A stretch of 64,000 nt of DNA from an uncultured Verrucomicrobiae bacterium (GTDB lineage: Bacteria; Verrucomicrobiota; Verrucomicrobiia; Chthoniobacterales; UBA10450): positions 32,001 through 96,000 of the forward strand of contig CAWIBO010000001.1 in NCBI GenBank assembly GCA_963834385.1, given 5' to 3'. The notes below the pieces were generated by a model. The model searched no databases. It was given only the letters and a program-made list of their open reading frames with translations, and had not been told where the DNA came from. Every line of letters starts with the position of its first letter. Positions within the stretch are counted from its first letter, which is position 1. A program made the position numbers and the translations under genes. Positions 1 through 64,000 of this stretch are shown here, piece after piece.

Positions 1-448
1 CATCTGGGTTTTGCAGGAGGAAAAACTTTATCTCCTGACCGGGGTCAACGCGGCCTTCCTGCGCGGACGGTTTCCCGTGCTGCCGTTTGCCGGCTTGATC
101 TGGATCCCGCACGAAAAAATCCGCCTCATGGGCGTGGTGCCCGACCCGCGGCTGGTCTACCAGGCCACCGACGATCTCGAGCTCTGGGTGGGCGGCCAGT
201 TTGTCGGCGGCTCCTTCCGGACGGATGCCCAGCGCGGGATTCGCCCGCGCCGGCTCCACCACGCGCAGGTGGATTATTCGGAGTATCGGGCCGGGCTCGG
301 CCTGACCTACGCGCCGCGCGAGACCGTGTCGGTCACGCTCGGGGGCGGGTGTGCCATCCAGCGCTCCTTCGATTTCGAGCGCGCCGGGAAACATTATTCC
401 ACCGAGCCCGCGCCTTACCTGCGGGTCGAGGTCAAGGCGCAGTTCTAG
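1..448 (+). CDS. Outer-membrane beta-barrel protein (DUF6268-like), 5' partial
   Basis: Frame open from the window edge; amphipathic strands and terminal Phe (…VEVKAQF); clearly paralogous to 3714-4700 (GGSFRTD/GGTFRVD, DYSEYRAG/DYTEIRTG, RSFDFER/RSFDFHR, APY). Confidence 0.7.
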   Translation, partial: IWVLQEEKLYLLTGVNAAFLRGRFPVLPFAGLIWIPHEKIRLMGVVPDPRLVYQATDDLELWVGGQFVGGSFRTDAQRGIRPRRLHHAQVDYSEYRAGLGLTYAPRETVSVTLGGGCAIQRSFDFERAGKHYSTEPAPYLRVEVKAQF

Positions 449-464
449 GCGCCGGGCCCGCGCG

Positions 465-1653
465 CTACTGTTCGATCCGTTTCAGGAGGAAAGCGGCCCC
501 GACGAAGGTGACGACCGCGCCCAGGAAAAGCACAATCAGGTCAACGGTCACATACGAAATGTCAGCCCGGTAAAGGTTGGCCAGCCGGAAAGCGCGGCAG
601 AAATGGGTCAGCGGAAAGAGCTCGGCGACGTATTGGATGAACCGGGGCAGCTGCTCCAGCGGAGCAAAAGCCCCGGAAAGAACAAACACCGGAAGGAGAA
701 AGAAAACCGAGAACTGGATCGCCTGGGTCTGCGTGCGTGAGAAGGCGGAAATGAGCAGGCCGAGGCCAAGGGAACAAAGCAGGAAAAGCAGGCAGAGCAG
801 CGCCAGCACGCCGCGCTGGTGAAACTCCACCCCGAAATGCCAGCCGGTCAGGACGAAAATAATGATGATCAGGATGATCGAGATGCCGAGGTAGGGCAGG
901 ATTTTTCCGATCACGATCTCGCCCCGTCGCAGGGAGGTGACCATGAGCTGGTAAAGCGTGCCGGACTCGCGCTCGCGCGCGATTGTGCAGGCCATCAGGG
1001 TCACGGTAAGAAGCTGCAGGATCAACCCGATCACCCCCGGGGTGACGTAGTTGATGAACCGCATCTCGGGGTTGTAGAGCACGGTGCGTTCGACCGGCCA
1101 TTGTTCCATGAGCGAGACAAAACCTTTGCGCACTTCCACCGGGAGTTTTTTACCCAGCTCGATGACCTCTTCCGGCAGGGCGTCGATCACATAGGTCTGC
1201 TCGCCTTTTTGGAAATCGCCCAGCGTTTCCTGAATGCTGCCCTCGAGCTGCAGGGCGGTGTTTGTGTCGGCCCCATCCAGGTACATCTGCAGCGCCATCG
1301 GCTCGCCTTCCGCCAGCGCCTGGCTCCAGCCCGTGGGGATGACCAGCGCGGCCTGCACGTCGTTGCCCAGGAGGTCGGTCGGGTCCCCCTGCCGGGGCGC
1401 CCGTTTTTCCCAGCGAAAGGTTTCATCCTGCAAAACCAGCTCAACAAAGCGCTGGGTCCGCTCGTTCTCATCCTGGTTGATCAGCAGCGCCGGCACGTTC
1501 TTCAGTTTCCCGACCTCAAAGGCATGCCCGAAAACCAGGGTGAAAATGGGCGGCAAAATCAGGATGACGGCGAGCACCCGCGGATCCCGCCAGATGTGGA
1601 GGAACTCCTTGTAGGCAACGCTGCCAATGGCCTCAAAGGATCGAGAGCTTCAT
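465..1653 (-). CDS. ABC-2 type exporter permease; apparent +1 frameshift just after the start
   Basis: AYKEFLHIWRDPR N-terminus, IARERESGT motif, LSGAFAP..LP and FPLTHF. ATG at 1653 overlaps the ATPase stop (ATGA) but is one base out of frame with the body. Confidence 0.85.
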
Positions 1654-2600
1654 GATTCGATTGGTTTCAGGACCGCGCGGTAGCCCTGCGAATAGGCCGT
1701 GAAGACGTCTTCCATGTCCGGTTCCACCCAGCGATGCCCTGTCCAGCGAAACTCAGGGAACGGCCATTCCTTCTCCCAGCCCGCCACCAGTTTCTCCGGC
1801 TCGGCGGAATAAATGCGCAGGCTGCCGCTGCGGAGGGAAACTCCCAACACGCCCGGCTCTTCCCGCAGCCGCACCAGCGCCGCCATGAGCGCGTCCACGT
1901 CGATCTCCAAAATGCGCGCGGCGAAACTTTGTTCCAGACTGCGCGGCGATGATTTCACCAGGAGCCGGCCCCGGTCGACGAAGCCCACCTCGGTGCAGCG
2001 CTCCGCTTCATCCATGTAATGGGTGGTGACGAAGATCGTCATCCCGTCGTGGCTCAGGTCGTAGAGCAGGTCCCACATCTGCTGGCGATGCACCGGGTCA
2101 AGGCCGGAGGTCGGTTCATCCAGGAAAAGCAGCGGCGGATTGTGCACCAGCGCGCAGGCCAGGGCCAGGAGCTGCCGCATCCCGCCGGAAAGGCTTCCCG
2201 CGGGCTCGTCATGCTTGGCTTCCAGATCAGTCAGGCGCAGCAACCGCTTCGTCCGGGCCTGCAACTCGGCGTGCGGCACCCGGCAGGCGCCGCCAAAGAA
2301 CCGGATGTTCTCCTCCACCGTCAGGTCGGGATAAAGGCTGAACCGTTGCGCGACGTAGCCGAACTTCGTCCGCACCGTCTGGCGCTGCCGCCAGACATCG
2401 GCGCCCGCAATGGTTGCCTGCCCTCCAGTCGGTCGCGTCAGGCCGCAGAGCATGCGCATGGTGGTGGTTTTGCCGGCGCCGTTCGCCCCCAAAAAACCGA
2501 AGATCGCCCCCGCCGCGATCTCCATGGTCAGGCCCTCGACCGCGCGGGTGCGACCGTAGGTTTTGCTGAGATTATCGAGTTTGATGACGGGACTGGACAT
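1650..2600 (-). CDS. ABC transporter ATP-binding protein
   Basis: Walker A GANGAGKTT, LSGGM signature, LLFLDEPT, TTH switch. Confidence 0.95.
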   Translation of the reverse strand: MSSPVIKLDNLSKTYGRTRAVEGLTMEIAAGAIFGFLGANGAGKTTTMRMLCGLTRPTGGQATIAGADVWRQRQTVRTKFGYVAQRFSLYPDLTVEENIRFFGGACRVPHAELQARTKRLLRLTDLEAKHDEPAGSLSGGMRQLLALACALVHNPPLLFLDEPTSGLDPVHRQQMWDLLYDLSHDGMTIFVTTHYMDEAERCTEVGFVDRGRLLVKSSPRSLEQSFAARILEIDVDALMAALVRLREEPGVLGVSLRSGSLRIYSAEPEKLVAGWEKEWPFPEFRWTGHRWVEPDMEDVFTAYSQGYRAVLKPIES

Positions 2601-2677
2601 GGCGGCGGACAAGTTGTGCCCGCTCTGCGGCAGGTTTGCAACGGCCCCAGTATCAGAATAGAAGTGGTTTCCTCAAA

Positions 2678-3700
2678 ATGAAAACGCGCGGACATCATCG
2701 ACTCATCCTGGCCCTGGGGCTGGCCCTTCTCCTGACCCAGCCGGGTGCGGCCCAGGCCGACGCCCTCTCCGAGCTCGCAGGGTTTTCCGTTTTCAGCTCG
2801 GTCGACCTGAACCAGCTCGCCGCCGGGCAGGTGAAAAGCGAGCGGGGCCCGAAGATGGCCAGCCAGCGCTACCTCTCGGTCCAGACCGTTTACGTGGTCC
2901 CGCGGCCGCCGGCCCGTGAGGTCGAGTTGCTCGGGCAATGGTCGCCCACCCGGCATCCCGAGCTGAAGGTTTATCTGCACCAGGATTTGCCCGCGAGTCC
3001 CGGCGCCGAAAATTTCGCGAAGATTCGCGCGCTGCCCGACATCGGTCCGGTCCGCGCCCTGATGTCGAACAGCCAGCGTGCCTCCGATGCCATCCAGCTC
3101 AGCCAGGCGGAAATGCAAAAGCTCCGGGCGATTTCCGCGGGCGGCCCGGCGGCGCTGACCGGCTTCTGGATTGAAACGCTGGCCGCGCGCTCAAAGGCCT
3201 ACACTAATGGCGGCTCTGCCGCGCAGCCGCCCTACGAAGCCGGCGGGCAGACGATCAAGCCGGCCCAGGAACTCAACGGGTTGCTGCAATCCCAGGACCG
3301 GGTGCGCGCCCAGTTTTCCGGCCTGCTTTCCGGCACCGGCATTGGCCGCGGGGGCGGCGGGATGCGCCCACGCCACTATTGGGAACTGCTGAGCGTGGAG
3401 GACGCCGGCGTGCTCACCCTCGGCGCCGGTTACCAGCGGGCCGGGAGCAACGGCTCCTACCAGCGCGCCGACACTCTTTACTACGCCAGCGGCGGTTACT
3501 ACGTCACCCTGACCCTCTGGCACCTCTGGCCGGTAAACATCGGCGGAAAGGCCTCGACGCTGGTCTGGCGAGGCGATATGGTCTCGTCCGCATCGCTGGC
3601 CGGTCTCCGGGGAATTGAACGTCTCGGCTCCGAATCAGCCATGAAAAAGAATATCACCCGCTCGATCGACCTGTATCGGCGGGACACCGCCAACCGCTAA
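2678..3700 (+). CDS. Secreted protein of unknown function
   Basis: Signal peptide MKTRGHHRLILALGLALLLTQPGAAQA, about 340 aa, coding-like composition; directly upstream of the barrel gene. Confidence 0.7.
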   Translation: MKTRGHHRLILALGLALLLTQPGAAQADALSELAGFSVFSSVDLNQLAAGQVKSERGPKMASQRYLSVQTVYVVPRPPAREVELLGQWSPTRHPELKVYLHQDLPASPGAENFAKIRALPDIGPVRALMSNSQRASDAIQLSQAEMQKLRAISAGGPAALTGFWIETLAARSKAYTNGGSAAQPPYEAGGQTIKPAQELNGLLQSQDRVRAQFSGLLSGTGIGRGGGGMRPRHYWELLSVEDAGVLTLGAGYQRAGSNGSYQRADTLYYASGGYYVTLTLWHLWPVNIGGKASTLVWRGDMVSSASLAGLRGIERLGSESAMKKNITRSIDLYRRDTANR

Positions 3701-3713
3701 GCCTTTTCCCTTT

Positions 3714-4700
3714 ATGATGAAACGAACTGTTTGCCTCACTGGCGCCTTTCTCGCCCTGACCTTTGCCGCGCCTACATTGCCGGCGGGCACCTACACCACC
3801 TCCGACCCGATCGATAACGGCGCCGTCATCGAGGAAGAGGAGGATTACGGCATTCTCGAGTTTGATGCCGAGGCGGCCTACATCGGCGAATCTGATTTCG
3901 AGCGCGGCTTCAAGGAAGTCGATGACACCGACGAGTTTCATCACCTCCTGCGCGCGGTCTGGACGCCGTTGACCCCGATCGGCCTGCTTCGTCTCGGGTT
4001 CGAATGGGAAGGTTTCCATTTCGGCGACGATCTCTATCCGCTGCGCACCCGGGCCCCCATCATTGAGGGCGTCGTGGGGGGCAGGGGCATCGATCTTCTG
4101 CCGGACGACCTGAACGCGGTCAGCATGATCGTGGGCCTCGACACAAAATATTCCGACTCCCTGCTTTTCCGGCTCCAGGCGCAGCCGGGGTTCTACGGGA
4201 CCGACGACCTTGACGGCCACACCTTCAACGTGCCCTTCATCCTGGGCGGCTCCTACATCTACAACCCGAACCTGCAGTTCACCCTCGGGGTCAGCGTCGA
4301 TTTCAATCGCCGTTTCCCCGTTTTCCCGGGGTTCGGCGTCCGCTGGCGTCTTTCCTCGCAATGGGTCCTCAACGCCGTCATGCCCGATCCGCGACTCGAG
4401 TTCGAGATGACGCGGAACATGAAGCTCTACGCCGGGGCCTCCCTCAAGGGTGGCACCTTCCGGGTGGACCAGAATTTCGGGGCCCGCCGCTTCAATAACA
4501 ATTACAACAGCGCCGTCCTGGATTACACCGAGATCCGCACCGGTGGCGGCCTCGAATGGCAGGTCACCCCGTGGTTCAGCGTCAACGCCGAGGGCGGCAT
4601 CGTCCCCCATCGCTCGTTCGATTTCCATCGCATCGATGCGAAATACGACAGCGAGGGGATCGCTCCCTACGGAGCCCTCGCGCTCCGCGCCGCGTTCTAA
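3714..4700 (+). CDS. Outer-membrane beta-barrel protein (DUF6268-like)
   Basis: Signal peptide, amphipathic strands, C-terminal …ALRAAF. Confidence 0.75.
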   Translation: MMKRTVCLTGAFLALTFAAPTLPAGTYTTSDPIDNGAVIEEEEDYGILEFDAEAAYIGESDFERGFKEVDDTDEFHHLLRAVWTPLTPIGLLRLGFEWEGFHFGDDLYPLRTRAPIIEGVVGGRGIDLLPDDLNAVSMIVGLDTKYSDSLLFRLQAQPGFYGTDDLDGHTFNVPFILGGSYIYNPNLQFTLGVSVDFNRRFPVFPGFGVRWRLSSQWVLNAVMPDPRLEFEMTRNMKLYAGASLKGGTFRVDQNFGARRFNNNYNSAVLDYTEIRTGGGLEWQVTPWFSVNAEGGIVPHRSFDFHRIDAKYDSEGIAPYGALALRAAF

Positions 4701-4765
4701 GGGCACGGCTCGCGGACAACGCAGCGCCGGCGAAGTCATCGCGGCGCGTGCCGATGGGGCGTGAT

Positions 4766-6206
4766 CTACGGCGGAGAACTTTCGTCCGCGGCTTCGGCGC
4801 CGGCTTTGTCGAGCCGGCCGATGCGACGGATGGCCGGCCAGCGCCAGCCGACTCCGAGCACGGAGAGGATTGTGCCCACCCCTCCGCCCACCACGGAAAG
4901 CACCGGACCGAAAAGGGCCGCCGTCACACCCGATTCAAAGGCCCCGAACTCGTTTGAGGTGCCGATGAAAATGTTGTTCACCGCGGAGACCCGCCCGCGC
5001 ATTTCGTCCGGGGTCAGCAGTTGCACGAGCGTGTGCCGGATGACCACGCTGATGCTGTCGAAGGCGCCGGTGAGGAAAAGCATGGCGAGTGAGAGCCAGA
5101 AGTTGCGCGAGAGGCCAAAGACAATGGTGGCAAGGCCGAAGCCGGTCACCGCCCAGAGGAGCGAACGTCCGGCTTGTTTCATCGGCGGCAGGTAGGCAAT
5201 CACCACCGCCATGACAAAGGCGCCGATGGCGGGGGAAGCCCGGAGCCAGCCGAGGCCGATGGGCCCGCAATGCAGAATCTGGTCGGCAAAAATGGGGAGC
5301 AGGGCAATGGCGCCGCCGAGGAGAACGGCAAACAGGTCGAGCGTGAGGGTGGCCAGGACGATCTTGGTGCCGAGAACAAACCGCATCCCGGCGACCAGAC
5401 TTTTCCAGGCGCTGCCGACGACGCGCCGGCCCTGCTCCACCCGGCGGATCGGGATGACCAGCGCGAGAAAGGCAAAGGCGCAAAGGGCGTCAAGAAGATA
5501 AACGATGGGGAACCCGGCGTGCGCAATGAGGAAGCCGCCTGCGGCCGGGCCGACGACACAGCCGATCTGGAAAATGCTGCTGTTCCAGGTGACGGCGTTC
5601 GAGAATTTTTCGCGCGGCACCATCTTGGGAAAGAACGCGGCGCGGGCGGCCCATCCGAAGGTCCGGGCGGAGGCGGAGACAAAGACGAGCAGATAGATGA
5701 GCGGGAGGGAGAGATCGGTGAACTGGTAGGTGGCATGCCTTTCAAAGACACCGGCGACCGCGGCCAGCCAGCGGTTGCCCTCGACCAGCCAGCCATAGGA
5801 AGGAAGCGCGAGGTGTTGCCAGGATACGAAAGCCAGGGCGAGCGAACAGATCGCGCTCAGGGCCTGGGTCAGGATGATGATCTTCTTCCGGCTGAAACGA
5901 TCAGCGAAATCGCCGGCCGGGGAGCGACAGGAGGACCAGCGGCAGGGCAATGGCGAGGCCGACCAAACCGAGGGCGGTGGCCGAATTGGTGCGCGCATAG
6001 ACTTCCCATTCCACGGCGATGGTGAGCATCTGGCGACCGACGATCGAGATGAAGTTGCCCGATTCGTAGAAACGGAAATTGACGGAACGGAAGGCGCCGT
6101 AGGGATCGTGTTTCGGCGCCAGTTGGTCGACCGTGCCCTCCGCGCTGGCCGGGCGTCTTTCCCGCGGCAGTTCATAGGCGGGTTTTTGATCGTCGGGCTC
6201 GGGCAT
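4766..6206 (-). CDS. MFS transporter (MFS_3/EntS-like), frameshift at ~5920
   Basis: N-terminus in ORF 5901-6206 (…LVLLSLP) joins AGDFADRFSRKK (MFS motif A) after removing one base at 5919-5922; PDEMRGRV motif. Confidence 0.88.
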
Positions 6207-6265
6207 CTCGGCGCGCGAGGCGCACGGGATTCTAGAAGCGGAACCCTGCTCCGCAACCGCCCGGC

Positions 6266-8538
6266 TTAGCGGAGCTGAAAGAGCTCCACCAGGCCGAGCC
6301 CGGTGCCGCCGCCGGCCCCGCGCACCAGGGCGGTGTATCCGCCCGGGGCCAGCCAGGTGATCAGCGCCGCTTCTTCGTCGCCGGGTGGGTTGATGGCCGC
6401 CGCCAGGAGTTCGGTTTCCTGCGCATCACGCCAGTTATCATTCGCCGCCAGGAGGGCGCCCTGGGCGTTTCGAACTTCGAGCTGCGGATCGGCCAGAACA
6501 CCGGCGAGCCCGCTCTGCGCCAGCGAAGGTCCGCGGGCGCGCACGGCCACCTTCGTATTCACGCCCGCACCCTGCACAATCAACCCGGCGATCAGGACCT
6601 CATCCGCTGAACCAATCAGCCCGCGTGTGCTGAGGTTCGCGAGCTCGGAGCCGGCCGCACCGCCCAGATCGTAAATTTCCACCAGGCCCAGGCCAGACCC
6701 ATTCCCGGCGCCGGTCATCAAGACCGTGTAGGCGCCGGGCAAAAGTTCCGCCTCGATCAGGCATTCCTCGGGATGCGCCGGCGGCAAAGTGGCCCCGCCG
6801 GAGTTCTGCCAGCTGTCGTTGCGCGCGATCAGGCCACCGCTCCCGTCGCGCAACTCAAGCACGGGATCGGCCAGGGTGCCGTGCAAACCGGCCTGCGCCA
6901 GGGACCGCCCCAGCCCCCGCACCGCCACCGTGCGCGGTCCCTCCCCCGTGACGATGAACCCGCCAATCATGAGGTTGTCGCCCGTGCCCACCATTCCGCG
7001 GGCCGAAAGATTCGCCAGCCGGCCGGTGGCCGGGGCGAGCGCCGCCTGCGTGACCGCGCCGCCCCCGGAAGATCCTCCCCCGCCATCATATTCCGGGTCG
7101 CGCGGAAACTTCGCGTAGGGCAGACGCGTCCTCTTTGAAAAAGAAACGGTCGCCCCGGATACCGGGATCAAGAAAGTCACGCAGACCGGAGGCGGCAACG
7201 AGGTCGTCCTGCTCCACGCCGTCGCCGCTCACACCCACCGCGCCGATGAGCTGGCCGTTGCGATAAAGCGGGAAGCCTCCGGGAAAAATCGTGATGCCAT
7301 TCGGGAACCGCGGGTCGGGGGGCGGGGTCGAGAAAGATTCCTGCAGTCCAAAGAACGGACCGGGTTTGCTGGCGTCGATGCCGGGCGGATAATGATTCTG
7401 CGCGAGAAAACCGACCGTCCGGGTGGAGAACGCCTGGGCGTTGTCCGAAAACCCGACGGCGGTGCGCGCCTTCTGCGCCGCGACGTCCCAGCTGAACATG
7501 GTGGCATCACCGGTGCGAAACGCGCCCAGGACGGTCGGCGGGATGAGCGGGCTGTCGGGAAAATTCACCACCACGATGTAGGCCTCCATGCGCGAGCCAA
7601 GCGGCAACCGAATCCCGGCCCGGGTCGTGCGCACGCGGTCCGCCGCGAGCTCGATGATCCCGGCGACTTCCGCCGCCGTCAGGCGAGCCTGGCCGTTGAT
7701 CGGGGACCGTAAGGGGATCGCTGATGATCGGCTGCCGCACCTGGCCGGAGACGCCGCCAAAAGTGGCCGTCGGATACGGAAACGGAGGCGGCGGCGCGAC
7801 GATCGGGAACATCGCCGCGGCGTTGCCCGTCAGCACCAGCGACCCGAGCGACGGCGTGCTGGTGTTCACGTAGGCCAGGCTGATGCCGTTGATGAAAACC
7901 TTCTCGCCAGTGATGGAACTGGACGGGGCAAATCCCTTCTGCGCCGCCAAGGCGACGTCCTCGTCCTTGTCCGACCCGGTGACAAACCCTTCCGAGCCGT
8001 CGCCGGTGACGCCGACCCCGCCGACAAGAACGCCGCCCTTGTAGAGCGGAAGACCACCCGGCGAACCGGCGAGCGAGGTGCCGGCGATGGGCGATCCGAA
8101 AGTGCCGGGCGACGAACTGGTCGGGATCAGGTCGGTCTTCTTGAACCGGTTCACATCGGAGAAAGGAAGATTGGAGAAACCGACGCCCACGAGCGGGCCG
8201 GGCGGCGTGTTGCGGACGCCGGGTGGAAAGTGGTCCTGGATGATGAAACCGGCGGTGCGCGAGGAAAAAGCGTGCTGGTTACTGCTCAGGAACGCGGCCG
8301 TGCCCGCCTTGGAAACGGCGGCGGCGATCTCAGCCGGGGTGGGTTCGCCGCCGCGCCGATTCCAGACCACCAGGACGTAGCCTTCCCGGTCGGTCACAGC
8401 GATCACGGCATTCGGCGAAATCTTGTTCGCCCGCGTGGTCGCCTGGGTGACGACGCGGGTCACGTCGGCCACCGTGAGCTGGGCGCGCGCGGTCGCGGCG
8501 AACAAAAGGCTCGCCAGCAAAAGGGGGAAGAGCCGCAT
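6266..8538 (-). CDS. Secreted tandem GlcG/HbpS-like heme-binding protein with C-terminal duplicated ANISTR-type domain; frameshifts at ~7703 and ~7130
   Basis: Signal peptide MRLFPLLLASLLFAATARA; two domains with SKAGTA/QKARTA and PGGLPLYKGGVLVGGVGVTGDG / PGGFPLYRNGQLIGAVGVSGDG; Gly-Ser linker; then LANLSARG… and LANLSTRG… repeats. Stitched from three ORFs, each offset by one base. Confidence 0.8.
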
Positions 8539-8643
8539 GAACCTCCAGCCTAGGGAATGGCCACGCTGCCGCCAAGCCAAAGCGCCGGCCGTCCGCCGCG
8601 CAGGATTGCCTCGCTCCAGCCAATCCGGCATCCTCGAAATTGA

Positions 8644-10644
8644 ATGCCCGTCTTCTCCCGAGCGTCGATCATTGCCTGCGCGCTCCTTCTTTCCGGAGGG
8701 GGCGTTCTGCCGGCGCTGTTCGCGCTGGAGGAAAACGACCGTTACCGGCCGGACGTGGCGGCGCCCCCGGCTCCGCCCACCCAGTTCAATCCCGACCCGG
8801 GTGGTGGCAAGGAAGCCGAGCCCGAGCTGCCGCCGGAGCTTTTCCCGCCGATTCTCATGGAGGAAACCGACTACGGCGAAGAGCCGCTGCCGCGCTCGCT
8901 GGAGCTCCCGCGGCGCGGCGTGCGCGAAGTCTCGCCCCGGCGTGAAACGCTCGAGCAACCGGAGTACCCGGAAGAGGCGCGCGACCTGCCGGACCGGGCC
9001 CGGGCGGTGCCAAACCGCTGGTTCATCGGCTTCGGCCGCTGGCAGCGTTACGCCGATCCCTCGCACGAAACCCCCTACCAGACGGAAGGGCTCCGGCTCT
9101 GGCATCCCTATCTGCAAAGCACCCTAAAAGGCGACGCCCCGATTATCGGCCAGGACATTTTCATGAACCTGACCGTGGCCGACTTCGCCCAGTTCGAGAC
9201 CCGGCGACTGCCCGTCCCGAGCGGGGTCTCGACCAATCTGCCGAACAGCTCCGAGTTTTTCGGGCGCGGCGAGCAGCTCTTTGTCTCGAACGACGTCCAG
9301 CTCGGGCTCGATCTTTTCCGCGGAGAGACCGCCTTCAAACCGGTGGAATGGGCCGTGCGCCTGCTCGGGGTCTACAACAGCAACATCATCGACGTGAACG
9401 AGGCCAACCTGGTCGATCCCGATCCGCGCGGGTCGGAGGGCAACAGGACCTACCGGGCCAAGGACTTCTTTTCCCTGCAGGAGGCGTTCTTCGAATGGCA
9501 CCTTCGCGATCTTTCCCACACCTACGACTTCATCTCGTCGCGCTTTGGCATTCAGCCGTTCGTGAGTGATTTCCGCGGCTTCATTTTCAATGATTCCAAC
9601 CTGGGCGCGCGGTTCTTCGGGAACTACGACAACAACCACTGGCAGTGGAACCTCGCCTTTTTCGACATGCGCGAAAAGGACACTTACTCCGACCTCAACA
9701 TTCTCTGGGAAGCGCGCGACCAGCAGATCATCATCGCGAACGTCTACCGCCAGGATTTCCTGGTGAAAGGCTACACCGCCCAGCTCAGCCTCCACGCCAA
9801 TTTCGACAACGCCAGCCGGCATTACGACAAGAACGATTTCCTGGTCCGGCCGGCCCTGATCGGCGACGTGCGCGACCATTACGTCCAGGCCTACTACCTT
9901 GGCTGGGCGGGTGACGGTCACATCGGCCGGCTCAACATCTCCCACGCCTTTTACCAGGCGCTCGGTGAGGACAGCCATAACGGCATTGCCGGACGCCGGG
10001 TCGAGATCAATGCCCAGATGGCCGCGCTCGAACTCTCGATCGACAAGGACTGGCTGCGGCACAAGGTCTCGGTCTTTTACGCCAGCGGCGACAGCGATCC
10101 GCTCGACGGCGAGGGGACGGGCTTCGACACCATCCTCGACCGCCCGTTCTTTATTGGAGGGCCGTTCAGCTTCTACGCGCACCAGGGCTTCAATCTCGCC
10201 GGCACGGCGGTGAACTTTAAGCAGCGCGACAGCCTGGTGCCGAACTTCCGCAGCAGCAAAACGGAAGGCCAGGCCAACTTCGTCAACCCCGGCGTCCTCA
10301 TCGCCGGCTACGGGGCCGACGCCGAGATCACCCCGAAACTGCGCGCGTTCCTCAACGTGAACTACGTCTGGACCGCCACGACCGAGCCGACCAAACGCGT
10401 CCTTTTCACCGATCGCGCCAGCAATGACCTCGGGCTCGATTGCAGCCTCGGGTTCCAGTTTCGCCCGCTCTTGACGGATAACATCATCGTCAGCGCCGGC
10501 GCCGGCTTCTTCGTCCCGGGCGATGGGTATCGCGATATCTACCGCGCGAACACCCGCCCGGTGCCCGGTTTTCCCGGGCCGCCCGCGGGCGAGGTGGACG
10601 ATTTCCTCTACAGCGGTCTCCTGACCATCACGCTGACCTACTGA
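8644..10644 (+). CDS. Putative outer-membrane beta-barrel (porin-like) protein of the multiheme cluster
   Basis: Signal peptide, Pro/Glu-rich N-terminal segment, aromatic-rich amphipathic strands, C-terminal LLTITLTY; stop overlaps the cytochrome start (TGATG). Confidence 0.7.
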   Translation: MPVFSRASIIACALLLSGGGVLPALFALEENDRYRPDVAAPPAPPTQFNPDPGGGKEAEPELPPELFPPILMEETDYGEEPLPRSLELPRRGVREVSPRRETLEQPEYPEEARDLPDRARAVPNRWFIGFGRWQRYADPSHETPYQTEGLRLWHPYLQSTLKGDAPIIGQDIFMNLTVADFAQFETRRLPVPSGVSTNLPNSSEFFGRGEQLFVSNDVQLGLDLFRGETAFKPVEWAVRLLGVYNSNIIDVNEANLVDPDPRGSEGNRTYRAKDFFSLQEAFFEWHLRDLSHTYDFISSRFGIQPFVSDFRGFIFNDSNLGARFFGNYDNNHWQWNLAFFDMREKDTYSDLNILWEARDQQIIIANVYRQDFLVKGYTAQLSLHANFDNASRHYDKNDFLVRPALIGDVRDHYVQAYYLGWAGDGHIGRLNISHAFYQALGEDSHNGIAGRRVEINAQMAALELSIDKDWLRHKVSVFYASGDSDPLDGEGTGFDTILDRPFFIGGPFSFYAHQGFNLAGTAVNFKQRDSLVPNFRSSKTEGQANFVNPGVLIAGYGADAEITPKLRAFLNVNYVWTATTEPTKRVLFTDRASNDLGLDCSLGFQFRPLLTDNIIVSAGAGFFVPGDGYRDIYRANTRPVPGFPGPPAGEVDDFLYSGLLTITLTY

Positions 10645-13600
10645 TGAGGCTTCTCCCCAGCCTGCTTCTTCTGGCCGTGCCGGTCCTGGCGCAGCCGACC
10701 GGCCTTGGCCCGCCGACTTCCGTGCCGGCGGAGGCCTCGCTGACCCGGCCGCAGCCGCGGCCGCCGCGCAACTGGATCGACCAGACCGAGGCGCAGGCGG
10801 AGGCCAAAAGCGTCGGCTGCAACCAATGCCATGCCGGGGTCGAACCGATGCACGCGGCCCGCCACGTGGTCCTCGGTTGCACCGATTGCCACGGCGGCAA
10901 TCCCGCGCCCGGCCTGAGCAAGGAAGAGGCGCATGTTCTTCCCACGCACCGCGAATTCTGGCGGACCTCGGCCAACCCGCCCGGGTCCAATGTCTGGCTG
11001 AACCGCGAGTCCCCCGAGTTTATCCGCTTCATGAATCCGGGCGATCTCCGGGTGGCCGAACAATCTTGCGGTCTTTGCCACGGCGAGATCGTGCGCAACG
11101 TCCATCACTCGATGATGAATCACGGCGCCATGCTCTGGGGCGCCGCGCTCTACAATAACGGCTCCTTCCTGCACAAAAACTACCGCTTCGGCCAGGCCTA
11201 CGGCCCCGACGGCCAGCCGCTCCGCCTGGAGAATTACACGCCGGTGACCCCGGAAGAGACGCAGAAGCACGGCATCCTGCCCTACCTGGAGCCGCTCCCC
11301 CGTTTCAACCTCAGCCAGCCCGGCAACATCCTCCGCATCTTCGAGAAGGGCGGCGAGAAACCGCTCCTCCTTGGCGTGCCCACCGTGGGCGAACCCCCCG
11401 GGCGTCCGTTGCGACGTCTCTCCGAGCGCGGCCTCGGCACGCTCAACCGGACCGATCCCGTCTTTCTCGGGCTGCAAAAAACGCGGCTGCACGATCCGCT
11501 TCTGGGCTTTCTTGGCTCAAGCGATCACGCGGGCGATTTCCGTTCGAGCGGCTGCACCGCCTGCCATGTCGTCTATGCGAACGACCGTTCCCCGAACAAT
11601 TCCGGCTGGTGGAGCAAGTACGGCCACCAGGGCCTGAGCTTCAGCGGCGATCCCACCATTCCCAAGAACGAGCGCGGCCATCCCGTGATGCACCAGTTCA
11701 CCCGCTCGATCCCCTCGAGCCAGTGCATGAACTGCCACATGCACCAGGGCAACCTCTTCGTAAACCCGTATCTCGGCTACACCTGGTGGGACCAGGAGAC
11801 GGATGGCGAGTTCATGTACCCGGCGCAACAGCATGACCCCACCGAGAGCGAACTTGTCCGGGCCGCGCAAAAGAATCCGGAAGCGGCGGCCGCCCGCGGT
11901 CTTTGGGGCGACCGCGAATTCGTCGAGCGGGTGGCGGAGCTAAACCCGCAGCTCAGGCACACCCAGTTTGCCGACTACCACGGCCACGGCTGGGTCTTCC
12001 GCGCCGTCTTCAAGAAAGACCGGAAAGGCCACCTGCTCGACCGGGAAGACAACCCGATCTCACACCAGGACCCGCAGAAATTCCAAAAAGCCGTCCACCT
12101 CAAGGATGTGCATCTCGAGAAAGGGATGCAGTGCGTGGACTGCCACTTCGACCTGGACGTCCATGGCAACGGCCAGCTTTACGGTGAACCGCGCAACGCC
12201 ACCACCATCACCTGCGTCGACTGCCATGGCACGGTGGACCGGCGTCCCAACCTCGTCACCTCCGGGAACGCCGGCGCGGTGGACCTCGCCCGCACCAGCA
12301 ACACGCCCTTCGGCCCGCGCTTCACCTGGGAGGGAACGCGGCTTTACCAGCAATCGTCGATGTCGCCCGAGGTGCGCTGGGAAATTCCGCAGACGCTCGA
12401 CACGATCAATCCCGCCTCCCCGCATTACAACGCGAAGTCCGCCTACGCCAAGACCCTCGAGCGCGACGGCCAAACGTGGGGGGCGCGCCTGGCCGCGGAG
12501 GACGCGGAACGGGAACGCCGCCTGGCGCACGACAACACCCGGATGGACTGCCAGATCTGCCATACCTCCTGGGCCACCAGTTGTTTCGGCTGTCATCTCC
12601 CGATGAAAGCCAACCAGCGCGTGGCCCAGAACAAGTTCGAAGGGTGTGCTCGACCGGAATTTCACCACCTACAATCCCCAGGTGGTGCGGGACGACGTCT
12701 TCATGCTCGGCATCGATGGCACGGTGAAAAAGAACCGGATGGCCGTGATCCGTTCCTCCAGCGCGGTCGTGGTCAGTTCGCAGAACCAGAATCGCGAATG
12801 GGTTTATTCGCAGGCGCAGACCGTCTCCGCCGAAGGTTACAGCGGCCAGGCGTTCAACCCCCACTTCCCGCACACGACCAGTGGCCGCGGCACGACCAAG
12901 AATTGCACCGACTGCCATCTCTCCGCCGCCAACGATAACAACGCCTGGATGACGCAGCTGCTCGGCTTCGGCACCGGCACGGTGAACTTCTTCGGCCGGT
13001 TCGCCTACGTTGCCGAAGGCACGAAAGGCCTGCACGCCGTCGTCTGGACGGAACGCGAGGAACCGCAGGCCGCGCTCGGCAGCCACCTTCATCGCCTGGC
13101 CTACCCGGCCAATCATGCCGCGCACGTGGCCGGGCACGGCGAACTCAAGGAGGCCTACGAACATGGCGGCAAGGATGTGCGCGACCTGGTGCTGCGCGGC
13201 GAATATCTCTACACCGCCAATGGGCCCGGCGGCCTGGAGGTCTTCGACGTCGCCAATATCGACCAGAAAGGATTCTCCGAGCGCATCGTCACCACCCCGG
13301 TCTCGCCCCTCGGCCAGCGCACGCACGTGCCGACGCCTTACGCCACTTCCATTGCCCTCCCGAGCACGCTCGCCCTTGATCCCGGCCGGGAACGTCTGCC
13401 GGAAAACGAGGAGCAACCGATCGACCCGGTTTACGCCTACGTCTTCCTCTCGGATCTGCAGGAGGGACTCGTGGTGGTCAACGTCGCCAGCCTCGTCGAT
13501 GGCAATCCCGAGAACAATTTTCTGCGCAAGGATGTCTCCTTCAACCCCGATGGACTCCTCAGCGGCGCGACCTTTGTCGCCGCCGCCGGGCATCGCCTTT

Positions 13601-14430
13601 ATCTCACCGCCCCGGCGGGTCTCTTCGTCATCGATGTCTCCGACCCGATGCGACCCCGCCTGGTCGCGAGGGCGGGCGAGGGTTTCCTGCGCAACCCGCG
13701 CTGCGTCGCCATCCAGTTCCGCTACGCCTTTGTCACGGACGACGATGGCCTCAAGGTCTTCGAGATCGGAAACCCGGAGCGGCCCCGTCCCCTGCCGACG
13801 GCCACGGTGCCGCTGCGCGCAGCCGGCCGCCTTTATCTCGCCCGCACCTACGCCTACGTCGCCAACGGGCCGGAGGGCCTGGCCCTGGTCGAGATCGAGA
13901 ACCCGGAACGGCCGCGCCTCGACCAGATGTTTAATGCCGGCGGCGCGCTCAACGACACCCGCGCCGTCCAGGTGGGCAGCGTGAACGCTTCGCAGTTCGC
14001 GCTGGTGGCGGACGGGCGAAACGGTCTTCGGGTCTTGCAGTTGATCTCGCCGGACACGGTGCCCGGCGCGCAGGGATTCAGTCCGCGACCGAACCCGCAG
14101 TTGATCGCGACCTTCCACACCCATGGCGAGGCGGTGGCCGTCTCGCGCGGCCTGGATCGCGACCGTGTGGTCGATGAAACCGGCGGCCAGACAGTGGTCT
14201 TCGGCCGGCGGGGCGCGCGCCCGTTCCACCTCTCGGAAATGTATCCGTTCTATCTGCGGCGCTCCGACGGCCGGCCCTACCGCGTGGAGGATGTGCGCGA
14301 GATCGACGGAAACGTGGTCACGACCTCGGGCCGCACCCTCGCGCCTGTTCCACGGCCGTCACCCACGCCCGGGGAAGAGACCGAGCCGGCGATTGAGCCG
14401 ACGCCTTTTCCGCTGCCGGAGAGTGAATGA
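10644..14430 (+). CDS. Large decaheme c-type cytochrome fused to an LVIVD-repeat beta-propeller; frameshift at ~12643
   Basis: Signal peptide; CNQCH, CTDCH, CGLCH, CTACH, CMNCH, CVDCH, CVDCH, CQICH, CFGCH, then CTDCH after removing one G at 12642-12644; repeats [57 protein letters not shown]. Confidence 0.88.
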
Positions 14431-14432
14431 CG

Positions 14433-14462
14433 TTGCCCAGCCCCGCTTAAGTCTGTTACAAC
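14433..14462 (+). promoter_or_regulatory. Putative sigma70-type promoter of a leaderless ferredoxin mRNA
   Basis: TTGCCC-N18-TACAAC with TG extension, 7 nt before ATG 14470; no SD. Confidence 0.4.
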
Positions 14463-14469
14463 CAACGAC

Positions 14470-14700
14470 ATGGCAGATCCCGCTAGCAAACAACCCGAGA
14501 ATGTTCCCGGCCCCTGGTATGTCGATACCACCTGCACCCCCTGCCGCGTTTGCCTGGAAGAAGCGCCTGATCTCCTGAAGTACAACGCCGACGAAAGCGC
14601 GGTCTTTTTTCACAAGCAGCCGGAATCGCCGGAGGAAAAGGACGCCGCCCAGCGCGCGATGGACGTTTGTCCGACGCTTGCCATCGGGAACGACGGCTAG
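14470..14700 (+). CDS. Small single-cluster ferredoxin
   Basis: CTPCRVC … CPTLAI, 76 aa, acidic. Confidence 0.9.
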   Translation: MADPASKQPENVPGPWYVDTTCTPCRVCLEEAPDLLKYNADESAVFFHKQPESPEEKDAAQRAMDVCPTLAIGNDG

Positions 14701-14703
14701 GCT

Positions 14704-16131
14704 TCAGCGTTTCCCCAGCATCATTTCGCGGAGATTGCCCGCGCTTTGCGCCCCTGCCGCGACCGCGACCGGCGCCGCGTGGAAGGAGTGGCAGGTGATG
14801 CAGTTGCTCGCCACTTTCCCCTGCGGGCTGTGACAGCTCACGCAATCCGCTTTCACCGGAAGCAGGACGTCGGAGGTCGCGCGGCTGCCCGCGGTATGAT
14901 GGCAATCGTCGCAGCGCACGCTGGCGTGGCTGGCATGATCAAAAAGAGCGTGCGGCATCCAGCGATCGATCTGCTGCGGCTTTGCCACCGACGGCGCCAG
15001 GCCGGCGGACGGCCTGACCTCATGGCAATAGGCGCACCCATGGAACATCGCCCGGACGCCCGGCGCGGCCCCTTCCTCCGCCTTGTAGGGATCGGTCGCA
15101 AAGAAGACCTGGCGTTCCAGGGCTTCGCCTGAACGAACGCGCGCCTGCAAATTTTTTATCGCACGGGTGGCGAAGGCGCTGATCTGGCCCGGTTCGGTCA
15201 TTCCCCGTTTTCGCGCCAGATCGGCATACTGGGAGGGGAGCGACCGCAGAAAACCGCGGACCAGCCCGGGATCGCCGTGGGGAAGAGTGAGCTCGGGCGC
15301 GGCCGGATCGAATTGCAGGGCATGGCAGGCCTGGCAGTTCCGCTCGAAGGTGATCCGTTCGAACTGCCGGCCTCCCGGCTCGGGCGTGTGACACGCCTGG
15401 CAGTCCATTTTTTTTCCATGCAGCGGCGGGATGTCCGCCTCGAAATGGCGCTGATGATTAAAGCGGAGGGTATTGGGATCCTTGAACGCCTCCTGCTTCA
15501 CGCGGAACTCGGGGTGCGCGCCGGCGAATGATGCGAACGTGCTGGTGAAGCCGGCGGCCGGCCGAGCCAGCGCCGGGATGGTTTCGTGCGGCCGGACATG
15601 CCGGAGCTTGAAAGCCGAGGCGGGCATTTGCGCGCCTTTGGCCGCGGCCGCCTGCATCAGGCCAGGATTATTGTGGCAGGCCAGGCAATCACTGTCGCGC
15701 GCCACCACGAGAGCTGTTCCGCGGTGCTCCTGGTGGCAGGCGGAGCAGGAGGTATCGCTCACCACGTTGGGCGCATGAAAATCGCGGCCTTCATGGCAAC
15801 TCGCACAGGCCGCATCGAGCCGGGCGAAGGCGGTTTGCTGCCGCAGCGCCACCCCAAGGTTCTCCACCGTGGCCGGGAGAGCCGCGCCGGCGCCATGGCA
15901 GGCGGCACAATTATTCTCCAGGGCGGTGTGACCGGGTGAGAGCGGACCAATGCTATAAAAATCGCCCGGCGCACTGCGGCTGAAGTAAACCGCGGCGGCG
16001 ATACCGCCCAGGATCGCCAGCGCGGTCACGATCATCCGGGCTTTGCGCCACGGATGCATCACTTTGTAATAGGCGAGGTTGCCTTTGTATCGCTCCGCGA
16101 TCTGCTTCTGTGTTCGCTGGGGGCGCGCCAT
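14704..16131 (-). CDS. Membrane-anchored decaheme cytochrome c (c3/c7-like motifs)
   Basis: N-terminal TM helix; CAACH, CASCH, CSACH, CLACH, CQACH, CQACH, CAYCH, CDDCH, CVSCH, CITCH; FNHQRH and FDHASH distal-His motifs. Confidence 0.92.
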   Translation of the reverse strand: MARPQRTQKQIAERYKGNLAYYKVMHPWRKARMIVTALAILGGIAAAVYFSRSAPGDFYSIGPLSPGHTALENNCAACHGAGAALPATVENLGVALRQQTAFARLDAACASCHEGRDFHAPNVVSDTSCSACHQEHRGTALVVARDSDCLACHNNPGLMQAAAAKGAQMPASAFKLRHVRPHETIPALARPAAGFTSTFASFAGAHPEFRVKQEAFKDPNTLRFNHQRHFEADIPPLHGKKMDCQACHTPEPGGRQFERITFERNCQACHALQFDPAAPELTLPHGDPGLVRGFLRSLPSQYADLARKRGMTEPGQISAFATRAIKNLQARVRSGEALERQVFFATDPYKAEEGAAPGVRAMFHGCAYCHEVRPSAGLAPSVAKPQQIDRWMPHALFDHASHASVRCDDCHHTAGSRATSDVLLPVKADCVSCHSPQGKVASNCITCHSFHAAPVAVAAGAQSAGNLREMMLGKR

Positions 16132-16134
16132 GGC

Positions 16135-17377
16135 TCAATAGCGGAACAACGCCACGACGGCGTGCCAGATGGTGAGGATCACGAGAAGAATCGAAAACGG
16201 AACGTGCAGGAAAAGCCAGCCGTGCAGCCAGTGATGCAGCCGGGCCTGCAAATCGAGCATGCGCCGTTCATCACACCAGGCCTGCATTTCCTCCACCCGG
16301 ACGCGATGCGCCGCGGTGACCCGCAGCTTGAAGACCCGGAAAAGGTCGTCGGAAAATCGGTCGGTCCCGAGCCGGCGACGATCACCGCGACGGGCCTCCA
16401 GGTACGGGATGACGTGGTCCTCGAGCAGATCAAGCAACGCTGTCTCTGATTCTTCCTCCGTCTCCCGGGCCGAGTCCGGCGGAGAATCCTCCGCAGCCGC
16501 CGCCACGACCGCTGGCGCCGGCGCCGGCTTGTCCCCGGGCGGCACCGGATTCCCCTCCGGCACGCGTGCGGTGGGTGTGCCCGGCGTTTCCACGCCGCGC
16601 CCGGCCAGCTCACCTTCGCCCGCGGTGTTCTTCTTCTCTTCCGCCGGGCCCGGCGAGGCCGTCCCGGTGACCGTTTCGCCGGTAACCGTCGAGCCGGACG
16701 CTGATTTGGCGCGGGCTGTCGGCGTGACCACCGCCGCGCTTCCCGCCATCGGCGTCGTCCCGGCTGTGGCCGCGCGCGCCGGCGTCGCGGCGGGCGCCCC
16801 TTTGTCCGCCTCGGCGGATTGTTCCGCCGTCAGCGCTTTGCGCATTTTCTCGGCCGCCGCCAGCAACTGGCCCCGGATGTGCGGGATTTGCTCGTAGACC
16901 GTTTCGCCCGGCAGCCGATCTTTCATCAGGCGCGGCAGCCAATGCTGCAGGGCCAGCCCAAAAAATCCGCTCGCCATGACAATGAGGTAGAGCCAGAGCA
17001 GCAGGCTGGTCATGGGACCGCCAAAGCGCAGGCCGCCATGCAGCGCCACCAGCGGAATGGTCAGGATCGTGAGCCAGATGTGGGCGCGCAGCCAGACCTG
17101 CACCCGCCCGATTTTCCAAAGCGGAACCTTCTTTCGCAGCCCCGAGGAGGAGGGCAAAGAGAAAAATCGCCAGGGCCGTGCTGCCGAAGATCAGTCCGAG
17201 CGGTGTTCCTCCCGGCAGACCCCGCGGCGGCGGCTGCGGCCCGAGCCAGCCCGGAAGACGCATCGGCACCGGCGTCCGGTCCGGATGAAAATTGGCCAGG
17301 TAAAGAACCAGCGCCCCCAGCGAGGCCAGGCAGACGAAAATGGCCCAGGGGAGATGCGCACGATTAAAAATGCGCAT
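16135..17377 (-). CDS. Polytopic membrane protein, ferric-reductase-like di-heme cytochrome b; frameshift at ~17141
   Basis: Two TM His pairs with H-X13-H spacing (AHIWLTILTIPLVALH; LHVPFSILLVILTIWH); N-terminus in ORF 16610-17377 joins after removing one base in the 17140-17143 run. Confidence 0.75.
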
Positions 17378-17382
17378 GTTGG

Positions 17383-19056
17383 CTAGTGCGTATGGCGCCG
17401 CTCCCGCGCAGAACGGCCGCTTTTCGGCCGCAGGATCTCCGTTTCCGCGTCAAAGATGTCGCTGAAAAACCGGCGGGGATCGACCCGCTTGGCCGCGTCG
17501 TGCGGACAGGCATAAACGCAACTGGGGGTGGAAAGCTCGGTGCAAAGATCACAGGTGTTCGCCTTGTAGGCGGTCGTCTTCTTCTGCTCGATCTTCACCC
17601 GCGGCGCTTCCCCCTCCCTTTTCGCCTTGATCTCCGTGCGCACTTCCTTGAGCAGCTCGAAGGGATGCATGTTGATGTTGCCGTAGGGACAAAGCTCGGC
17701 GCATTTGCCGCAGCCGATGCACCAGTCCTCGATGATGATCTCGAGGTTTTCCTTGCGCCGGATCGAGCCCACCGGGCATTGCGTCATGCAAAGCGGGTCG
17801 CGGCAGGAACGGCAGGCGGTCGCGACGAGGTAATGATCGTAACGCAGGCCGTCGCGCAGGAGGCGGGAAACACCGTCGTGCGCCTGCGCGCAGGCCTGGA
17901 CACAGGCGTCGCACCGGGTGCAATTGTCGAGATCGATCAGGAGAAGGTTCTGCGCTTCAAAGAGTCCCTGGTCCAGAAACTCGTTCAGTTGCAGACCGGC
18001 CGGAGGGGCCTTCGTCTCGGAAGCTTGCAGACGGGCCGCCGCCATCTCTTCCACCTGCGCCTGCACCGCCGGGAACTCGCGCACCATGTCGTGGAAATCG
18101 GTCGCCGGGATTTTCACCAAATCCACGGCGTCGAGCGCGGTGCAGGTGGCGGTTCGCCGGATCGCGTGCAGCAGGGCGATCTCCCCGAAATAATCTCCCC
18201 GGCTCAGGTAGGTGCGCACGATCTCCCCGCCCGGCATCGATTCGGAGACGCGCACCACGCCGGAGCGGACCAGGAAAAAGGCGTCCGCCTCGTCGCCCTC
18301 CCGGCAGATCACCTGCCCCTGGTTGAACGAGACCAGCTCCACCTGGTCTTTCAGGCGGGCAACGAACTCATCCGTCAGCGGTGCCAGGAGCGGCACCCGG
18401 CGGAGATGATTGCTCAGGGAACGTTCGCGATAATTCTTCTCCATCTCGGTCTTGAACGATGTCCCCTTGAAGGTCGGCACCTTCACCTTCGACGCGGCCT
18501 TGGAGGCGTCCGAGACCTGTCGCGTCCCCACCAGCATGTCGAGCACCACCCGCAGCATTTCCACAATCACCGAAGGCTCGCTCGTCTCCACCGTGGCCGA
18601 GCGCGGCTGAAAGGTCCGGCAGGTCATCTCGCCGAAAAGCTCGCCCGCGCCCATCTCAGCCAGGGGTCGGTGCGTCGGCAGATCGACATTGGCATCGATC
18701 CCGATGAACTGCCTTCGGCTGGTGTCCGGCCGCGCGTCATCGGCGTCGTCGACCAGGAAACTCTTCATCCGCTTGAAACTCCGCCCGATGAAACCGGCCG
18801 CCGGCCGGGTCCGGAGATGGGCCATGGGATTGCGAATGAAAATGTTGACCTTGCCGGAGACGATATAGAACGCGGTCGAGCCGAATTCCCCCTCCTCACA
18901 GACCACTTCGCCGGGCGCGAGCTTGTGCACCACGGCGGAACCCCTGGCCCAGTTCTCCAGCTGGGCACGCGGCATCTCCTGCAGCGCGGGAAAATACCCG
19001 AGCAGCTGGTCAACCGTCAGCGGTGTGCCGCCGGAAAGTTTGGCTTCGCCCTCCAT
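17383..19056 (-). CDS. Two cyclic-nucleotide-binding domains fused to a 4x[4Fe-4S] (DmsB/NrfC-type) domain
   Basis: GELFGEM…PRSATV and GDYFGEIA…RRTATC cassettes; CTRCDACVQAC, CRSCRDPLCMTQCP, CIGCGKCAELCP, CDLCTELSTPSCVYACP. Confidence 0.9.
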   Translation of the reverse strand: MEGEAKLSGGTPLTVDQLLGYFPALQEMPRAQLENWARGSAVVHKLAPGEVVCEEGEFGSTAFYIVSGKVNIFIRNPMAHLRTRPAAGFIGRSFKRMKSFLVDDADDARPDTSRRQFIGIDANVDLPTHRPLAEMGAGELFGEMTCRTFQPRSATVETSEPSVIVEMLRVVLDMLVGTRQVSDASKAASKVKVPTFKGTSFKTEMEKNYRERSLSNHLRRVPLLAPLTDEFVARLKDQVELVSFNQGQVICREGDEADAFFLVRSGVVRVSESMPGGEIVRTYLSRGDYFGEIALLHAIRRTATCTALDAVDLVKIPATDFHDMVREFPAVQAQVEEMAAARLQASETKAPPAGLQLNEFLDQGLFEAQNLLLIDLDNCTRCDACVQACAQAHDGVSRLLRDGLRYDHYLVATACRSCRDPLCMTQCPVGSIRRKENLEIIIEDWCIGCGKCAELCPYGNINMHPFELLKEVRTEIKAKREGEAPRVKIEQKKTTAYKANTCDLCTELSTPSCVYACPHDAAKRVDPRRFFSDIFDAETEILRPKSGRSARERRHTH

Positions 19057-19188
19057 GACTGGTCGTGCGGGGCACGAACGTGAATGCCCGGATTGTATCG
19101 GTGCCGCAAAAAGGCGGGAAGAATTTAATCCTCGGGGCCCACGCGATTTAGGTTGGCTTCGCCGGGCGCCCTGCCGGTAACATCGGGC

Positions 19189-20313
19189 GTGCCGCTCCGC
19201 CTCTTCCTTCGGCTGCTGGGCTGCGCGGCACTGCTCGCGGCACCGCTCGCCGCAGCCCGCAATGCGGAACCGATCGCGGAGGAGTTTGTCGGTGTCGCCG
19301 GATGCAGCTCCTCCAGTTGCCACGGCGGCGCCGGCCCGCAACGCAACCAGGTCATCACCTGGAAACGCGACGATTTTCATGCCCGCGCTTTTGCCATCCT
19401 GACGAACGCCCGCAGCGCCCGCATGGCGGAAGCGCTCGGCGGACCGGCCGCGCCGGAAAACGCGCGTTGTACCGTCTGCCATTCACCGTTTCAGGCGGTG
19501 GCGGCCGCCCGTCTCCAGCCGTCCGCCCGGCCGGATGAAGGCGTCTCGTGCGAGAGTTGTCACGGCGCGGCCGAAGGCTGGTTGCGCGGTCATACGCGGC
19601 CTGACTGGAACCGCGCCATCGCGCTCGGCGCCGGCCTGCGCGACCTGGCCGATCTTTATGGCCGCGCCAATGCCTGCGTCGCCTGCCACCAAAACATTGA
19701 CGCCGATCTCGTCGCCGCCGGGCATCCGCACCTTCTCTTTGAACTCGATCGCCAGGGCGCCGCACAGCCGCCGCACTGGACCGATCCGCCGGAGAACCGC
19801 GGGGCGCGCGCCTGGCTGGTGGGACAGAGCGTGGCCCTGCGCGAACTGAGCTGGAAGCTGGCCCTTGCCCCGCAGCCGGATCCGCAGGTTCACGCGCAAT
19901 GGGACGGTCTTCGCTGGCTTTTCGGGCTGATCCACGCGGCCGCGCCGGCGCTTGGCCCTTTCGACGCCAATAGCCCCTACGCAAGCATGCAGACCCAGGC
20001 CGATGCCATGGCCCGGCGAATCGCGGCGGGCGCGCTCCCGCCGCAGACGGTGCCGCTTCTTCGGCAAACGCTCGCAGCCGCCGCGCTCGAGCAGAATGCC
20101 AACGAGCCAGGAGGCCCGGCCCTGTTTGAGCGGGCCCAGCGCCTCCTCTTCGCCCTCGACCGGCTGACCCTCGCGGCCGAGGGAGCGCGTACCCCCGATC
20201 TGGAAAAGGCTCTCTCTGCCCTGCGTGACACCCTCGTTTCCCGCGACCGCTTTGATCCCCGGCAGTTCAACGAAGCTTTACGTTCGTTCCGCGCTGCGCT
20301 TCCATCGTCCTGA
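19189..20313 (+). CDS. Exported multiheme cytochrome c (c554-like domain)
   Basis: Signal peptide; CSSSSCH (CX4CH), CTVCH, GVSCESCHG, CVACH; start codon (GTG 19189) uncertain. Confidence 0.85.
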   Translation: MPLRLFLRLLGCAALLAAPLAAARNAEPIAEEFVGVAGCSSSSCHGGAGPQRNQVITWKRDDFHARAFAILTNARSARMAEALGGPAAPENARCTVCHSPFQAVAAARLQPSARPDEGVSCESCHGAAEGWLRGHTRPDWNRAIALGAGLRDLADLYGRANACVACHQNIDADLVAAGHPHLLFELDRQGAAQPPHWTDPPENRGARAWLVGQSVALRELSWKLALAPQPDPQVHAQWDGLRWLFGLIHAAAPALGPFDANSPYASMQTQADAMARRIAAGALPPQTVPLLRQTLAAAALEQNANEPGGPALFERAQRLLFALDRLTLAAEGARTPDLEKALSALRDTLVSRDRFDPRQFNEALRSFRAALPSS

Positions 20314-20321
20314 AGAGACCC

Positions 20322-21470
20322 ATGCCCGATACCCCTTCCCCTGCCGTTCCCTGGACGCGACAAAATCCCTACCCGGCCCGCCTCGTCGTCAACCGCCGCC
20401 TTAACACCGACGAATCGGAGAAGGACACGCGCCATTTCGAGCTCGACCTGAAGGATTGGGGCCTGAATTACGACGTCGGCGATTCCATGGCGGTCTATCC
20501 GACGAACGATCCCGCGTTGGTCGAAGAGATCATCACCGCCCTCGGCGCTTCCGGTGACGAGGAAGTGCCCGGCAAAACCCAGCCGGCGCCGTTGCGGCAG
20601 GCGCTCCTCAGGGATTATCGCATCACGCAAACAACCCCGAAGTTTCTCAAGGCCATCGCCGAGCGCGCCTCCGCCGCGCCCCTCCTCCAGGAACTGTTGG
20701 AACCGGAACGGAAACAGGACCTCGACACCTACCTCTGGGGCCTCGAGGTCATCGATTTTCTGGTCGAACATCCGTCCGCCAAATTCGCGCCCGAGGAATT
20801 CGTCGGGCTCATGCAAAAACTGCAGCCCCGCCTCTATTCCATCGCCTCCAGCGCAAAAGCCTTTCCCGAGCAGGTCCATTTTACGATCGATATCGTCCGT
20901 TACGAGAGTCATGGCCGGCAGCGCAAGGGCGTCTGCTCCTCCTTTCTCGCGGAGCGTGCCGCCGATGTCGCGGTGCCGGTTTATCCGACGCCTTCAAAAC
21001 ATTTTCGGCTGCCCGACGATCCCGCCACCCCCATCATCATGATCGGGCCCGGGACAGGCATCGCCCCTTTCCGCGCCTTCCTGCAGGAACGCCGCGAGAT
21101 TGGCGCCCACGGGAAGGCCTGGCTTTTCTTCGGGGCGCAGCGCGAAAAATGCGATTACTTCTACAAGGAGGAATTCGAAATCCTGCAAAAGGACGGGTTC
21201 CTCACCAACCTGACCTGCGCCTTTTCGCGGGACCAGACGCACAAGGTCTATGTGCAGCATCGGATGAAGGAAAGCGCGGCCGAACTCTGGCGCTGGCTGT
21301 AGGAGGGCGCGCACTTTTACGTCTGCGGCGATGCCAAGCGCATGGCCAAGGATGTTGATGCCATGCTCAAGCAGATCGTGCAGAGCGAAGGCAGCCTGAC
21401 CCCCGAGCAGGCCAACGAGTACGTGGAAAAGCTGAAAGCCGAGAAGCGCTACAAACGCGACGTCTATTAA
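20322..21470 (+). CDS. CysJ-like FAD/NADPH oxidoreductase lacking the flavodoxin domain; in-frame TAG at 21300-21302
   Basis: PRLYSIASS, GVCSSFL, MIGPGTGIAPFRAF, AFSRDQ..KVYVQH; after the TAG the same frame continues EGAHFYVCGDAKRMAKDV…KRYKRDVY to TAA 21470. Confidence 0.88.
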
Positions 21471-23687
21471 GAGAGAGCTTTAGGCGCCCCCGCCATTCTC
21501 TCCCGAACCGCAGCCGCGGCCGCCACCAACATCACGCTCAGGCAGGCAAAAGCCGCCGCGCTCCCGGCCACCAGCCACCAGGGCCGATAAACGAGTTCCA
21601 GTCGGCCTGCGCTTCCCGCTGGCACTTCCAGCACCGGCGCCAGCCCGCGATAACTCCCCAGGGCAAGGCGCCGCCCATTCAGATACGCCCGGTATCCTTT
21701 AAAGTTTGGCCGGGAAAAAATGAGCAGCCCCGGCCGGTCTCCCGCCGGCACGGAGAGATCGACTCCCACGGATTGCCGGCCCGCCTCAACCCGGGTCACG
21801 CTGACCGGCGCAAAATTTTCTCCCGGGCGCGTCTCAATTTCCGTCAATGACCGGACCGCTCCCAGCGGCGCGCCCCGGCGATGATAAACCTTTCCCTCCC
21901 TGCTGAAATACACCAGACGCCATTCCTCCAGCGGCAGCGGCGCCATTTTGTAGGCATCCGCCACGATGATCCCATCGACCCCGAGCAGGGCCGGCCCGCT
22001 CTCCGGACCGCCGTGCCAGCGCAGAATCCATTCCGCTGTCGACGGATCGATTTCACCATGAATGGAAGCAGACAGGTCGGCGGCGACGCCCCCGGCCAGG
22101 ATGGGACTGTAGCCATTGAGGAAACGCAGGCCCGCCCAAAACGGCGTGCTCCCGGGACGAACCACCAGCCCGGTTTCACCTTCCGCGGCCCCAACTCGAT
22201 ACGCTTCTTCCGGCGGCGGATAGACGCTGAGATAAAGGCGAGCCGGGTCGAGCGGAGCCGGGTCCTTCAAGGCCGGACCAAAGGGATACTTGGGCACGCC
22301 CACATTGGTCGGAATGATCCAATAGACCGCCAGCAGACTGAGCAGGGTCACAACGGGGAAGGCCCAGAACCGCTGCTCCGGCCGCCACCGTTCCGCCGCG
22401 ACCCAGGCAAGGCCAATCGCGCCCAGGATCGCCGCCAGCGGCCAGTGATAAAGCGCGCCCGGATCAATCCACGCTCCAATAAAACCGATCAGGTTTACTG
22501 CCAAAACCGCCAGTGACGCCGGGGTCAGGAACCGCCACCGCCGGACAAAGCCGCTCTCCAGACATCTCGCTCGCCTGCAGGAAATGCGCGGCCGACATGG
22601 CCAGCACCAGATGAAAAAAGGGCAGCCAGCGAAAACTCCAGCGAAACACCCCGGCGCTCGGCAGGGTGGCGATCAGGGCGAGCAGGAGCAGCAGGCCGAT
22701 CTCCCAGCGGAAGCGCGAAACCAGCCGGCGCCCGTGCGCCAGCAGCGCCCAGATGATCATCGCCGGGACCGCGAGGCCGGTCGCCAGTTCCACCCCGGTG
22801 TGCGGACGTGATCGTCCCAGAAAATCAGTCCACGCCACGGTCCACGAAGGAAGAACCAAACCCGGCCACGCCGGGAGCGGCACGGTCCATGGCCAGTTCA
22901 AACCGGCGTGCGCGGCCCGGACCGATCCCTGCACATGATCAAAAAGCGCAAGCCAGGCCGGCGCGGAAAGCCCAAGCCCCAGCAGCGCGCCGGCGAGCAA
23001 CGGATAAACCGCAGCGAGCACACGGCCGCTTTCCCAGGCGCGGACGGCGAGCCAGAGATAAAGCACGCCCAGCATCAGGACCGTGTAAGGAAACCCGCCC
23101 GTGATCAGCAGATAGACAAAGGGCGCCGGCCAGAGAAACCGCCACCGCGACCCCCGGGATGCGAGCGCGCGTTCGCCCGCCCACCAGCACCAGGGCAGCC
23201 AGGCAAACGCGGCCAGCGCGCCGAACCAGTTTGTCGCGCCCCAGCAAACAATCCAGCCGTTGCCGGCCGCCACCAGCGCGACCAAAAGCGCGAACGGTTC
23301 CCTTAGCCCGCGGCTTCGCGCGAGCAGATAGCCGCCGGCGGCGAGCACTCCCAAATGGACCAGCGAAAGCGCCGCCGCCTGTTGCGGAAAGGAAAGCGGC
23401 AACTGCCAGAGCGCCACCACCACCGCATTCACAAAAAGACTGAACGTCCCAAACTGGTATTCGCCCGCCAGGTTTCCGCCCACCCATGAGGATGAGCTGA
23501 GCAATGGCCAGGTTCCTTCCGCCCAGCTCCGGGCGACGTCGGCGAACACCGGCAAAATCGAGATCGCGAAATCGTCGTTCCAGAAAAGCAGGGGATCGCG
23601 CCCATAAAGAATTCCCCAGAACAGCAGGACCACCCCCGCGGCGCCGGCGGCGCCGAGCCAGTCCCGCCGGGAAATCGGATCGGACAC
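21467..23687 (-). CDS. Large polytopic membrane protein, YfhO-like/GT-C glycosyltransferase candidate; frameshift at ~22550
   Basis: FWNDD motif after TM1, many TM helices, periplasmic domain with NGYSP, C-terminal ELVYRP+TM; two ORFs offset by one base. Confidence 0.65.
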
Positions 23688-23696
23688 GGGTGGCGC

Positions 23697-24656
23697 CTAG
23701 AGCACGACCGGCATGCCCTCGGTCATGATGACGAGCTTGTCCTCGATCGCGTGGGTCTGGGCGCTGGCGCGCAGCCGGGTAAGCGGCTCGTCCATCGGTT
23801 CGTAGCCCAGCCGGAAACTGCCGTAATGCATCGGCACCAGTTTGCTCGCGCGCAGTTCCTTGAAAGCCAGGATCGCTTCCTCCGGGTTCATGTGCACCTC
23901 GCGTCCGCTCGGCGGGTCGTAGGCGCCGATCGGGAGCAGGGCCAGCTCGACGTTGTAACGCTGACCGATCTCGCCAAACCCGTCGAAATAGGCGCTGTCG
24001 CCGCAGTGAAAAATCGAGCGTCCGGCCGTTTCGATCACGAACCCGCCGAAGCCGCGATGGCGATCAGCCAGGAACCGGGCCCCCCAGTGATGACACGGCG
24101 TGAGCGAAACGCGCAACCCTTCCAGCTCCACCTGCTGCCAGTGGTCCAGCTCGTGCACAATGTTGAACCCGAGGTCGTGCACCAGGTTGCCCACCCCGGT
24201 CGGGACAATGATCGGCTGGTCGGCGGCGACTTTGCGCAGGGTGCGCCGGTCGAGATGATCGAAATGCGCGTGAGTCACGAGCACGTAATCGATTTCGGGC
24301 AGATGATGAATTTCGAACCCCGGTTGTTTCAATCGCTTGATCACCTTGAGCCAGCGCGACCAGTTCGGATCGACCAAAATGTTCAGCTCGGAGGTTTGCA
24401 GCAGAAAGGAGGCGTGCCCGATCCAGGTCACGCAGACCTGACCCGGCTGCACCTCGGGGAACTGCGGCGGCTGCACCGGCTTGCGTTCCCCTTCCCGTTT
24501 CGTGAAAAGCGACGGGATCAGCACCTTGGTCAGGAAATTGCGCTTGTGCCAGTCCTGCCCCGGACGCAGCCCCACCCGTGTGCCCCCTTTCTCGGCGCCA
24601 TCTTTCCCCGGATTTTGGCGGACAATTTTTCGCTTCTTCGAAAAAGGAATCGGCAC
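23697..24656 (-). CDS. MBL-fold metallo-hydrolase (NAPE-PLD/RomA-like)
   Basis: TWIGHASFL, THAHFDHLD, GDSAY, LPIGAY, HMNPEEA, PMHYG; GTG start at 24656 assumed. Confidence 0.9.
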   Translation of the reverse strand: MPIPFSKKRKIVRQNPGKDGAEKGGTRVGLRPGQDWHKRNFLTKVLIPSLFTKREGERKPVQPPQFPEVQPGQVCVTWIGHASFLLQTSELNILVDPNWSRWLKVIKRLKQPGFEIHHLPEIDYVLVTHAHFDHLDRRTLRKVAADQPIIVPTGVGNLVHDLGFNIVHELDHWQQVELEGLRVSLTPCHHWGARFLADRHRGFGGFVIETAGRSIFHCGDSAYFDGFGEIGQRYNVELALLPIGAYDPPSGREVHMNPEEAILAFKELRASKLVPMHYGSFRLGYEPMDEPLTRLRASAQTHAIEDKLVIMTEGMPVVL

Positions 24657-24707
24657 GGTCGGCGAACGATATAAGCTGGGACCGGTGAAGCAACGTGTTT
24701 CGAGCCG

Positions 24708-25190
24708 GTGAACGCGGTCGAGGAAAAGCAGGCGCTGCGCCTCCGGATGCGCGCCGCCCTGCAGGAGCTGCCCGCGGCGGAGCGGGCCCGCGCCTCGGAA
24801 ATCATCTGCGCCCGGCTGGTCGCGCATCCCTGGTGGGAAACGGCCGAAAGTCTCCTCCTCTTTTCGCCGTTCGCCAGCGAACCCCAGATCGCGGCCGCCC
24901 AGGCCGCGGCGCTCGGGGCCGGAAAACGGGTCGCCCTCATTCCGCCCACGCTCCGGGACGAGACTGATCTCGAGTTGACTGAACTCCCGGAGCTGGTGCT
25001 CGTCCCGGGGCTCGCTTTTGACCGGGCGGGCCATCGCCTCGGGCGCGGCGGCGGATTCTACGACCGCTTCCTGGCGGGGCGCGGCCAGAGCGCGCGCAAG
25101 CTCGGTGTCTGTTTTGCCCTCCAGTTGCACGAGACCATCCCTTTCGAGGCGCATGACGCCGTCATGGACGGCGTCATCACCGAGGAGTGA
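24708..25190 (+). CDS. 5-formyltetrahydrofolate cyclo-ligase
   Basis: KQALR N-terminus, VPGLAFDRAGHRLGRGGGFYDRFL, EAHD..MD.VITE. Confidence 0.9.
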   Translation: MNAVEEKQALRLRMRAALQELPAAERARASEIICARLVAHPWWETAESLLLFSPFASEPQIAAAQAAALGAGKRVALIPPTLRDETDLELTELPELVLVPGLAFDRAGHRLGRGGGFYDRFLAGRGQSARKLGVCFALQLHETIPFEAHDAVMDGVITEE

Positions 25191-25207
25191 CCGGGCGCGA
25201 TCCGGGC

Positions 25208-25237
25208 AAAAAAAACGCGACCTCGAAAGGTCGCGTT
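25208..25237 (-). terminator. Intrinsic terminator (minus strand)
   Basis: AACGCGACCT-TTCG-AGGTCGCGTT stem-loop running into a T8 tract on the minus strand. Confidence 0.85.
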
Positions 25238-25298
25238 GCGAAAGCCGAAGGAACGTACCGTAACTTTATATATGTGTGAGTGACTTCCAGGCTCGCAC
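25208..25298 (-). ncRNA. Candidate ~90-nt sigma54-dependent small RNA
   Basis: Bounded by a -24/-12 motif (25309-25324) and a strong terminator; AU-rich core; only a 10-codon GTG ORF inside. Confidence 0.5.
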
Positions 25299-25308
25299 CT
25301 TCCTATTT

Positions 25309-25324
25309 AGCAGCCCCCATGCCA
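25309..25324 (-). promoter_or_regulatory. Putative sigma54 (-24/-12) promoter
   Basis: TGGCAT-GGGGG-CTGCT (GG-N10-GC); same TGGCAT-N5-CTGCTA pattern as upstream of the pilC-like gene. Confidence 0.6.
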
Positions 25325-25390
25325 CGACCCGCTTTGGTGGCATGTTTACCTGACTCCAACCCGTCTCGCCCGGTCTTCAAGCCGTTTTTG

Positions 25391-25464
25391 CCACAGATTC
25401 ACACGGATTAACACGGATGGAGATCACCCCGATCCGTGCTTCGTATACCCCCGTTCATCTGCGG
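25391..25464. repeat. REP-like element of ~10-bp CACGGATT units with inverted ATCCGTG/ATCTGCGG copies
   Basis: CCACAGATTCA-CACGGATTAA-CACGGATG … ATCCGTG … ATCTGCGG can fold into an imperfect hairpin. Confidence 0.5.
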
Positions 25465-25510
25465 ATTATCTTCCGGGACTTTGGGACACCGAGGGGTTAA
25501 CAATTCTCAG

Positions 25511-25975
25511 ATGGTAGCGGGAATACGGCGACCGTGGCTTCTTCTTCTGGCGCTGTTGTATGTTGGCCTCCTGGTTCTTGCCTTGCCGGAATGGCTGCTC
25601 TATCGCCGTTTAGCCTCGGTCGGAATTTCCACTTCAGGCGAGATCGTCGAGATCTTTGAAAGGAACCACAATGCCGTGCGATATCAGTTCACGGTGGCTG
25701 ATCGGCGCTATGAAGGTATCGGCATCCCGGGACTGGCGAGTCCGGAGGTGACGAGACGCATTGGAACCCAAGTGCCCGTCGTCTACCTGCCTGGCAATCC
25801 GGGGAAGTCGGTCATCGGCGATCCCGCGCAGCTGCGCGATTCCTGGTCGGGTCTGCTTTTCATTTTTGGACCTTTACTCCTGGCTTTCGCCGTCGGCGTG
25901 GCGCGAGCGAGGTTTCTTCATGCCCGGCAAGAAAGCGGTTCTCCCAACGAGAGAGCCCGTCCGGATAAGGTGTGA
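25511..25975 (+). CDS. DUF3592-like small membrane protein
   Basis: TM helix, T.GEIV…VRYQFTV..RRYEG…V.VVYLP.NP, second TM helix. Confidence 0.65.
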   Translation: MVAGIRRPWLLLLALLYVGLLVLALPEWLLYRRLASVGISTSGEIVEIFERNHNAVRYQFTVADRRYEGIGIPGLASPEVTRRIGTQVPVVYLPGNPGKSVIGDPAQLRDSWSGLLFIFGPLLLAFAVGVARARFLHARQESGSPNERARPDKV

Positions 25976-26087
25976 AGAGCAGTCATCAGACGTGGGCGAC
26001 CCGTTCCGCTCGCAAAGCCCGCGGAGCGAGCGTCTGCCGCTGGACGAGTTGCTCGCGTGGCCGGCCGCCGACGGGAACCGCCGGCCG

Positions 26088-26678
26088 CTAATTCTTCCAG
26101 TGTTTCGCGATGAAACCGGCCCGGCCGGAGCCGACCGCATACGCTTTGTAGTGCGCCGGATTCTTCTGGTAATATTTCTGATGATATTCTTCCGCCGGAT
26201 AAAAGGGCTGGGCCGCCAGGATCTCGGTCACAACCGGCTTATCGAACCGGCCGGAATCGCTCAGCTTCTTTTTTGATTCCTCCGCGATCTGCTTTTCCTC
26301 GGGCGACGCGAAATAGATCGCGGCCTGGTAACTGAGCCCGATATCGGCGAACTGCCCGTCGGCCTGGGTCGGGTTGATGTTGCGCCAGAAAATCTCCACC
26401 AGATCGGCATAGGAAATCTGCGCGGGATCGTAGGTTACCTCGATCACTTCGCGATGCTTCGTTTTGTGCCCGGAGACCTCGCCGTAATTGGCGTCCCCGG
26501 CCGCGCCGCCGGAATATCCGACGCGGGTGCTCAGGACCCCTTTGGCGGAATCGTAAGGCGGTTGCATGCACCAGAAACAGCCGCCCCCGAAAATCGCGGT
26601 CTTCTTCGTTTCCGTCTGCGCCTCGACGGAAATCACGGCCAGGGCGGCCAGCAAAAGCGCGGCAAAAAACTTTTTCAT
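26088..26678 (-). CDS. msrA: Peptide-methionine (S)-S-oxide reductase, exported
   Basis: FGGGCFWC, FYPAEEYHQKYY; signal peptide MKKFFAALLLAALAVISVEA. Confidence 0.95.
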   Translation of the reverse strand: MKKFFAALLLAALAVISVEAQTETKKTAIFGGGCFWCMQPPYDSAKGVLSTRVGYSGGAAGDANYGEVSGHKTKHREVIEVTYDPAQISYADLVEIFWRNINPTQADGQFADIGLSYQAAIYFASPEEKQIAEESKKKLSDSGRFDKPVVTEILAAQPFYPAEEYHQKYYQKNPAHYKAYAVGSGRAGFIAKHWKN

Positions 26679-26744
26679 GATGGAGATAAGACCGCCCGAC
26701 GGGAGTGGCTGTTGAAAACTTTTCCGGGTCCGGTTGGTTAGGGA

Positions 26745-27317
26745 ATGCCGGGCCTCTTCCTGGAGTCTTACGTGGAACCGATCGATCCGGTTGCGCTTTT
26801 CGGCCGGGACGCCCCGCTGGAGGTGGATCTCGGCTGCGGCGATGGCGCTTTTCTTGTCGCCCGCGCGCTGGAGGAACCGAGCCGTAATTTCCTGGGCGTG
26901 GAACGCATGCCGGGGCGCTTTGCCACCACCCAGCGCCGCCTCGACCGGAACCGGATTGCCCATGCCCGGGTTCTGCAGCTCGAAAGCGCCCAGGTCGTGC
27001 GCGATTTGCTGCCGCCCGGGTCGGTCACTCTTTTTCACCTTCTTTTCCCCGATCCCTGGCCAAAACGGCGGCACTGGCCGCGCCGGGTCGTGACCAGCGA
27101 TTTTCTCGAGGATCTCGCCCGCGCCCTGCAGCCGGGAGGCCGGATCAGGATTGTGACCGATGACGAAGCCTATTTTGGCGTGATTGCAGGGGAGATCCGG
27201 AAGACGGAGCGGGTCCGTCCGGGCGCGCTCGAACACGAGTTTCCAGTCACGACTTTCGAAAAGCGATTTCGGAGCCAGGGCATCATCCCGCGCCAGATCG
27301 TCCTGCAAAAGGCCTGA
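26745..27317 (+). CDS. trmB: tRNA (guanine-N7)-methyltransferase
   Basis: EVDLGCGDG, NFLGVE, FPDPWPKRRH, TD, TTFE. Confidence 0.93.
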   Translation: MPGLFLESYVEPIDPVALFGRDAPLEVDLGCGDGAFLVARALEEPSRNFLGVERMPGRFATTQRRLDRNRIAHARVLQLESAQVVRDLLPPGSVTLFHLLFPDPWPKRRHWPRRVVTSDFLEDLARALQPGGRIRIVTDDEAYFGVIAGEIRKTERVRPGALEHEFPVTTFEKRFRSQGIIPRQIVLQKA

Positions 27318-29618
27318 TCACGGCGCCGGGGCCGGACGCTCTTTCTCGAAAACCCTGCCGCTGAGATGGCCGCGCACCTGCCAGGCGGACGGCGTCACCA
27401 CGATCTGAACGGCGCCCTCCTCGTCCTGCCGGAACAATCGAATCCCGGCCCGCTGCACTTCCTCCACCCACTTATCCGGGAGCCGATCTTCCTCGGGAAA
27501 CGGGCGCGCCCCGGCGACGATTACCTCGGGCGCGACCGCCTCGAGAAAAGGCAAGGTCCCGGACGGATCGGCGTGATGCCGGCTCATCACGACCAGGTCG
27601 CTCCGCAGATCGATGCCTGACGCGAGCAACGCTTTCTCTGTTTTCTCGCCGCTGTCGGACATCAACAGGATGACGGTGGCCGGAGGGACCACGAGCTGGA
27701 CGACCATGGCCTGGTCATCCGCCGCCGTCGCCGGCAACTGTCCCGGCGAGGGATAAAGCAGGCGCACTTCGACGTTATCGCCGACGGACCAACGCCCTCC
27801 GGCCGGAGGGTCGACCGCAATTCCTCCGGCGCTGAACTCCTCCCGCAACGCGCGATGGACGCGGGAGCGGTCAGGAAGCGGATTATCCACGACGAGGCGT
27901 GGACGCAGCTCCCGCAGGAGGAGCGAGGCGCCGCCGAGGTGCTGCGCATCGCCATGCGAAAGGACAAGGCCATCAAGACGATTCACCCCACGACTGCGGA
28001 GGTAGGGCTGCAGGACGCGTTCGTAATCACGGCGGGACCCGGCATCGAAGAGCCAGTCCGCGCCGTTGCTCCGCAGATGGACGGCGCCGCCGGCGCCCAG
28101 GTCGAGCACGGTGATCTCGGCCACGGCCTCAACCGGCGGGGGCAGCGGGCCAACATAAAAATGACTGCCGGGGAGCGCGGCAAAAAAATGGACCAGCGCG
28201 AGCATGAGTTTGGCGATGACCCAGTTGGCATGGTTAAAGACGAGCGAAAGCCAGGTGAACACCGGCGCGCAAAGCAGCGAAAGCAGGCCGGCTGCGAGCA
28301 TGCCGTAGGCGAGTGGAACGACAAAAAGGTTGGCCAGGAGCGAGACCGGCGTGACCAGGTGATAGTTCGAATAAATCAACGGCAGCGAACCGAGCCACGC
28401 CGCCAGGGAGACGGAGAAGGCGCCGGCTGTCCAGACGACGGCCCCTTCGAGCGCCCGGCGCCAGCGCCCGTAAAGCGCCGGCGGCAGAAATTCGTCCTGC
28501 GCAAAAAGACGGCGCAACCACTGGAGGATCGGCCCGGCCAGGAGGATCAGCGCCGTGACCACGCAGAAGGAAAGCTGGAAGCCGACCGAGAAAAGTTCCT
28601 GTGTGTTCCAGGCCAGGACCAGGAACGCCACCGCGGCGAGAGTGTTCAGCGAATAAACGCGGCGTTCCACAAAAAGCCCCAGAAACACCACCGAGGTCAT
28701 CAGGGCGGCGCGCACACTGGCCGTGTTCAGCCCGGTAACCGCCGCATAGAACAGCAGCGCCGGAATGATCACGGCGATGCCGGCCGTGCGGGGAAGCCGG
28801 AGCAGGCGCGCCACCACCCAAAGAAGCAGGGCCAGGATTGCAACGTGCAGACCGGAAACGGAGAACAAATGGAGGGTGCCGGTTTTCTGGAAAGGTTCCT
28901 CGATGTCGTCGGGCGCGCGCTGCCGCGTCCCGAGCACGGTGGCGGTGATCAGCGCCTGCTCGGCCGATGCGCCCGCCAGATCGCGGGTGAGCACGCCTTC
29001 CATCCAGCGGCGCGACGCCTGCGCCGCGCGCAGAACATGATGGCCGGACGGTTCCGCCAAAACACTTCCATCCTCCTCGTAACGGGCGAAAAGCTGGCGG
29101 TGAATGTCGCGGCGCGCGAGATAGGCCCGCAGGTCAAATTCGCCCGGGTTCCGCGGTGGCGGCACGGGGCCAATCATGCCGCGCACCCGGATTTGTTCGC
29201 CAAAACGAGGAAGGCCGCGCCAACGCACGAAAATTTTGGCCCGGCTCGTGTGCACTTTCCCGCCGGCCTCGATCGTCCGCAGCGCGAGCACAAAGGTCGA
29301 GTAGGGCGAGGCCCCGGTGCGCGGCTCGGTCGCGACCGTTCCCACGACCGTCACCGGACGCGACCGCGGTCCCAGCATTTCCGCCAGGCGGAGGCCATCG
29401 GAGTCGAGCAAGCGGGCGCTGTGCATGAGATAAAAGCCGCCGGCGACAAAAAGAAATGTCAGCAGCGACCGGCGCGTCCACCAGGCCGCCACGCCCATGA
29501 GGAAAAACGGGGCCAGGAGAAGCGGCGCGACCGAGGGCCGGGCCTCCGCGACAAAGATGCCGGCGAGGGCGGCCAGGGCCAGGCCGACGAAAGGTTGCCG
29601 CGCGCCCGCCAGCTTCAT
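27318..29618 (-). CDS. comEC: ComEC/Rec2 competence protein
   Basis: RNPGEFD, GTLHLFSVSGLHV, SVRAALM, GFQLSF, C-terminal MBL domain (SHGDAQHLGG). Confidence 0.92.
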   Translation of the reverse strand: MKLAGARQPFVGLALAALAGIFVAEARPSVAPLLLAPFFLMGVAAWWTRRSLLTFLFVAGGFYLMHSARLLDSDGLRLAEMLGPRSRPVTVVGTVATEPRTGASPYSTFVLALRTIEAGGKVHTSRAKIFVRWRGLPRFGEQIRVRGMIGPVPPPRNPGEFDLRAYLARRDIHRQLFARYEEDGSVLAEPSGHHVLRAAQASRRWMEGVLTRDLAGASAEQALITATVLGTRQRAPDDIEEPFQKTGTLHLFSVSGLHVAILALLLWVVARLLRLPRTAGIAVIIPALLFYAAVTGLNTASVRAALMTSVVFLGLFVERRVYSLNTLAAVAFLVLAWNTQELFSVGFQLSFCVVTALILLAGPILQWLRRLFAQDEFLPPALYGRWRRALEGAVVWTAGAFSVSLAAWLGSLPLIYSNYHLVTPVSLLANLFVVPLAYGMLAAGLLSLLCAPVFTWLSLVFNHANWVIAKLMLALVHFFAALPGSHFYVGPLPPPVEAVAEITVLDLGAGGAVHLRSNGADWLFDAGSRRDYERVLQPYLRSRGVNRLDGLVLSHGDAQHLGGASLLLRELRPRLVVDNPLPDRSRVHRALREEFSAGGIAVDPPAGGRWSVGDNVEVRLLYPSPGQLPATAADDQAMVVQLVVPPATVILLMSDSGEKTEKALLASGIDLRSDLVVMSRHHADPSGTLPFLEAVAPEVIVAGARPFPEEDRLPDKWVEEVQRAGIRLFRQDEEGAVQIVVTPSAWQVRGHLSGRVFEKERPAPAP

Positions 29619-29673
29619 GCGGGCGCATCATAGCGAGAACGCCCGGGTTCCGGTAGCGATTAAGCGCGGATGA

Positions 29674-30147
29674 TCAGAACCGGGCCAGGGTGACCGTGGC
29701 CGGCTCGACAAACTCGGCGCTGCGCACCGTCAGCGGCTTCTTCAGCACCCGGGAAAGGCCATCGGCCAGCACGGTGGCGATCGCCTTGGGATCCTTGGTG
29801 TAAACCGGGATGGGGAAACCGCCGCCCTCGCGATCGTAGCCATAGATCACCCCGTTGGTTTCCCAGACGCAATAGGCATGGCCCGCGCTCAGGTCGTTGT
29901 AGCGCACCAGCATCACCTTGGCCCAAAAGTTCTTCTCGAGATCATGCTTTGCCTGGACGGTGGCGAGATAATTCACCGCCGAGATGACGCACCCGTTCAG
30001 GACCACGAGATCATCCTCGTCCGGCTGCAGGACCACGCGCTGGCTGGTGTTGCAGGCGGCGAAGACGTAAACCACCGCCGCGAGGGCGAGATGAGTGAAC
30101 AGCCAGGTAAAACGCTGGAGCTGCCTTGGGAGAAAGGACAAACGCAT
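29674..30147 (-). CDS. Lipoprotein with possible papain/transglutaminase-like Cys-His-Asp triad
   Basis: Lipobox-like VFAAC; LNGCVISA … GHAYCVWETNGVIYGYD. Confidence 0.6.
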   Translation of the reverse strand: MRLSFLPRQLQRFTWLFTHLALAAVVYVFAACNTSQRVVLQPDEDDLVVLNGCVISAVNYLATVQAKHDLEKNFWAKVMLVRYNDLSAGHAYCVWETNGVIYGYDREGGGFPIPVYTKDPKAIATVLADGLSRVLKKPLTVRSAEFVEPATVTLARF

Positions 30148-30565
30148 AGGGGGATTTAGGATGCGGGGGGAAGAGGACTATGGTTTTTATAGACCACGCG
30201 CCGTCTCATGGGAAGGGAATTCACGCACCCCGACCCGGATTCGAATACTTCCGTGTCCCCTACTCCGGTTTGGTCGCGCCCCGCAGAATCGGGGCGAAGG
30301 GACTCTTTTTGATTCCGCCCGGCCATTCTCTGGCGCCATCCCTGGACTCGGATCGATCCCCTTCCGCAGCCACCGGAGCTTAGGATCCGGACCGGACCAA
30401 AATCCTTCCGAGTGCAAGTGGCTGACGAAGAGGTGATTGGATCGCGTTCCGAAATTTCGAAACGGACCTCGACCTCCACGGCACGCAAGGTGTTAACTCT
30501 GCAGCGTCACAAATCAGGTCAGAATCACGTCCGCACGGAAGAACTGGCCACCGCAGGCAACCATT

Positions 30566-30727
30566 ATGGAACAAACCACCAACACCAAAAAAGCAACCGA
30601 CCTGAAGATTCGCGATCTGACCCCGATCAAGGATGCCAAGGGCGGCGTCGTCAATAGTTCCAGCACGTTTGGCGGCGGCAGCAGCCTGAAGAAGACCGCA
30701 AACAAAACCCCGAATCCGGGTGGCTGA
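30566..30727 (+). CDS. 53-aa peptide with double-glycine-type leader (below the ORF-track cut-off)
   Basis: My translation: MEQTTNTKKATDLKIRDLTPIKDAKGG-VVNSSSTFGGGSSLKKTANKTPNPGG*; mostly G/C third positions. Confidence 0.7.
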   Translation: MEQTTNTKKATDLKIRDLTPIKDAKGGVVNSSSTFGGGSSLKKTANKTPNPGG

Positions 30728-30796
30728 CCGCCGGGCGGCCACAGCGCTTCGCTGGGAAAGCCGCGCATAACTCCGCACCTGACCCTGTCCCGGCTT

Positions 30797-30962
30797 CGCT
30801 CTGATCTCCTGGCCTGCCCGGGCGTAGTCCGCCCGCTCAATAAAGGATTGGTCCGGCTTCCTCGCATCAAGGTTGGTCCGGCTTCGCTCTGAACTCTGCG
30901 CTCTGATCTCCTGGCCTGCCCGGGCGTAGTCCGCCCGCTCAATAAAGGATTGGTCCGGCTTC
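30797..30962. repeat. Two identical 64-bp direct repeats (30797-30860, 30899-30962) separated by a degenerate partial copy
   Basis: CGCTCTGATCTCCTGGCCTGCCCGGGCGTAGTCCGCCCGCTCAATAAAGGATTGGTCCGGCTTC occurs twice. Confidence 0.9.
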
Positions 30963-30981
30963 GCCAAGGCTACGCCGGGAC

Positions 30982-31016
30982 AGGCTTCGTCCTCCGCAGC
31001 GCTGCGGACGAAGCCT
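30982..31016. repeat. Palindromic REP-like hairpin abutting the tmRNA 3' end
   Basis: AGGCTTCGTCC…GGACGAAGCCT with inner TCCGCAGCGCTGCGGA. Confidence 0.65.
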
Positions 31017-31369
31017 GGAGGCGAGGGGAGTTGAACCCCTGTCCTCGTCGCGTTCCACGCGAGCATCTACATGTTTAGCCGGTGCTTGATTTAGGGAACC
31101 GACGTTGCGCCGGCACACTGCCTGTTCCCGAGCATCCACGAATTTCCTTCACCCTTGGGCGCGGTCGCTCCGCCCTCCGGCTAGCCTGCTGTCCTCGTTT
31201 GGCGCCGTAGCAGGCGTCCAGCTCCAAACGTCACGGTCAATTAAGCCGCGAGAGCGAGATCTTGGTGATCTGCGTTTATTTGTTTTGGTCCGGTTTTTTG
31301 CGAGGCCAACGAACCATCCTCGACATGCCGCCTGCGCTTCCAACGATGAGTCGAAGCCAGTACGCCCCC
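31016..31369 (-). ncRNA. ssrA: tmRNA; tag reading frame ADHQDLALAA* at 31273-31241
   Basis: 5' GGGGGCGTACTGGCTTCGAC; 3' AGGGGTTCAACTCCCCTCGCCTCCA; acceptor stem with G3-U wobble; AAATAAAC-GCA resume context; tag ends LALAA; 354 nt. Confidence 0.96.
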
Positions 31370-31503
31370 GTTTTTTGAGAGGCCATTAGTATGCCCGGTT
31401 TGCCGCGGATTTCAAGGGCCGGCCCGCCTCCCCCACCCGCCCCGCGGCCTTGTGGAATTCTCCCTTCCCCGGCAAATTTTGCGTAAGGTGCCATTTGCCG
31501 AGC

Positions 31504-32533
31504 ATGACCGTCGACCCGCCTTCCTCTCCCAGCCTCGCTTTTGACCAGCGCGCCTGTTTCGTCGCCGGCCAGGCCAAATCCGGGACCACCCTGCTCGTGG
31601 CCCTGCTCGATGGACACCCGGAATTGCTTTCGCTCCCGGAAGAGACCGCCTATTTCCCGACTGTTCTGACCAAGTTCGGGCAGCGCTCCCGGCGCGAGCA
31701 GTTCGATTACCTGGTGGAGCAATCGCTTTCCAACGTCCTCTTTGGCGGGACCTGCAAATGGGGCCGGCGCGATTATTCCTGGTTCCCCACGCGGCAGTTC
31801 CGGGAAACCTTCGAGCGCCGCGCCTTCGATCCCGCCAACGTGCAACGCGACCTGCTGGTCCTGATGGTGGAAGCCTATGCCGAAACCATCGGGCGCGACC
31901 CGGCTGGCGTGACCCGATGGGTGGAAAAGACACCGGCGAACCGGAATCATCTGCCGGCCATCCTGGCCCGGTTCCCGCAGGCGAAAATTCTGATGACCAT
32001 GCGCGATCCGCGCGCCATTCTTTCGGCCCAGATTGCGCTCGAGAAAACGCGCCGGCTGGGAACGTTCTCCACCTATTACGTCATCAGCCACTGGCGGGCC
32101 GCGGCCCGCAACGCCCTCCGCGCGTTCAAAGGGGAACTGCCCTCGGCGACGGTAGTCTTCTACGAGAAACTGGTGCGGGAAACGGCGACGGTGATGGAGG
32201 AGGTCTGCCGGTTCCTGGGCGTCTCCCATCGCCCGGAGATCGTGCTGAAACCGACCAAGGCCGGGCGGCACTGGGCCGGCAATTCCGCGGCGGAAACGGA
32301 ATTCACCGCCATCGATCCTGCGCCGCTGACCCGCTGGGAGACGGACCTTTCCCTGGATGAAATCGGGTGGGTGGAATGGCATTGCCGCGACCTGATGCCG
32401 GCACTGGGTTACACGCCGCGGCTGGCGCGGCGCGAGCTGCGGCATTTTTCCAGGCCGGTGCGCGGGGAGACACCGCGCGAGTACCCTCAAATCGCGGGTC
32501 TACTCAGTGCGCGACGCGCTCACCTCGCGTTAA
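31504..32533 (+). CDS. Sulfotransferase (PAPS-dependent); +1 frameshift at ~32486
   Basis: FVAGQAKSGTTLL (5'-PSB), WVEKTP, RDPRAILSAQ (3'-PB), FYEKLV; removing one C gives …EYLKSRVYSVRDALTSR*. Confidence 0.85.
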
Positions 32534-32537
32534 CGAA

Positions 32538-33351
32538 ATGTGGCGGCGAAATTTCAGCAGCCGGGCCCGCGAACTTTCCGGGGGGACGCGCTCGTGATCT
32601 CCATTCCCAAGAGCGGGCGCACCTGGGTGCGCACCTTTCTCTCCGCCTATTTCTGCGAGAAAGCCGGGCGCGAGTTCCAGCTCGATCCCTGGCAGGACGG
32701 GAGCGGTCTTCGCCCCCGCATAGTCTTCACCCACGACCTTTTCGAGCACCGGACCAAGGGCGACCGCTGGGACCGGGTCCGGGGCAAGTACCTCGTCCCG
32801 GCGGCGGAATTGCGCCGGGCGCGAGTGATCCTGCTCGCGCGCGATCCGCGCGACGCCTTCGTCTCCCATTTCGTGCAACTGGTGCATCGCTCGAGCGACA
32901 CGCCGCCCGAGCTGAAAACAACCAGCGCTTCCGCCCTCCTGCGGCACCCCGCCCACGGCATCGTTTCCATTATCCGGATCATGAACGGCTGGTTGAAGGA
33001 GCTGCCTCCGACCACGGGCCACTTTGACCTCGTGCGCTACGAGGATCTGCGGGCTGATCCGCCGGCCCATTTTACGGACTTGCTCCGGGCCCTGGGCGAG
33101 AATGAACCCGCAACCGCCCCTTTTGCCCACGCGCTGGCTTTTTCTGATTTCGAGAACATGAAGCGACTCGAGGCGGGCGGAAAGTTTGACTCGAAAGATC
33201 CTGACCCCGGCCAACCAGGCCGATCCCGAATCGTTCAAGGTGCGGCGAGGCAAAGTGGGAGGGTTCGCGGAGTATCTGACGGAGGAGGATCGTCACTTCG
33301 CCGCGGGCGCGATGGCACGAACTGGATCCCCGCTTCGGCTACGCGCCCTGA
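32538..33351 (+). CDS. Sulfotransferase domain protein; frameshifts at ~32583, ~33196 and ~33320
   Basis: ISIPKSGRTW, RDPRDAFVSHF, RYEDL, FENMK, then KVRRGKVGGF and LDPRFGY in successive +1 frames. Confidence 0.82.
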
Positions 33352-33455
33352 GCACGATCTTTTTTTTCGCGAAGCTCGAGGAACGTTTGCCTCGCCTTGC
33401 GAGGCGTCCATATTCAGCGCAAAGGCGCCCTGCTGCCCCCCGCGGCTTCTTCAAC

Positions 33456-35099
33456 ATGCGTGATCAACCTGCGGAATCATCAGTCACTCCTCCGGCGCAA
33501 CTCGAGGGATTGCACCGCGCCATTCTCGAGTCGGCCCTCGATTGCATTATCACGATGGACGCGCAGGGCATTGTGCGCGAGTTCAACCCGGCCGCGGAAA
33601 CGGTGTTCGGTTATCGCCGCGAGGAGGCGGTGGGCCGGGAACTGGCCGAGCTGATCGTCCCGGAGTCGCTCCGCGAGCGGCATCGCCAGGGCCTGGCCCA
33701 TTATCTGAAGACGGGAGAAGGCCCGGTCCTGGGTCGCCGGATCGAGATCACCGCCATTCGTTCCGACGGCACCGAGATCCTGGTGGAACTGGCGATCACG
33801 GCGGTGCGGCTGGAGAACACACCTATTTTCACCGCCTACCTGCGCGAAATCACGGAAAAGGTGCGGGCGGAACGGCGCCGCACCGCGCTCTACCACATCG
33901 CGGGCCTGCTGGCCGGCTCGTGGTCCCTCGGCGAAGCGGCTTCTCGGATCATCCAGACGATCGCGGCCAGCGGGCAATGGGTCTTCGGCTCCATCTGGGC
34001 CCGCGACGATGAAGGCGGGCACCGTTGTGCCGGGACGTGGCACGCCGGGGATGAGGCGCTGGAGAAATTTGCCGAGGTCACGGGCCGCATGCCGCTGGGC
34101 ATCGGACAGGGGGTGCCGGGGCGGGTGATGCGAACGGCGGAGCATCTTTGGCTGGCTGACGTCACCCAGAACGAAACGTTTGTTCGCGCAACGGAGGCTC
34201 GCACCGCCGGTTTGCGCAGCATCTTCGCCTTTCCCCTTTGCGCCAACGGTCAGCCGAATGGCGCCCTCGAGCTGCTGAGCCGCTCGGTCGAATCTCCCGA
34301 CGAAGACCTGCTGCAGATGGTGGAGGCGCTCGGCACCCAGATTGGGCTTTTTATCCATCGCCGCCGAATCGAGAAGGAATTGCAGACGCAGAAGGAGAAG
34401 GCGGAGGCGGCCAATGCGGCCAAGGACAACTTCCTCGCCACGCTCAGCCATGAGCTGCGCACCCCGCTCACCCCCGTGCTGATCTGGGCGGGCGGAATGG
34501 CGCGCCAGGAGGATCTGGCGCCCGAGGTGGCCGAGGGCCTGCGCATGATCTGCCGCAACGTCGAGCTGGAGGCGCGCCTGATTGATGATCTGCTCGACCT
34601 CACCCGGATCACCCGCGGAAAACTCCGGCTGCATCTGCAGGAATCCGACCTGCACGAGGTCATTCGCCATGCCCACGAAATCGTGACGAGCGAACTGGCA
34701 AACGGCGAAATCGAAATTTCACTCGACCTCGAGGCGGCCCGCCACCGCCTGCCGGTCGACGCGACCCGGCTGCAACAGGTCTTTTGGAACATTCTCAAAA
34801 ACGCCTGCAAGTTCACGGATGCCGGCGGCGATGTCGCGGTCCGATCGTGGAACCCCGATGCCCGGACCGTGCGCTTTGAGATCAGCGACAGCGGCGTCGG
34901 GATCGAGCCGCAGCATCTCGGCAAGATCTTCGACGCTTTCGAGCAGGGAGCGGCGCGCCGGGAAGGACTTGGCCTGGGGCTGGCGATCAGCAAAGCCGTG
35001 GTGGAGATGCACGGGGGAAGGATTGCCGCCCACAGCGAAGGCCTCGGGCGGGGGGCCACCTTCATAATCGATCTCCCCATTCCTCCGGCGACGGCTTAA
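33456..35099 (+). CDS. PAS-GAF sensor histidine kinase
   Basis: PAS (FNPAAETVFGY), GAF, LSHELRTPL, NILKNACKF, DSGVGI, GLGLGL. Confidence 0.93.
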   Translation: MRDQPAESSVTPPAQLEGLHRAILESALDCIITMDAQGIVREFNPAAETVFGYRREEAVGRELAELIVPESLRERHRQGLAHYLKTGEGPVLGRRIEITAIRSDGTEILVELAITAVRLENTPIFTAYLREITEKVRAERRRTALYHIAGLLAGSWSLGEAASRIIQTIAASGQWVFGSIWARDDEGGHRCAGTWHAGDEALEKFAEVTGRMPLGIGQGVPGRVMRTAEHLWLADVTQNETFVRATEARTAGLRSIFAFPLCANGQPNGALELLSRSVESPDEDLLQMVEALGTQIGLFIHRRRIEKELQTQKEKAEAANAAKDNFLATLSHELRTPLTPVLIWAGGMARQEDLAPEVAEGLRMICRNVELEARLIDDLLDLTRITRGKLRLHLQESDLHEVIRHAHEIVTSELANGEIEISLDLEAARHRLPVDATRLQQVFWNILKNACKFTDAGGDVAVRSWNPDARTVRFEISDSGVGIEPQHLGKIFDAFEQGAARREGLGLGLAISKAVVEMHGGRIAAHSEGLGRGATFIIDLPIPPATA

Positions 35100-35128
35100 G
35101 CTCGGCCGCCCGTTCCTCCGCTTCTCCC

Positions 35129-36100
35129 ATGCGCCGTTTCATCTCGTGGCTGGTCAGCCTCTCGCTCCTGCTTGCGGTCCATGTCGCCAGCGGGAACGAA
35201 CCGCGGGTAAAGGTGCGTTTCGGTCATTTTCCGAACCTGACCCACGCGCAGGGGGTAATTGCCCATGGCCTGGCGCGGGCAGGGCGCGGCTGGTTCGAGG
35301 AACGCCTGGGGCCGGAGGTCGAGGTGCTTTGGTTCACCTACAACGCCGGGCCTTCCGCGGTGGAAGCCATCTTCGCGGGCTCATTGGATGTCAGTTATAT
35401 CGGGCCGAGCCCGACCCTGAACGCCCACTTTCGATCCTACGGTGAAGAAATGCGGGTGATCGGAGGCGCCATCAACGGCGGAGCCGCGCTGCTCCTGCGC
35501 GCCGGCAGCCCGGTGCAACGGCCCTCCGATTTTCGTGGAAAGCGGATCGTCACACCGCAGCTCGGGAACTCGCAGGACGTTTCCGCCCGCGCCTGGCTGC
35601 GCGCGCATGGCCTGAAGGTCACCCTCACCGGAGGCGATACCCTCGTCGTGCCGACGGCAAACCCCGACCAGCTGGGCCTGATGAAACAGGGCAAGGTGGA
35701 AGGCGCATGGACGGTCGAGCCCTGGGTGACCCGCCTCGAGCAGGAAGCCGGCGCGCGCGTTTTTTTCGAGGAAACGGATGTGATCACGACCTGGCTGGTG
35801 GCGCGGACCGAGTTTGAACGAAACCATCCCGGCCTGGTGCGACAAATCGCCGAGGCCAATCGCGAGCTGACCCGATGGATCCAGGCCAATGAGACCGAGG
35901 CCCGGCGAATCCTGATCGCGGAATTGAAAGAGGAAACGCGCACGGATTTTTCGCCCGAACTCATCGCGCAGGCCTGGCGTCGCCTCCGCTTCACCGAGGA
36001 GGTCTCGGCGGAGCTGCTGGAGAAGTCGGTGCGCGACGCCAACGCGGTCGGACTCGTTCGCGGCCAGACCGACACCTCCCGATTGCTGGTGCGGCCATGA
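35129..36100 (+). CDS. ABC substrate-binding protein, sulfonate/nitrate (SsuA/NrtA-like)
   Basis: Signal peptide, GHFPNLTHA, YIGPSP, PQLGNSQDV, VEPW. Confidence 0.85.
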   Translation: MRRFISWLVSLSLLLAVHVASGNEPRVKVRFGHFPNLTHAQGVIAHGLARAGRGWFEERLGPEVEVLWFTYNAGPSAVEAIFAGSLDVSYIGPSPTLNAHFRSYGEEMRVIGGAINGGAALLLRAGSPVQRPSDFRGKRIVTPQLGNSQDVSARAWLRAHGLKVTLTGGDTLVVPTANPDQLGLMKQGKVEGAWTVEPWVTRLEQEAGARVFFEETDVITTWLVARTEFERNHPGLVRQIAEANRELTRWIQANETEARRILIAELKEETRTDFSPELIAQAWRRLRFTEEVSAELLEKSVRDANAVGLVRGQTDTSRLLVRP

Positions 36101-36927
36101 AATTCCGCGCGAAGACACCGCCGGTGAGCGTGAGCGACGAGCTCGAGGTCATTCCGCCCTCCAAGCTCGCGATCGAGAACGTCTCCAAAAGTTTTCATGC
36201 CTCCAGCGGCCGCGTGCAGGCGCTGGACCGCGTCAGTCTCCAGGTGGCCGAGGGCGAGTTCCTCTGCCTGGTCGGGGCCAGCGGCTGCGGGAAATCGACC
36301 CTGCTGAACATCATTGCCGGCCTGGAAAAGCCGGACACCGGCTCGGTCCAGGCCGACGGCAAACCGATCACGACGCCGGGCCGTGACCGCATGGTGATGT
36401 TCCAGGAATCCGCGCTCTTTCCCTGGCTCGATGTTTTCGGCAACGTCATGTTCGGGCTGCGGCTGAAGCCGGGCCTGAGCAATCGCGACCGGGCGGATGT
36501 GGCCCGCTATTACCTTGAACTGGTGGGGCTGACCCGTTTCGAGCATGCGAACATCCACGAGCTCTCCGGCGGGATGAAACAGCGCGTGGCCCTCGCCCGG
36601 GCCCTCGCGCCGAACCCGCGCGTGCTCCTGATGGACGAGCCGTTTGCCGCGCTCGATGCGCTCACCCGCGAGCAGCTTTACGGCGACATCCAGCGCATCT
36701 GGAAAGCGCGCCGGAAGACCATCGTCTTCGTGACCCACAACGTGCGTGAAGCCGCCTGCCTCGGTGATCGCGTTCTTCTTTTCTCGCCGCATCCCGGGCG
36801 GGTCCATGCCGAGTTCAAGATCGAGCTGCCGCGCCCGCGCGACATCAACAGCGTCGATCTCGCGGCCTACGCCACCCGGATCACCACCGCCTTGAAACAG
36901 GTGACGAGGGAGGAACATGCGCTCTAG
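36097..36927 (+). CDS. ABC ATP-binding protein (SsuB/TauB/NrtD-like)
   Basis: GASGCGKST, LSGGMKQR, LLMDEPFAALD, FVTH. Confidence 0.93.
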   Translation: MKFRAKTPPVSVSDELEVIPPSKLAIENVSKSFHASSGRVQALDRVSLQVAEGEFLCLVGASGCGKSTLLNIIAGLEKPDTGSVQADGKPITTPGRDRMVMFQESALFPWLDVFGNVMFGLRLKPGLSNRDRADVARYYLELVGLTRFEHANIHELSGGMKQRVALARALAPNPRVLLMDEPFAALDALTREQLYGDIQRIWKARRKTIVFVTHNVREAACLGDRVLLFSPHPGRVHAEFKIELPRPRDINSVDLAAYATRITTALKQVTREEHAL

Positions 36928-37693
36928 CCTGCTCCGGCCGCTGGCCGCGTTTCTTTTCTTCGGCGCCCTGCTCGTCGCCTGGGAACTGGCCTTCCGTGCC
37001 CGCCTTTGGTCGCCCATCCTGCTCCCTTCGCCTTTCCAGGTGGGCGAATATCTCCGCAGCGCCGCCGCCGACGGCACGCTCTGGGGCGCCATGCTGGTGA
37101 CGTTGCGCCGCCTGTTCGTCGGTTACCTCTGCGGCATCGTCGTTGGTTTGCCGCTCGGTCTTCTCACCTCACGCTGGAACATCCTGCACGACACCATCGG
37201 CACCCTGGCCCTTGGCTTGCAAACTCTCCCGAGCGTCTGCTGGGTTCCACTCGCCCTTCTCTGGTTCGGGCAAACGGAAGCCGCCATGCTTTTCGTCGTG
37301 GTCATGGGCACGGTCTGGTCGGTCGTGATCGCGGTCGACACCGGCGTGCGCAATGTCCCGCCCATTTACCGGCGGGCGGCCCTCACCATGGGCTCGCGCA
37401 ATCTTCACATCTGGCTGCGCGTCATTCTCCCGGCTTCGCTCCCCTTCGTCGTCAGCGGGATGAAGCAGGGCTGGGCCTTCGCCTGGCGCTCGCTCATGGC
37501 CGCGGAAATTTTTGTCACCATCCTGACCGGGTTCGGCCTCGGGCAGCTTCTGCATTACGGGCGCGAACTGAGCGCGATGGACCAGGTCATCGCCATCATG
37601 GTGGTGATCGTGGTCATCGGCCTGCTCGTGGACAAGATCGCCTTCTCGCCGTTCGAGCGTTTCCTGCACCGCCGCTGGGGCCTGACCCGGTAA
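36917..37693 (+). CDS. ABC permease (SsuC/TauC-like)
   Basis: LPSP, TM helices, AALTMG..VILPASLP, AWRSLMAAE. Confidence 0.9.
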   Translation: MRSSLLRPLAAFLFFGALLVAWELAFRARLWSPILLPSPFQVGEYLRSAAADGTLWGAMLVTLRRLFVGYLCGIVVGLPLGLLTSRWNILHDTIGTLALGLQTLPSVCWVPLALLWFGQTEAAMLFVVVMGTVWSVVIAVDTGVRNVPPIYRRAALTMGSRNLHIWLRVILPASLPFVVSGMKQGWAFAWRSLMAAEIFVTILTGFGLGQLLHYGRELSAMDQVIAIMVVIVVIGLLVDKIAFSPFERFLHRRWGLTR

Positions 37694-37780
37694 GGCCATT
37701 CTCCCGGCACTTTCGTCCCAAGGGAAGAGCCGCACTGCGCACACGGCGCAGGCGGCTCCAATAATCTCTCCGTTACCTGG

Positions 37781-38113
37781 TTAGTTGGTCAGACTCTCCA
37801 CGCACTTCCAGCAGGTGACGTCAGACTCGAACGACCCCGGGCATTTCACCATGACGCAATCGGTGCCCAGCGCGGCGGTCTCGCCGGCACTGAACCGTTT
37901 CACTTCCTTGCCCTTGGCGTCGAGGACCACAAACGTCCGGCCGGCCGGCACGACCTTGGCCGCGGCTTTCACCTTGGTGGCGGACGTTTTCTTGGCGGCG
38001 GCCTTGGCAGAGGTGGTTTGCGCGGCTTCCGTTTTGACCGTCTCCTCCGAGATGGCCATTTGCAGGCAGACGAGCGACGCGGTGCACAGGCTGATGACGA
38101 TGAGTTTCTTCAT
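37781..38113 (-). CDS. Small secreted protein with C-terminal four-Cys motif
   Basis: SD (AAAGGA) before ATG, signal peptide, Ala/Lys/Thr-rich linker, CVMVKCP…TCWKC. Confidence 0.75.
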   Translation of the reverse strand: MKKLIVISLCTASLVCLQMAISEETVKTEAAQTTSAKAAAKKTSATKVKAAAKVVPAGRTFVVLDAKGKEVKRFSAGETAALGTDCVMVKCPGSFESDVTCWKCVESLTN

Positions 38114-38275
38114 TTTGTTCCTTTCGTTGCGGTGAGGGAAGCGATCGGCCGTTCACCAGCTTCAACAGGAAGGGCCCTGGGCAATCGCTGCGAGTCCCCA
38201 GCCTATCGGCCGGCGGGAGAAGCAACAAGGTCCAAAGAACCCGACGACGGTTACAAAATCCTCAAATCGAGGAAG

Positions 38276-39160
38276 TTATCGCGTGGGTCGCGCCACGAGA
38301 ATGCCGGTGTGCGACCGATATTTGTTCAGGTAGCTCGACAGGCGCGCTTCCACCAGGACCTTCCCGTAATTGCGCGGAGAAGAGGCGTGCATGAAACAAA
38401 GGACGCCTTTCTCGTTGCGATAAGCCAGGCCGACGTGCGAGGTGGCAAAGCGCCGGCCATCCCGTGAAACGATCCCGATGATGTCGCCATTGCGGAGTTT
38501 GGATTCAATCGCGGGCACCTTGTGCTTCGGGATCTGGCGCAGTCCGCGCCGGGTCACCTCTGCCTCCATCCGCGCGAGCGGCCGCAGGAGCGAGCGCTGA
38601 TTCCGCAGATAACGATAGTTTCTCCAGCCCGCGGTCATCTCCCGCGCCGCGTGCGGCACCCGTTTCCCGCCGAGGCGCCCGGTGAGGTCCTCCACCAACC
38701 CGCGCCGGCTGTTGTCGTAGAGCCAGTCTTCCAGATAATGCAGTCGCGAAAGATATTCGCCGTCGCATTTCCCGTCACGATAACGATCCACTTCGATGTA
38801 GTGCAGCATCCGCCCGGGGGTCCAGTTGGACTCGGGTTCATCGAGCATGCGGGCAAAGGCGAGCGCGATCTCAAAGAAGGTCCAGCAATCCATCGCGTTC
38901 ATGTTCACCGAGGGCGCCTCGATGCGGTCATCAATCTCCAGGGTGTAATTCTTGTAGCGGGTGCCGACGAGGGCGCGTCCCACCGCCGCCGTCCGCTCGC
39001 CGATCGGCAACGAGGCCCAGTTTTCCTGTTTTGCCTCCCTGACCAATTTCGCAAAACGGTCCTGGCCCTTGAAAACCGTCGAGAAGGGAAGCTGCGCCGC
39101 GGGCAGGGCGGCGGAAAGAAGAACGAACAGCGTCACGAAGAGGGGGAATATCTTGCGCAT
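38276..39160 (-). CDS. DUF1460 (NlpC/P60-like) N-acetylmuramoyl-L-alanine amidase-like protein
   Basis: Signal peptide; MDCWTFFE, RY..G, SRLHY, GDII, SHVG, HASS. Confidence 0.85.
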   Translation of the reverse strand: MRKIFPLFVTLFVLLSAALPAAQLPFSTVFKGQDRFAKLVREAKQENWASLPIGERTAAVGRALVGTRYKNYTLEIDDRIEAPSVNMNAMDCWTFFEIALAFARMLDEPESNWTPGRMLHYIEVDRYRDGKCDGEYLSRLHYLEDWLYDNSRRGLVEDLTGRLGGKRVPHAAREMTAGWRNYRYLRNQRSLLRPLARMEAEVTRRGLRQIPKHKVPAIESKLRNGDIIGIVSRDGRRFATSHVGLAYRNEKGVLCFMHASSPRNYGKVLVEARLSSYLNKYRSHTGILVARPTR

Positions 39161-39264
39161 CGTCCTTCCATATTCTGCGAACTCCGGGTCTGCAACCCGG
39201 TCAGTCCCGTTTCACGGGTCAAATCCGGATGCGCAGACGCCGCGGCAGCGTAATTTCCCGGCGC

Positions 39265-40449
39265 GTGGATGATCTGTTCGAGCAGGAGGAAACCGCCCGG
39301 GTCGCGGAGAAGGTCGCCGAGGCTGCGCCCCTCGCCGCGCGCATGCGACCGCGGGATCTATCCGAAATCATCGGGCAGGAACATATCCTCGCGCCCGGCA
39401 AACTGCTGCGGCGCGCCATTGAGGCCGACCGGCTCCCCTCCGTGATCCTCTCCGGCCCGCCGGGCACCGGCAAAACCACCCTGGCGCAGGTGATAGCGAC
39501 CATGACCCAGGGCCGGTTCGAACGCCTGAGCGGCGTGGAAAGCAATGTGGCCGACATGCGCCGCGTGGTCGCCGCGGCCGCCAATCGTCTCCGCGCTTCC
39601 GGTCAGAAGACGATCCTTTTCGTGGATGAAATTCACCACTTCAACAAGGCCCAGCAGGATATTTTGCTGCCCGACGTGGAAAGCGGAAATCTCCGACTGG
39701 TCGGCGCCACCACTTATAACCCGTTCTTTTATGTGAACAGCGCGCTCGTTTCACGTTCCCAGGTTTTCCGCCTCGAACCACTCGGGGTGGAGCACCTGGA
39801 GGCGCTGATAAAGCGCGCGCTGGCGGACGAGGAACGGGGCCTCGGCCGCCATTCCGTGCGGATGGACCCCGAGGCGCGGCGGCATCTGGCGGAGTTGAGC
39901 GACGGCGATGCCCGCAAATGTCTCAATGCACTCGAGATCGGCGTCCTCACCACCCCGCCCGGCCCGGATGGCGTGATTCCTTTCACCCTGGCGGTGGCGG
40001 AAGAGACCATCCAGCAAAAGGCGATCGTCTACGACCGGGCCGGCGACGCCCACTACGACACCATCAGCGCCTTCATCAAGAGCATGCGCGCCTCCGACGA
40101 AACAGGGGCGCTCTACTGGCTCGCGAAGATGCTGCATGCGGGCGAGGATTTTCGTTTCATTGCCCGCCGGATCGTCATTTTCGCGAGCGAAGACGTCGGC
40201 CTGGCCGAGGTGGAGGCGCTGCCGCTGGCGGTGGCGGCGCAGCAGGCGGTGGAGTTCATCGGCATGCCCGAGGCCCGGATCCCGCTGGCGCATGCGACCG
40301 TTTACATGTGCCGCGCCAGGAAGAGTCGTGAAGCCTACGAAGCACTCAACGCCGTCGCGGAGAAGGTGGAGGAAGAGCAGACGCAACGCGTGCCGGAAAA
40401 GCTCAAGAACAAGAAGTTCCCGGTCAATCCCGGGAGCCCGCCGAAATGA
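39265..40449 (+). CDS. rarA: Replication-associated recombination protein A (MgsA/RarA)
   Basis: PLAARMRP, GPPGTGKTT, DEIHHFNKAQQD, GDAR, HYDTISAFIKSMR, ASEDVG. Confidence 0.93.
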   Translation: MDDLFEQEETARVAEKVAEAAPLAARMRPRDLSEIIGQEHILAPGKLLRRAIEADRLPSVILSGPPGTGKTTLAQVIATMTQGRFERLSGVESNVADMRRVVAAAANRLRASGQKTILFVDEIHHFNKAQQDILLPDVESGNLRLVGATTYNPFFYVNSALVSRSQVFRLEPLGVEHLEALIKRALADEERGLGRHSVRMDPEARRHLAELSDGDARKCLNALEIGVLTTPPGPDGVIPFTLAVAEETIQQKAIVYDRAGDAHYDTISAFIKSMRASDETGALYWLAKMLHAGEDFRFIARRIVIFASEDVGLAEVEALPLAVAAQQAVEFIGMPEARIPLAHATVYMCRARKSREAYEALNAVAEKVEEEQTQRVPEKLKNKKFPVNPGSPPK

Positions 40450-41387
40450 GGATTCTCCTCGCGGGCGGCAGCGGACAGGTCGGCACGATCCTGGCCCGTC
40501 ACTTTCACGCCCGCGGTGCGGAAATCACGGTGCTCACACGGCGCGTGGAGCCGGATCTTCCCTGGCCGACCCGGCCCTGGGACGGACGCTCCCCCGGTCC
40601 ATGGACGGACGAGCTGGAGAAAACGGATGTCGTGATCAACCTCGCGGGCCGGAGTGTGAACTGCCGTTACACGGCACGAAATCGCGCCGCCATCATGAAC
40701 TCGCGCCTCGATTCCACCCGCGCCCTCGGAGAGGCGATCGCACGCTCGACCAGGCCGCCCCGCCTCTGGCTCCAGGCGAGCACGGCGACAATCTACGCGC
40801 ATCGCTTCGACGCTCCCAACGATGAGGAGACCGGGATCCTCGGCGGCAACGAACCGGAAGCTCCGGCCTCGTGGCGTTTCAGTATTGAGGTGGCGAAGAA
40901 CTGGGAACTCGCCTGCGAAAACGCGGCCACTCCCGCCACCCGGAAGGTGCTGATGCGGTCGGCCATGATCATGAGCCCGGATCGCGGCGGAATTTTCGAC
41001 CTGCTGCTCAACATGGTCCGGCTTCGCCTGGGAGGTTCGGCCGGTTCCGGGGACCAGTTTGTGTCCTGGATTCACCAGCGCGACTTCATCCGTGCGGTTG
41101 ACCTGCTGATCGACGACGAGAGCTTTTCCGGGCCCGTGAACCTGGCCGCGCCGAACCCGCTGCCTTACCGGGAGTTCATGCGGGAGCTCCGGGAAGCCGC
41201 CGGGGTGTCGCTGGGTCTGCCAGCGACCAGGCTCATGCTGGAGATTGGCGCCTTTTTCCTGCGCACGGAAACGGAGCTGGTTCTCAAATCGCGGCGGGTC
41301 GTTCCCCGGCGCCTGCTCGAATCAGGTTTCGCCTTCGACTTTCCCGAATGGAGAAACGCGGCCCGCGATCTTTGCCAGCATCGGTAG
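40446..41387 (+). CDS. TIGR01777/YfcH-like NAD-dependent epimerase family protein
   Basis: GGSGQVG, INLAG, GSGDQFVSWIH, GPVNLAAP, SRRVVP..L..GF.F. Confidence 0.88.
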   Translation: MRILLAGGSGQVGTILARHFHARGAEITVLTRRVEPDLPWPTRPWDGRSPGPWTDELEKTDVVINLAGRSVNCRYTARNRAAIMNSRLDSTRALGEAIARSTRPPRLWLQASTATIYAHRFDAPNDEETGILGGNEPEAPASWRFSIEVAKNWELACENAATPATRKVLMRSAMIMSPDRGGIFDLLLNMVRLRLGGSAGSGDQFVSWIHQRDFIRAVDLLIDDESFSGPVNLAAPNPLPYREFMRELREAAGVSLGLPATRLMLEIGAFFLRTETELVLKSRRVVPRRLLESGFAFDFPEWRNAARDLCQHR

Positions 41388-41460
41388 TCGTCGGCTTTCA
41401 CCTCGTCGGTCGGGCGCGGCTCCGCCTTGTGCGCTTCCCGTCCCTGCATTAATCGGCTCC

Positions 41461-44055
41461 ATGGCGCGGGCACGAAAGGTGAAGAAGGATTCGCTGCCGG
41501 GGCTGCTCCATCCCCGCCTGGCTTCGTGGCTGGCGAAGACTTTCGAGCGGCCCACGCCGGCGCAGGAGCTTTGCGTGCCGTCGATTCTCGCGGGAGAATC
41601 GATCCTGCTCACTTCGCCCACGGGAAGCGGCAAAACCCTCGCTGGTTTTCTGGGCGTTTTCGATCATCTGCTCCGCGCGCTCGACCGTGGCCCGCTCCCG
41701 CCCGGCGTCCATTGCATTTACGTCTCTCCCCTGCGCGCCCTGGCCTACGATATCGGCAAGAACCTGCGCGCCCCCATCGTCGGCCTCGGCCTGGAAAAGG
41801 AACTCGGGGTGCATCTTCGCACCGGCGATACCACGGCCGGCGAACGGGCAAAATTTCGTCGGCGGCCCTCCCCTTTTCTCGTGACCACGCCCGAGAGTCT
41901 CGCCGTTCTGCTGGCGCAGGCTGATTACGCTCCGCACCTGGCCGCCTGCCGCTTTGTCATTGTCGATGAACTGCATTCCTTTGCAGGGAACAAGCGCGGC
42001 GCCGACCTCAGCATTTCGCTGGAACGCCTCGAGGATCTGCGCGCCCGCGCCGCACCCGACGGTGGGCCGCTCTGCCGGGTGGGCCTTTCCGCCACCGCCG
42101 CTCCCCTCGATCTTCTGGCTTCCTTTCTCGCCGGGGTCGATCGCCCCTGTCGCGTGGCCGAGGCCCGGGTGGAAAAAAAAACGATCGTGGAGGTTTTCTC
42201 GCCCATCCGCCGCAAACCGTATCCGCCGGCCGGTTATACCGGGTCGCGTCTTTATGCGGAACTGGCCGAACTGGTCAGGTCCCGCCGCTCGGTCCTGGTT
42301 TTCACCAATGTCCGCTCGGCCGCGGAGCAGCTTGGGCTTCGCCTGAAGGAGCTGCTCCCAGATCTCGCCGACAAGATCGAGATTCATCATGCCTCGCTCG
42401 ACCGCAGCGTCCGGCTCGAGGTGGAGGACCGGCTCAAGGACGGCGAACTCCGCGCGGTGGTCTGTTCCACCAGCCTGGAGATGGGGATCGACATTGGCGC
42501 GGTTGATCTCGTGGTCATGGTGGCGACACCCAAGGGGGTCTCGCGCGCCCTCCAGCGCATCGGACGCTCCGGTCATTCGCTGAACCAGACCAGCCATGGC
42601 GTCCTTGTCGCCACCAACATCAACGACCTCGCTGAGGCCACGGTCACGGCCCGGCTGGTGCGCGAACGCGCCCTCGACCCGATCAAACTGCAGGACAAGC
42701 CGTTCGATGTCGTGGCCCAGCACGTGGTGGGGATGGCGGCGATGGCTCCTGTCGCCAGCGAGCATGCGTTCCGGGTCATTACCCGGGCCTTTCCCTTTCG
42801 CGAGCTCTCTCCCCACGAGTTCGACCGCATTGTTCGTTACCTCGCGGGAGGCGGAGAAGCGCTGGAGAAGCAATATGCCGGCGTCTTCGGCAAGATCGCG
42901 CTGACCGATGGGATGATCTCGCTCGCCCATCCCCGGGTCGCGCGCGAATTCCTCGTGAACATCGGCACCATCCATGCCGAGGGCTATGTTGATGTCCTCC
43001 TGAACCGGCGCCGCCTCGGTTCGGTCGAGGAAAATTTCATCAAGCAACTTCAGTTGGGTGATCTTTTTGTCCTCGGCGGCCGCGTTCTCCGCCTGGTCGA
43101 GACCGGGGTGCAGGAGGCGCACGTGGAACGGGCCGACGGGCAGCTTCCCACCATCCCGCGCTGGAACGCCGCCAAGATGCCGCTCACATCCGGCCTGGCC
43201 CAGGCCGTGCGCCGTCTCCGGTCGGAGCTGGACGAACGTCTTCGCCGAAACCCGGCGGACGTCGTCACGACCGACTGGCTGGTGGAGCAGTACCACCTTT
43301 CCACCGCCAACGCGCAGGCCATCGTCGAACAGTTTCGCGCGCAGCTGGTCGTTTCGGAAATTCCCGTTGAAGGGCGCATGCTGGTCGAGCTTTATCGCGA
43401 GGAGGAAACCTTCTCGCACTATTTCTTCCACTCCCTCATCGGCCGCAGCGGCAACGACGCTCTCTCCCGCATCGTGGCCTGGCGGGTGAAACAGCGCATC
43501 GGCGGCAACGCTCTGGTCACCATCGACGACTACGGTTTCCTTCTTACCCTGCGTCCCTTCCAGGAACTGACCCTTGAAGACTGGCGGCTCTGTTTCGAGC
43601 GCGAAGGGGCGGAGGAGGACCTGCATGCGGCCCTGCGCGGGTCAGAGCTGGTGAAATGGCAGTTTCGCGGCGTGGCCCAGACCGGCCTGATGGTTCCGCG
43701 CAATTATCCCGGCCGGGAAAGAAAACGAAAGCAGCTTAACTGGAGCGCCGAAGTGCTCTTCCGGGTGCTGGAGCAGCATGAGCCGGGGCATCCGCTGCTG
43801 GAAGAGGCGTATCGCCAGGCCACGCACACGTTCCTCGAAATCGAGGCGGCCACGGCGTTTCTCGACCGGGTCCAGGATTACCGCTGGCGGCTGCTCGAGC
43901 TGCCCGTGATCTCGCCCTTCTCCTTCTCCATCTATGCCAGCAAGATCAAGGAGACCATGATGCTGGAGGATCCGGCCACGGCGGTGGAACGCATTTACCG
44001 CGAGATGTACGCGCGGGTGGAGGAACTGGCCGGGAAGGTCTCGGTTTCCAAGTGA
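41461..44055 (+). CDS. lhr: Lhr-like DEAD/DEAH-box helicase
   Basis: SPTGSGKT, SPLRAL, TTPESL, DELH, GLSAT, HHASL, SLEMGID, QRIGRSGH. Confidence 0.88.
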   Translation: MARARKVKKDSLPGLLHPRLASWLAKTFERPTPAQELCVPSILAGESILLTSPTGSGKTLAGFLGVFDHLLRALDRGPLPPGVHCIYVSPLRALAYDIGKNLRAPIVGLGLEKELGVHLRTGDTTAGERAKFRRRPSPFLVTTPESLAVLLAQADYAPHLAACRFVIVDELHSFAGNKRGADLSISLERLEDLRARAAPDGGPLCRVGLSATAAPLDLLASFLAGVDRPCRVAEARVEKKTIVEVFSPIRRKPYPPAGYTGSRLYAELAELVRSRRSVLVFTNVRSAAEQLGLRLKELLPDLADKIEIHHASLDRSVRLEVEDRLKDGELRAVVCSTSLEMGIDIGAVDLVVMVATPKGVSRALQRIGRSGHSLNQTSHGVLVATNINDLAEATVTARLVRERALDPIKLQDKPFDVVAQHVVGMAAMAPVASEHAFRVITRAFPFRELSPHEFDRIVRYLAGGGEALEKQYAGVFGKIALTDGMISLAHPRVAREFLVNIGTIHAEGYVDVLLNRRRLGSVEENFIKQLQLGDLFVLGGRVLRLVETGVQEAHVERADGQLPTIPRWNAAKMPLTSGLAQAVRRLRSELDERLRRNPADVVTTDWLVEQYHLSTANAQAIVEQFRAQLVVSEIPVEGRMLVELYREEETFSHYFFHSLIGRSGNDALSRIVAWRVKQRIGGNALVTIDDYGFLLTLRPFQELTLEDWRLCFEREGAEEDLHAALRGSELVKWQFRGVAQTGLMVPRNYPGRERKRKQLNWSAEVLFRVLEQHEPGHPLLEEAYRQATHTFLEIEAATAFLDRVQDYRWRLLELPVISPFSFSIYASKIKETMMLEDPATAVERIYREMYARVEELAGKVSVSK

Positions 44056-44104
44056 ACCCGGGCTGGCTCGGCCGCTCCGATCCGCTGCCAGGCCGCGAAA
44101 ACCA

Positions 44105-44136
44105 GAAAGGGGCAGGTCTTTCGACCCACCCCTTTC
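44105..44136. terminator. Hairpin between convergent lhr and pilC-like genes
   Basis: GAAAGGGG-CA-GGTC-TTTC-GACC-CA-CCCCTTTC; short T tracts only. Confidence 0.5.
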
Positions 44137-44175
44137 CGTCCATGAGCAGCTTCTCCTTAGCTTTTGCTCTGAAAT

Positions 44176-45399
44176 TTAGTTCTTACTCTGCGAAACCACT
44201 TCGTTGAGCTTGAAGATCGGCAGGAACATCGCGATGACGATGCCGCCCACGATCACGCCGAGGAAGACGATTAGCATCGGCTCGATCAGCGAGGTCAGGG
44301 CGTCGAGCATGGCCTCAATCTCCTCATCCCAAAAGTCCGCCATCTTCTCCAGCATGGTGTCGATCTTGCCGGTGGCCTCGCCCGCCGCCACCATGCGCAG
44401 CATCATGGGCGGAAACACGGGCTGTTTGGAAAGCGCCACGGAGAGGTTGTCCCCTTTCTCCACGTCCGAGCTCACCACCTTGACGCTGCTCTCAACCACA
44501 TGATTGCCGGAAGTCGCACCCACGATATCGAGCACCTCGAGGATCGGGACACCGCTGCGAATCAGCTGGGCGAAAGTGCGGGCGAAGCGCGACATGCAGA
44601 TCTTGTGCACGAGCGGCCCGAAGACCGGGAGTTTCAGCTTCCATTTGTCGCCAAACTGCCGCCCGGCTTTGGTCCGGAGAAAATAACGAATGCCGAAGAT
44701 GGCGCCGAAGAGTGCGAAGGCGAGGAAATACCACTGCCCGCGAATGAACTCGCTCATGTCGATCAGGAACTGGGTGGGCGCCGGGAGCTTGGCGCCGAAG
44801 TCCTTGAAGATCTCGCCGAAGATCGGAACGACCTTGACGATAAGGAAAGTGGTGATGGCAAAGGCGATGCAGATCACGATGACCGGGTAGGTCATGGCGG
44901 ACTTCACCTTTTTGCGCAGGCGGGCGCTGGCTTCGAGGAAGCCGGCCAGGCGATCCAGGATCTCCGCGAGGAGACCACCCTGTTCGCCCGCCTTGATCAT
45001 GCTGCAATAAAGACGACTGAAGACGCGCGGATGCTTGGAGATCGCCTCGGTCATGGTCTCGCCCGACTGGATGGCGGTGGTGACCTCGCTCACGACCTGG
45101 CGGAGGTTGCGCTGCCGTTTCGGGTCGCATTGCTCGTAGAGGGCGGTCATGGCCTGGACGAGCGAGATGCCAGCCTCGACCATGGTGGAGAGCTGGCGGG
45201 TGAAAAGGACGAGGTCCGTTTCCTTAACACTTACATTTTTCTTGCGCGTTTTGCCGGCGGCGGCCTTTTTCTGGAGGGAGAGGACCATGAGACCGCGACC
45301 CATAAGGGCGCTGATGGCATTGTCCTCGTTCAGGGCGTCGTGGAGACCGGAGACGATTTTACCGGAGGTATCCCGGGCTTGGTAGGAGAAGGTAATCAT
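44176..45399 (-). CDS. pilC: Type II secretion system F family / type IV pilus platform protein
   Basis: FTRQLSTMVEAG, AGEQGG, KVKSAMTYP, GEATG, IEP..IV.LG..VG.IVIAMFLP. Confidence 0.88.
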   Translation of the reverse strand: MITFSYQARDTSGKIVSGLHDALNEDNAISALMGRGLMVLSLQKKAAAGKTRKKNVSVKETDLVLFTRQLSTMVEAGISLVQAMTALYEQCDPKRQRNLRQVVSEVTTAIQSGETMTEAISKHPRVFSRLYCSMIKAGEQGGLLAEILDRLAGFLEASARLRKKVKSAMTYPVIVICIAFAITTFLIVKVVPIFGEIFKDFGAKLPAPTQFLIDMSEFIRGQWYFLAFALFGAIFGIRYFLRTKAGRQFGDKWKLKLPVFGPLVHKICMSRFARTFAQLIRSGVPILEVLDIVGATSGNHVVESSVKVVSSDVEKGDNLSVALSKQPVFPPMMLRMVAAGEATGKIDTMLEKMADFWDEEIEAMLDALTSLIEPMLIVFLGVIVGGIVIAMFLPIFKLNEVVSQSKN

Positions 45400-45420
45400 G
45401 AGATTTCTTAGAATCACCAT

Positions 45421-45436
45421 AGCAGCTAGAATGCCA
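45421..45436 (-). promoter_or_regulatory. Putative sigma54 (-24/-12) promoter of pilC-like gene
   Basis: TGGCAT-TCTAG-CTGCT, about 21 nt upstream of the ATG. Confidence 0.65.
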
Positions 45437-45456
45437 ACGGACCGGGCCCTCTGACA

Positions 45457-46059
45457 ATGTCCTCCCCCACCGAGTTTCACCGGCTCTCCCCCACCCTCGC
45501 CCTCTGGCATCGCTATGATCCCCCGGTGAAAACCGACCTTTTTTCCTCGGCCACACGCCTCGGACGGGGCTGGCTTGCCGTCGATCCTTCCTCCCCCTGG
45601 CCCCCTGAGTTGGAGGAACTTCCGGGCCCATGGGTCGGCGCCGTGGTCACCAATTCCAATCATGGCCGGGCGGCCCATTCCTTTGCCGGGCACCACCATT
45701 GCCCGGTGTTCGCCTCCGCCGCGGCGGCGGAGGAAGGGGGACTGGGCGAGGTCACCCTCCTGGAAGGGCGAACCCAGATCGAAAACGAGGTCGAAGTGAT
45801 CCCGCTGGAAGGAGCGGCCCCGGGGGAAGTGGCGCTCTTCCACGCCGGGCAGCGGCTCCTGATCCTGGGCGACGCCGTGATCAATGCGGAGCCTTATGGT
45901 TTCTCCCTGCTTCCGGCCCGCTATTGCACCAACGCGCGAAGGCTCCGCGAGAGTCTTCTCCCGCTCCTCGACCACGACTTCGACATCCTCGTGTTTGCCC
46001 ATGGCCATCCCGTCATGTCACACGCGCGCGATCGCCTCAGAAACCTGCTCGTCCAATGA
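45457..46059 (+). CDS. MBL-fold hydrolase-like protein (degenerate metal motif)
   Basis: VDP, TNSNHGR, ILGDA, FAHG. Confidence 0.7.
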   Translation: MSSPTEFHRLSPTLALWHRYDPPVKTDLFSSATRLGRGWLAVDPSSPWPPELEELPGPWVGAVVTNSNHGRAAHSFAGHHHCPVFASAAAAEEGGLGEVTLLEGRTQIENEVEVIPLEGAAPGEVALFHAGQRLLILGDAVINAEPYGFSLLPARYCTNARRLRESLLPLLDHDFDILVFAHGHPVMSHARDRLRNLLVQ

Positions 46060-46919
46060 GTCCAATTGCGCCCGCCGGACCGGCCTTGGTCCGCCTGCTT
46101 CGGCTGGTCCGTTTCTCCCACACCATCTTCGCGCTTCCCTTTGCCCTCGGCGCCCTTCTGGTCGCCACCGGCGGCCGTCCTTCCCTGCGCCTTCTTCTCC
46201 TGGTCCTGGCTTGCATGGTCACAGCCCGGACCGCCGCCATGCTTTTCAATCGCGTGGCCGACTGGTCGTTCGACCAGCGGAACCCCCGCACGAGCAACCG
46301 GCAGCATCTTGCGAGTCGGCGGACGGCGGTCATCATGCTGGCGGGCAGCAGCCTGGCCTTCCTGGTCTGCGCGGCCGCGATCAACCGGCTGACCCTGCTG
46401 CTGGCGCCGGTCGCCCTGGCGATTGTCTTTTTCTATTCGCTGACCAAACGCTTCACCGCGGCCAGCCATTTCTTTCTCGGGCTGGCCCTGGCCGTGGCCC
46501 CGGTCGGGGCCTGGATCGCCGCCACGGGCGCGGTGGCCCTGCCCCCGCTCGTCCTGGGATTCGGCGTCCTTTGCTGGGTGGCCGGCTTTGATCTGATCTA
46601 CGCCACGCAGGACGCGGAGTTCGATCGGCGGGAGGGCCTCCATTCTTTGGTCGTGCGTCTCGGGATTCCCGCCAGCCTGCTTTTCGCGCAAATCCTGCAC
46701 CTGGGAATGTTCCTTTGTCTTGTTCTCTTCGGCATCGTCAGCCCTTTTCTTGGCGCGATCTACTTCAGCGGCCTGGGCCTTGTCGCGGTGGCCCTGGTTT
46801 TTGAACATCGCGCCGCCGGCCAGTCCGATCTTGCCGCCATCAACCGCGCCTTTTTTCAGAGCAACGCTTTTGTCAGCGTCGTCTTTCTCGTGGCGGTGGC
46901 AGCCGATGTGTGGCTTTAG
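46056..46919 (+). CDS. UbiA-family prenyltransferase (MqnP/4-hydroxybenzoate polyprenyltransferase-like)
   Basis: FSHTIFALPF, NRVADWSFDQRNPRT, YSLTKRF, FDLIYATQDAEFD. Confidence 0.9.
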   Translation: MSPIAPAGPALVRLLRLVRFSHTIFALPFALGALLVATGGRPSLRLLLLVLACMVTARTAAMLFNRVADWSFDQRNPRTSNRQHLASRRTAVIMLAGSSLAFLVCAAAINRLTLLLAPVALAIVFFYSLTKRFTAASHFFLGLALAVAPVGAWIAATGAVALPPLVLGFGVLCWVAGFDLIYATQDAEFDRREGLHSLVVRLGIPASLLFAQILHLGMFLCLVLFGIVSPFLGAIYFSGLGLVAVALVFEHRAAGQSDLAAINRAFFQSNAFVSVVFLVAVAADVWL

Positions 46920-47023
46920 GACGCTTTTCTGAATCCGGCCCGGCCGGGACGGACGCTGTGGCGTGCGCCGTCTCCGGAGCGCTTGGGCTTGCGTCGCCTT
47001 TTTTTCTTTCTAACCCAAAGTGC

Positions 47024-47070
47024 GTTCGGGCGAGACGCCCGAACCGGCGGGCGGGACGCCCACCCTACCC
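47024..47070. repeat. REP-like palindromic element
   Basis: GTTCGGGCG-AGA-CGCCCGAAC followed by GGGCG-GGA-CGCCC-ACCCTACCC between convergent genes. Confidence 0.6.
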
Positions 47071-47502
47071 GGGAGTGGACTCGAGCTGCTCGATGCGGCG
47101 GGTGTGCCGGCCGCCTTCAAAATCGGTGGCGAGCCAGACGCGCACGATCTGGAGGGCGACCTCTTCCTGGACGAGGCGCTGACCCAGGGAAAGAACATTG
47201 GCGTCATTGTGTTCCCGGGCGAGCCGCGCGCTTTCGACATTCCAGCAGAGGGAGCAGCGGACGCCGCGCACTTTGTTTGCCGCCATGGCCTCACCGTTGC
47301 CCGATCCCCCGAAGACGATGGCGCGGTCGCATTCGCCGGCCGGGACGGAGGCGGCGGCCGGCCGCACAAAAACGGGGTAATCGACCGGCTCTTCGCTGTT
47401 CGTGCCGAAATCTTTCACCTCGTGCCCGAGCGATGCGAGCAACCCTTTCACCTTTTCCTTCAGGTGAAACCCGGCGTGGTCCGTGCCCAGGGCGATCTTC
47501 AT
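47065..47502 (-). CDS. rpiB: Ribose-5-phosphate isomerase B
   Basis: GTDHAG, DYP, GGSGNGEAMAANKV.GVR, AREHNDAN, FEGGRH.RR. Confidence 0.95.
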   Translation of the reverse strand: MKIALGTDHAGFHLKEKVKGLLASLGHEVKDFGTNSEEPVDYPVFVRPAAASVPAGECDRAIVFGGSGNGEAMAANKVRGVRCSLCWNVESARLAREHNDANVLSLGQRLVQEEVALQIVRVWLATDFEGGRHTRRIEQLESTPG

Positions 47503-47559
47503 GAGGCAGAACTTAGGATGAATGCGCCGTAGGCCAAGCCCGCATGTTCCGAGCGCCCG

Positions 47560-48519
47560 TCATTCCGGCTGGATCCGCCCCAGTTCCTCCCAGAGCTCCC
47601 GTTCCCGGGCGGAGAGAGCGCGCGGCACCACGATCTGCGCCTCGACATAAAGATGGCCGCGACGCCCGGCGGCCGAGGGCAGCCCGCGCTCCCGCAGGCG
47701 AAAACGCTGTCCTCCCTGAGTGCCGGCCGGCACCTTCAACTTCACCTCGCCCTCCAGCGTCGGCACAAGCAGTTCCGCCCCGAGGGCCGCCTGCCAGGGA
47801 TGGACGCGCGCCTCGTAAACAAGGTCACTCCCCTCCACGGTAAAGTCCGGGTGCCGCGCCAGCCTGACGCGCAGGAAAAGGTCGCCGCTTTTTCCGCCCC
47901 CCATGCCCGCTTCACCCTGTCCCGCCAGCCGGATGCGCTGTCCTTCATGCACACCTTTCGGAATCTTGACCTGGTAGGTCTCGATCTTCTGCGCCCCGCC
48001 CCGCCGCAACGAGACGGTGCGAGTGGAGCCAAGCAACGCTTCCTCGAGCGTAACCATGATGTCCGCCTCGACATCGCTGCCCCGCTCGGCCATGGGGGCG
48101 CCGCCGCCATAACCGCCAAAGGCGGACCTCCCGCGGCCGCCACCGAAGAACGCCTCGAAAAAATCGCTGAACCCGGTGCCGCCGAACTCGAATTCCACCC
48201 CGCCGCCATTCGCGCCCCCAAAACCACCGGGAAAGCCGCCGGCGCCGGCCCCGCCGCTCCATCCAGGAGGCGCCTGGTACCCGCCGGGCTGGTTCCAGTT
48301 CGCGCCGAGATCGTCATACTTGCTCCGTTTAACCGGATCGCTCAGGACCTCGTAGGCTTCGTTGATCTGCTTAAACTTCTCCTCTGCCGCGCCCTTGTCC
48401 TTGGCCACGTCCGGGTGGTATTGCCGCGCCAGTTTCCGGAAGGCACTCCGAATCTCGTCGGCCGTAGCCGTTTTCGACACCCCCAGCGTCTCGTAATAAT
48501 CCCGGAATTGCACGGCCAT
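47560..48519 (-). CDS. DnaJ class B (CbpA-like) chaperone
   Basis: J domain with HPD, G/F region, GFSDFF, C-terminal domain, no zinc finger. Confidence 0.92.
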
Positions 48520-48589
48520 GGCGGAAGCAAGGTTCCAAAAGGGAGCTCATTCCGCAACTTCTCCGGCCGCCCGCGGTTGAAAGAGGAGT

Positions 48590-49120
48590 ATGAACAAACC
48601 TAAACTTTTCATCTTCGCCCTCGTTCTTTCTCTCGGGATCGCCGTCCCGGCCGGCCAGGCTGCCGACCCAACTGCGGCACCGGACAAGAAAATCGCCAGG
48701 GAGGGGGGACCCGGCCACCGCCACGGTAAAGAGGGCGGCTTTCGCGGGGGACGCGGGCACCGCGGAATCATGGCCAAGCTGGGGGCTCTCGATGTCTCCG
48801 ACGCGCAGCGCGAACAAATCCGCGGCGTGTTGAAGGAATCGCGGCCCAACATGCGACCGCTCATGAAGCAGTACATGCAGGAGCGCCGGGCCTTGCGTGA
48901 AGCCATCCAGGCCACCCCGGTCAACGAAGCCGCCATCCGGGCGCAATCCGCCCGGGTGTCGCAGGTCAAGACCGAGCTCGACATCAAGCGCGCGCACATG
49001 TCGCAGCGCATCCGCGCCGCTCTCACGCCCGAGCAGGTGGAGAAACTCCGGAACATGGAAGGTCGCTTCGACAAGCGGATGGACGCCATGGCCGAGCGGA
49101 TGGAGGAAAACGAGGAATAA
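48590..49120 (+). CDS. Spy/CpxP family periplasmic chaperone
   Basis: SD GAGGAG, signal peptide, LDVSDAQ and LTPEQ motifs. Confidence 0.85.
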   Translation: MNKPKLFIFALVLSLGIAVPAGQAADPTAAPDKKIAREGGPGHRHGKEGGFRGGRGHRGIMAKLGALDVSDAQREQIRGVLKESRPNMRPLMKQYMQERRALREAIQATPVNEAAIRAQSARVSQVKTELDIKRAHMSQRIRAALTPEQVEKLRNMEGRFDKRMDAMAERMEENEE

Positions 49121-49143
49121 TCCGGCACTCGCTGTCGGCAGGA

Positions 49144-49177
49144 GGGGCGGTCCCAAGGGGCCGCCCTTTTCTTTTTT
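49144..49177 (+). terminator. Intrinsic terminator after the spy-like gene
   Basis: GGGCGGTCC/GGGCCGCCC stem followed by TTTTCTTTTTT. Confidence 0.8.
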
Positions 49178-49209
49178 GCGGGGACCCGGTTTTCGCCAAA
49201 GACTGACGC

Positions 49210-49422
49210 ATGCCCGAGCTCGGCAAACTTCTGGTTTTGGCCGGCGGCCTCCTCACGCTGCTCGGACTTCTTCTCTGGAGCGGGGTGGGTTCCGGCTGGC
49301 TGGGACGGCTGCCTGGCGACATCCGCATCGACCGAGGCAGCAGCGGGTTCTACTTCCCGATCGTCACCTGCCTCGTCCTCAGCGTGCTTCTGAGCCTGCT
49401 CTTTTCCCTGTTCCGCCGATAG
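49210..49422 (+). CDS. DUF2905 small membrane protein
   Basis: LGRLPGDI, FYFPIVTCL. Confidence 0.88.
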   Translation: MPELGKLLVLAGGLLTLLGLLLWSGVGSGWLGRLPGDIRIDRGSSGFYFPIVTCLVLSVLLSLLFSLFRR

Positions 49423-49428
49423 TCGCGC

Positions 49429-50064
49429 ATGGCGTCCCGCCGGAAATTTGTCCTCCTGGAAGACCATGTCGCACGGCTTCGGCAATGCCGTCGCTGTCCT
49501 CTTATGCGGCCCCCGCCGGTCTCCGGCGGTCCTGTTGTCAGCGAAATCATCCTGGTCGGGCAGGCGCCGGGCGTGCGCGAACCGGTGGTGGGCCGCCCTT
49601 TTGCCCATACGGCCGGGCGCACTCTTTTCCGTTGGTTTGAGGAATCGTGCGGACTCCCGGAAACCGTGGTGCGCGCTCGCATCTATTTCGCCGCGGTCTG
49701 CCGTTGTTTTCCCGGAAAGGCTGCGGCCGGAACTGACCGCGTCCCGAATCCCGCGGAGATCGCCAACTGCTCCGGTTGGCTGGATGAAGAAATCAGAATC
49801 CTCCGTCCCTCCCTCGTCCTCCCGGTGGGCCGGCTGGCCATTACCCAGTTCCTCCCGGCGGCCCCGCTGGCAGAACTGATTGGCCGCGGCTTCGCCGGGG
49901 AACGTGCCGGGCAAACCTTCGACGTAATTCCCCTGCCCCACCCCAGTGGGGCCTCGCCCTGGCACAAAATTCCCCCGGGGCGCGATCTCCTCGCCCGGGC
50001 GCTGCGGCGTCTGCGGCAGCATCCGGCCATGCGCGCGCTGCGAAAGGGGGAAGGCGCGGTCTAG
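49429..50064 (+). CDS. Uracil-DNA glycosylase superfamily protein
   Basis: CRRCP, VGQAPG, RPF, CFPG, LPHPSG. Confidence 0.88.
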   Translation: MASRRKFVLLEDHVARLRQCRRCPLMRPPPVSGGPVVSEIILVGQAPGVREPVVGRPFAHTAGRTLFRWFEESCGLPETVVRARIYFAAVCRCFPGKAAAGTDRVPNPAEIANCSGWLDEEIRILRPSLVLPVGRLAITQFLPAAPLAELIGRGFAGERAGQTFDVIPLPHPSGASPWHKIPPGRDLLARALRRLRQHPAMRALRKGEGAV

Positions 50065-50178
50065 GTTGTTCTGTCCCGGCTCGCGTGATCTTTTGATCGA
50101 GCACGTCCGGGAACGGAAAACAGGCGGCACGAGGCAGGTGAAACCGGCCGCCGTTGGAGCTACCGTCACGACCTGCCC

Positions 50179-51984
50179 ATGCAACCAGCACAAACGCCGA
50201 CCCGCGCCGAGATTCCCGAAAACGATCGCTGGGATCTCACCCACCTTTTTACCAGTGCCGACAAATGGAAGGAGGATGTGGCCTGGATCACCGCGAGTTA
50301 TCCGCGACTGGAGGAATGGCGCAACCGCGTCGGCGAATCGCCCGCTTCCCTGGCGGCTTTGCTTGAGTTCGAGAAGGCGCTCGATCTGAAAATCGAGCGG
50401 GTCTACCACTACGCCTCGCTCCAACTGGCCGAGGATAGCTCGAACAACGATTACCTCTCCCGGACCGGGCAACTGCAAAACCTCATGACGCGGATCGGCG
50501 AACTCGGCGCCTTTATCGGCCCGGAGATTCAGGCCATCGACGACGCGCGCTGGGAGGAATTCATGCAGGACCCGGCGCTGGCGGAGTGGCGCATGCGCCT
50601 GCACAAGATTCGCCGGATGCGTCCCCATGTCCTTTCCGAAAAGGAGGAGCGGCTCCTGGCACTGGGCGGAACGGCCCTGGAAGGATATGACGACGCCTTC
50701 TCGCAATTGACCGACGTCGACATGAAATTCGGCCGGCTGCCGGACGAGCGGGGCGAGGAACGGGAGCTGACACAAACATCCTTCAGCTCCTTCCTGGTCA
50801 AGCGCGACCGCGCGGTGCGGCAGCGGGCCTTTCATCAGTTCTACAAGGAGTTTCGCGACCACCAGTACACCCTCGCCACGGCGCTCTCTTATTCGGTGAA
50901 GGCCGACGTCTTCCGCGCCCGGGCCCGGCATTATCCCTCGGCGCTGCAGGCTTCGCTTTTCCGCGACGACATCCCGGTGGCGGTTTACGACAACCTGATC
51001 GGGAGCGTGCGGGCCAACCTCGCGCCGCTGTATCGCTATTACGAGCTGCGGCGGCGGGTTCTTGGCGTGGAGCAACTGCATCATTACGACACCTACGTGC
51101 CCCTGGTGGCGGAAATTGAGACCCGTTACAGCTTTGACGAGGCGGCGGAGGAAATCCTGGGTGCCCTGGCGCCGCTGGGCCGCGAGTATGTCGAGGTGCT
51201 CGGGGAAGGCCTGCGCGGCCGCTGGTGCGATCGCTACGAAAGCAAAAACAAGCGGAGCGGCGCCTTCTCCTCCGGCAGCTATGGCGCGCCGCCCTACATC
51301 CTCATGAATTACAAGGAGGATGTGTTCGCCGACATCTACACCCTGGCGCATGAAGCCGGCCATTCCATGCACACCTGGTTCTCCCAGAAGCACCAGCTTT
51401 TCCAGGACTACGACTACCCCATCTTCCTGGCGGAGGTGGCCTCCACCTTTAATGAGGAACTGCTGACGCATCACCTTCTCGAGGCAACCACCGATCCGAA
51501 GATGCGGGCCTACCTGCTCAACCGGCAGATCGACGATATCCGCAGCACGCTTTACCGGCAGACCATGTTTGCCGAGTTTGAGAAGGTCATCCATGCCCTC
51601 GAGGAGAGTGGAGAGGCCCTGACCCTTGAGGTCTTCCAGCGGGAATATCGGCGGCTCCTGGAAGCTTATTTTGGCCCGGACTTCGCGCTCGACCCGGAAC
51701 TGGAGCTGGAGTGCCTGCGCATCCCTCACTTCTACAGCGCCTTTTACGTCTACAAATATGCCACCGGCATTTCGGCGGCCATCGCCCTGGCCCAACGGGT
51801 CCTCGGCGGCGGCCCCGGCGAGACGGACCAATACCTCGGCTTCCTCAGATCAGGCGGCTCCCGCTTTCCGCTCGAGACCCTCGAGGCGGCGGGGGTGGAC
51901 ATGCGGACACCGGCCCCGGTGGAAAGTGCCCTGCGTCTCTTCGACCAGCGGGTCACGGAGCTGGAAGAGATCCTCCTGAAATAG
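50179..51984 (+). CDS. pepF: Oligoendopeptidase F
   Basis: WDL, KRSGAFS, TLAHEAGH, AEVAST, RQTMFAEFE, IPHFY..FYVYKYA. Confidence 0.95.
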   Translation: MQPAQTPTRAEIPENDRWDLTHLFTSADKWKEDVAWITASYPRLEEWRNRVGESPASLAALLEFEKALDLKIERVYHYASLQLAEDSSNNDYLSRTGQLQNLMTRIGELGAFIGPEIQAIDDARWEEFMQDPALAEWRMRLHKIRRMRPHVLSEKEERLLALGGTALEGYDDAFSQLTDVDMKFGRLPDERGEERELTQTSFSSFLVKRDRAVRQRAFHQFYKEFRDHQYTLATALSYSVKADVFRARARHYPSALQASLFRDDIPVAVYDNLIGSVRANLAPLYRYYELRRRVLGVEQLHHYDTYVPLVAEIETRYSFDEAAEEILGALAPLGREYVEVLGEGLRGRWCDRYESKNKRSGAFSSGSYGAPPYILMNYKEDVFADIYTLAHEAGHSMHTWFSQKHQLFQDYDYPIFLAEVASTFNEELLTHHLLEATTDPKMRAYLLNRQIDDIRSTLYRQTMFAEFEKVIHALEESGEALTLEVFQREYRRLLEAYFGPDFALDPELELECLRIPHFYSAFYVYKYATGISAAIALAQRVLGGGPGETDQYLGFLRSGGSRFPLETLEAAGVDMRTPAPVESALRLFDQRVTELEEILLK

Positions 51985-52040
51985 CCGGCAAACTCACCGG
52001 CCGGGCGGGCGGGCAAGGATTTTGCTAGCTCTGTGGAGCC

Positions 52041-52508
52041 ATGAGCTTCGAAAGGCAGATTCGCGCCGCCAGTGGCTACGCCGAACTGGGCATGAATCGG
52101 GAAGCTCGTGCCGAGCTCCGGTCGATCCCGGTCGCGCTGCAAAAACGCCCGGAAGTGCTGGCCCTCCGCCTCCATTTCCTGATGCAGCGAAAATCATGGG
52201 CCTCGGCCCTCCGCCTGAGCCACCAGCTTTGCCGGGTGGCTCCGCATTGCGGAACCGGTTTTCTGCACGCCGGGTTTTGCCTGCACCAGCTCGGAAAAAC
52301 CGCCGCGGCAAAGAATCTTCTGCTCAAGGGGCCTTCCTGCCTGCTCAAGGAACCGATCTATTATTACAACATGGGATGCTACGAGGCCCTTCTCGGCAAC
52401 ATCAAGGGAGCGCAGGAACACTTGAAGGTCAGCTTCAAGATGGACACCTCCTTCCGCGAGCTGGCCCGCAGAGATCCTGACCTCAAGGCTCTCCAGGAAT
52501 TGTTCTGA
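52041..52508 (+). CDS. TPR-containing protein
   Basis: GYAELGM…A..EL; YYNMGCY..LLG; A.RDPDL. Confidence 0.8.
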   Translation: MSFERQIRAASGYAELGMNREARAELRSIPVALQKRPEVLALRLHFLMQRKSWASALRLSHQLCRVAPHCGTGFLHAGFCLHQLGKTAAAKNLLLKGPSCLLKEPIYYYNMGCYEALLGNIKGAQEHLKVSFKMDTSFRELARRDPDLKALQELF

Positions 52509-52551
52509 GGCCGTAGTCTCCCCGGGCGCGGGATGCTACCGTGCCGGGCAC

Positions 52552-53697
52552 GTGGAAATCACACCGGCCATCAAGGATCGCCTGACGCAGCTCTTCGAGG
52601 AGAACTTTCGCGAACAGGGCGAGCTGGGAGCAGCGCTTTCCATCTGGTGGCACGGCCGGCCCGCGCTCGAACTTCATGGCGGGTTTCGCGACGCGCACCG
52701 TCGCGAACCCTGGACCCCCGACACCATCGTTTTGGTCTGGTCGGCCACAAAAGGACCCGGGGCGGCCTGCCTTCTGCACGCCTTGCAGGAGCACGACATT
52801 TCCCTGCAACGACGGGTGGCGGAGTTGTGGCCGGAGTTTGCCCAGGCGGGCAAGGAGGCCATCACCCTGGCGCAGCTTCTCTCCCACCAGGCCGGGCTCA
52901 GCGCCTTCGATCAAGCGGTCGAGGTCCAGGATTACGCCGCGGTGGTCGATGCGCTCGCCGGACAGGCTCCCGTCTGGCCGCCCGGCGAGGGGCACGGCTA
53001 CCACGCGCGCACCTTCGGTTTTCTTCTCGACGAACTCATTCGGCGCGTGACCGGGCTCGGGGCGGGAGAATACTGGCAACAGACATTTGCCCGGCCGCTC
53101 GCGCTCGATTTCTGGATCGGTTTACCCGCGGAGATGAACGCACGCGCCGCCACGATCTACGCGGCCCGCGCGGGCGCCACGGTTCCCTCGCCGCCGGAAT
53201 TTTATCGCGACCTCGCCACTCCCGGAACCCTTGTCCGACGCACCTTTACCTCCCCGCGCGGCCTTCATGCGGTCAGCGCCATGAACCAGCCGCAGAACCG
53301 TGCGCTGCCGCTCGTTTCCTTTGGTGGGATCGGCAGCGCGACCGCCCTGGGGAAATTCTACGCCATGCTGGCCAATGGCGGCGAACTCGACGGGCACCGC
53401 TTTTTCCGCCGGGAAACGATTGACCTCATGAGCACCACCCTCTCTTCGGGCCTGGACCGGGTTTTCGGGCTTTCCACCGCTTTCTCCGCCGGCTTCATGC
53501 AGAATCCCGACGCGCAAACAACGATCTTCGGTTCCTCGCCCCGGGCCTTTGGACATCCAGGAGCGGGTGGCAGCCACGCCTTTGCCGACCCGGAGAATAA
53601 TCTCGCCTTCGCCTACGTCATGAACCAGATGCAGCAGTCGCTCCTGCCGAACGAGAAGTCGCTTCGCCTGGTGCGGGCCCTTTACGGCGAGACCTGA
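52552..53697 (+). CDS. Serine hydrolase, beta-lactamase-related esterase
   Basis: WSATKG (SxxK), LLSHQAGL, GYH, FGHPGAGGS. Confidence 0.92.
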   Translation: MEITPAIKDRLTQLFEENFREQGELGAALSIWWHGRPALELHGGFRDAHRREPWTPDTIVLVWSATKGPGAACLLHALQEHDISLQRRVAELWPEFAQAGKEAITLAQLLSHQAGLSAFDQAVEVQDYAAVVDALAGQAPVWPPGEGHGYHARTFGFLLDELIRRVTGLGAGEYWQQTFARPLALDFWIGLPAEMNARAATIYAARAGATVPSPPEFYRDLATPGTLVRRTFTSPRGLHAVSAMNQPQNRALPLVSFGGIGSATALGKFYAMLANGGELDGHRFFRRETIDLMSTTLSSGLDRVFGLSTAFSAGFMQNPDAQTTIFGSSPRAFGHPGAGGSHAFADPENNLAFAYVMNQMQQSLLPNEKSLRLVRALYGET

Positions 53698-53709
53698 AAA
53701 GCACGCTCC

Positions 53710-54126
53710 CTACTCGCCCAGAACAGTCACCACCACCCGGCGCCGGTGGGGCGAGGCGCGATGCTCGAAGAGGAATATTCCCTGCCAGGTGCCCAGTTGC
53801 AGCTGTCCCTCGAGCACGGGGATCACCTCGCTCGAGCGGGTCAGCGCCATGCGAATATGCGCCGGCATGTCATCCGGCCCCTCGTCGTCGTGCTCGTAAT
53901 CCGCGGACTCGGGAACCAGACGATCGAAGAACCGCTCGAGGTCGCGCCGGGCGGCCGGGGCGGCGTTTTCCATGAGGAGGAGGCTGCAACTGGTATGACG
54001 AACAAACACGGTGGCCGTGCCGGTGCGCACACCGCTCGCCGCCACCGCTTCCGCCACGTCGCGGGTGAACTCGTACGTGCCCTTTCCCGAGGTTCGAACC
54101 TCAAAGGCGGCGCCATGAACTTTCAT
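53710..54126 (-). CDS. yjbQ: YjbQ/UPF0047 family protein
   Basis: HTSCSL..EN, HDDEGPDDMPAHI, LGTWQGI..EHR. Confidence 0.92.
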   Translation of the reverse strand: MKVHGAAFEVRTSGKGTYEFTRDVAEAVAASGVRTGTATVFVRHTSCSLLLMENAAPAARRDLERFFDRLVPESADYEHDDEGPDDMPAHIRMALTRSSEVIPVLEGQLQLGTWQGIFLFEHRASPHRRRVVVTVLGE

Positions 54127-54130
54127 AGCC

Positions 54131-54166
54131 AAAAGAAAGGGCCTTGCCCGTTGCCAGGCAAGGCCC
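54131..54166 (-). terminator. Intrinsic terminator after the lectin-domain gene
   Basis: GGGCCTTGCC/GGCAAGGCCC stem followed by TTTCTTTT on the minus strand. Confidence 0.7.
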
Positions 54167-54182
54167 CTTGCGCAGCCGTTCC

Positions 54183-56982
54183 TTATCGGGTGTTGTAAAC
54201 CTCCACCAGGCCGATGCCGGTCGTATCGTTGTGGCCGGAAAGAATCACCGTGTAGGCCCCCAGGGGCAGGGTGATCAGGATCGCGGACTCCGCGGAATTC
54301 CCCGGCGCCAGTCCGCTGGCGTCGATCGCCGCTTGCTGCGAATCGGCCCAGTCGTTGTTGGCTGCGATGACCATGCCGTTTCCATTAACGAGCGCGAGTT
54401 CCGGATCGGCCAGGGCCTCGGTGATGCCGGCCTGCTCAAGGGAGGGTCCCATGCCGCGCACCACGACCTCCGTTTCGCCGCCATTGTCGAGGATAAACCC
54501 GCCGATAACGACATTGTCGCCGGTTCCGACGTGGGCCCGCGTCGAGATGTTGGCGAGGGCGGCATCAGAGTCCGGGTCAATATCGTAGACTTCAACCAGG
54601 CCGGTGCCGGTTTCGCCGTTCGCGCCTCGCAGGATGGCCGTGTGACGGCCCAGGCCAAGGGTGGCGATAATCGCCGCTTCTGTCGCATTGTCGGGTTCCA
54701 GTCCGTGGTCTGACAGTTCCATCAGATCGGAAGGGTTATTGGACTGCCAGTTATCATTGGTCGCGAGGGAAACGCCGTTTTCATCCCGCAGATCAAGGAA
54801 CGGGTCCTCCAGCGTGTCCACGATGCCGGCGCTGGCCAGGGAAGGACCAATTCCGCGGATGACCAAACGCTTTGTGATCGGCGGCACGCTCCGGGTGGGC
54901 ATGCGGCTCGCGTGCAGGTCCTGGACGATGAATCCGGCGATCGCCACGCGGTCGCCGGTCTCGACAAAAGCGCGGGTGGAAATGTTTGCGGCCTGCGCTG
55001 GCACGACGCGGACCAGGGAGACATCAAACTTGGTTGTGTCGAAGGACCACTCGGCATTGATGCCCATGATGAAGTCGAGCCGGTCCCCCGCCCGCAAACT
55101 GAGGGATTGCACCGTGGAGAATCCGGCCCCGTTCGGCAGGCTGCCGCTCTCAGTCACCAATTCGCCGTTGAGCGTGATGGCCGCGGCAAAGCCGTCGCCG
55201 CCATTCGGATCGAGGTCCTGCCAGAAAGCCAGCAGATCGTAGGTGCCATCCTCGGGAACGGTGAAGCGCACCACCGGCGTCTCACCCGACGAGGTGGGCG
55301 CGATAAGGAGATCTGCGGGATTCAACGCGAGCAGCGGTCCAAAGCCGAGACTGAAGACAATGGGCGTGGTGTCGACGTTGGTCGCGACCGCGGTCTGGTC
55401 GCTCCAGCCTTCGAACGCCTCGTTATTGTTGCTGTTCGAGCCGGAGTTGATGTGGCTCTCCAGGCTGGTAAAGCCCGTGGACATTGGATGGAAGGTGCTG
55501 CCTAGAACGCCGGCCGTAGGACCACTGGGGCACCACCCCGTTCGGATTCTCGAGTTCCGTGCTGCCGGCGTCGGGCTCATCCGGCTTTTCGTTCGTGACC
55601 AGGTCGCGCCCGGCCACCCAGGTCGTCGCCCCCTCCGCCACCGGGGTGATCATGGCGTCGAAACGCGCGCTGTCGGCCAGGTTGGTCGAGTTTGTCCCGA
55701 GAAGGAAATCAACGGTTGCCCCGGCCTCGAGACTAACCACCGCGGCGTGGTGGGCGCCGTCCCGATTGGCAAAGCTGGCATCGAAAATACTGCTCCCGTT
55801 CACGACGATATGGGCGCTGGCGCCATCCCCCGCGTTCCAATCCGCATCCTGCCAGAACGCGCGCACAAAATAGGAGCCGGGGGCGGGTGCGGTCCATCGC
55901 ACCACCGAATAGCCGGCTTGGGGCGGATGAAACTGAATCTCGCCGGGATGGTAGGGTTGCACTCCGGAGATGGAGGTTCTGGCGGTATCCACATTGACCG
56001 CGACAATCGCGTCATCGGATCGGCGCCACCCTTCCAGCGCTTCCACCCCGGAAGCGTCGGTATGATCGCCGGCTGGGAAAAGATCGAGGCTCGTGCTAGC
56101 CACGTCGGTTCGGGTGCCATAACTCCACTCGGGCACTGTCGGATTCGGGTTCATCGCGCCCCGGGCATCGTCCGGCTTTTCGTTCGCCTTCAGGTCGCGG
56201 CCGGCCACCCAATTGATTCCCTCGCCCGCGCTCTGGAACGACCAGCTGGCGATGTCGTGATTCTCAAAAGCGGCGCCGGTCCCGGCAACAAATCCCACGT
56301 AGGCCCGCCCATTCTCAAAGCCAAGGACATTCAGATCAACCGCTACGGAAAGGACCTGGGTCTGGTCTACGGAGACGAAGAGCACTCCGTCTCGGTAATC
56401 GATCCGCACGGTGTGGAGATTGCCATCGGAAAAGTTCGGCAGATCCCCTTTCAGAGCCCCGCCGATGGAGAAGAATTCATCCGCGCTGTTCGCAGATTCG
56501 TCGCCGGTCGTATGCACGCTGACGTGATTATTGTCCGGATCGTCAAGTTCGGCATTGCTCCAGGTATCGAACTCGATTGCGATGCTCTTCACGAGACCCT
56601 CGTAGCCGATGTGGTCTTCAAGGGCGTCGCTTCCCTGGTTCTGGATGACGAAGGCGAAGCCGTCCCCTCCGTCTTCTCGTTGTAATTGTCATCGATTCCG
56701 CCCGGCGCCGTGACGCGAAAGGTAAAGGTCGTGGAAAATCCATCCGTCACCATCTGGCGCCCGGAAAACCAGGCGGAGCCGACCTGGCTCGTCCATGGCC
56801 GGAGTCAGACGAAGATCAGTGCTCTCCTGGGCGGCGCATCCGTTCAGGACAAGGCCGGAGGTGCTGCTGAAGTCCGTGAACTCAAAATCCGCCCGGGCGG
56901 ATTTTGGCAACGCCAGGAGAACAAGCGCGAGCGCGCCGAGACAGGATAACGCGGGGAAAAGCGGCCGTGATCGGAAAAGCAT
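54183..56982 (-). CDS. Large secreted protein: L-type (legume) lectin domain, two tandem unknown domains and a duplicated ANISTR domain; frameshifts at ~56790, ~56680 and ~55510
   Basis: Signal peptide; LRLTPA…GSAW…GFSTTFTF…DGFAFVIQN…SIAIEFDTW…NHVSV…AYVGF; two WVAGRDL..NEKPD repeats; ANISTRAF and LANISTRAH. Confidence 0.75.
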
Positions 56983-57077
56983 GCAGCGTTTTCTGGCATG
57001 GAACGAAATAAGTAAAGCACGAAAGAAACATATTTCCCGCAGCGTTGCCCGGCCGGTTTCACCGGCTATTCTTGACC

Positions 57078-57684
57078 ATGAACAAGCCGGCCCTGGTCGC
57101 GATTTTTCTTCGCGATTCTTTCGACGAGCCTGTTCGGCGCGGAACCGGATCAGGCGAAGATCGCCGACCTCTACCGGCGCGGCGTGGCCGGCGAAGCGGG
57201 CGCTGTCGCGGAATGCATCGCGGCCCTGGAGAAGATCGTGATTGCCACGCCGGACAATCACCTCGCCCGCGTTTACCTGGGGAGCGCCTACACTTTGCAA
57301 AGTCGCGACCTCGGCCTGGGCCCGGGCAAGCTGGCGGCGCTGCGAAAGGGCCTGCGCACGATGGAGCAGGCGGTCGAGGCGGCCCCGCGCGATGCCCGGG
57401 TCCGGTTTGTGCAGGCGATCACCCTGCAGGCGATGCCGGCGTTTTTGGGGCAACGGAAGAAAGCGCAGGGTGAAGTGCTCCGCCTGGCGGGACTGGTGGA
57501 GAAAACACCCGGTCTGCTGCCCGCGGAGGATCGGCAAACCGTTTTCCTTAACGCCGGTTACGCCGCGCAAAGTGCAGGAGACAGGAAGACCGCCGTGCGT
57601 TACTGGAAGTCGGGCCTTTCCCTGGCGGCCGATCCCCGGACCACCGCCGATCTCCGAAACGCCCTGGCCAAACATGGAAAATGA
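57078..57684 (+). CDS. Exported TPR-like protein; frameshift at ~57106
   Basis: Removing one T gives MNKPALVAIFFAILSTSLFGA signal peptide joined to ORF 57184-57684 (YLGSA..LQSRD, P..ARVRF). Confidence 0.65.
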
Positions 57685-58241
57685 CCTGCAGAAAGTCCTC
57701 TTCAACGAGGCAACCATCCTGCGCCGGCTCGATGAGCTGGCCGCGCAAATCTCGGCGGATTACAACGACCGGGAACTGACCGTGATCGCGGTCCTGAACG
57801 GCAGCCTGATCTTCATGGCCGACCTGCTCCGGCGGATTCCCCTGCCCCTCAAGCTCGATTGCCTGAGCGTGGCCAGTTATCACGGCGGGACCAAGTCCTC
57901 CGGGGAGGTGGTCTTTCGCCAGGTCGCCCTGCCCGACATCAAGGGCCGGCATATCCTTATCCTCGACGACATCCTGGACAGTGGCCTGACCCTCTCAGCC
58001 ATCCGGGAAAAACTGGAGACGGCCGGGCCGTTGAGCGTGAAAATCTGCGTCCTCTTGAAGAAAAACATCGAGCGCGCCATGCCGCTCGGAGGCGGACTAC
58101 TGCGGCTTCGAAATCGGCAATGAATTCGTTGTCGGTTACGGCCTGGACTACATGGAGCACTACCGCAACCTCCCGTTCATCGGGGTCCTGCGCCCCGAGG
58201 TGGTGGCGCAGCGACAGACCGCGCCTGGGACCGCGGCCTAG
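57674..58241 (+). CDS. hpt: Hypoxanthine phosphoribosyltransferase; frameshift at ~58088
   Basis: [24 protein letters not shown]; next frame [27 protein letters not shown]. Confidence 0.92.
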
Positions 58242-58723
58242 TCGCGGAAGTTCTGGAAGCCCGTGGCCACGCCGAAATCTTTTCCGCGAACGAACTGGAT
58301 GACTTCCTGGAGGTCATCACGCTTTTTTCCAGTCACCCGGATCTGACGATCCTGCAGGGCACTTTGCACCTTGAAGCCTTCGCCCTTGATCGCCTTGATG
58401 ATTTCCTTGGCCTTGTCCCCCTCGAGGCCTTGCTGGATCTTGAGTTCCTGGCGGGCATGGCCGATCGAGGAAATCGCCGCGTCCTCCTGGTTGATGTTGC
58501 GGAGGTCAACCCCGCGCTTGGAGAGCTTGCCAATGACGATCTCGCGCAAACCCCGCAGCCGGTTGGCGTCCTCCGCGGTCAGGACGATTTTGTCCTTCTC
58601 GAAGGTGACCTCGGCCTGGCTTCCCTTGAAATCAAAGCGGGTGGCGAGTTCCTTGCGCGCCTGGTTCAAGGCATTGTCGATCTCCTGCTTGTCCACTTCC
58701 GAAACGATGTCGAACGACGGCAT
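58238..58723 (-). CDS. yajQ: YajQ family nucleotide/c-di-GMP-binding protein
   Basis: [29 protein letters not shown]. Confidence 0.95.
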
Positions 58724-58796
58724 GGGCAGAGTGTCGAATTGAGATTTGCCCTTGTCGATTGAATAGAATGGGCGGGCCTGGCTTTCCCGAGATTCC

Positions 58797-60185
58797 ATGA
58801 GGTTCATCTTGCATCACCGCCTGGTTCTTCTCCTCCTGGTGACGGCGCTTCTCCTTGGCACCGGTTGCGGGCGCCGGATTTCGACCGAGGAAAGGGAGCT
58901 TCGGCGCGAACTGCGCTCCGCCCTGCGCGAGCGGAATCATGAGAAAGCCGAGACGCTGGCCCGGGCGGTCCTGGTCCATGCTCCCGCTGACAACGGGGCG
59001 TGGGAACGACTGTTGCAGGCGCAGCTTGGACGCCGGGACCACGCCGCCGCGAAGGAATCCCTGCGGCAATGGCGGGAAGCGGTGCGCGAGACTTCCCCAA
59101 AGTGGGATGAATATTACGGGAACCTCGCCGCGGCCCTGAACGACCCCCGGCAGGCAGCCGACTCCTGGCGCAAGGTGCTTCGCGCACAACCGCGCAACCG
59201 GCGGGTCCTGGAAAAGCTGGCGCGATTGGAACAGCACGAACGGCATTGGCGCGAGGCCGAAGCCGTCTGGGGAGCGTTGCTGGCGCTGGAGGAACGGCCA
59301 CATGCCCTTGTGCAACGCGCCATTTGCCGCCGCCATCTTCACCGGTGGACCGAAGCGGCCGCCGACCTTCACCGTGCCCGGGAGCTGGCGCCGGACGATC
59401 CGCTCGTGCAGCGATGGTGGCAGCGTTCGGAGAAACTGACCCGAGTGCTTGGGGCGATTCGGGAACTCGACCGGCAGATCGCCGTCTCGCCGCGTGACGC
59501 CATCCTGCGGACCGAGCGCGCCCTCCTTCTCCTGCGGGCGGAGGAACCCGAACTGGCGCTCGAAGACACCGCGGCCGCCACGGAAGCGGCGCCGACTTCA
59601 ATGCGTCCAAAACTTTTGCACGCGCTGGCCTTGCGGGCCGCCGGACAGGAAAAGGAAGCCGCCGCCACCGGCGTGCGCACAACCTTGCACCTGGATTCGC
59701 TCACGCCCGATCTGCTGGAAACGTTCTCGCGCCTGGACGCGGAGATCGCGACCGAGGGAGCCAACCCCGAACTTTTCGTGACGCGCGCCTGGCACTTGAA
59801 CGAAATCGGGCAGCCGGAACTGGCGCTCTCAGATGCGGAAACCGCCGCGCGACTTGATCCGCGGCGCGCCGGGGCGTTTGCGGAACAAAGCTACGCCTTG
59901 AGCAAGCTGGCCCGGGGCGAGGAGGCGCTCCGGCAAATCAAGGCCGCGACCGAGCTCGATCCAAATTCCGGCACCGCCTGGCAATACCGGGGCGAATTGG
60001 AACTCCTTCATGGCAACCCTTCCGCCGCCGCCGATTCGCTCTCGCGCGCCTTCGCCATCACCCAGTCGCCGGTCGCCCTGCTCAGACGGGCGGACGCCTA
60101 CCGGCAGCTCGGGCAGAGCGACAAAGCCGCAACGGACCAGGAAACCCTGCGCCGACTGGAGGAGCGTCCCGTTAACCCGCGCTAG
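58797..60185 (+). CDS. TPR-repeat lipoprotein
   Basis: Lipobox LGTGC; multiple helical repeats (…ELAPDD, …RLDP, …ELDPNS). Confidence 0.8.
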   Translation: MRFILHHRLVLLLLVTALLLGTGCGRRISTEERELRRELRSALRERNHEKAETLARAVLVHAPADNGAWERLLQAQLGRRDHAAAKESLRQWREAVRETSPKWDEYYGNLAAALNDPRQAADSWRKVLRAQPRNRRVLEKLARLEQHERHWREAEAVWGALLALEERPHALVQRAICRRHLHRWTEAAADLHRARELAPDDPLVQRWWQRSEKLTRVLGAIRELDRQIAVSPRDAILRTERALLLLRAEEPELALEDTAAATEAAPTSMRPKLLHALALRAAGQEKEAAATGVRTTLHLDSLTPDLLETFSRLDAEIATEGANPELFVTRAWHLNEIGQPELALSDAETAARLDPRRAGAFAEQSYALSKLARGEEALRQIKAATELDPNSGTAWQYRGELELLHGNPSAAADSLSRAFAITQSPVALLRRADAYRQLGQSDKAATDQETLRRLEERPVNPR

Positions 60186-61084
60186 TAGGAACGCTCCAGC
60201 CGGACGCCATCCCGCCTTGCCTCCAGATAAAGCGTCGCCGCCGGGGAGTCGCCCGTGACAAAGGAAAAACGTTCCGGCACCACCCGGGGCGACACACCGG
60301 TCAGGCTGTCGTGCACGGCGCCATGTGGCGCCAGGGCATCCATGCGAAAGGAAGCCGAGCCCGGGACATAAAAGCGCAATGATCCCTTGTCGATGACGGC
60401 GCGGACCAGGAATGGAATCGGTTCCCACCAGTCGTAGCCGAGAGCCAGCACCCCCTGGCGCACGGAAACGTCGATGGTGGAAAAGCAATTCCGGACCACG
60501 AGGCGACCGTTCCCCAGTTCCGTTCGGAGCGTCCGGCCTCGAAGACCTTCCAGGAGAACGTCGCCGCTCTCCATCCGCAGTTTTTCGACGGACGCGTGCA
60601 CCGGCACGAAAAGAACGAGATCAACCACCCCCGACCGGTCCTGCCCCAGTTTCCAGCCACCGGCAGGCCGGCCTGGAACGCTCGCCTTGATCCCGATCCG
60701 CCCGGCCGTGGCCGAAACGCGAAGATCGATCGCTTCGAGGCGGGCGCGCGAATAGGCCCGCCGCACGGCTTTCAGGTGCACGCGATTGCCCTCCGATCCA
60801 TACACCCGGATCGCTCCCTCAAAATTCTCCAGGGAAAGACGAACGTCGGAAGCAACCTCCCACGATTCCTCCGACATTTTTTCCTCCACCTTGTTCCCGG
60901 CGAAATCGCAGCCGCCCCAAACCGGACACAGAAGAACAAGAACGGAAAAAGCTGCGCAACTCGCCGCTCTGCTCAGATCGGACTCGCAAAGGAAGGCACG
61001 AAATCGCCGCGTGACGGCGGGCGCGCCGGGCCCATCGACATTTTCTGGTAAAGGACGGAAAGCGCTGCGGGAGTCGGTATTCAC
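60182..61084 (-). CDS. DUF4097/adhesin-like beta-strand repeat protein (start uncertain)
   Basis: LENFEGAIRVYG, VDL.L.VP, repeated SGDV/NGRL/QGVL/KGSL/HGAV strands. Confidence 0.6.
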   Translation of the reverse strand: MNTDSRSAFRPLPENVDGPGAPAVTRRFRAFLCESDLSRAASCAAFSVLVLLCPVWGGCDFAGNKVEEKMSEESWEVASDVRLSLENFEGAIRVYGSEGNRVHLKAVRRAYSRARLEAIDLRVSATAGRIGIKASVPGRPAGGWKLGQDRSGVVDLVLFVPVHASVEKLRMESGDVLLEGLRGRTLRTELGNGRLVVRNCFSTIDVSVRQGVLALGYDWWEPIPFLVRAVIDKGSLRFYVPGSASFRMDALAPHGAVHDSLTGVSPRVVPERFSFVTGDSPAATLYLEARRDGVRLERSY

Positions 61085-61155
61085 ATCTCGAAAGATGTGC
61101 TGACAGAAGCTGAAAAACCGTGCGCGGGCAACTGTCGCAAGAGCTGCGCGCCCCG

Positions 61156-63582
61156 CTACTCATGGCGGAGCGCCTCCATCGGCTCCACGCGCGCTGCGCG
61201 GCGAGCGGGCACGAGACAGGCGATCGCGGCGGTCAGCGCCAGGAGAAGGCAGGCCGCCAAATAGCTGAGAAGATCAAATGCGGTCACGCCGAAAAGCGAG
61301 GCGCGCAGAATCTGTCCAACCAGGAACGCGCCGACCAACCCAAGCATCACCCCGACGCACACCGCTCGCATTCCCTGCCCTGCCACCAAGCGCAGGACGC
61401 TCGCGCGGGTGGCGCCGAGCGCCATGCGGATGCCAATCTCGCGGGTCCGCTGAGTCACGCCCTGCGCCATCGAACCATAAAGACCCGTGGCGGCGAGAGC
61501 CAGGGCGACAATCGAGAAAAACCCGAGCAGCCAGCCACGCAGACGTTGTTGCCAAATCGAATTGGCAACCTCATCGCCGAGCGCGACAAAATTAAACAGG
61601 CCGACCTCGGGCGCGAAGGCGGCGAGATCCTTCTGCAGAACTGGGACGAGATTCATCGGAGCGACACCATCACGCAGACGGATCAGGAGGTGCATCTGCT
61701 TCCAGGCCAGCTGAAGACTCGGCTGGTAAAGGTCGGGACCCGCATCTCCTTCCAGTGCCTGATGTTTCACGTCGCCGACCACTCCCACCACCGTCATCCA
61801 GGTCGATTCCGGGTCGCCTTGTCCTCCGATCCTGAGGCGTAGTCCGATCGCCTCCGCTCCCGGCCAGAGCCTTTGCGCGAGGCGATCGCTGATGATGCAA
61901 ACACGCGGCGCTTCAAGGTTGTCGCGCGCATCAAAGACCCGCCCGCCTCGAAGCGGAAGAGAGAGCACCCGAAAATAATCGGGACTGATCGTTTGAAAAT
62001 TCGCGTGCGGATTTCGGTTTTGTTCATCGATCGACTGATGCTCGGCGATGAGCTTCACGCGGTTCCATGGCCGCTGCGGAACGAAGGGCGGGCTGTTGTT
62101 CGCCGCCACCGCTTCCACGCCAGGCAACTGCGCAATGCGGTCAAGCAAACGCACAAACCGATCGATTCGAGTCCGGTTCGATTCTTCTGCGCGATAGGTC
62201 GGATTCGCCTCCAACATAAGAACGTTGCGGGCGTCGAAGCCGGGATCGACTTCATCGAGTTTGAGCACGCTGCGCAGGACCAGGCTCGCGCCCACGAGGA
62301 GCACGAGCGAAATCGCGATCTGCGACACCAGGAGAAGCTCCCGCCCGCCTCCGCTTCGGCTGCTGCCACCCGTCCCGCCGGCGCCGTGACTCCTGAGTCC
62401 GCTGGCCAGGCCCAGGCGGGTCGCCTGCCAGGCCGGTAACGAACCGGTAAGCAAGGCCGCTGCTGCGGATATCCCGACGGTGAAAGCCAGGACGCTGAGA
62501 TTTACATCGATGGTCAGCCAAAAGGGCAGCTCCGCTGGAATCGTCGTTGCGACAAAATCGACCAACCAATGGGCAAGAAGGATTCCGCCAAGGCCGCCCG
62601 CGCCAGTCAGCAACGCGCTTTCCGCGAGAAGCTGCCGTGCAATTTGTGCGCGGCTCGCCCCGAGCGCGGCTCGCACACTAAATTCGCGCGCACGCGCCAC
62701 GCCGCGTGCAAGCAGAAGCTGGCTCACGTTGGCACAGGCAATCAAGAGAAGGCTCCCACAAGCGCCAAAGAGCAGAAAAATCGATGGGCGCACCGGGCCG
62801 GTCCAGTGCTCGCGCAGGGCGACGACGGCAGCGCCGACATCCTTGTTTGTCTCGGGATGGCGCTGCGCCAGGCGCTCCGCGATTACTTTCAGTTCCGCTT
62901 GGGCCTCGGACATGGCCACGCCGTCGCGCAGCCGGCCAATCGCCTGATCCGCACGCCACGAGCGATCGATGCTCTTTTCGAAGATGGCAGCCATTGGCAC
63001 CCAAATGTCGGATTGCGACGGGAAACGAAAGCCGGGTGGCATCACGCCCACGACCTCACGCGGGGTGCCATCGAGAGAAATGTTCCGTCCGATGATTCCG
63101 ATATCGCCGCCGAAGCTGCGCTGCCACAGGCGATGGCTGATCAGCATGACTTTGGACGCAGCGGCTTCATCATCAGCCGGGAGAAGATTCCGTCCCAGCA
63201 CCGGGGAGACGCCAAGCAGGTCGAAGAGATTCGCGGTGGTCAAGGTGGTCTTGAGAGTTTCGGTGCCGCCGGCCAACGACTCCAGGTTGCCGTTCCAACG
63301 AAGGTTGAAGAAGGCCATCTCGGTGAAACTCCGCGCCTGACCTTTCCAATCGCGAAAGTCCCGGTAGTTCACCCCGAGGTCGCGGCCCGTTTGCGTGTCG
63401 CGCGACTGCAGCATGACGAGCCGCTCCGGATTTGCGAAAGGCAACGGACGCAAGAGAAACGCGTAGAGCACGCCAAACATTGCGGTGGACGCGCCAATAC
63501 CGCCCGCAAGCGCGCCGATCGCGGCCGCACTGAAGCCCGCGTTCCGATAAAGCTGCCGCAGGGCAAAGCGGAAATTATTCAT
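61156..63582 (-). CDS. MacB/FtsX-type duplicated ABC permease (ADOP-like)
   Basis: FALRQL..N.GF, LLRPLPF.NPERL, LLIACANV, REFSVRAALGA, REIGIRMALGA, PARRAARVEPMEALRHE. Confidence 0.92.
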   Translation of the reverse strand: MNNFRFALRQLYRNAGFSAAAIGALAGGIGASTAMFGVLYAFLLRPLPFANPERLVMLQSRDTQTGRDLGVNYRDFRDWKGQARSFTEMAFFNLRWNGNLESLAGGTETLKTTLTTANLFDLLGVSPVLGRNLLPADDEAAASKVMLISHRLWQRSFGGDIGIIGRNISLDGTPREVVGVMPPGFRFPSQSDIWVPMAAIFEKSIDRSWRADQAIGRLRDGVAMSEAQAELKVIAERLAQRHPETNKDVGAAVVALREHWTGPVRPSIFLLFGACGSLLLIACANVSQLLLARGVARAREFSVRAALGASRAQIARQLLAESALLTGAGGLGGILLAHWLVDFVATTIPAELPFWLTIDVNLSVLAFTVGISAAAALLTGSLPAWQATRLGLASGLRSHGAGGTGGSSRSGGGRELLLVSQIAISLVLLVGASLVLRSVLKLDEVDPGFDARNVLMLEANPTYRAEESNRTRIDRFVRLLDRIAQLPGVEAVAANNSPPFVPQRPWNRVKLIAEHQSIDEQNRNPHANFQTISPDYFRVLSLPLRGGRVFDARDNLEAPRVCIISDRLAQRLWPGAEAIGLRLRIGGQGDPESTWMTVVGVVGDVKHQALEGDAGPDLYQPSLQLAWKQMHLLIRLRDGVAPMNLVPVLQKDLAAFAPEVGLFNFVALGDEVANSIWQQRLRGWLLGFFSIVALALAATGLYGSMAQGVTQRTREIGIRMALGATRASVLRLVAGQGMRAVCVGVMLGLVGAFLVGQILRASLFGVTAFDLLSYLAACLLLALTAAIACLVPARRAARVEPMEALRHE

Positions 63583-63669
63583 GGGACGGCGCAGCCAACC
63601 GCTTGCGCTGGACGTCGAGTTGCCTGCGCGAGTGGACGGGCGAGACGAAGATGCCGATGACCATCATCT

Positions 63670-64000
63670 TTATGGAACGATAAATCCGTCACGAAGCTGA
63701 ATCGTGCGGTTACCATAGGCCGCGTTGGTCTCGGAATGCGTCACCTGCACGATGGTAGTGCCTTCCTGGTTCAGCTTTCTGAACATCTCCATGATTTCCT
63801 CGCCCTGGCTGGAGTGAAGATTCCCCGTCGGCTCATCCGCCAGGATCAGTTTCGGGCTGGAGATGACGGCGCGAGCCACGCCGACAAGCTGTTGCTGGCC
63901 GCCGGAAAGCTGACGGGGGTAGAGATCCTTTTTTGCGACGATGTGGAAACGATCCAGGGTGTCGGCGACCAGGGCCGCCCGCTCGGGCTTGCCAATGCGC
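63670..64000 (-). CDS. ABC ATP-binding protein (LolD/MacB-type), 5' partial
   Basis: [24 protein letters not shown]. Confidence 0.92.

Follow-up and report, generated by a model that had tools for sequence, protein, structure and literature searches.

A nine-gene multihaem redox locus of an uncultured Verrucomicrobiae bacterium combining a PCC4/ptd-like inner half with a different outer half

A stretch of 64,000 nucleotides from an uncultured Verrucomicrobiae bacterium (contig CAWIBO010000001.1, positions 32,001 to 96,000; hereafter, the window) carries nine contiguous genes that a preliminary description, made from the sequence letters, had read as resembling a complete, cNMP-gated electron conduit across the cell envelope, and the question is whether the genes form such a conduit or work together in another way. 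The locus with its nine genes is real, and the proposed division into four transcription blocks was borne out (Table 1). A six-frame scan of positions 6000-21700 recovered the previously reported number of haem motifs, that is, 23 CxxCH within coding frames, of which the decahaem/LVIVD gene has 9+1, the gene for the anchored decahaem 10 and the c554-like gene 3, and a single CX4CH (CSSSSCH at 19303, in the c554-like gene). The two 15-kb bins covering the locus contained 13 and 11 motifs, whereas the other three large contigs averaged 0.44-0.51 per 15 kb. The Pfam families found were HbpS-like (twice), LVIVD, Fer4_13, Cytochrome_C7/c3, cNMP_binding with Fer4, Cytochrome_C554, and FAD_binding_1 with NAD_binding_1; the membrane protein matched no Pfam family, and the barrel matched none in Pfam or NCBIfam. 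The statement that all products except the barrel carry cofactor motifs is weak for the HbpS-like protein: the haem ligand of the PduO C-terminal domain is a His in helix 1, and this His is absent from the aligned HbpS-like homologue.

Table 1. Genes of the locus, with positions in the window
Product	Position	Strand	Evidence and remarks
Tandem HbpS/GlcG-like secreted protein	6266..8538	-	PF03928, E 5e-10 and 1.5e-15; frameshifts at ~7715 and ~7129
Outer-membrane beta-barrel, 18 strands, AlgE/Occ-like fold (predicted)	8644..10644	+	AlphaFold and Foldseek
Secreted decahaem cytochrome c/LVIVD beta-propeller fusion, ~1,260 aa	10644..14430	+	10 CxxCH; LVIVD, E 2.5e-15; frameshift at ~12645
Ferredoxin, 76 aa	14470..14700	+	Fer4_13, E 7e-19
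Membrane-anchored periplasmic decahaem, PtdG / PCC4 10-haem type	14704..16131	-	10 CxxCH; N-terminal helix
Five-helix inner-membrane protein, PtdF / PCC4 IMP type	16135..17377	-	Four invariant His; frameshift at ~17140
Cytoplasmic protein with two cNMP-binding domains and 4x[4Fe-4S], "bare" PtdE type, no flavin domain	17383..19056	-	Pfam cNMP_binding, Fer4
Secreted c554-like tetrahaem, PtdD type, helical C-terminal part	19153..20313	+	3 CxxCH and CX4CH; Pfam C554, E 4e-9
CysJ-like FAD/NADPH module without flavodoxin	20322..21470	+	Pfam FAD_binding_1 and NAD_binding_1, NCBIfam; in-frame TAG

The locus is interrupted by four frameshifts (at about 7129, 7715, 12645 and 17140) and by an in-frame TAG at 21300-21302 within the CysJ-like gene, which the preliminary description had not recorded. 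Contigs from two soil runs, one each, are a base shorter at 7129 and 17140 (at 17140 the contig is near-identical), which points to assembly errors; the frameshifts at 7715 and 12645, as well as the TAG, were not settled by the reads, the check being limited by the two DNA runs (7-10% of words in common, short contigs). Relatives are intact at all three positions: the HbpS-like homologue in L010 is uninterrupted (788 aa), the decahaem gene is a single ORF in 38 relatives, and the reductase homologues in relatives read through the TAG site.

By sequence comparison, the genes for the tetrahaem, the cNMP/Fe-S protein, the membrane protein and the anchored decahaem match the inner half of a gene cluster that was named PCC4 by He, Barco, Emerson and Roden in 2017 (PMC5566968) and ptdABCDEFG by Elbon, Stewart and Glass (bioRxiv 10.1101/2023.11.21.568154); neither paper established its function. 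To judge from gene content, PCC4 and ptd are apparently one system with two names. PCC4/ptd is uncharacterised, in agreement with the earlier remark that no functional characterisation is known, but the inner four genes had already been described, on the basis of genomes and transcripts alone. The IMP of PCC4 was defined by two WX3HX13H motifs and SGXXG (PMC5566968); both features were found in the membrane protein of the window (as SGFFG) and in 23/23 homologues, in which the four His are invariant at 21-64% identity. This is the two-haem signature of the ferric-reductase proteins, it agrees with the bis-His assignment made before, and the protein is predicted to be a di-haem b protein. It also has a long Ala/Pro-rich cytoplasmic insert. 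PF01794 matched two of the 23 family members weakly (best E 0.009), and the family profile gave only chance helical matches in PDB. The cNMP/Fe-S protein, which has 16 Cys in the Fe-S domain and two GE-x9-R[ST]A cassettes, both intact, in the cNMP domains, is 31% identical to the PtdE-type proteins of L123, L125 and L127 (E 1e-65 to 7e-70). A longer frame from 19482 was rejected for this gene, since the 142 codons that it adds at the upstream end overlap with the c554 gene and the homologues have about 560 aa. The pattern search for the cNMP cassette missed a clear cassette in 8 of 39 Fe-S proteins, a point against the gated exporter considered below; the two intact cassettes here and six cyclase-domain matches in the window genome are points for it. 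The anchored decahaem is 24-28% identical to the decahaems of three same-family ptd-type operons (E 1e-12 to 4e-10), and the E values of this protein and the tetrahaem against their ptd-type counterparts were from 1e-13 to 4e-10. The c554-like protein matched cytochrome c554 (1BVB) with E 0.0014.

The ferredoxin of the locus is an extra paralogue of the housekeeping ferredoxin. Its orthologue (57-83% identity) was found in 13/13 relatives with the window-type Fe-S protein versus 3/47 others, and adjoins the CysJ-like gene in 11 of those 13 genomes. Because the 13 genomes form one clade in the tree (reconstructed with a quick fallback method, with long-branch warnings), the link is counted as a single event. 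The extra ferredoxin is a likely donor to the cNMP/Fe-S protein. Of 60 relatives, 58 have the CysJ-like reductase, whether or not they carry the system, and the gene adjoins the upstream MFS gene in 7/12 barrel-free same-family genomes; it was rejected as a locus-specific gene for being a near-universal flank gene in relatives, and it is a housekeeping gene at the edge of the insertion and, plausibly, a ferredoxin reductase. A role as the flavoprotein of sulfite reductase (CysJI) was also rejected, because the flavodoxin domain is lacking (the CysJ match spans only profile positions 228-541) and the haemoprotein partner (NIR_SIR, CysI) was not found in the window genome, nor in 35/36 same-family genomes. 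In relatives, the input takes other forms: a TrxR-like FAD domain in one protein with the cNMP and Fe-S domains (in Sphingobium L078 and in Acidobacteriota L062 and L141-L144), an FAD/NAD/[2Fe-2S] gene directly upstream (L055, L056, L058, L060, L063, L066 and L073), or a NuoEF-like gene with a NuoG-like N-terminus (L002, L016, L119-L122 and L128). Flavoproteins of these types were not found in the window genome, save one NuoEF-like match at 33%. An NAD(P)H input is thereby supported as a part of the system, with at least three interchangeable forms in relatives. Of the NADPH entry proposed previously, the NAD(P)H input and a ferredoxin that tracks the lineage are retained, but not a reductase specific to the locus.

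The explanation that we prefer, with slightly less than even confidence, is a cNMP-gated, quinone-independent exporter from NADPH to the periplasm, which feeds a decahaem redox protein under a channel for small substrates. Electrons would pass from NADPH to the FAD of the CysJ-like reductase, from there to the dedicated ferredoxin, to the four [4Fe-4S] clusters of the cNMP protein, to the two b haems of the membrane protein, and to the anchored decahaem; the c554-like tetrahaem would then serve as a shuttle to the decahaem/propeller protein at the barrel, which would reduce a small substrate under the channel. What the analysis shows is that the cofactor motifs are present, that the barrel has its predicted fold, that the two halves occur together, and that relatives exchange both input and output modules; that electrons are handed over at each step, that they flow outward under cNMP gating and bypass quinone, and that the decahaem sits at the barrel is what we infer. 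Outward flow through a di-haem b protein would be expected to dissipate the membrane potential and to conserve no energy, and a regulated reducing service, as with NOX and the ferric reductases, would therefore fit more than respiration. In favour of the exporter are an input that is linked to NAD(P)H throughout although its form changes, the fusion of Fe-S and membrane domains in some relatives, the invariant His of the membrane protein, the co-occurrence of the halves, the substrate channels as nearest folds of the barrel, and the FHA domains of some decahaems (see below). Against the exporter stand the restriction of the ferredoxin link to one clade, the indifference of the reductase to the presence of the system (and its TAG here), and the fact that the inner half also serves a ptd-type outer half.

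At the outer membrane, the 8644 product was modelled as an 18-strand barrel (AlphaFold pLDDT 89.9, pTM 0.89), in agreement with the preliminary description. Its best Foldseek match was AlgE (E 2e-18), and the closest solved folds were the AlgE and Occ substrate channels (Z 23-28); VIA gave Z 27.8 and an rmsd of 2.9 over 368 residues. MtrB was not among the 50 folds listed, an absence that by itself excludes nothing. The claimed translational coupling was confirmed, as the barrel stop and the decahaem start overlap as TGATG. The ten haem motifs of the decahaem/LVIVD protein are invariant in 23/23 distant homologues, and 12 further His are kept in at least 21/23; with 12 spare His for ten haems, no open catalytic haem is implied, and a pure wire is possible. 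The protein is weakly similar to the ExtM model (E 6e-18, far under the cut-off), and the profile of the decahaem region gave no match in PDB at E 0.1. The AlphaFold model of this region, made with a 30-sequence alignment, reached a pLDDT of only 34.9, which counts against the preferred explanation, and was left out of the fold search. In other lineages, FHA domains are added to the decahaem. A barrel-decahaem fusion in L147 was ruled out, since the two matches lie in different frames. The C-terminal domain of the HbpS-like protein is shared by over 20 further proteins encoded in the same genome, and an HbpS-like gene lies near the barrel in 74/98 loci.

These features bear on the alternative of a true trans-envelope wire, in which the same NADPH-fed inner half would supply either a tethered cytochrome or the decahaem/LVIVD protein, and this would extend into the barrel or across it and hand electrons on to minerals, to humic matter or to other cells; we regard it as rather unlikely. 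It is in keeping with the translational coupling and the presence of barrel and decahaem in one locus in 53/56 loci of at least 19 kb; even in the five genomes in which the two are apart, the decahaem is found elsewhere in four. The conserved His would suffice for all-bis-His haems. In L135, L148, P0137, P0149 and P0209, the barrel is preceded by a fused c3-type tetrahaem at its N-terminus, an arrangement that also suits a wire. However, the barrel has 18 strands versus 26 for MtrB, the ten haems are spread over about 700 residues of the 1,260-residue decahaem, and there is no lipoprotein or surface cytochrome within the locus. The cultured carriers also include Sphingobium and Sphingomonas, which are aerobes not known for mineral respiration. 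The 18-strand AlgE-like barrel and the sparse haems are less suited to a porin with a cytochrome inserted in it than to a channel for substrates with a redox protein on its periplasmic side. That PCC4/ptd clusters have been proposed as such conduits (PMC5566968 and bioRxiv 10.1101/2023.11.21.568154) is in favour of the wire, which as a whole is less likely than the exporter. A bolder form, which we consider unlikely, is a widespread, second-messenger-gated, quinone-independent line that starts at NAD(P)H and reaches the cell surface, that is, a bacterial counterpart of NADPH oxidase with 24 c haems, four interchangeable inputs, at least two interchangeable outer ends, and a new AlgE-type porin-cytochrome unit; if true, aerobic soil bacteria would reduce something outside the cell on demand.

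A quinone-linked or inward system after the PCC4 model of He et al., in which an outside Fe(II) or Mn(II) donor would feed the quinone pool or NAD(P)+ via the membrane protein, seems improbable to us. The membrane protein is cytochrome b-like (weak Ni_hydr_CYTB matches in 5/23 family members and weak Ferric_reduct matches in 2/23), and the Fe-S domain resembles the DmsB/HybA-type subunits of quinone-linked complexes. In addition, PCC4 was reported from genomes of Fe(II) oxidisers and modelled as an electron donor to quinone (PMC5566968), and this quinone-active reading of the same membrane protein is a further point against the exporter. On the other side, the cytoplasmic 4x[4Fe-4S] partner, which in L134 and L145 forms a fusion with the membrane protein, and the NAD(P)H flavoprotein in three forms favour exchange with pyridine nucleotides, and flow from Fe(II) to NAD(P)+ would be uphill against both the redox potential and the membrane potential.

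The distribution of the genes bears on whether the two halves belong together at all. The Fe-S protein was found in 18/18 barrel-bearing versus 7/42 barrel-free relatives, the membrane protein in 23/23 barrel-bearing versus 23/178 other Acidobacteriota, and the c554-like orthologue in 17/18 barrel-bearing versus 2/42 other relatives. All nine genes together were found in 0/98 barrel loci, a count that the flank length of about 10 kb and the short contigs partly restrict (56 of the 98 loci are of at least 19 kb), and all seven core genes share one neighbourhood in 13/98 loci from three phyla, including one-direction seven-gene operons in L062 and L141-L144. The conserved unit thus comprises seven or eight genes and is often split. 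The expectation of similar neighbourhoods in other phyla was correct; the synteny of the nine families, in contrast, reduces to a co-occurrence of the halves by genome, often unlinked. Carriers were found in 15/36 genomes of a soil Verrucomicrobia family, in 23/201 sampled Acidobacteriota, and among cultured sphingomonads, with all seven core genes in one region of Sphingobium herbicidovorans; the Proteobacteria sample consisted of plasmid-collection records and protein hits only. In nine close relatives, the Fe-S/membrane/decahaem trio is apart from the barrel, which also speaks against the exporter, and no barrel, c554, ferredoxin or reductase gene was found within the 11-20 kb around it. 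Two or three loosely related modules side by side (the inner trio as a general periplasmic reductant supply or redox sensor; the barrel, decahaem and HbpS-like protein to take up or process a ligand resembling haem or a metal; bystanders in the ferredoxin and the reductase) would suit such separation (0.37 Mb in G012, 0.9 Mb in G017, or other contigs), the barrel-free inner halves, the near-universal reductase, and an upstream MFS gene as frequent near the barrel as the ferredoxin (13/56 long loci each), but we hold them improbable too, given an inner half in every barrel-bearing genome, the seven-gene operons, and a c554-like gene that tracks the barrel. Taken as a whole, the preliminary interpretation was partly supported: the barrel, the non-Mtr parts, the two-haem signature, the NAD(P)H input and the co-occurrence gained support, and the reductase as a gene of the locus proper, the nine-gene layout and the trans-envelope wire lost it.

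Compared with known systems, the barrel differs from AlgE and Occ in its identity (8-14%), in the lack of polysaccharide genes in the locus, and in its coupling to a decahaem. MtrCAB, MtoAB and PioAB, as well as OmbB-OmaB-OmcB of Geobacter, likewise couple an outer-membrane barrel to a decahaem and comprise several multihaem cytochromes; unlike them, the locus has an AlgE-like barrel with fewer strands than MtrB, a large decahaem that is sparse in haem and includes a propeller, no lipoprotein cytochrome outside the cell, and a putative entry linked to NAD(P)H rather than quinol. Both decahaems fell below the cut-off of the DmsE family (the anchored one scored 18-27 bits with the DmsE/MtrC models, with cut-offs near 200). 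The earlier view that the parts do not look like MtrA/B/C was supported. Of the same phylum is the porin-MHC cluster of Verrucomicrobia (He et al. 2017, mSphere, PMC5615132), which belongs here by its gene types in that porins stand beside multihaem cytochromes, but by description its porins have at least 20 strands and its partners are octahaems. EET3/EET4 are described as Mtr/Omc-like by Fiorito et al. (bioRxiv 10.64898/2026.05.27.727921) and were compared by that description; EET4 may overlap with the locus. Udaeobacter and Limisphaerales are named as carriers in PMC5615132 or by Fiorito et al. Identity with the uet cluster of Tenderia was rejected, its LVIVD protein being unrelated in context.

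The ferric-reductase-domain family includes NOX, FRE and MsrQ. With these proteins the membrane protein shares two HX13H pairs, which place four His on helices 3 and 5, a basic loop after helix 2, a regulated input, and a likely outward flow from NAD(P)H; it differs in that no FAD/NADPH domain is fused and that electrons would arrive by way of two cNMP domains with four [4Fe-4S] clusters after them and leave to multihaem c cytochromes. The link to ferric reductases was already stated for PCC4 (PMC5566968).

PCC4/ptd is closest: it has a tetrahaem, a cNMP/Fe-S protein, a five-helix membrane protein and a decahaem with a porin nearby, and the Fe-S, membrane and decahaem genes are in the same order, the Fe-S gene lying directly upstream of the membrane gene. 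The pentahaem PtdA (related to T. tepidum c552) and the PtdC-type reductase set it apart, and neither was found in the window genome. The PtdA-type gene of L127, which matches 5ZE8, matched none of the window proteins; a single five-haem ORF exists in the window genome (89.6% complete), and it encodes a 256-aa protein on C2 that is presumably ACIII ActA-like. The PtdC-type protein of L056 had no tblastn match in the window genome at 1e-6, and the CysJ-like gene resembles it in the NAD-binding part only (25% over about 100 aa). Between the barrel profile and the L127 gene at the PtdB position (PtdB being assigned by position), the hhalign probability was 0.5% (E 0.12), and the two are not detectably related. 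Most hosts listed for PCC4/ptd are Proteobacteria, Nitrospirales and Planctomycetes of marine or freshwater origin (PMC5566968 and bioRxiv 10.1101/2023.11.21.568154). Unlike PCC4/ptd, the locus adds the decahaem/LVIVD protein and the tandem HbpS-like protein and probably receives electrons via a ferredoxin; a ptd-type inner half with a different outer half from that of the locus occurs in L123-L127. The known part of the locus would be the inner half of PCC4/ptd, a system with two names, and the new part a different outer half with a ferredoxin input. The inner half is a module that is reused with different NAD(P)H inputs and different outer ends, which argues against the published quinone and iron-oxidation model and for regulated electron export.

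The locus was confirmed as a multihaem redox locus of nine genes in four blocks, and the haem count of the preliminary description (23 CxxCH motifs and one CX4CH) was recovered exactly, over a CxxCH background of about 0.5 per 15 kb on other large contigs of the same genome. Domain assignments were made with Pfam and NCBIfam. The genes are broken by four frameshifts and one in-frame stop; two of the frameshifts are a single extra base that is absent from a contig of another soil run, and all five positions are intact in relatives. The genome (2.9 Mb, 89.6% complete) contains genes for cytochrome c assembly and for a haem-copper oxidase, with six cyclase-domain matches. Its only other multihaem genes are an eight-haem gene on the contig of the window (C1) and a five-haem gene on another contig (C2), which reads as ActA-like. 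The closest barrel relatives are Chthoniobacterales MAGs (65-79% identity).

Coordinates of the locus and of associated features (L, loci of relatives; P, protein records of barrel homologues)
Location	Feature
window 6266..21470	redox locus
window 6266-7030	end of the HbpS-like protein: duplicated C-terminal domain
window 16460-16850	Ala/Pro/Thr-rich insert (~130 residues) within the membrane protein's cytoplasmic loop; also in bare-type relatives, absent from ptd-type
window 20322-21470	flavodoxin-less CysJ-like reductase
window 31450-63582	ordinary content: sulfotransferase, PAS/GAF histidine kinase, NMT1-type ABC transporter, Lhr helicase, T2SS F-family protein, TPR protein, MacB/FtsX permease
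window 52552-53694	beta-lactamase-family serine hydrolase (also ordinary content)
C1:86186-87025 (window 54186-55025)	one match to the HbpS-like C-terminal domain, adjoining a legume-lectin domain (whole region: window 54186-56592)
C1:109385-111406	separate eight-haem, membrane-anchored cytochrome gene, outside the window
L016:16921-21462; L002:2940-7521	NuoEF-like gene and NuoG-like N-terminus fused to cNMP/Fe-S domains (diaphorase module reused as input)
L148:10259-13735	1,159 aa: FHA, zinc ribbon, eight haem motifs, 4Fe-4S and TrxR-like FAD domain; adjoins membrane gene
L135:7001-9358; L148:1994-4189	barrel homologues with N-terminal c3-type tetrahaem (fused porin-cytochrome)
P0137; P0149; P0209	as above
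L128:8749-10572; L078:21615-22463; L006; L021; L029	metallo-beta-lactamase-fold/receiver/GAF protein, metallophosphoesterases and cyclase-like genes in or beside clusters

The product of the gene at 8644, previously read as an outer-membrane barrel, was predicted from a 90-sequence alignment to fold into 18 strands (pLDDT 89.9), with AlgE as the top solved structure (Foldseek E 2e-18; VIA Z 27.8) and Occ channels also among the best. The MtrB barrel has 26 strands. It is a large family, with 660 clusters (50% identity) scoring below 1e-30. An N-terminal c3-type tetrahaem is carried by five homologues (3 in a set of 269 proteins, 2 among 20 Acidobacteriota loci), linking the barrel with haem chemistry at its periplasmic face. 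The decahaem/LVIVD gene shares the locus of the barrel in 53 of the 56 loci of at least 19 kb and, when not near it, was found elsewhere in the genome (4 of 5 checked cases). All ten haem motifs, some as CX4CH, are invariant in 23/23 distant homologues, in which 12 further His are also conserved. A sequence search for a solved relative found none, and its Atlas neighbours were LVIVD-cytochrome clusters without names. As for the HbpS-like protein, its C-terminal domain, a duplicated domain without a Pfam family that recurs on more than 20 proteins of the genome, may be a surface-sorting signal. In the PduO C-terminal domain, a His in helix 1 is the haem ligand. At five Acidobacteriota loci (L130, L131, L134, L135 and L140), additional cytochromes with nine, eight and four haems, and an uncharacterised protein of about 280 aa, adjoin the HbpS-like or decahaem gene.

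Co-occurrence of the genes elsewhere held strongly by genome and in part by neighbourhood. Near the barrel in 98 loci, many of them short (76 from the search for barrel relatives, 2 plasmid-collection records and 20 Acidobacteriota), we counted the decahaem (80 loci), the HbpS-like gene (74), c554 (32), the membrane gene (31), the anchored decahaem (27), the Fe-S gene (21), the ferredoxin (13) and the reductase (10). The full set of seven core genes stood at 13 loci; no locus had all nine. Among 60 relatives, the Fe-S protein was present in 18/18 barrel-bearing genomes vs 7/42 others and the c554 orthologue in 17/18 vs 2/42. Tallies on relatives take in the unpublished genomes G002, G007 and G014 (without G002, the 18/18 becomes 17/17 and the 13/13 given below for the ferredoxin becomes 12/12). 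In 201 Acidobacteriota genomes, the membrane protein was present in 23/23 with the barrel and in 23/178 without it, the latter mostly weak matches. As kin are not independent, all these counts are patterns rather than tests. Three records (L052, L056, L059), whose titles name Bifidobacteriaceae, Chitinophaga and Klebsiella, have Verrucomicrobia-like copies (53-56% identity, same layout) and are probably mislabelled bins.

As for electron entry, the Fe-S protein is partnered, depending on the lineage, by one of three NAD(P)H flavoproteins that are not homologous to each other (TrxR-like, fused; FAD/NAD/[2Fe-2S] and NuoEF-like, adjacent), none of which accompanies the bare Fe-S protein of the window, that is, the type without a flavin domain. 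A housekeeping ferredoxin (~50% identity) occurs in every relative; the ferredoxin of the window is an extra paralogue, found in 13/13 bare-type genomes (10 assigned by neighbourhood, 3 by identity and frame length) vs 3/47 others, an association that counts as one event since the bare type forms one clade in a quick tree. It adjoins the CysJ-like gene in 11 of the 13, and that gene is duplicated in 8/12 bare-type genomes of the soil Chthoniobacterales family of the window vs 1/24 others of this family. The reductase had been listed as a member of the locus; it is instead a flank gene, present in 58/60 relatives and placed directly after the MFS gene in 7/12 barrel-free genomes of the family. 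Because the two adjoin there, and no ferredoxin lay in any of the 20 regions fetched around the CysJ-like gene, eight genes have been inserted between them. The reductase may still serve as electron donor, since a sulfite/nitrite reductase haemoprotein was found in 1/36 family genomes. It is retained in 35/36 of them, as well as in two genomes of 0.9 Mb, and could act as the general ferredoxin:NADP+ reductase of the order.

In the proposed path, electrons would pass from NADPH through the CysJ-like reductase and ferredoxin to the four [4Fe-4S] clusters of the cNMP protein, then to two b haems, the anchored decahaem, the tetrahaem and the decahaem/propeller at the barrel. The hand-over from Fe-S to b haem is supported by the fusion of the two domains in L134 and L145; every other one is inferred. 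NOX topology served for comparison with the membrane protein. The phosphate-binding cassette is kept in both cNMP domains and FHA domains are added in other lineages, making second-messenger control plausible. The metallo-beta-lactamase-fold/receiver/GAF, metallophosphoesterase and cyclase-like neighbours could be cyclic-nucleotide turnover genes (the cyclase-like labels were read from sequence, and the family is multicopy). We tentatively favor, at somewhat under an even chance, an NADPH-fed outward line in which a small substrate comes to the periplasmic decahaem under the barrel, as the narrow predicted barrel suggests. Outward flow would be favored by redox and membrane potential and, as it would conserve no energy, fits a switched reducing service. 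A true trans-envelope wire is less likely. Sphingomonads are aerobic in habit. A quinone-linked or inward model is improbable, and so is a loose association of modules. Nine close relatives have the Fe-S/membrane/decahaem trio surrounded by unrelated genes, which counts against a fixed unit. The preliminary interpretation is supported in part.

The literature searched, with most subscription papers outside it, contained no description of the outer half (barrel, decahaem/LVIVD and HbpS-like proteins) and no experiment on any part of the system. EET4 (peat preprint, Fiorito et al., 10.64898/2026.05.27.727921) and the ptd gene-neighbourhood tables, compared by text descriptions, may already include the window variant; PMC5615132, PMC6344600, a Tenderiales preprint and the peat preprint were also consulted, from the text available. 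In the available text, PCC4 (He et al. 2017, PMC5566968) combines a porin and cytochromes of 4, 5 and 10 haems with a five-helix membrane protein, which bears two WX3HX13H motifs and SGXXG and has an Fe-S gene upstream, and ptdABCDEFG (Elbon, Stewart, Glass; 10.1101/2023.11.21.568154) a pentahaem, porin, FAD/NAD(P) oxidoreductase, tetrahaem, cNMP/4Fe-4S protein, ferric-reductase-like membrane protein and decahaem, its function given as unknown; the carriers named there include no Verrucomicrobia. We found the complete ptd/PCC4-type set in five genomes of the family (L123-L127; G025, G006, G020, G001 and G005, respectively), of which G005 also has the barrel/decahaem. The pentahaem of these sets matches 5ZE8, a cytochrome c552, which fits the PtdA homologue cited in the part of Elbon et al. 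available. The tetrahaem, Fe-S protein, membrane protein and anchored decahaem of the window are 24-35% identical to their counterparts in these sets, and its membrane protein carries the two WX3HX13H motifs and SGXXG exactly. No counterpart was found of the pentahaem (locus and genome), of the PtdC reductase (genome) or of the porin at the PtdB position, to which the window barrel shows no detectable similarity. By analogy, the locus would work like PCC4/ptd with a common inner half without being a member, since pentahaem, porin and reductase fail. A quick tree built from 36 Fe-S proteins places ptd-type members among barrel-associated ones, so the outer half has been swapped at least once. 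The inner half is already known, uncharacterised, as PCC4/ptd, and the locus is a variation on that kind.
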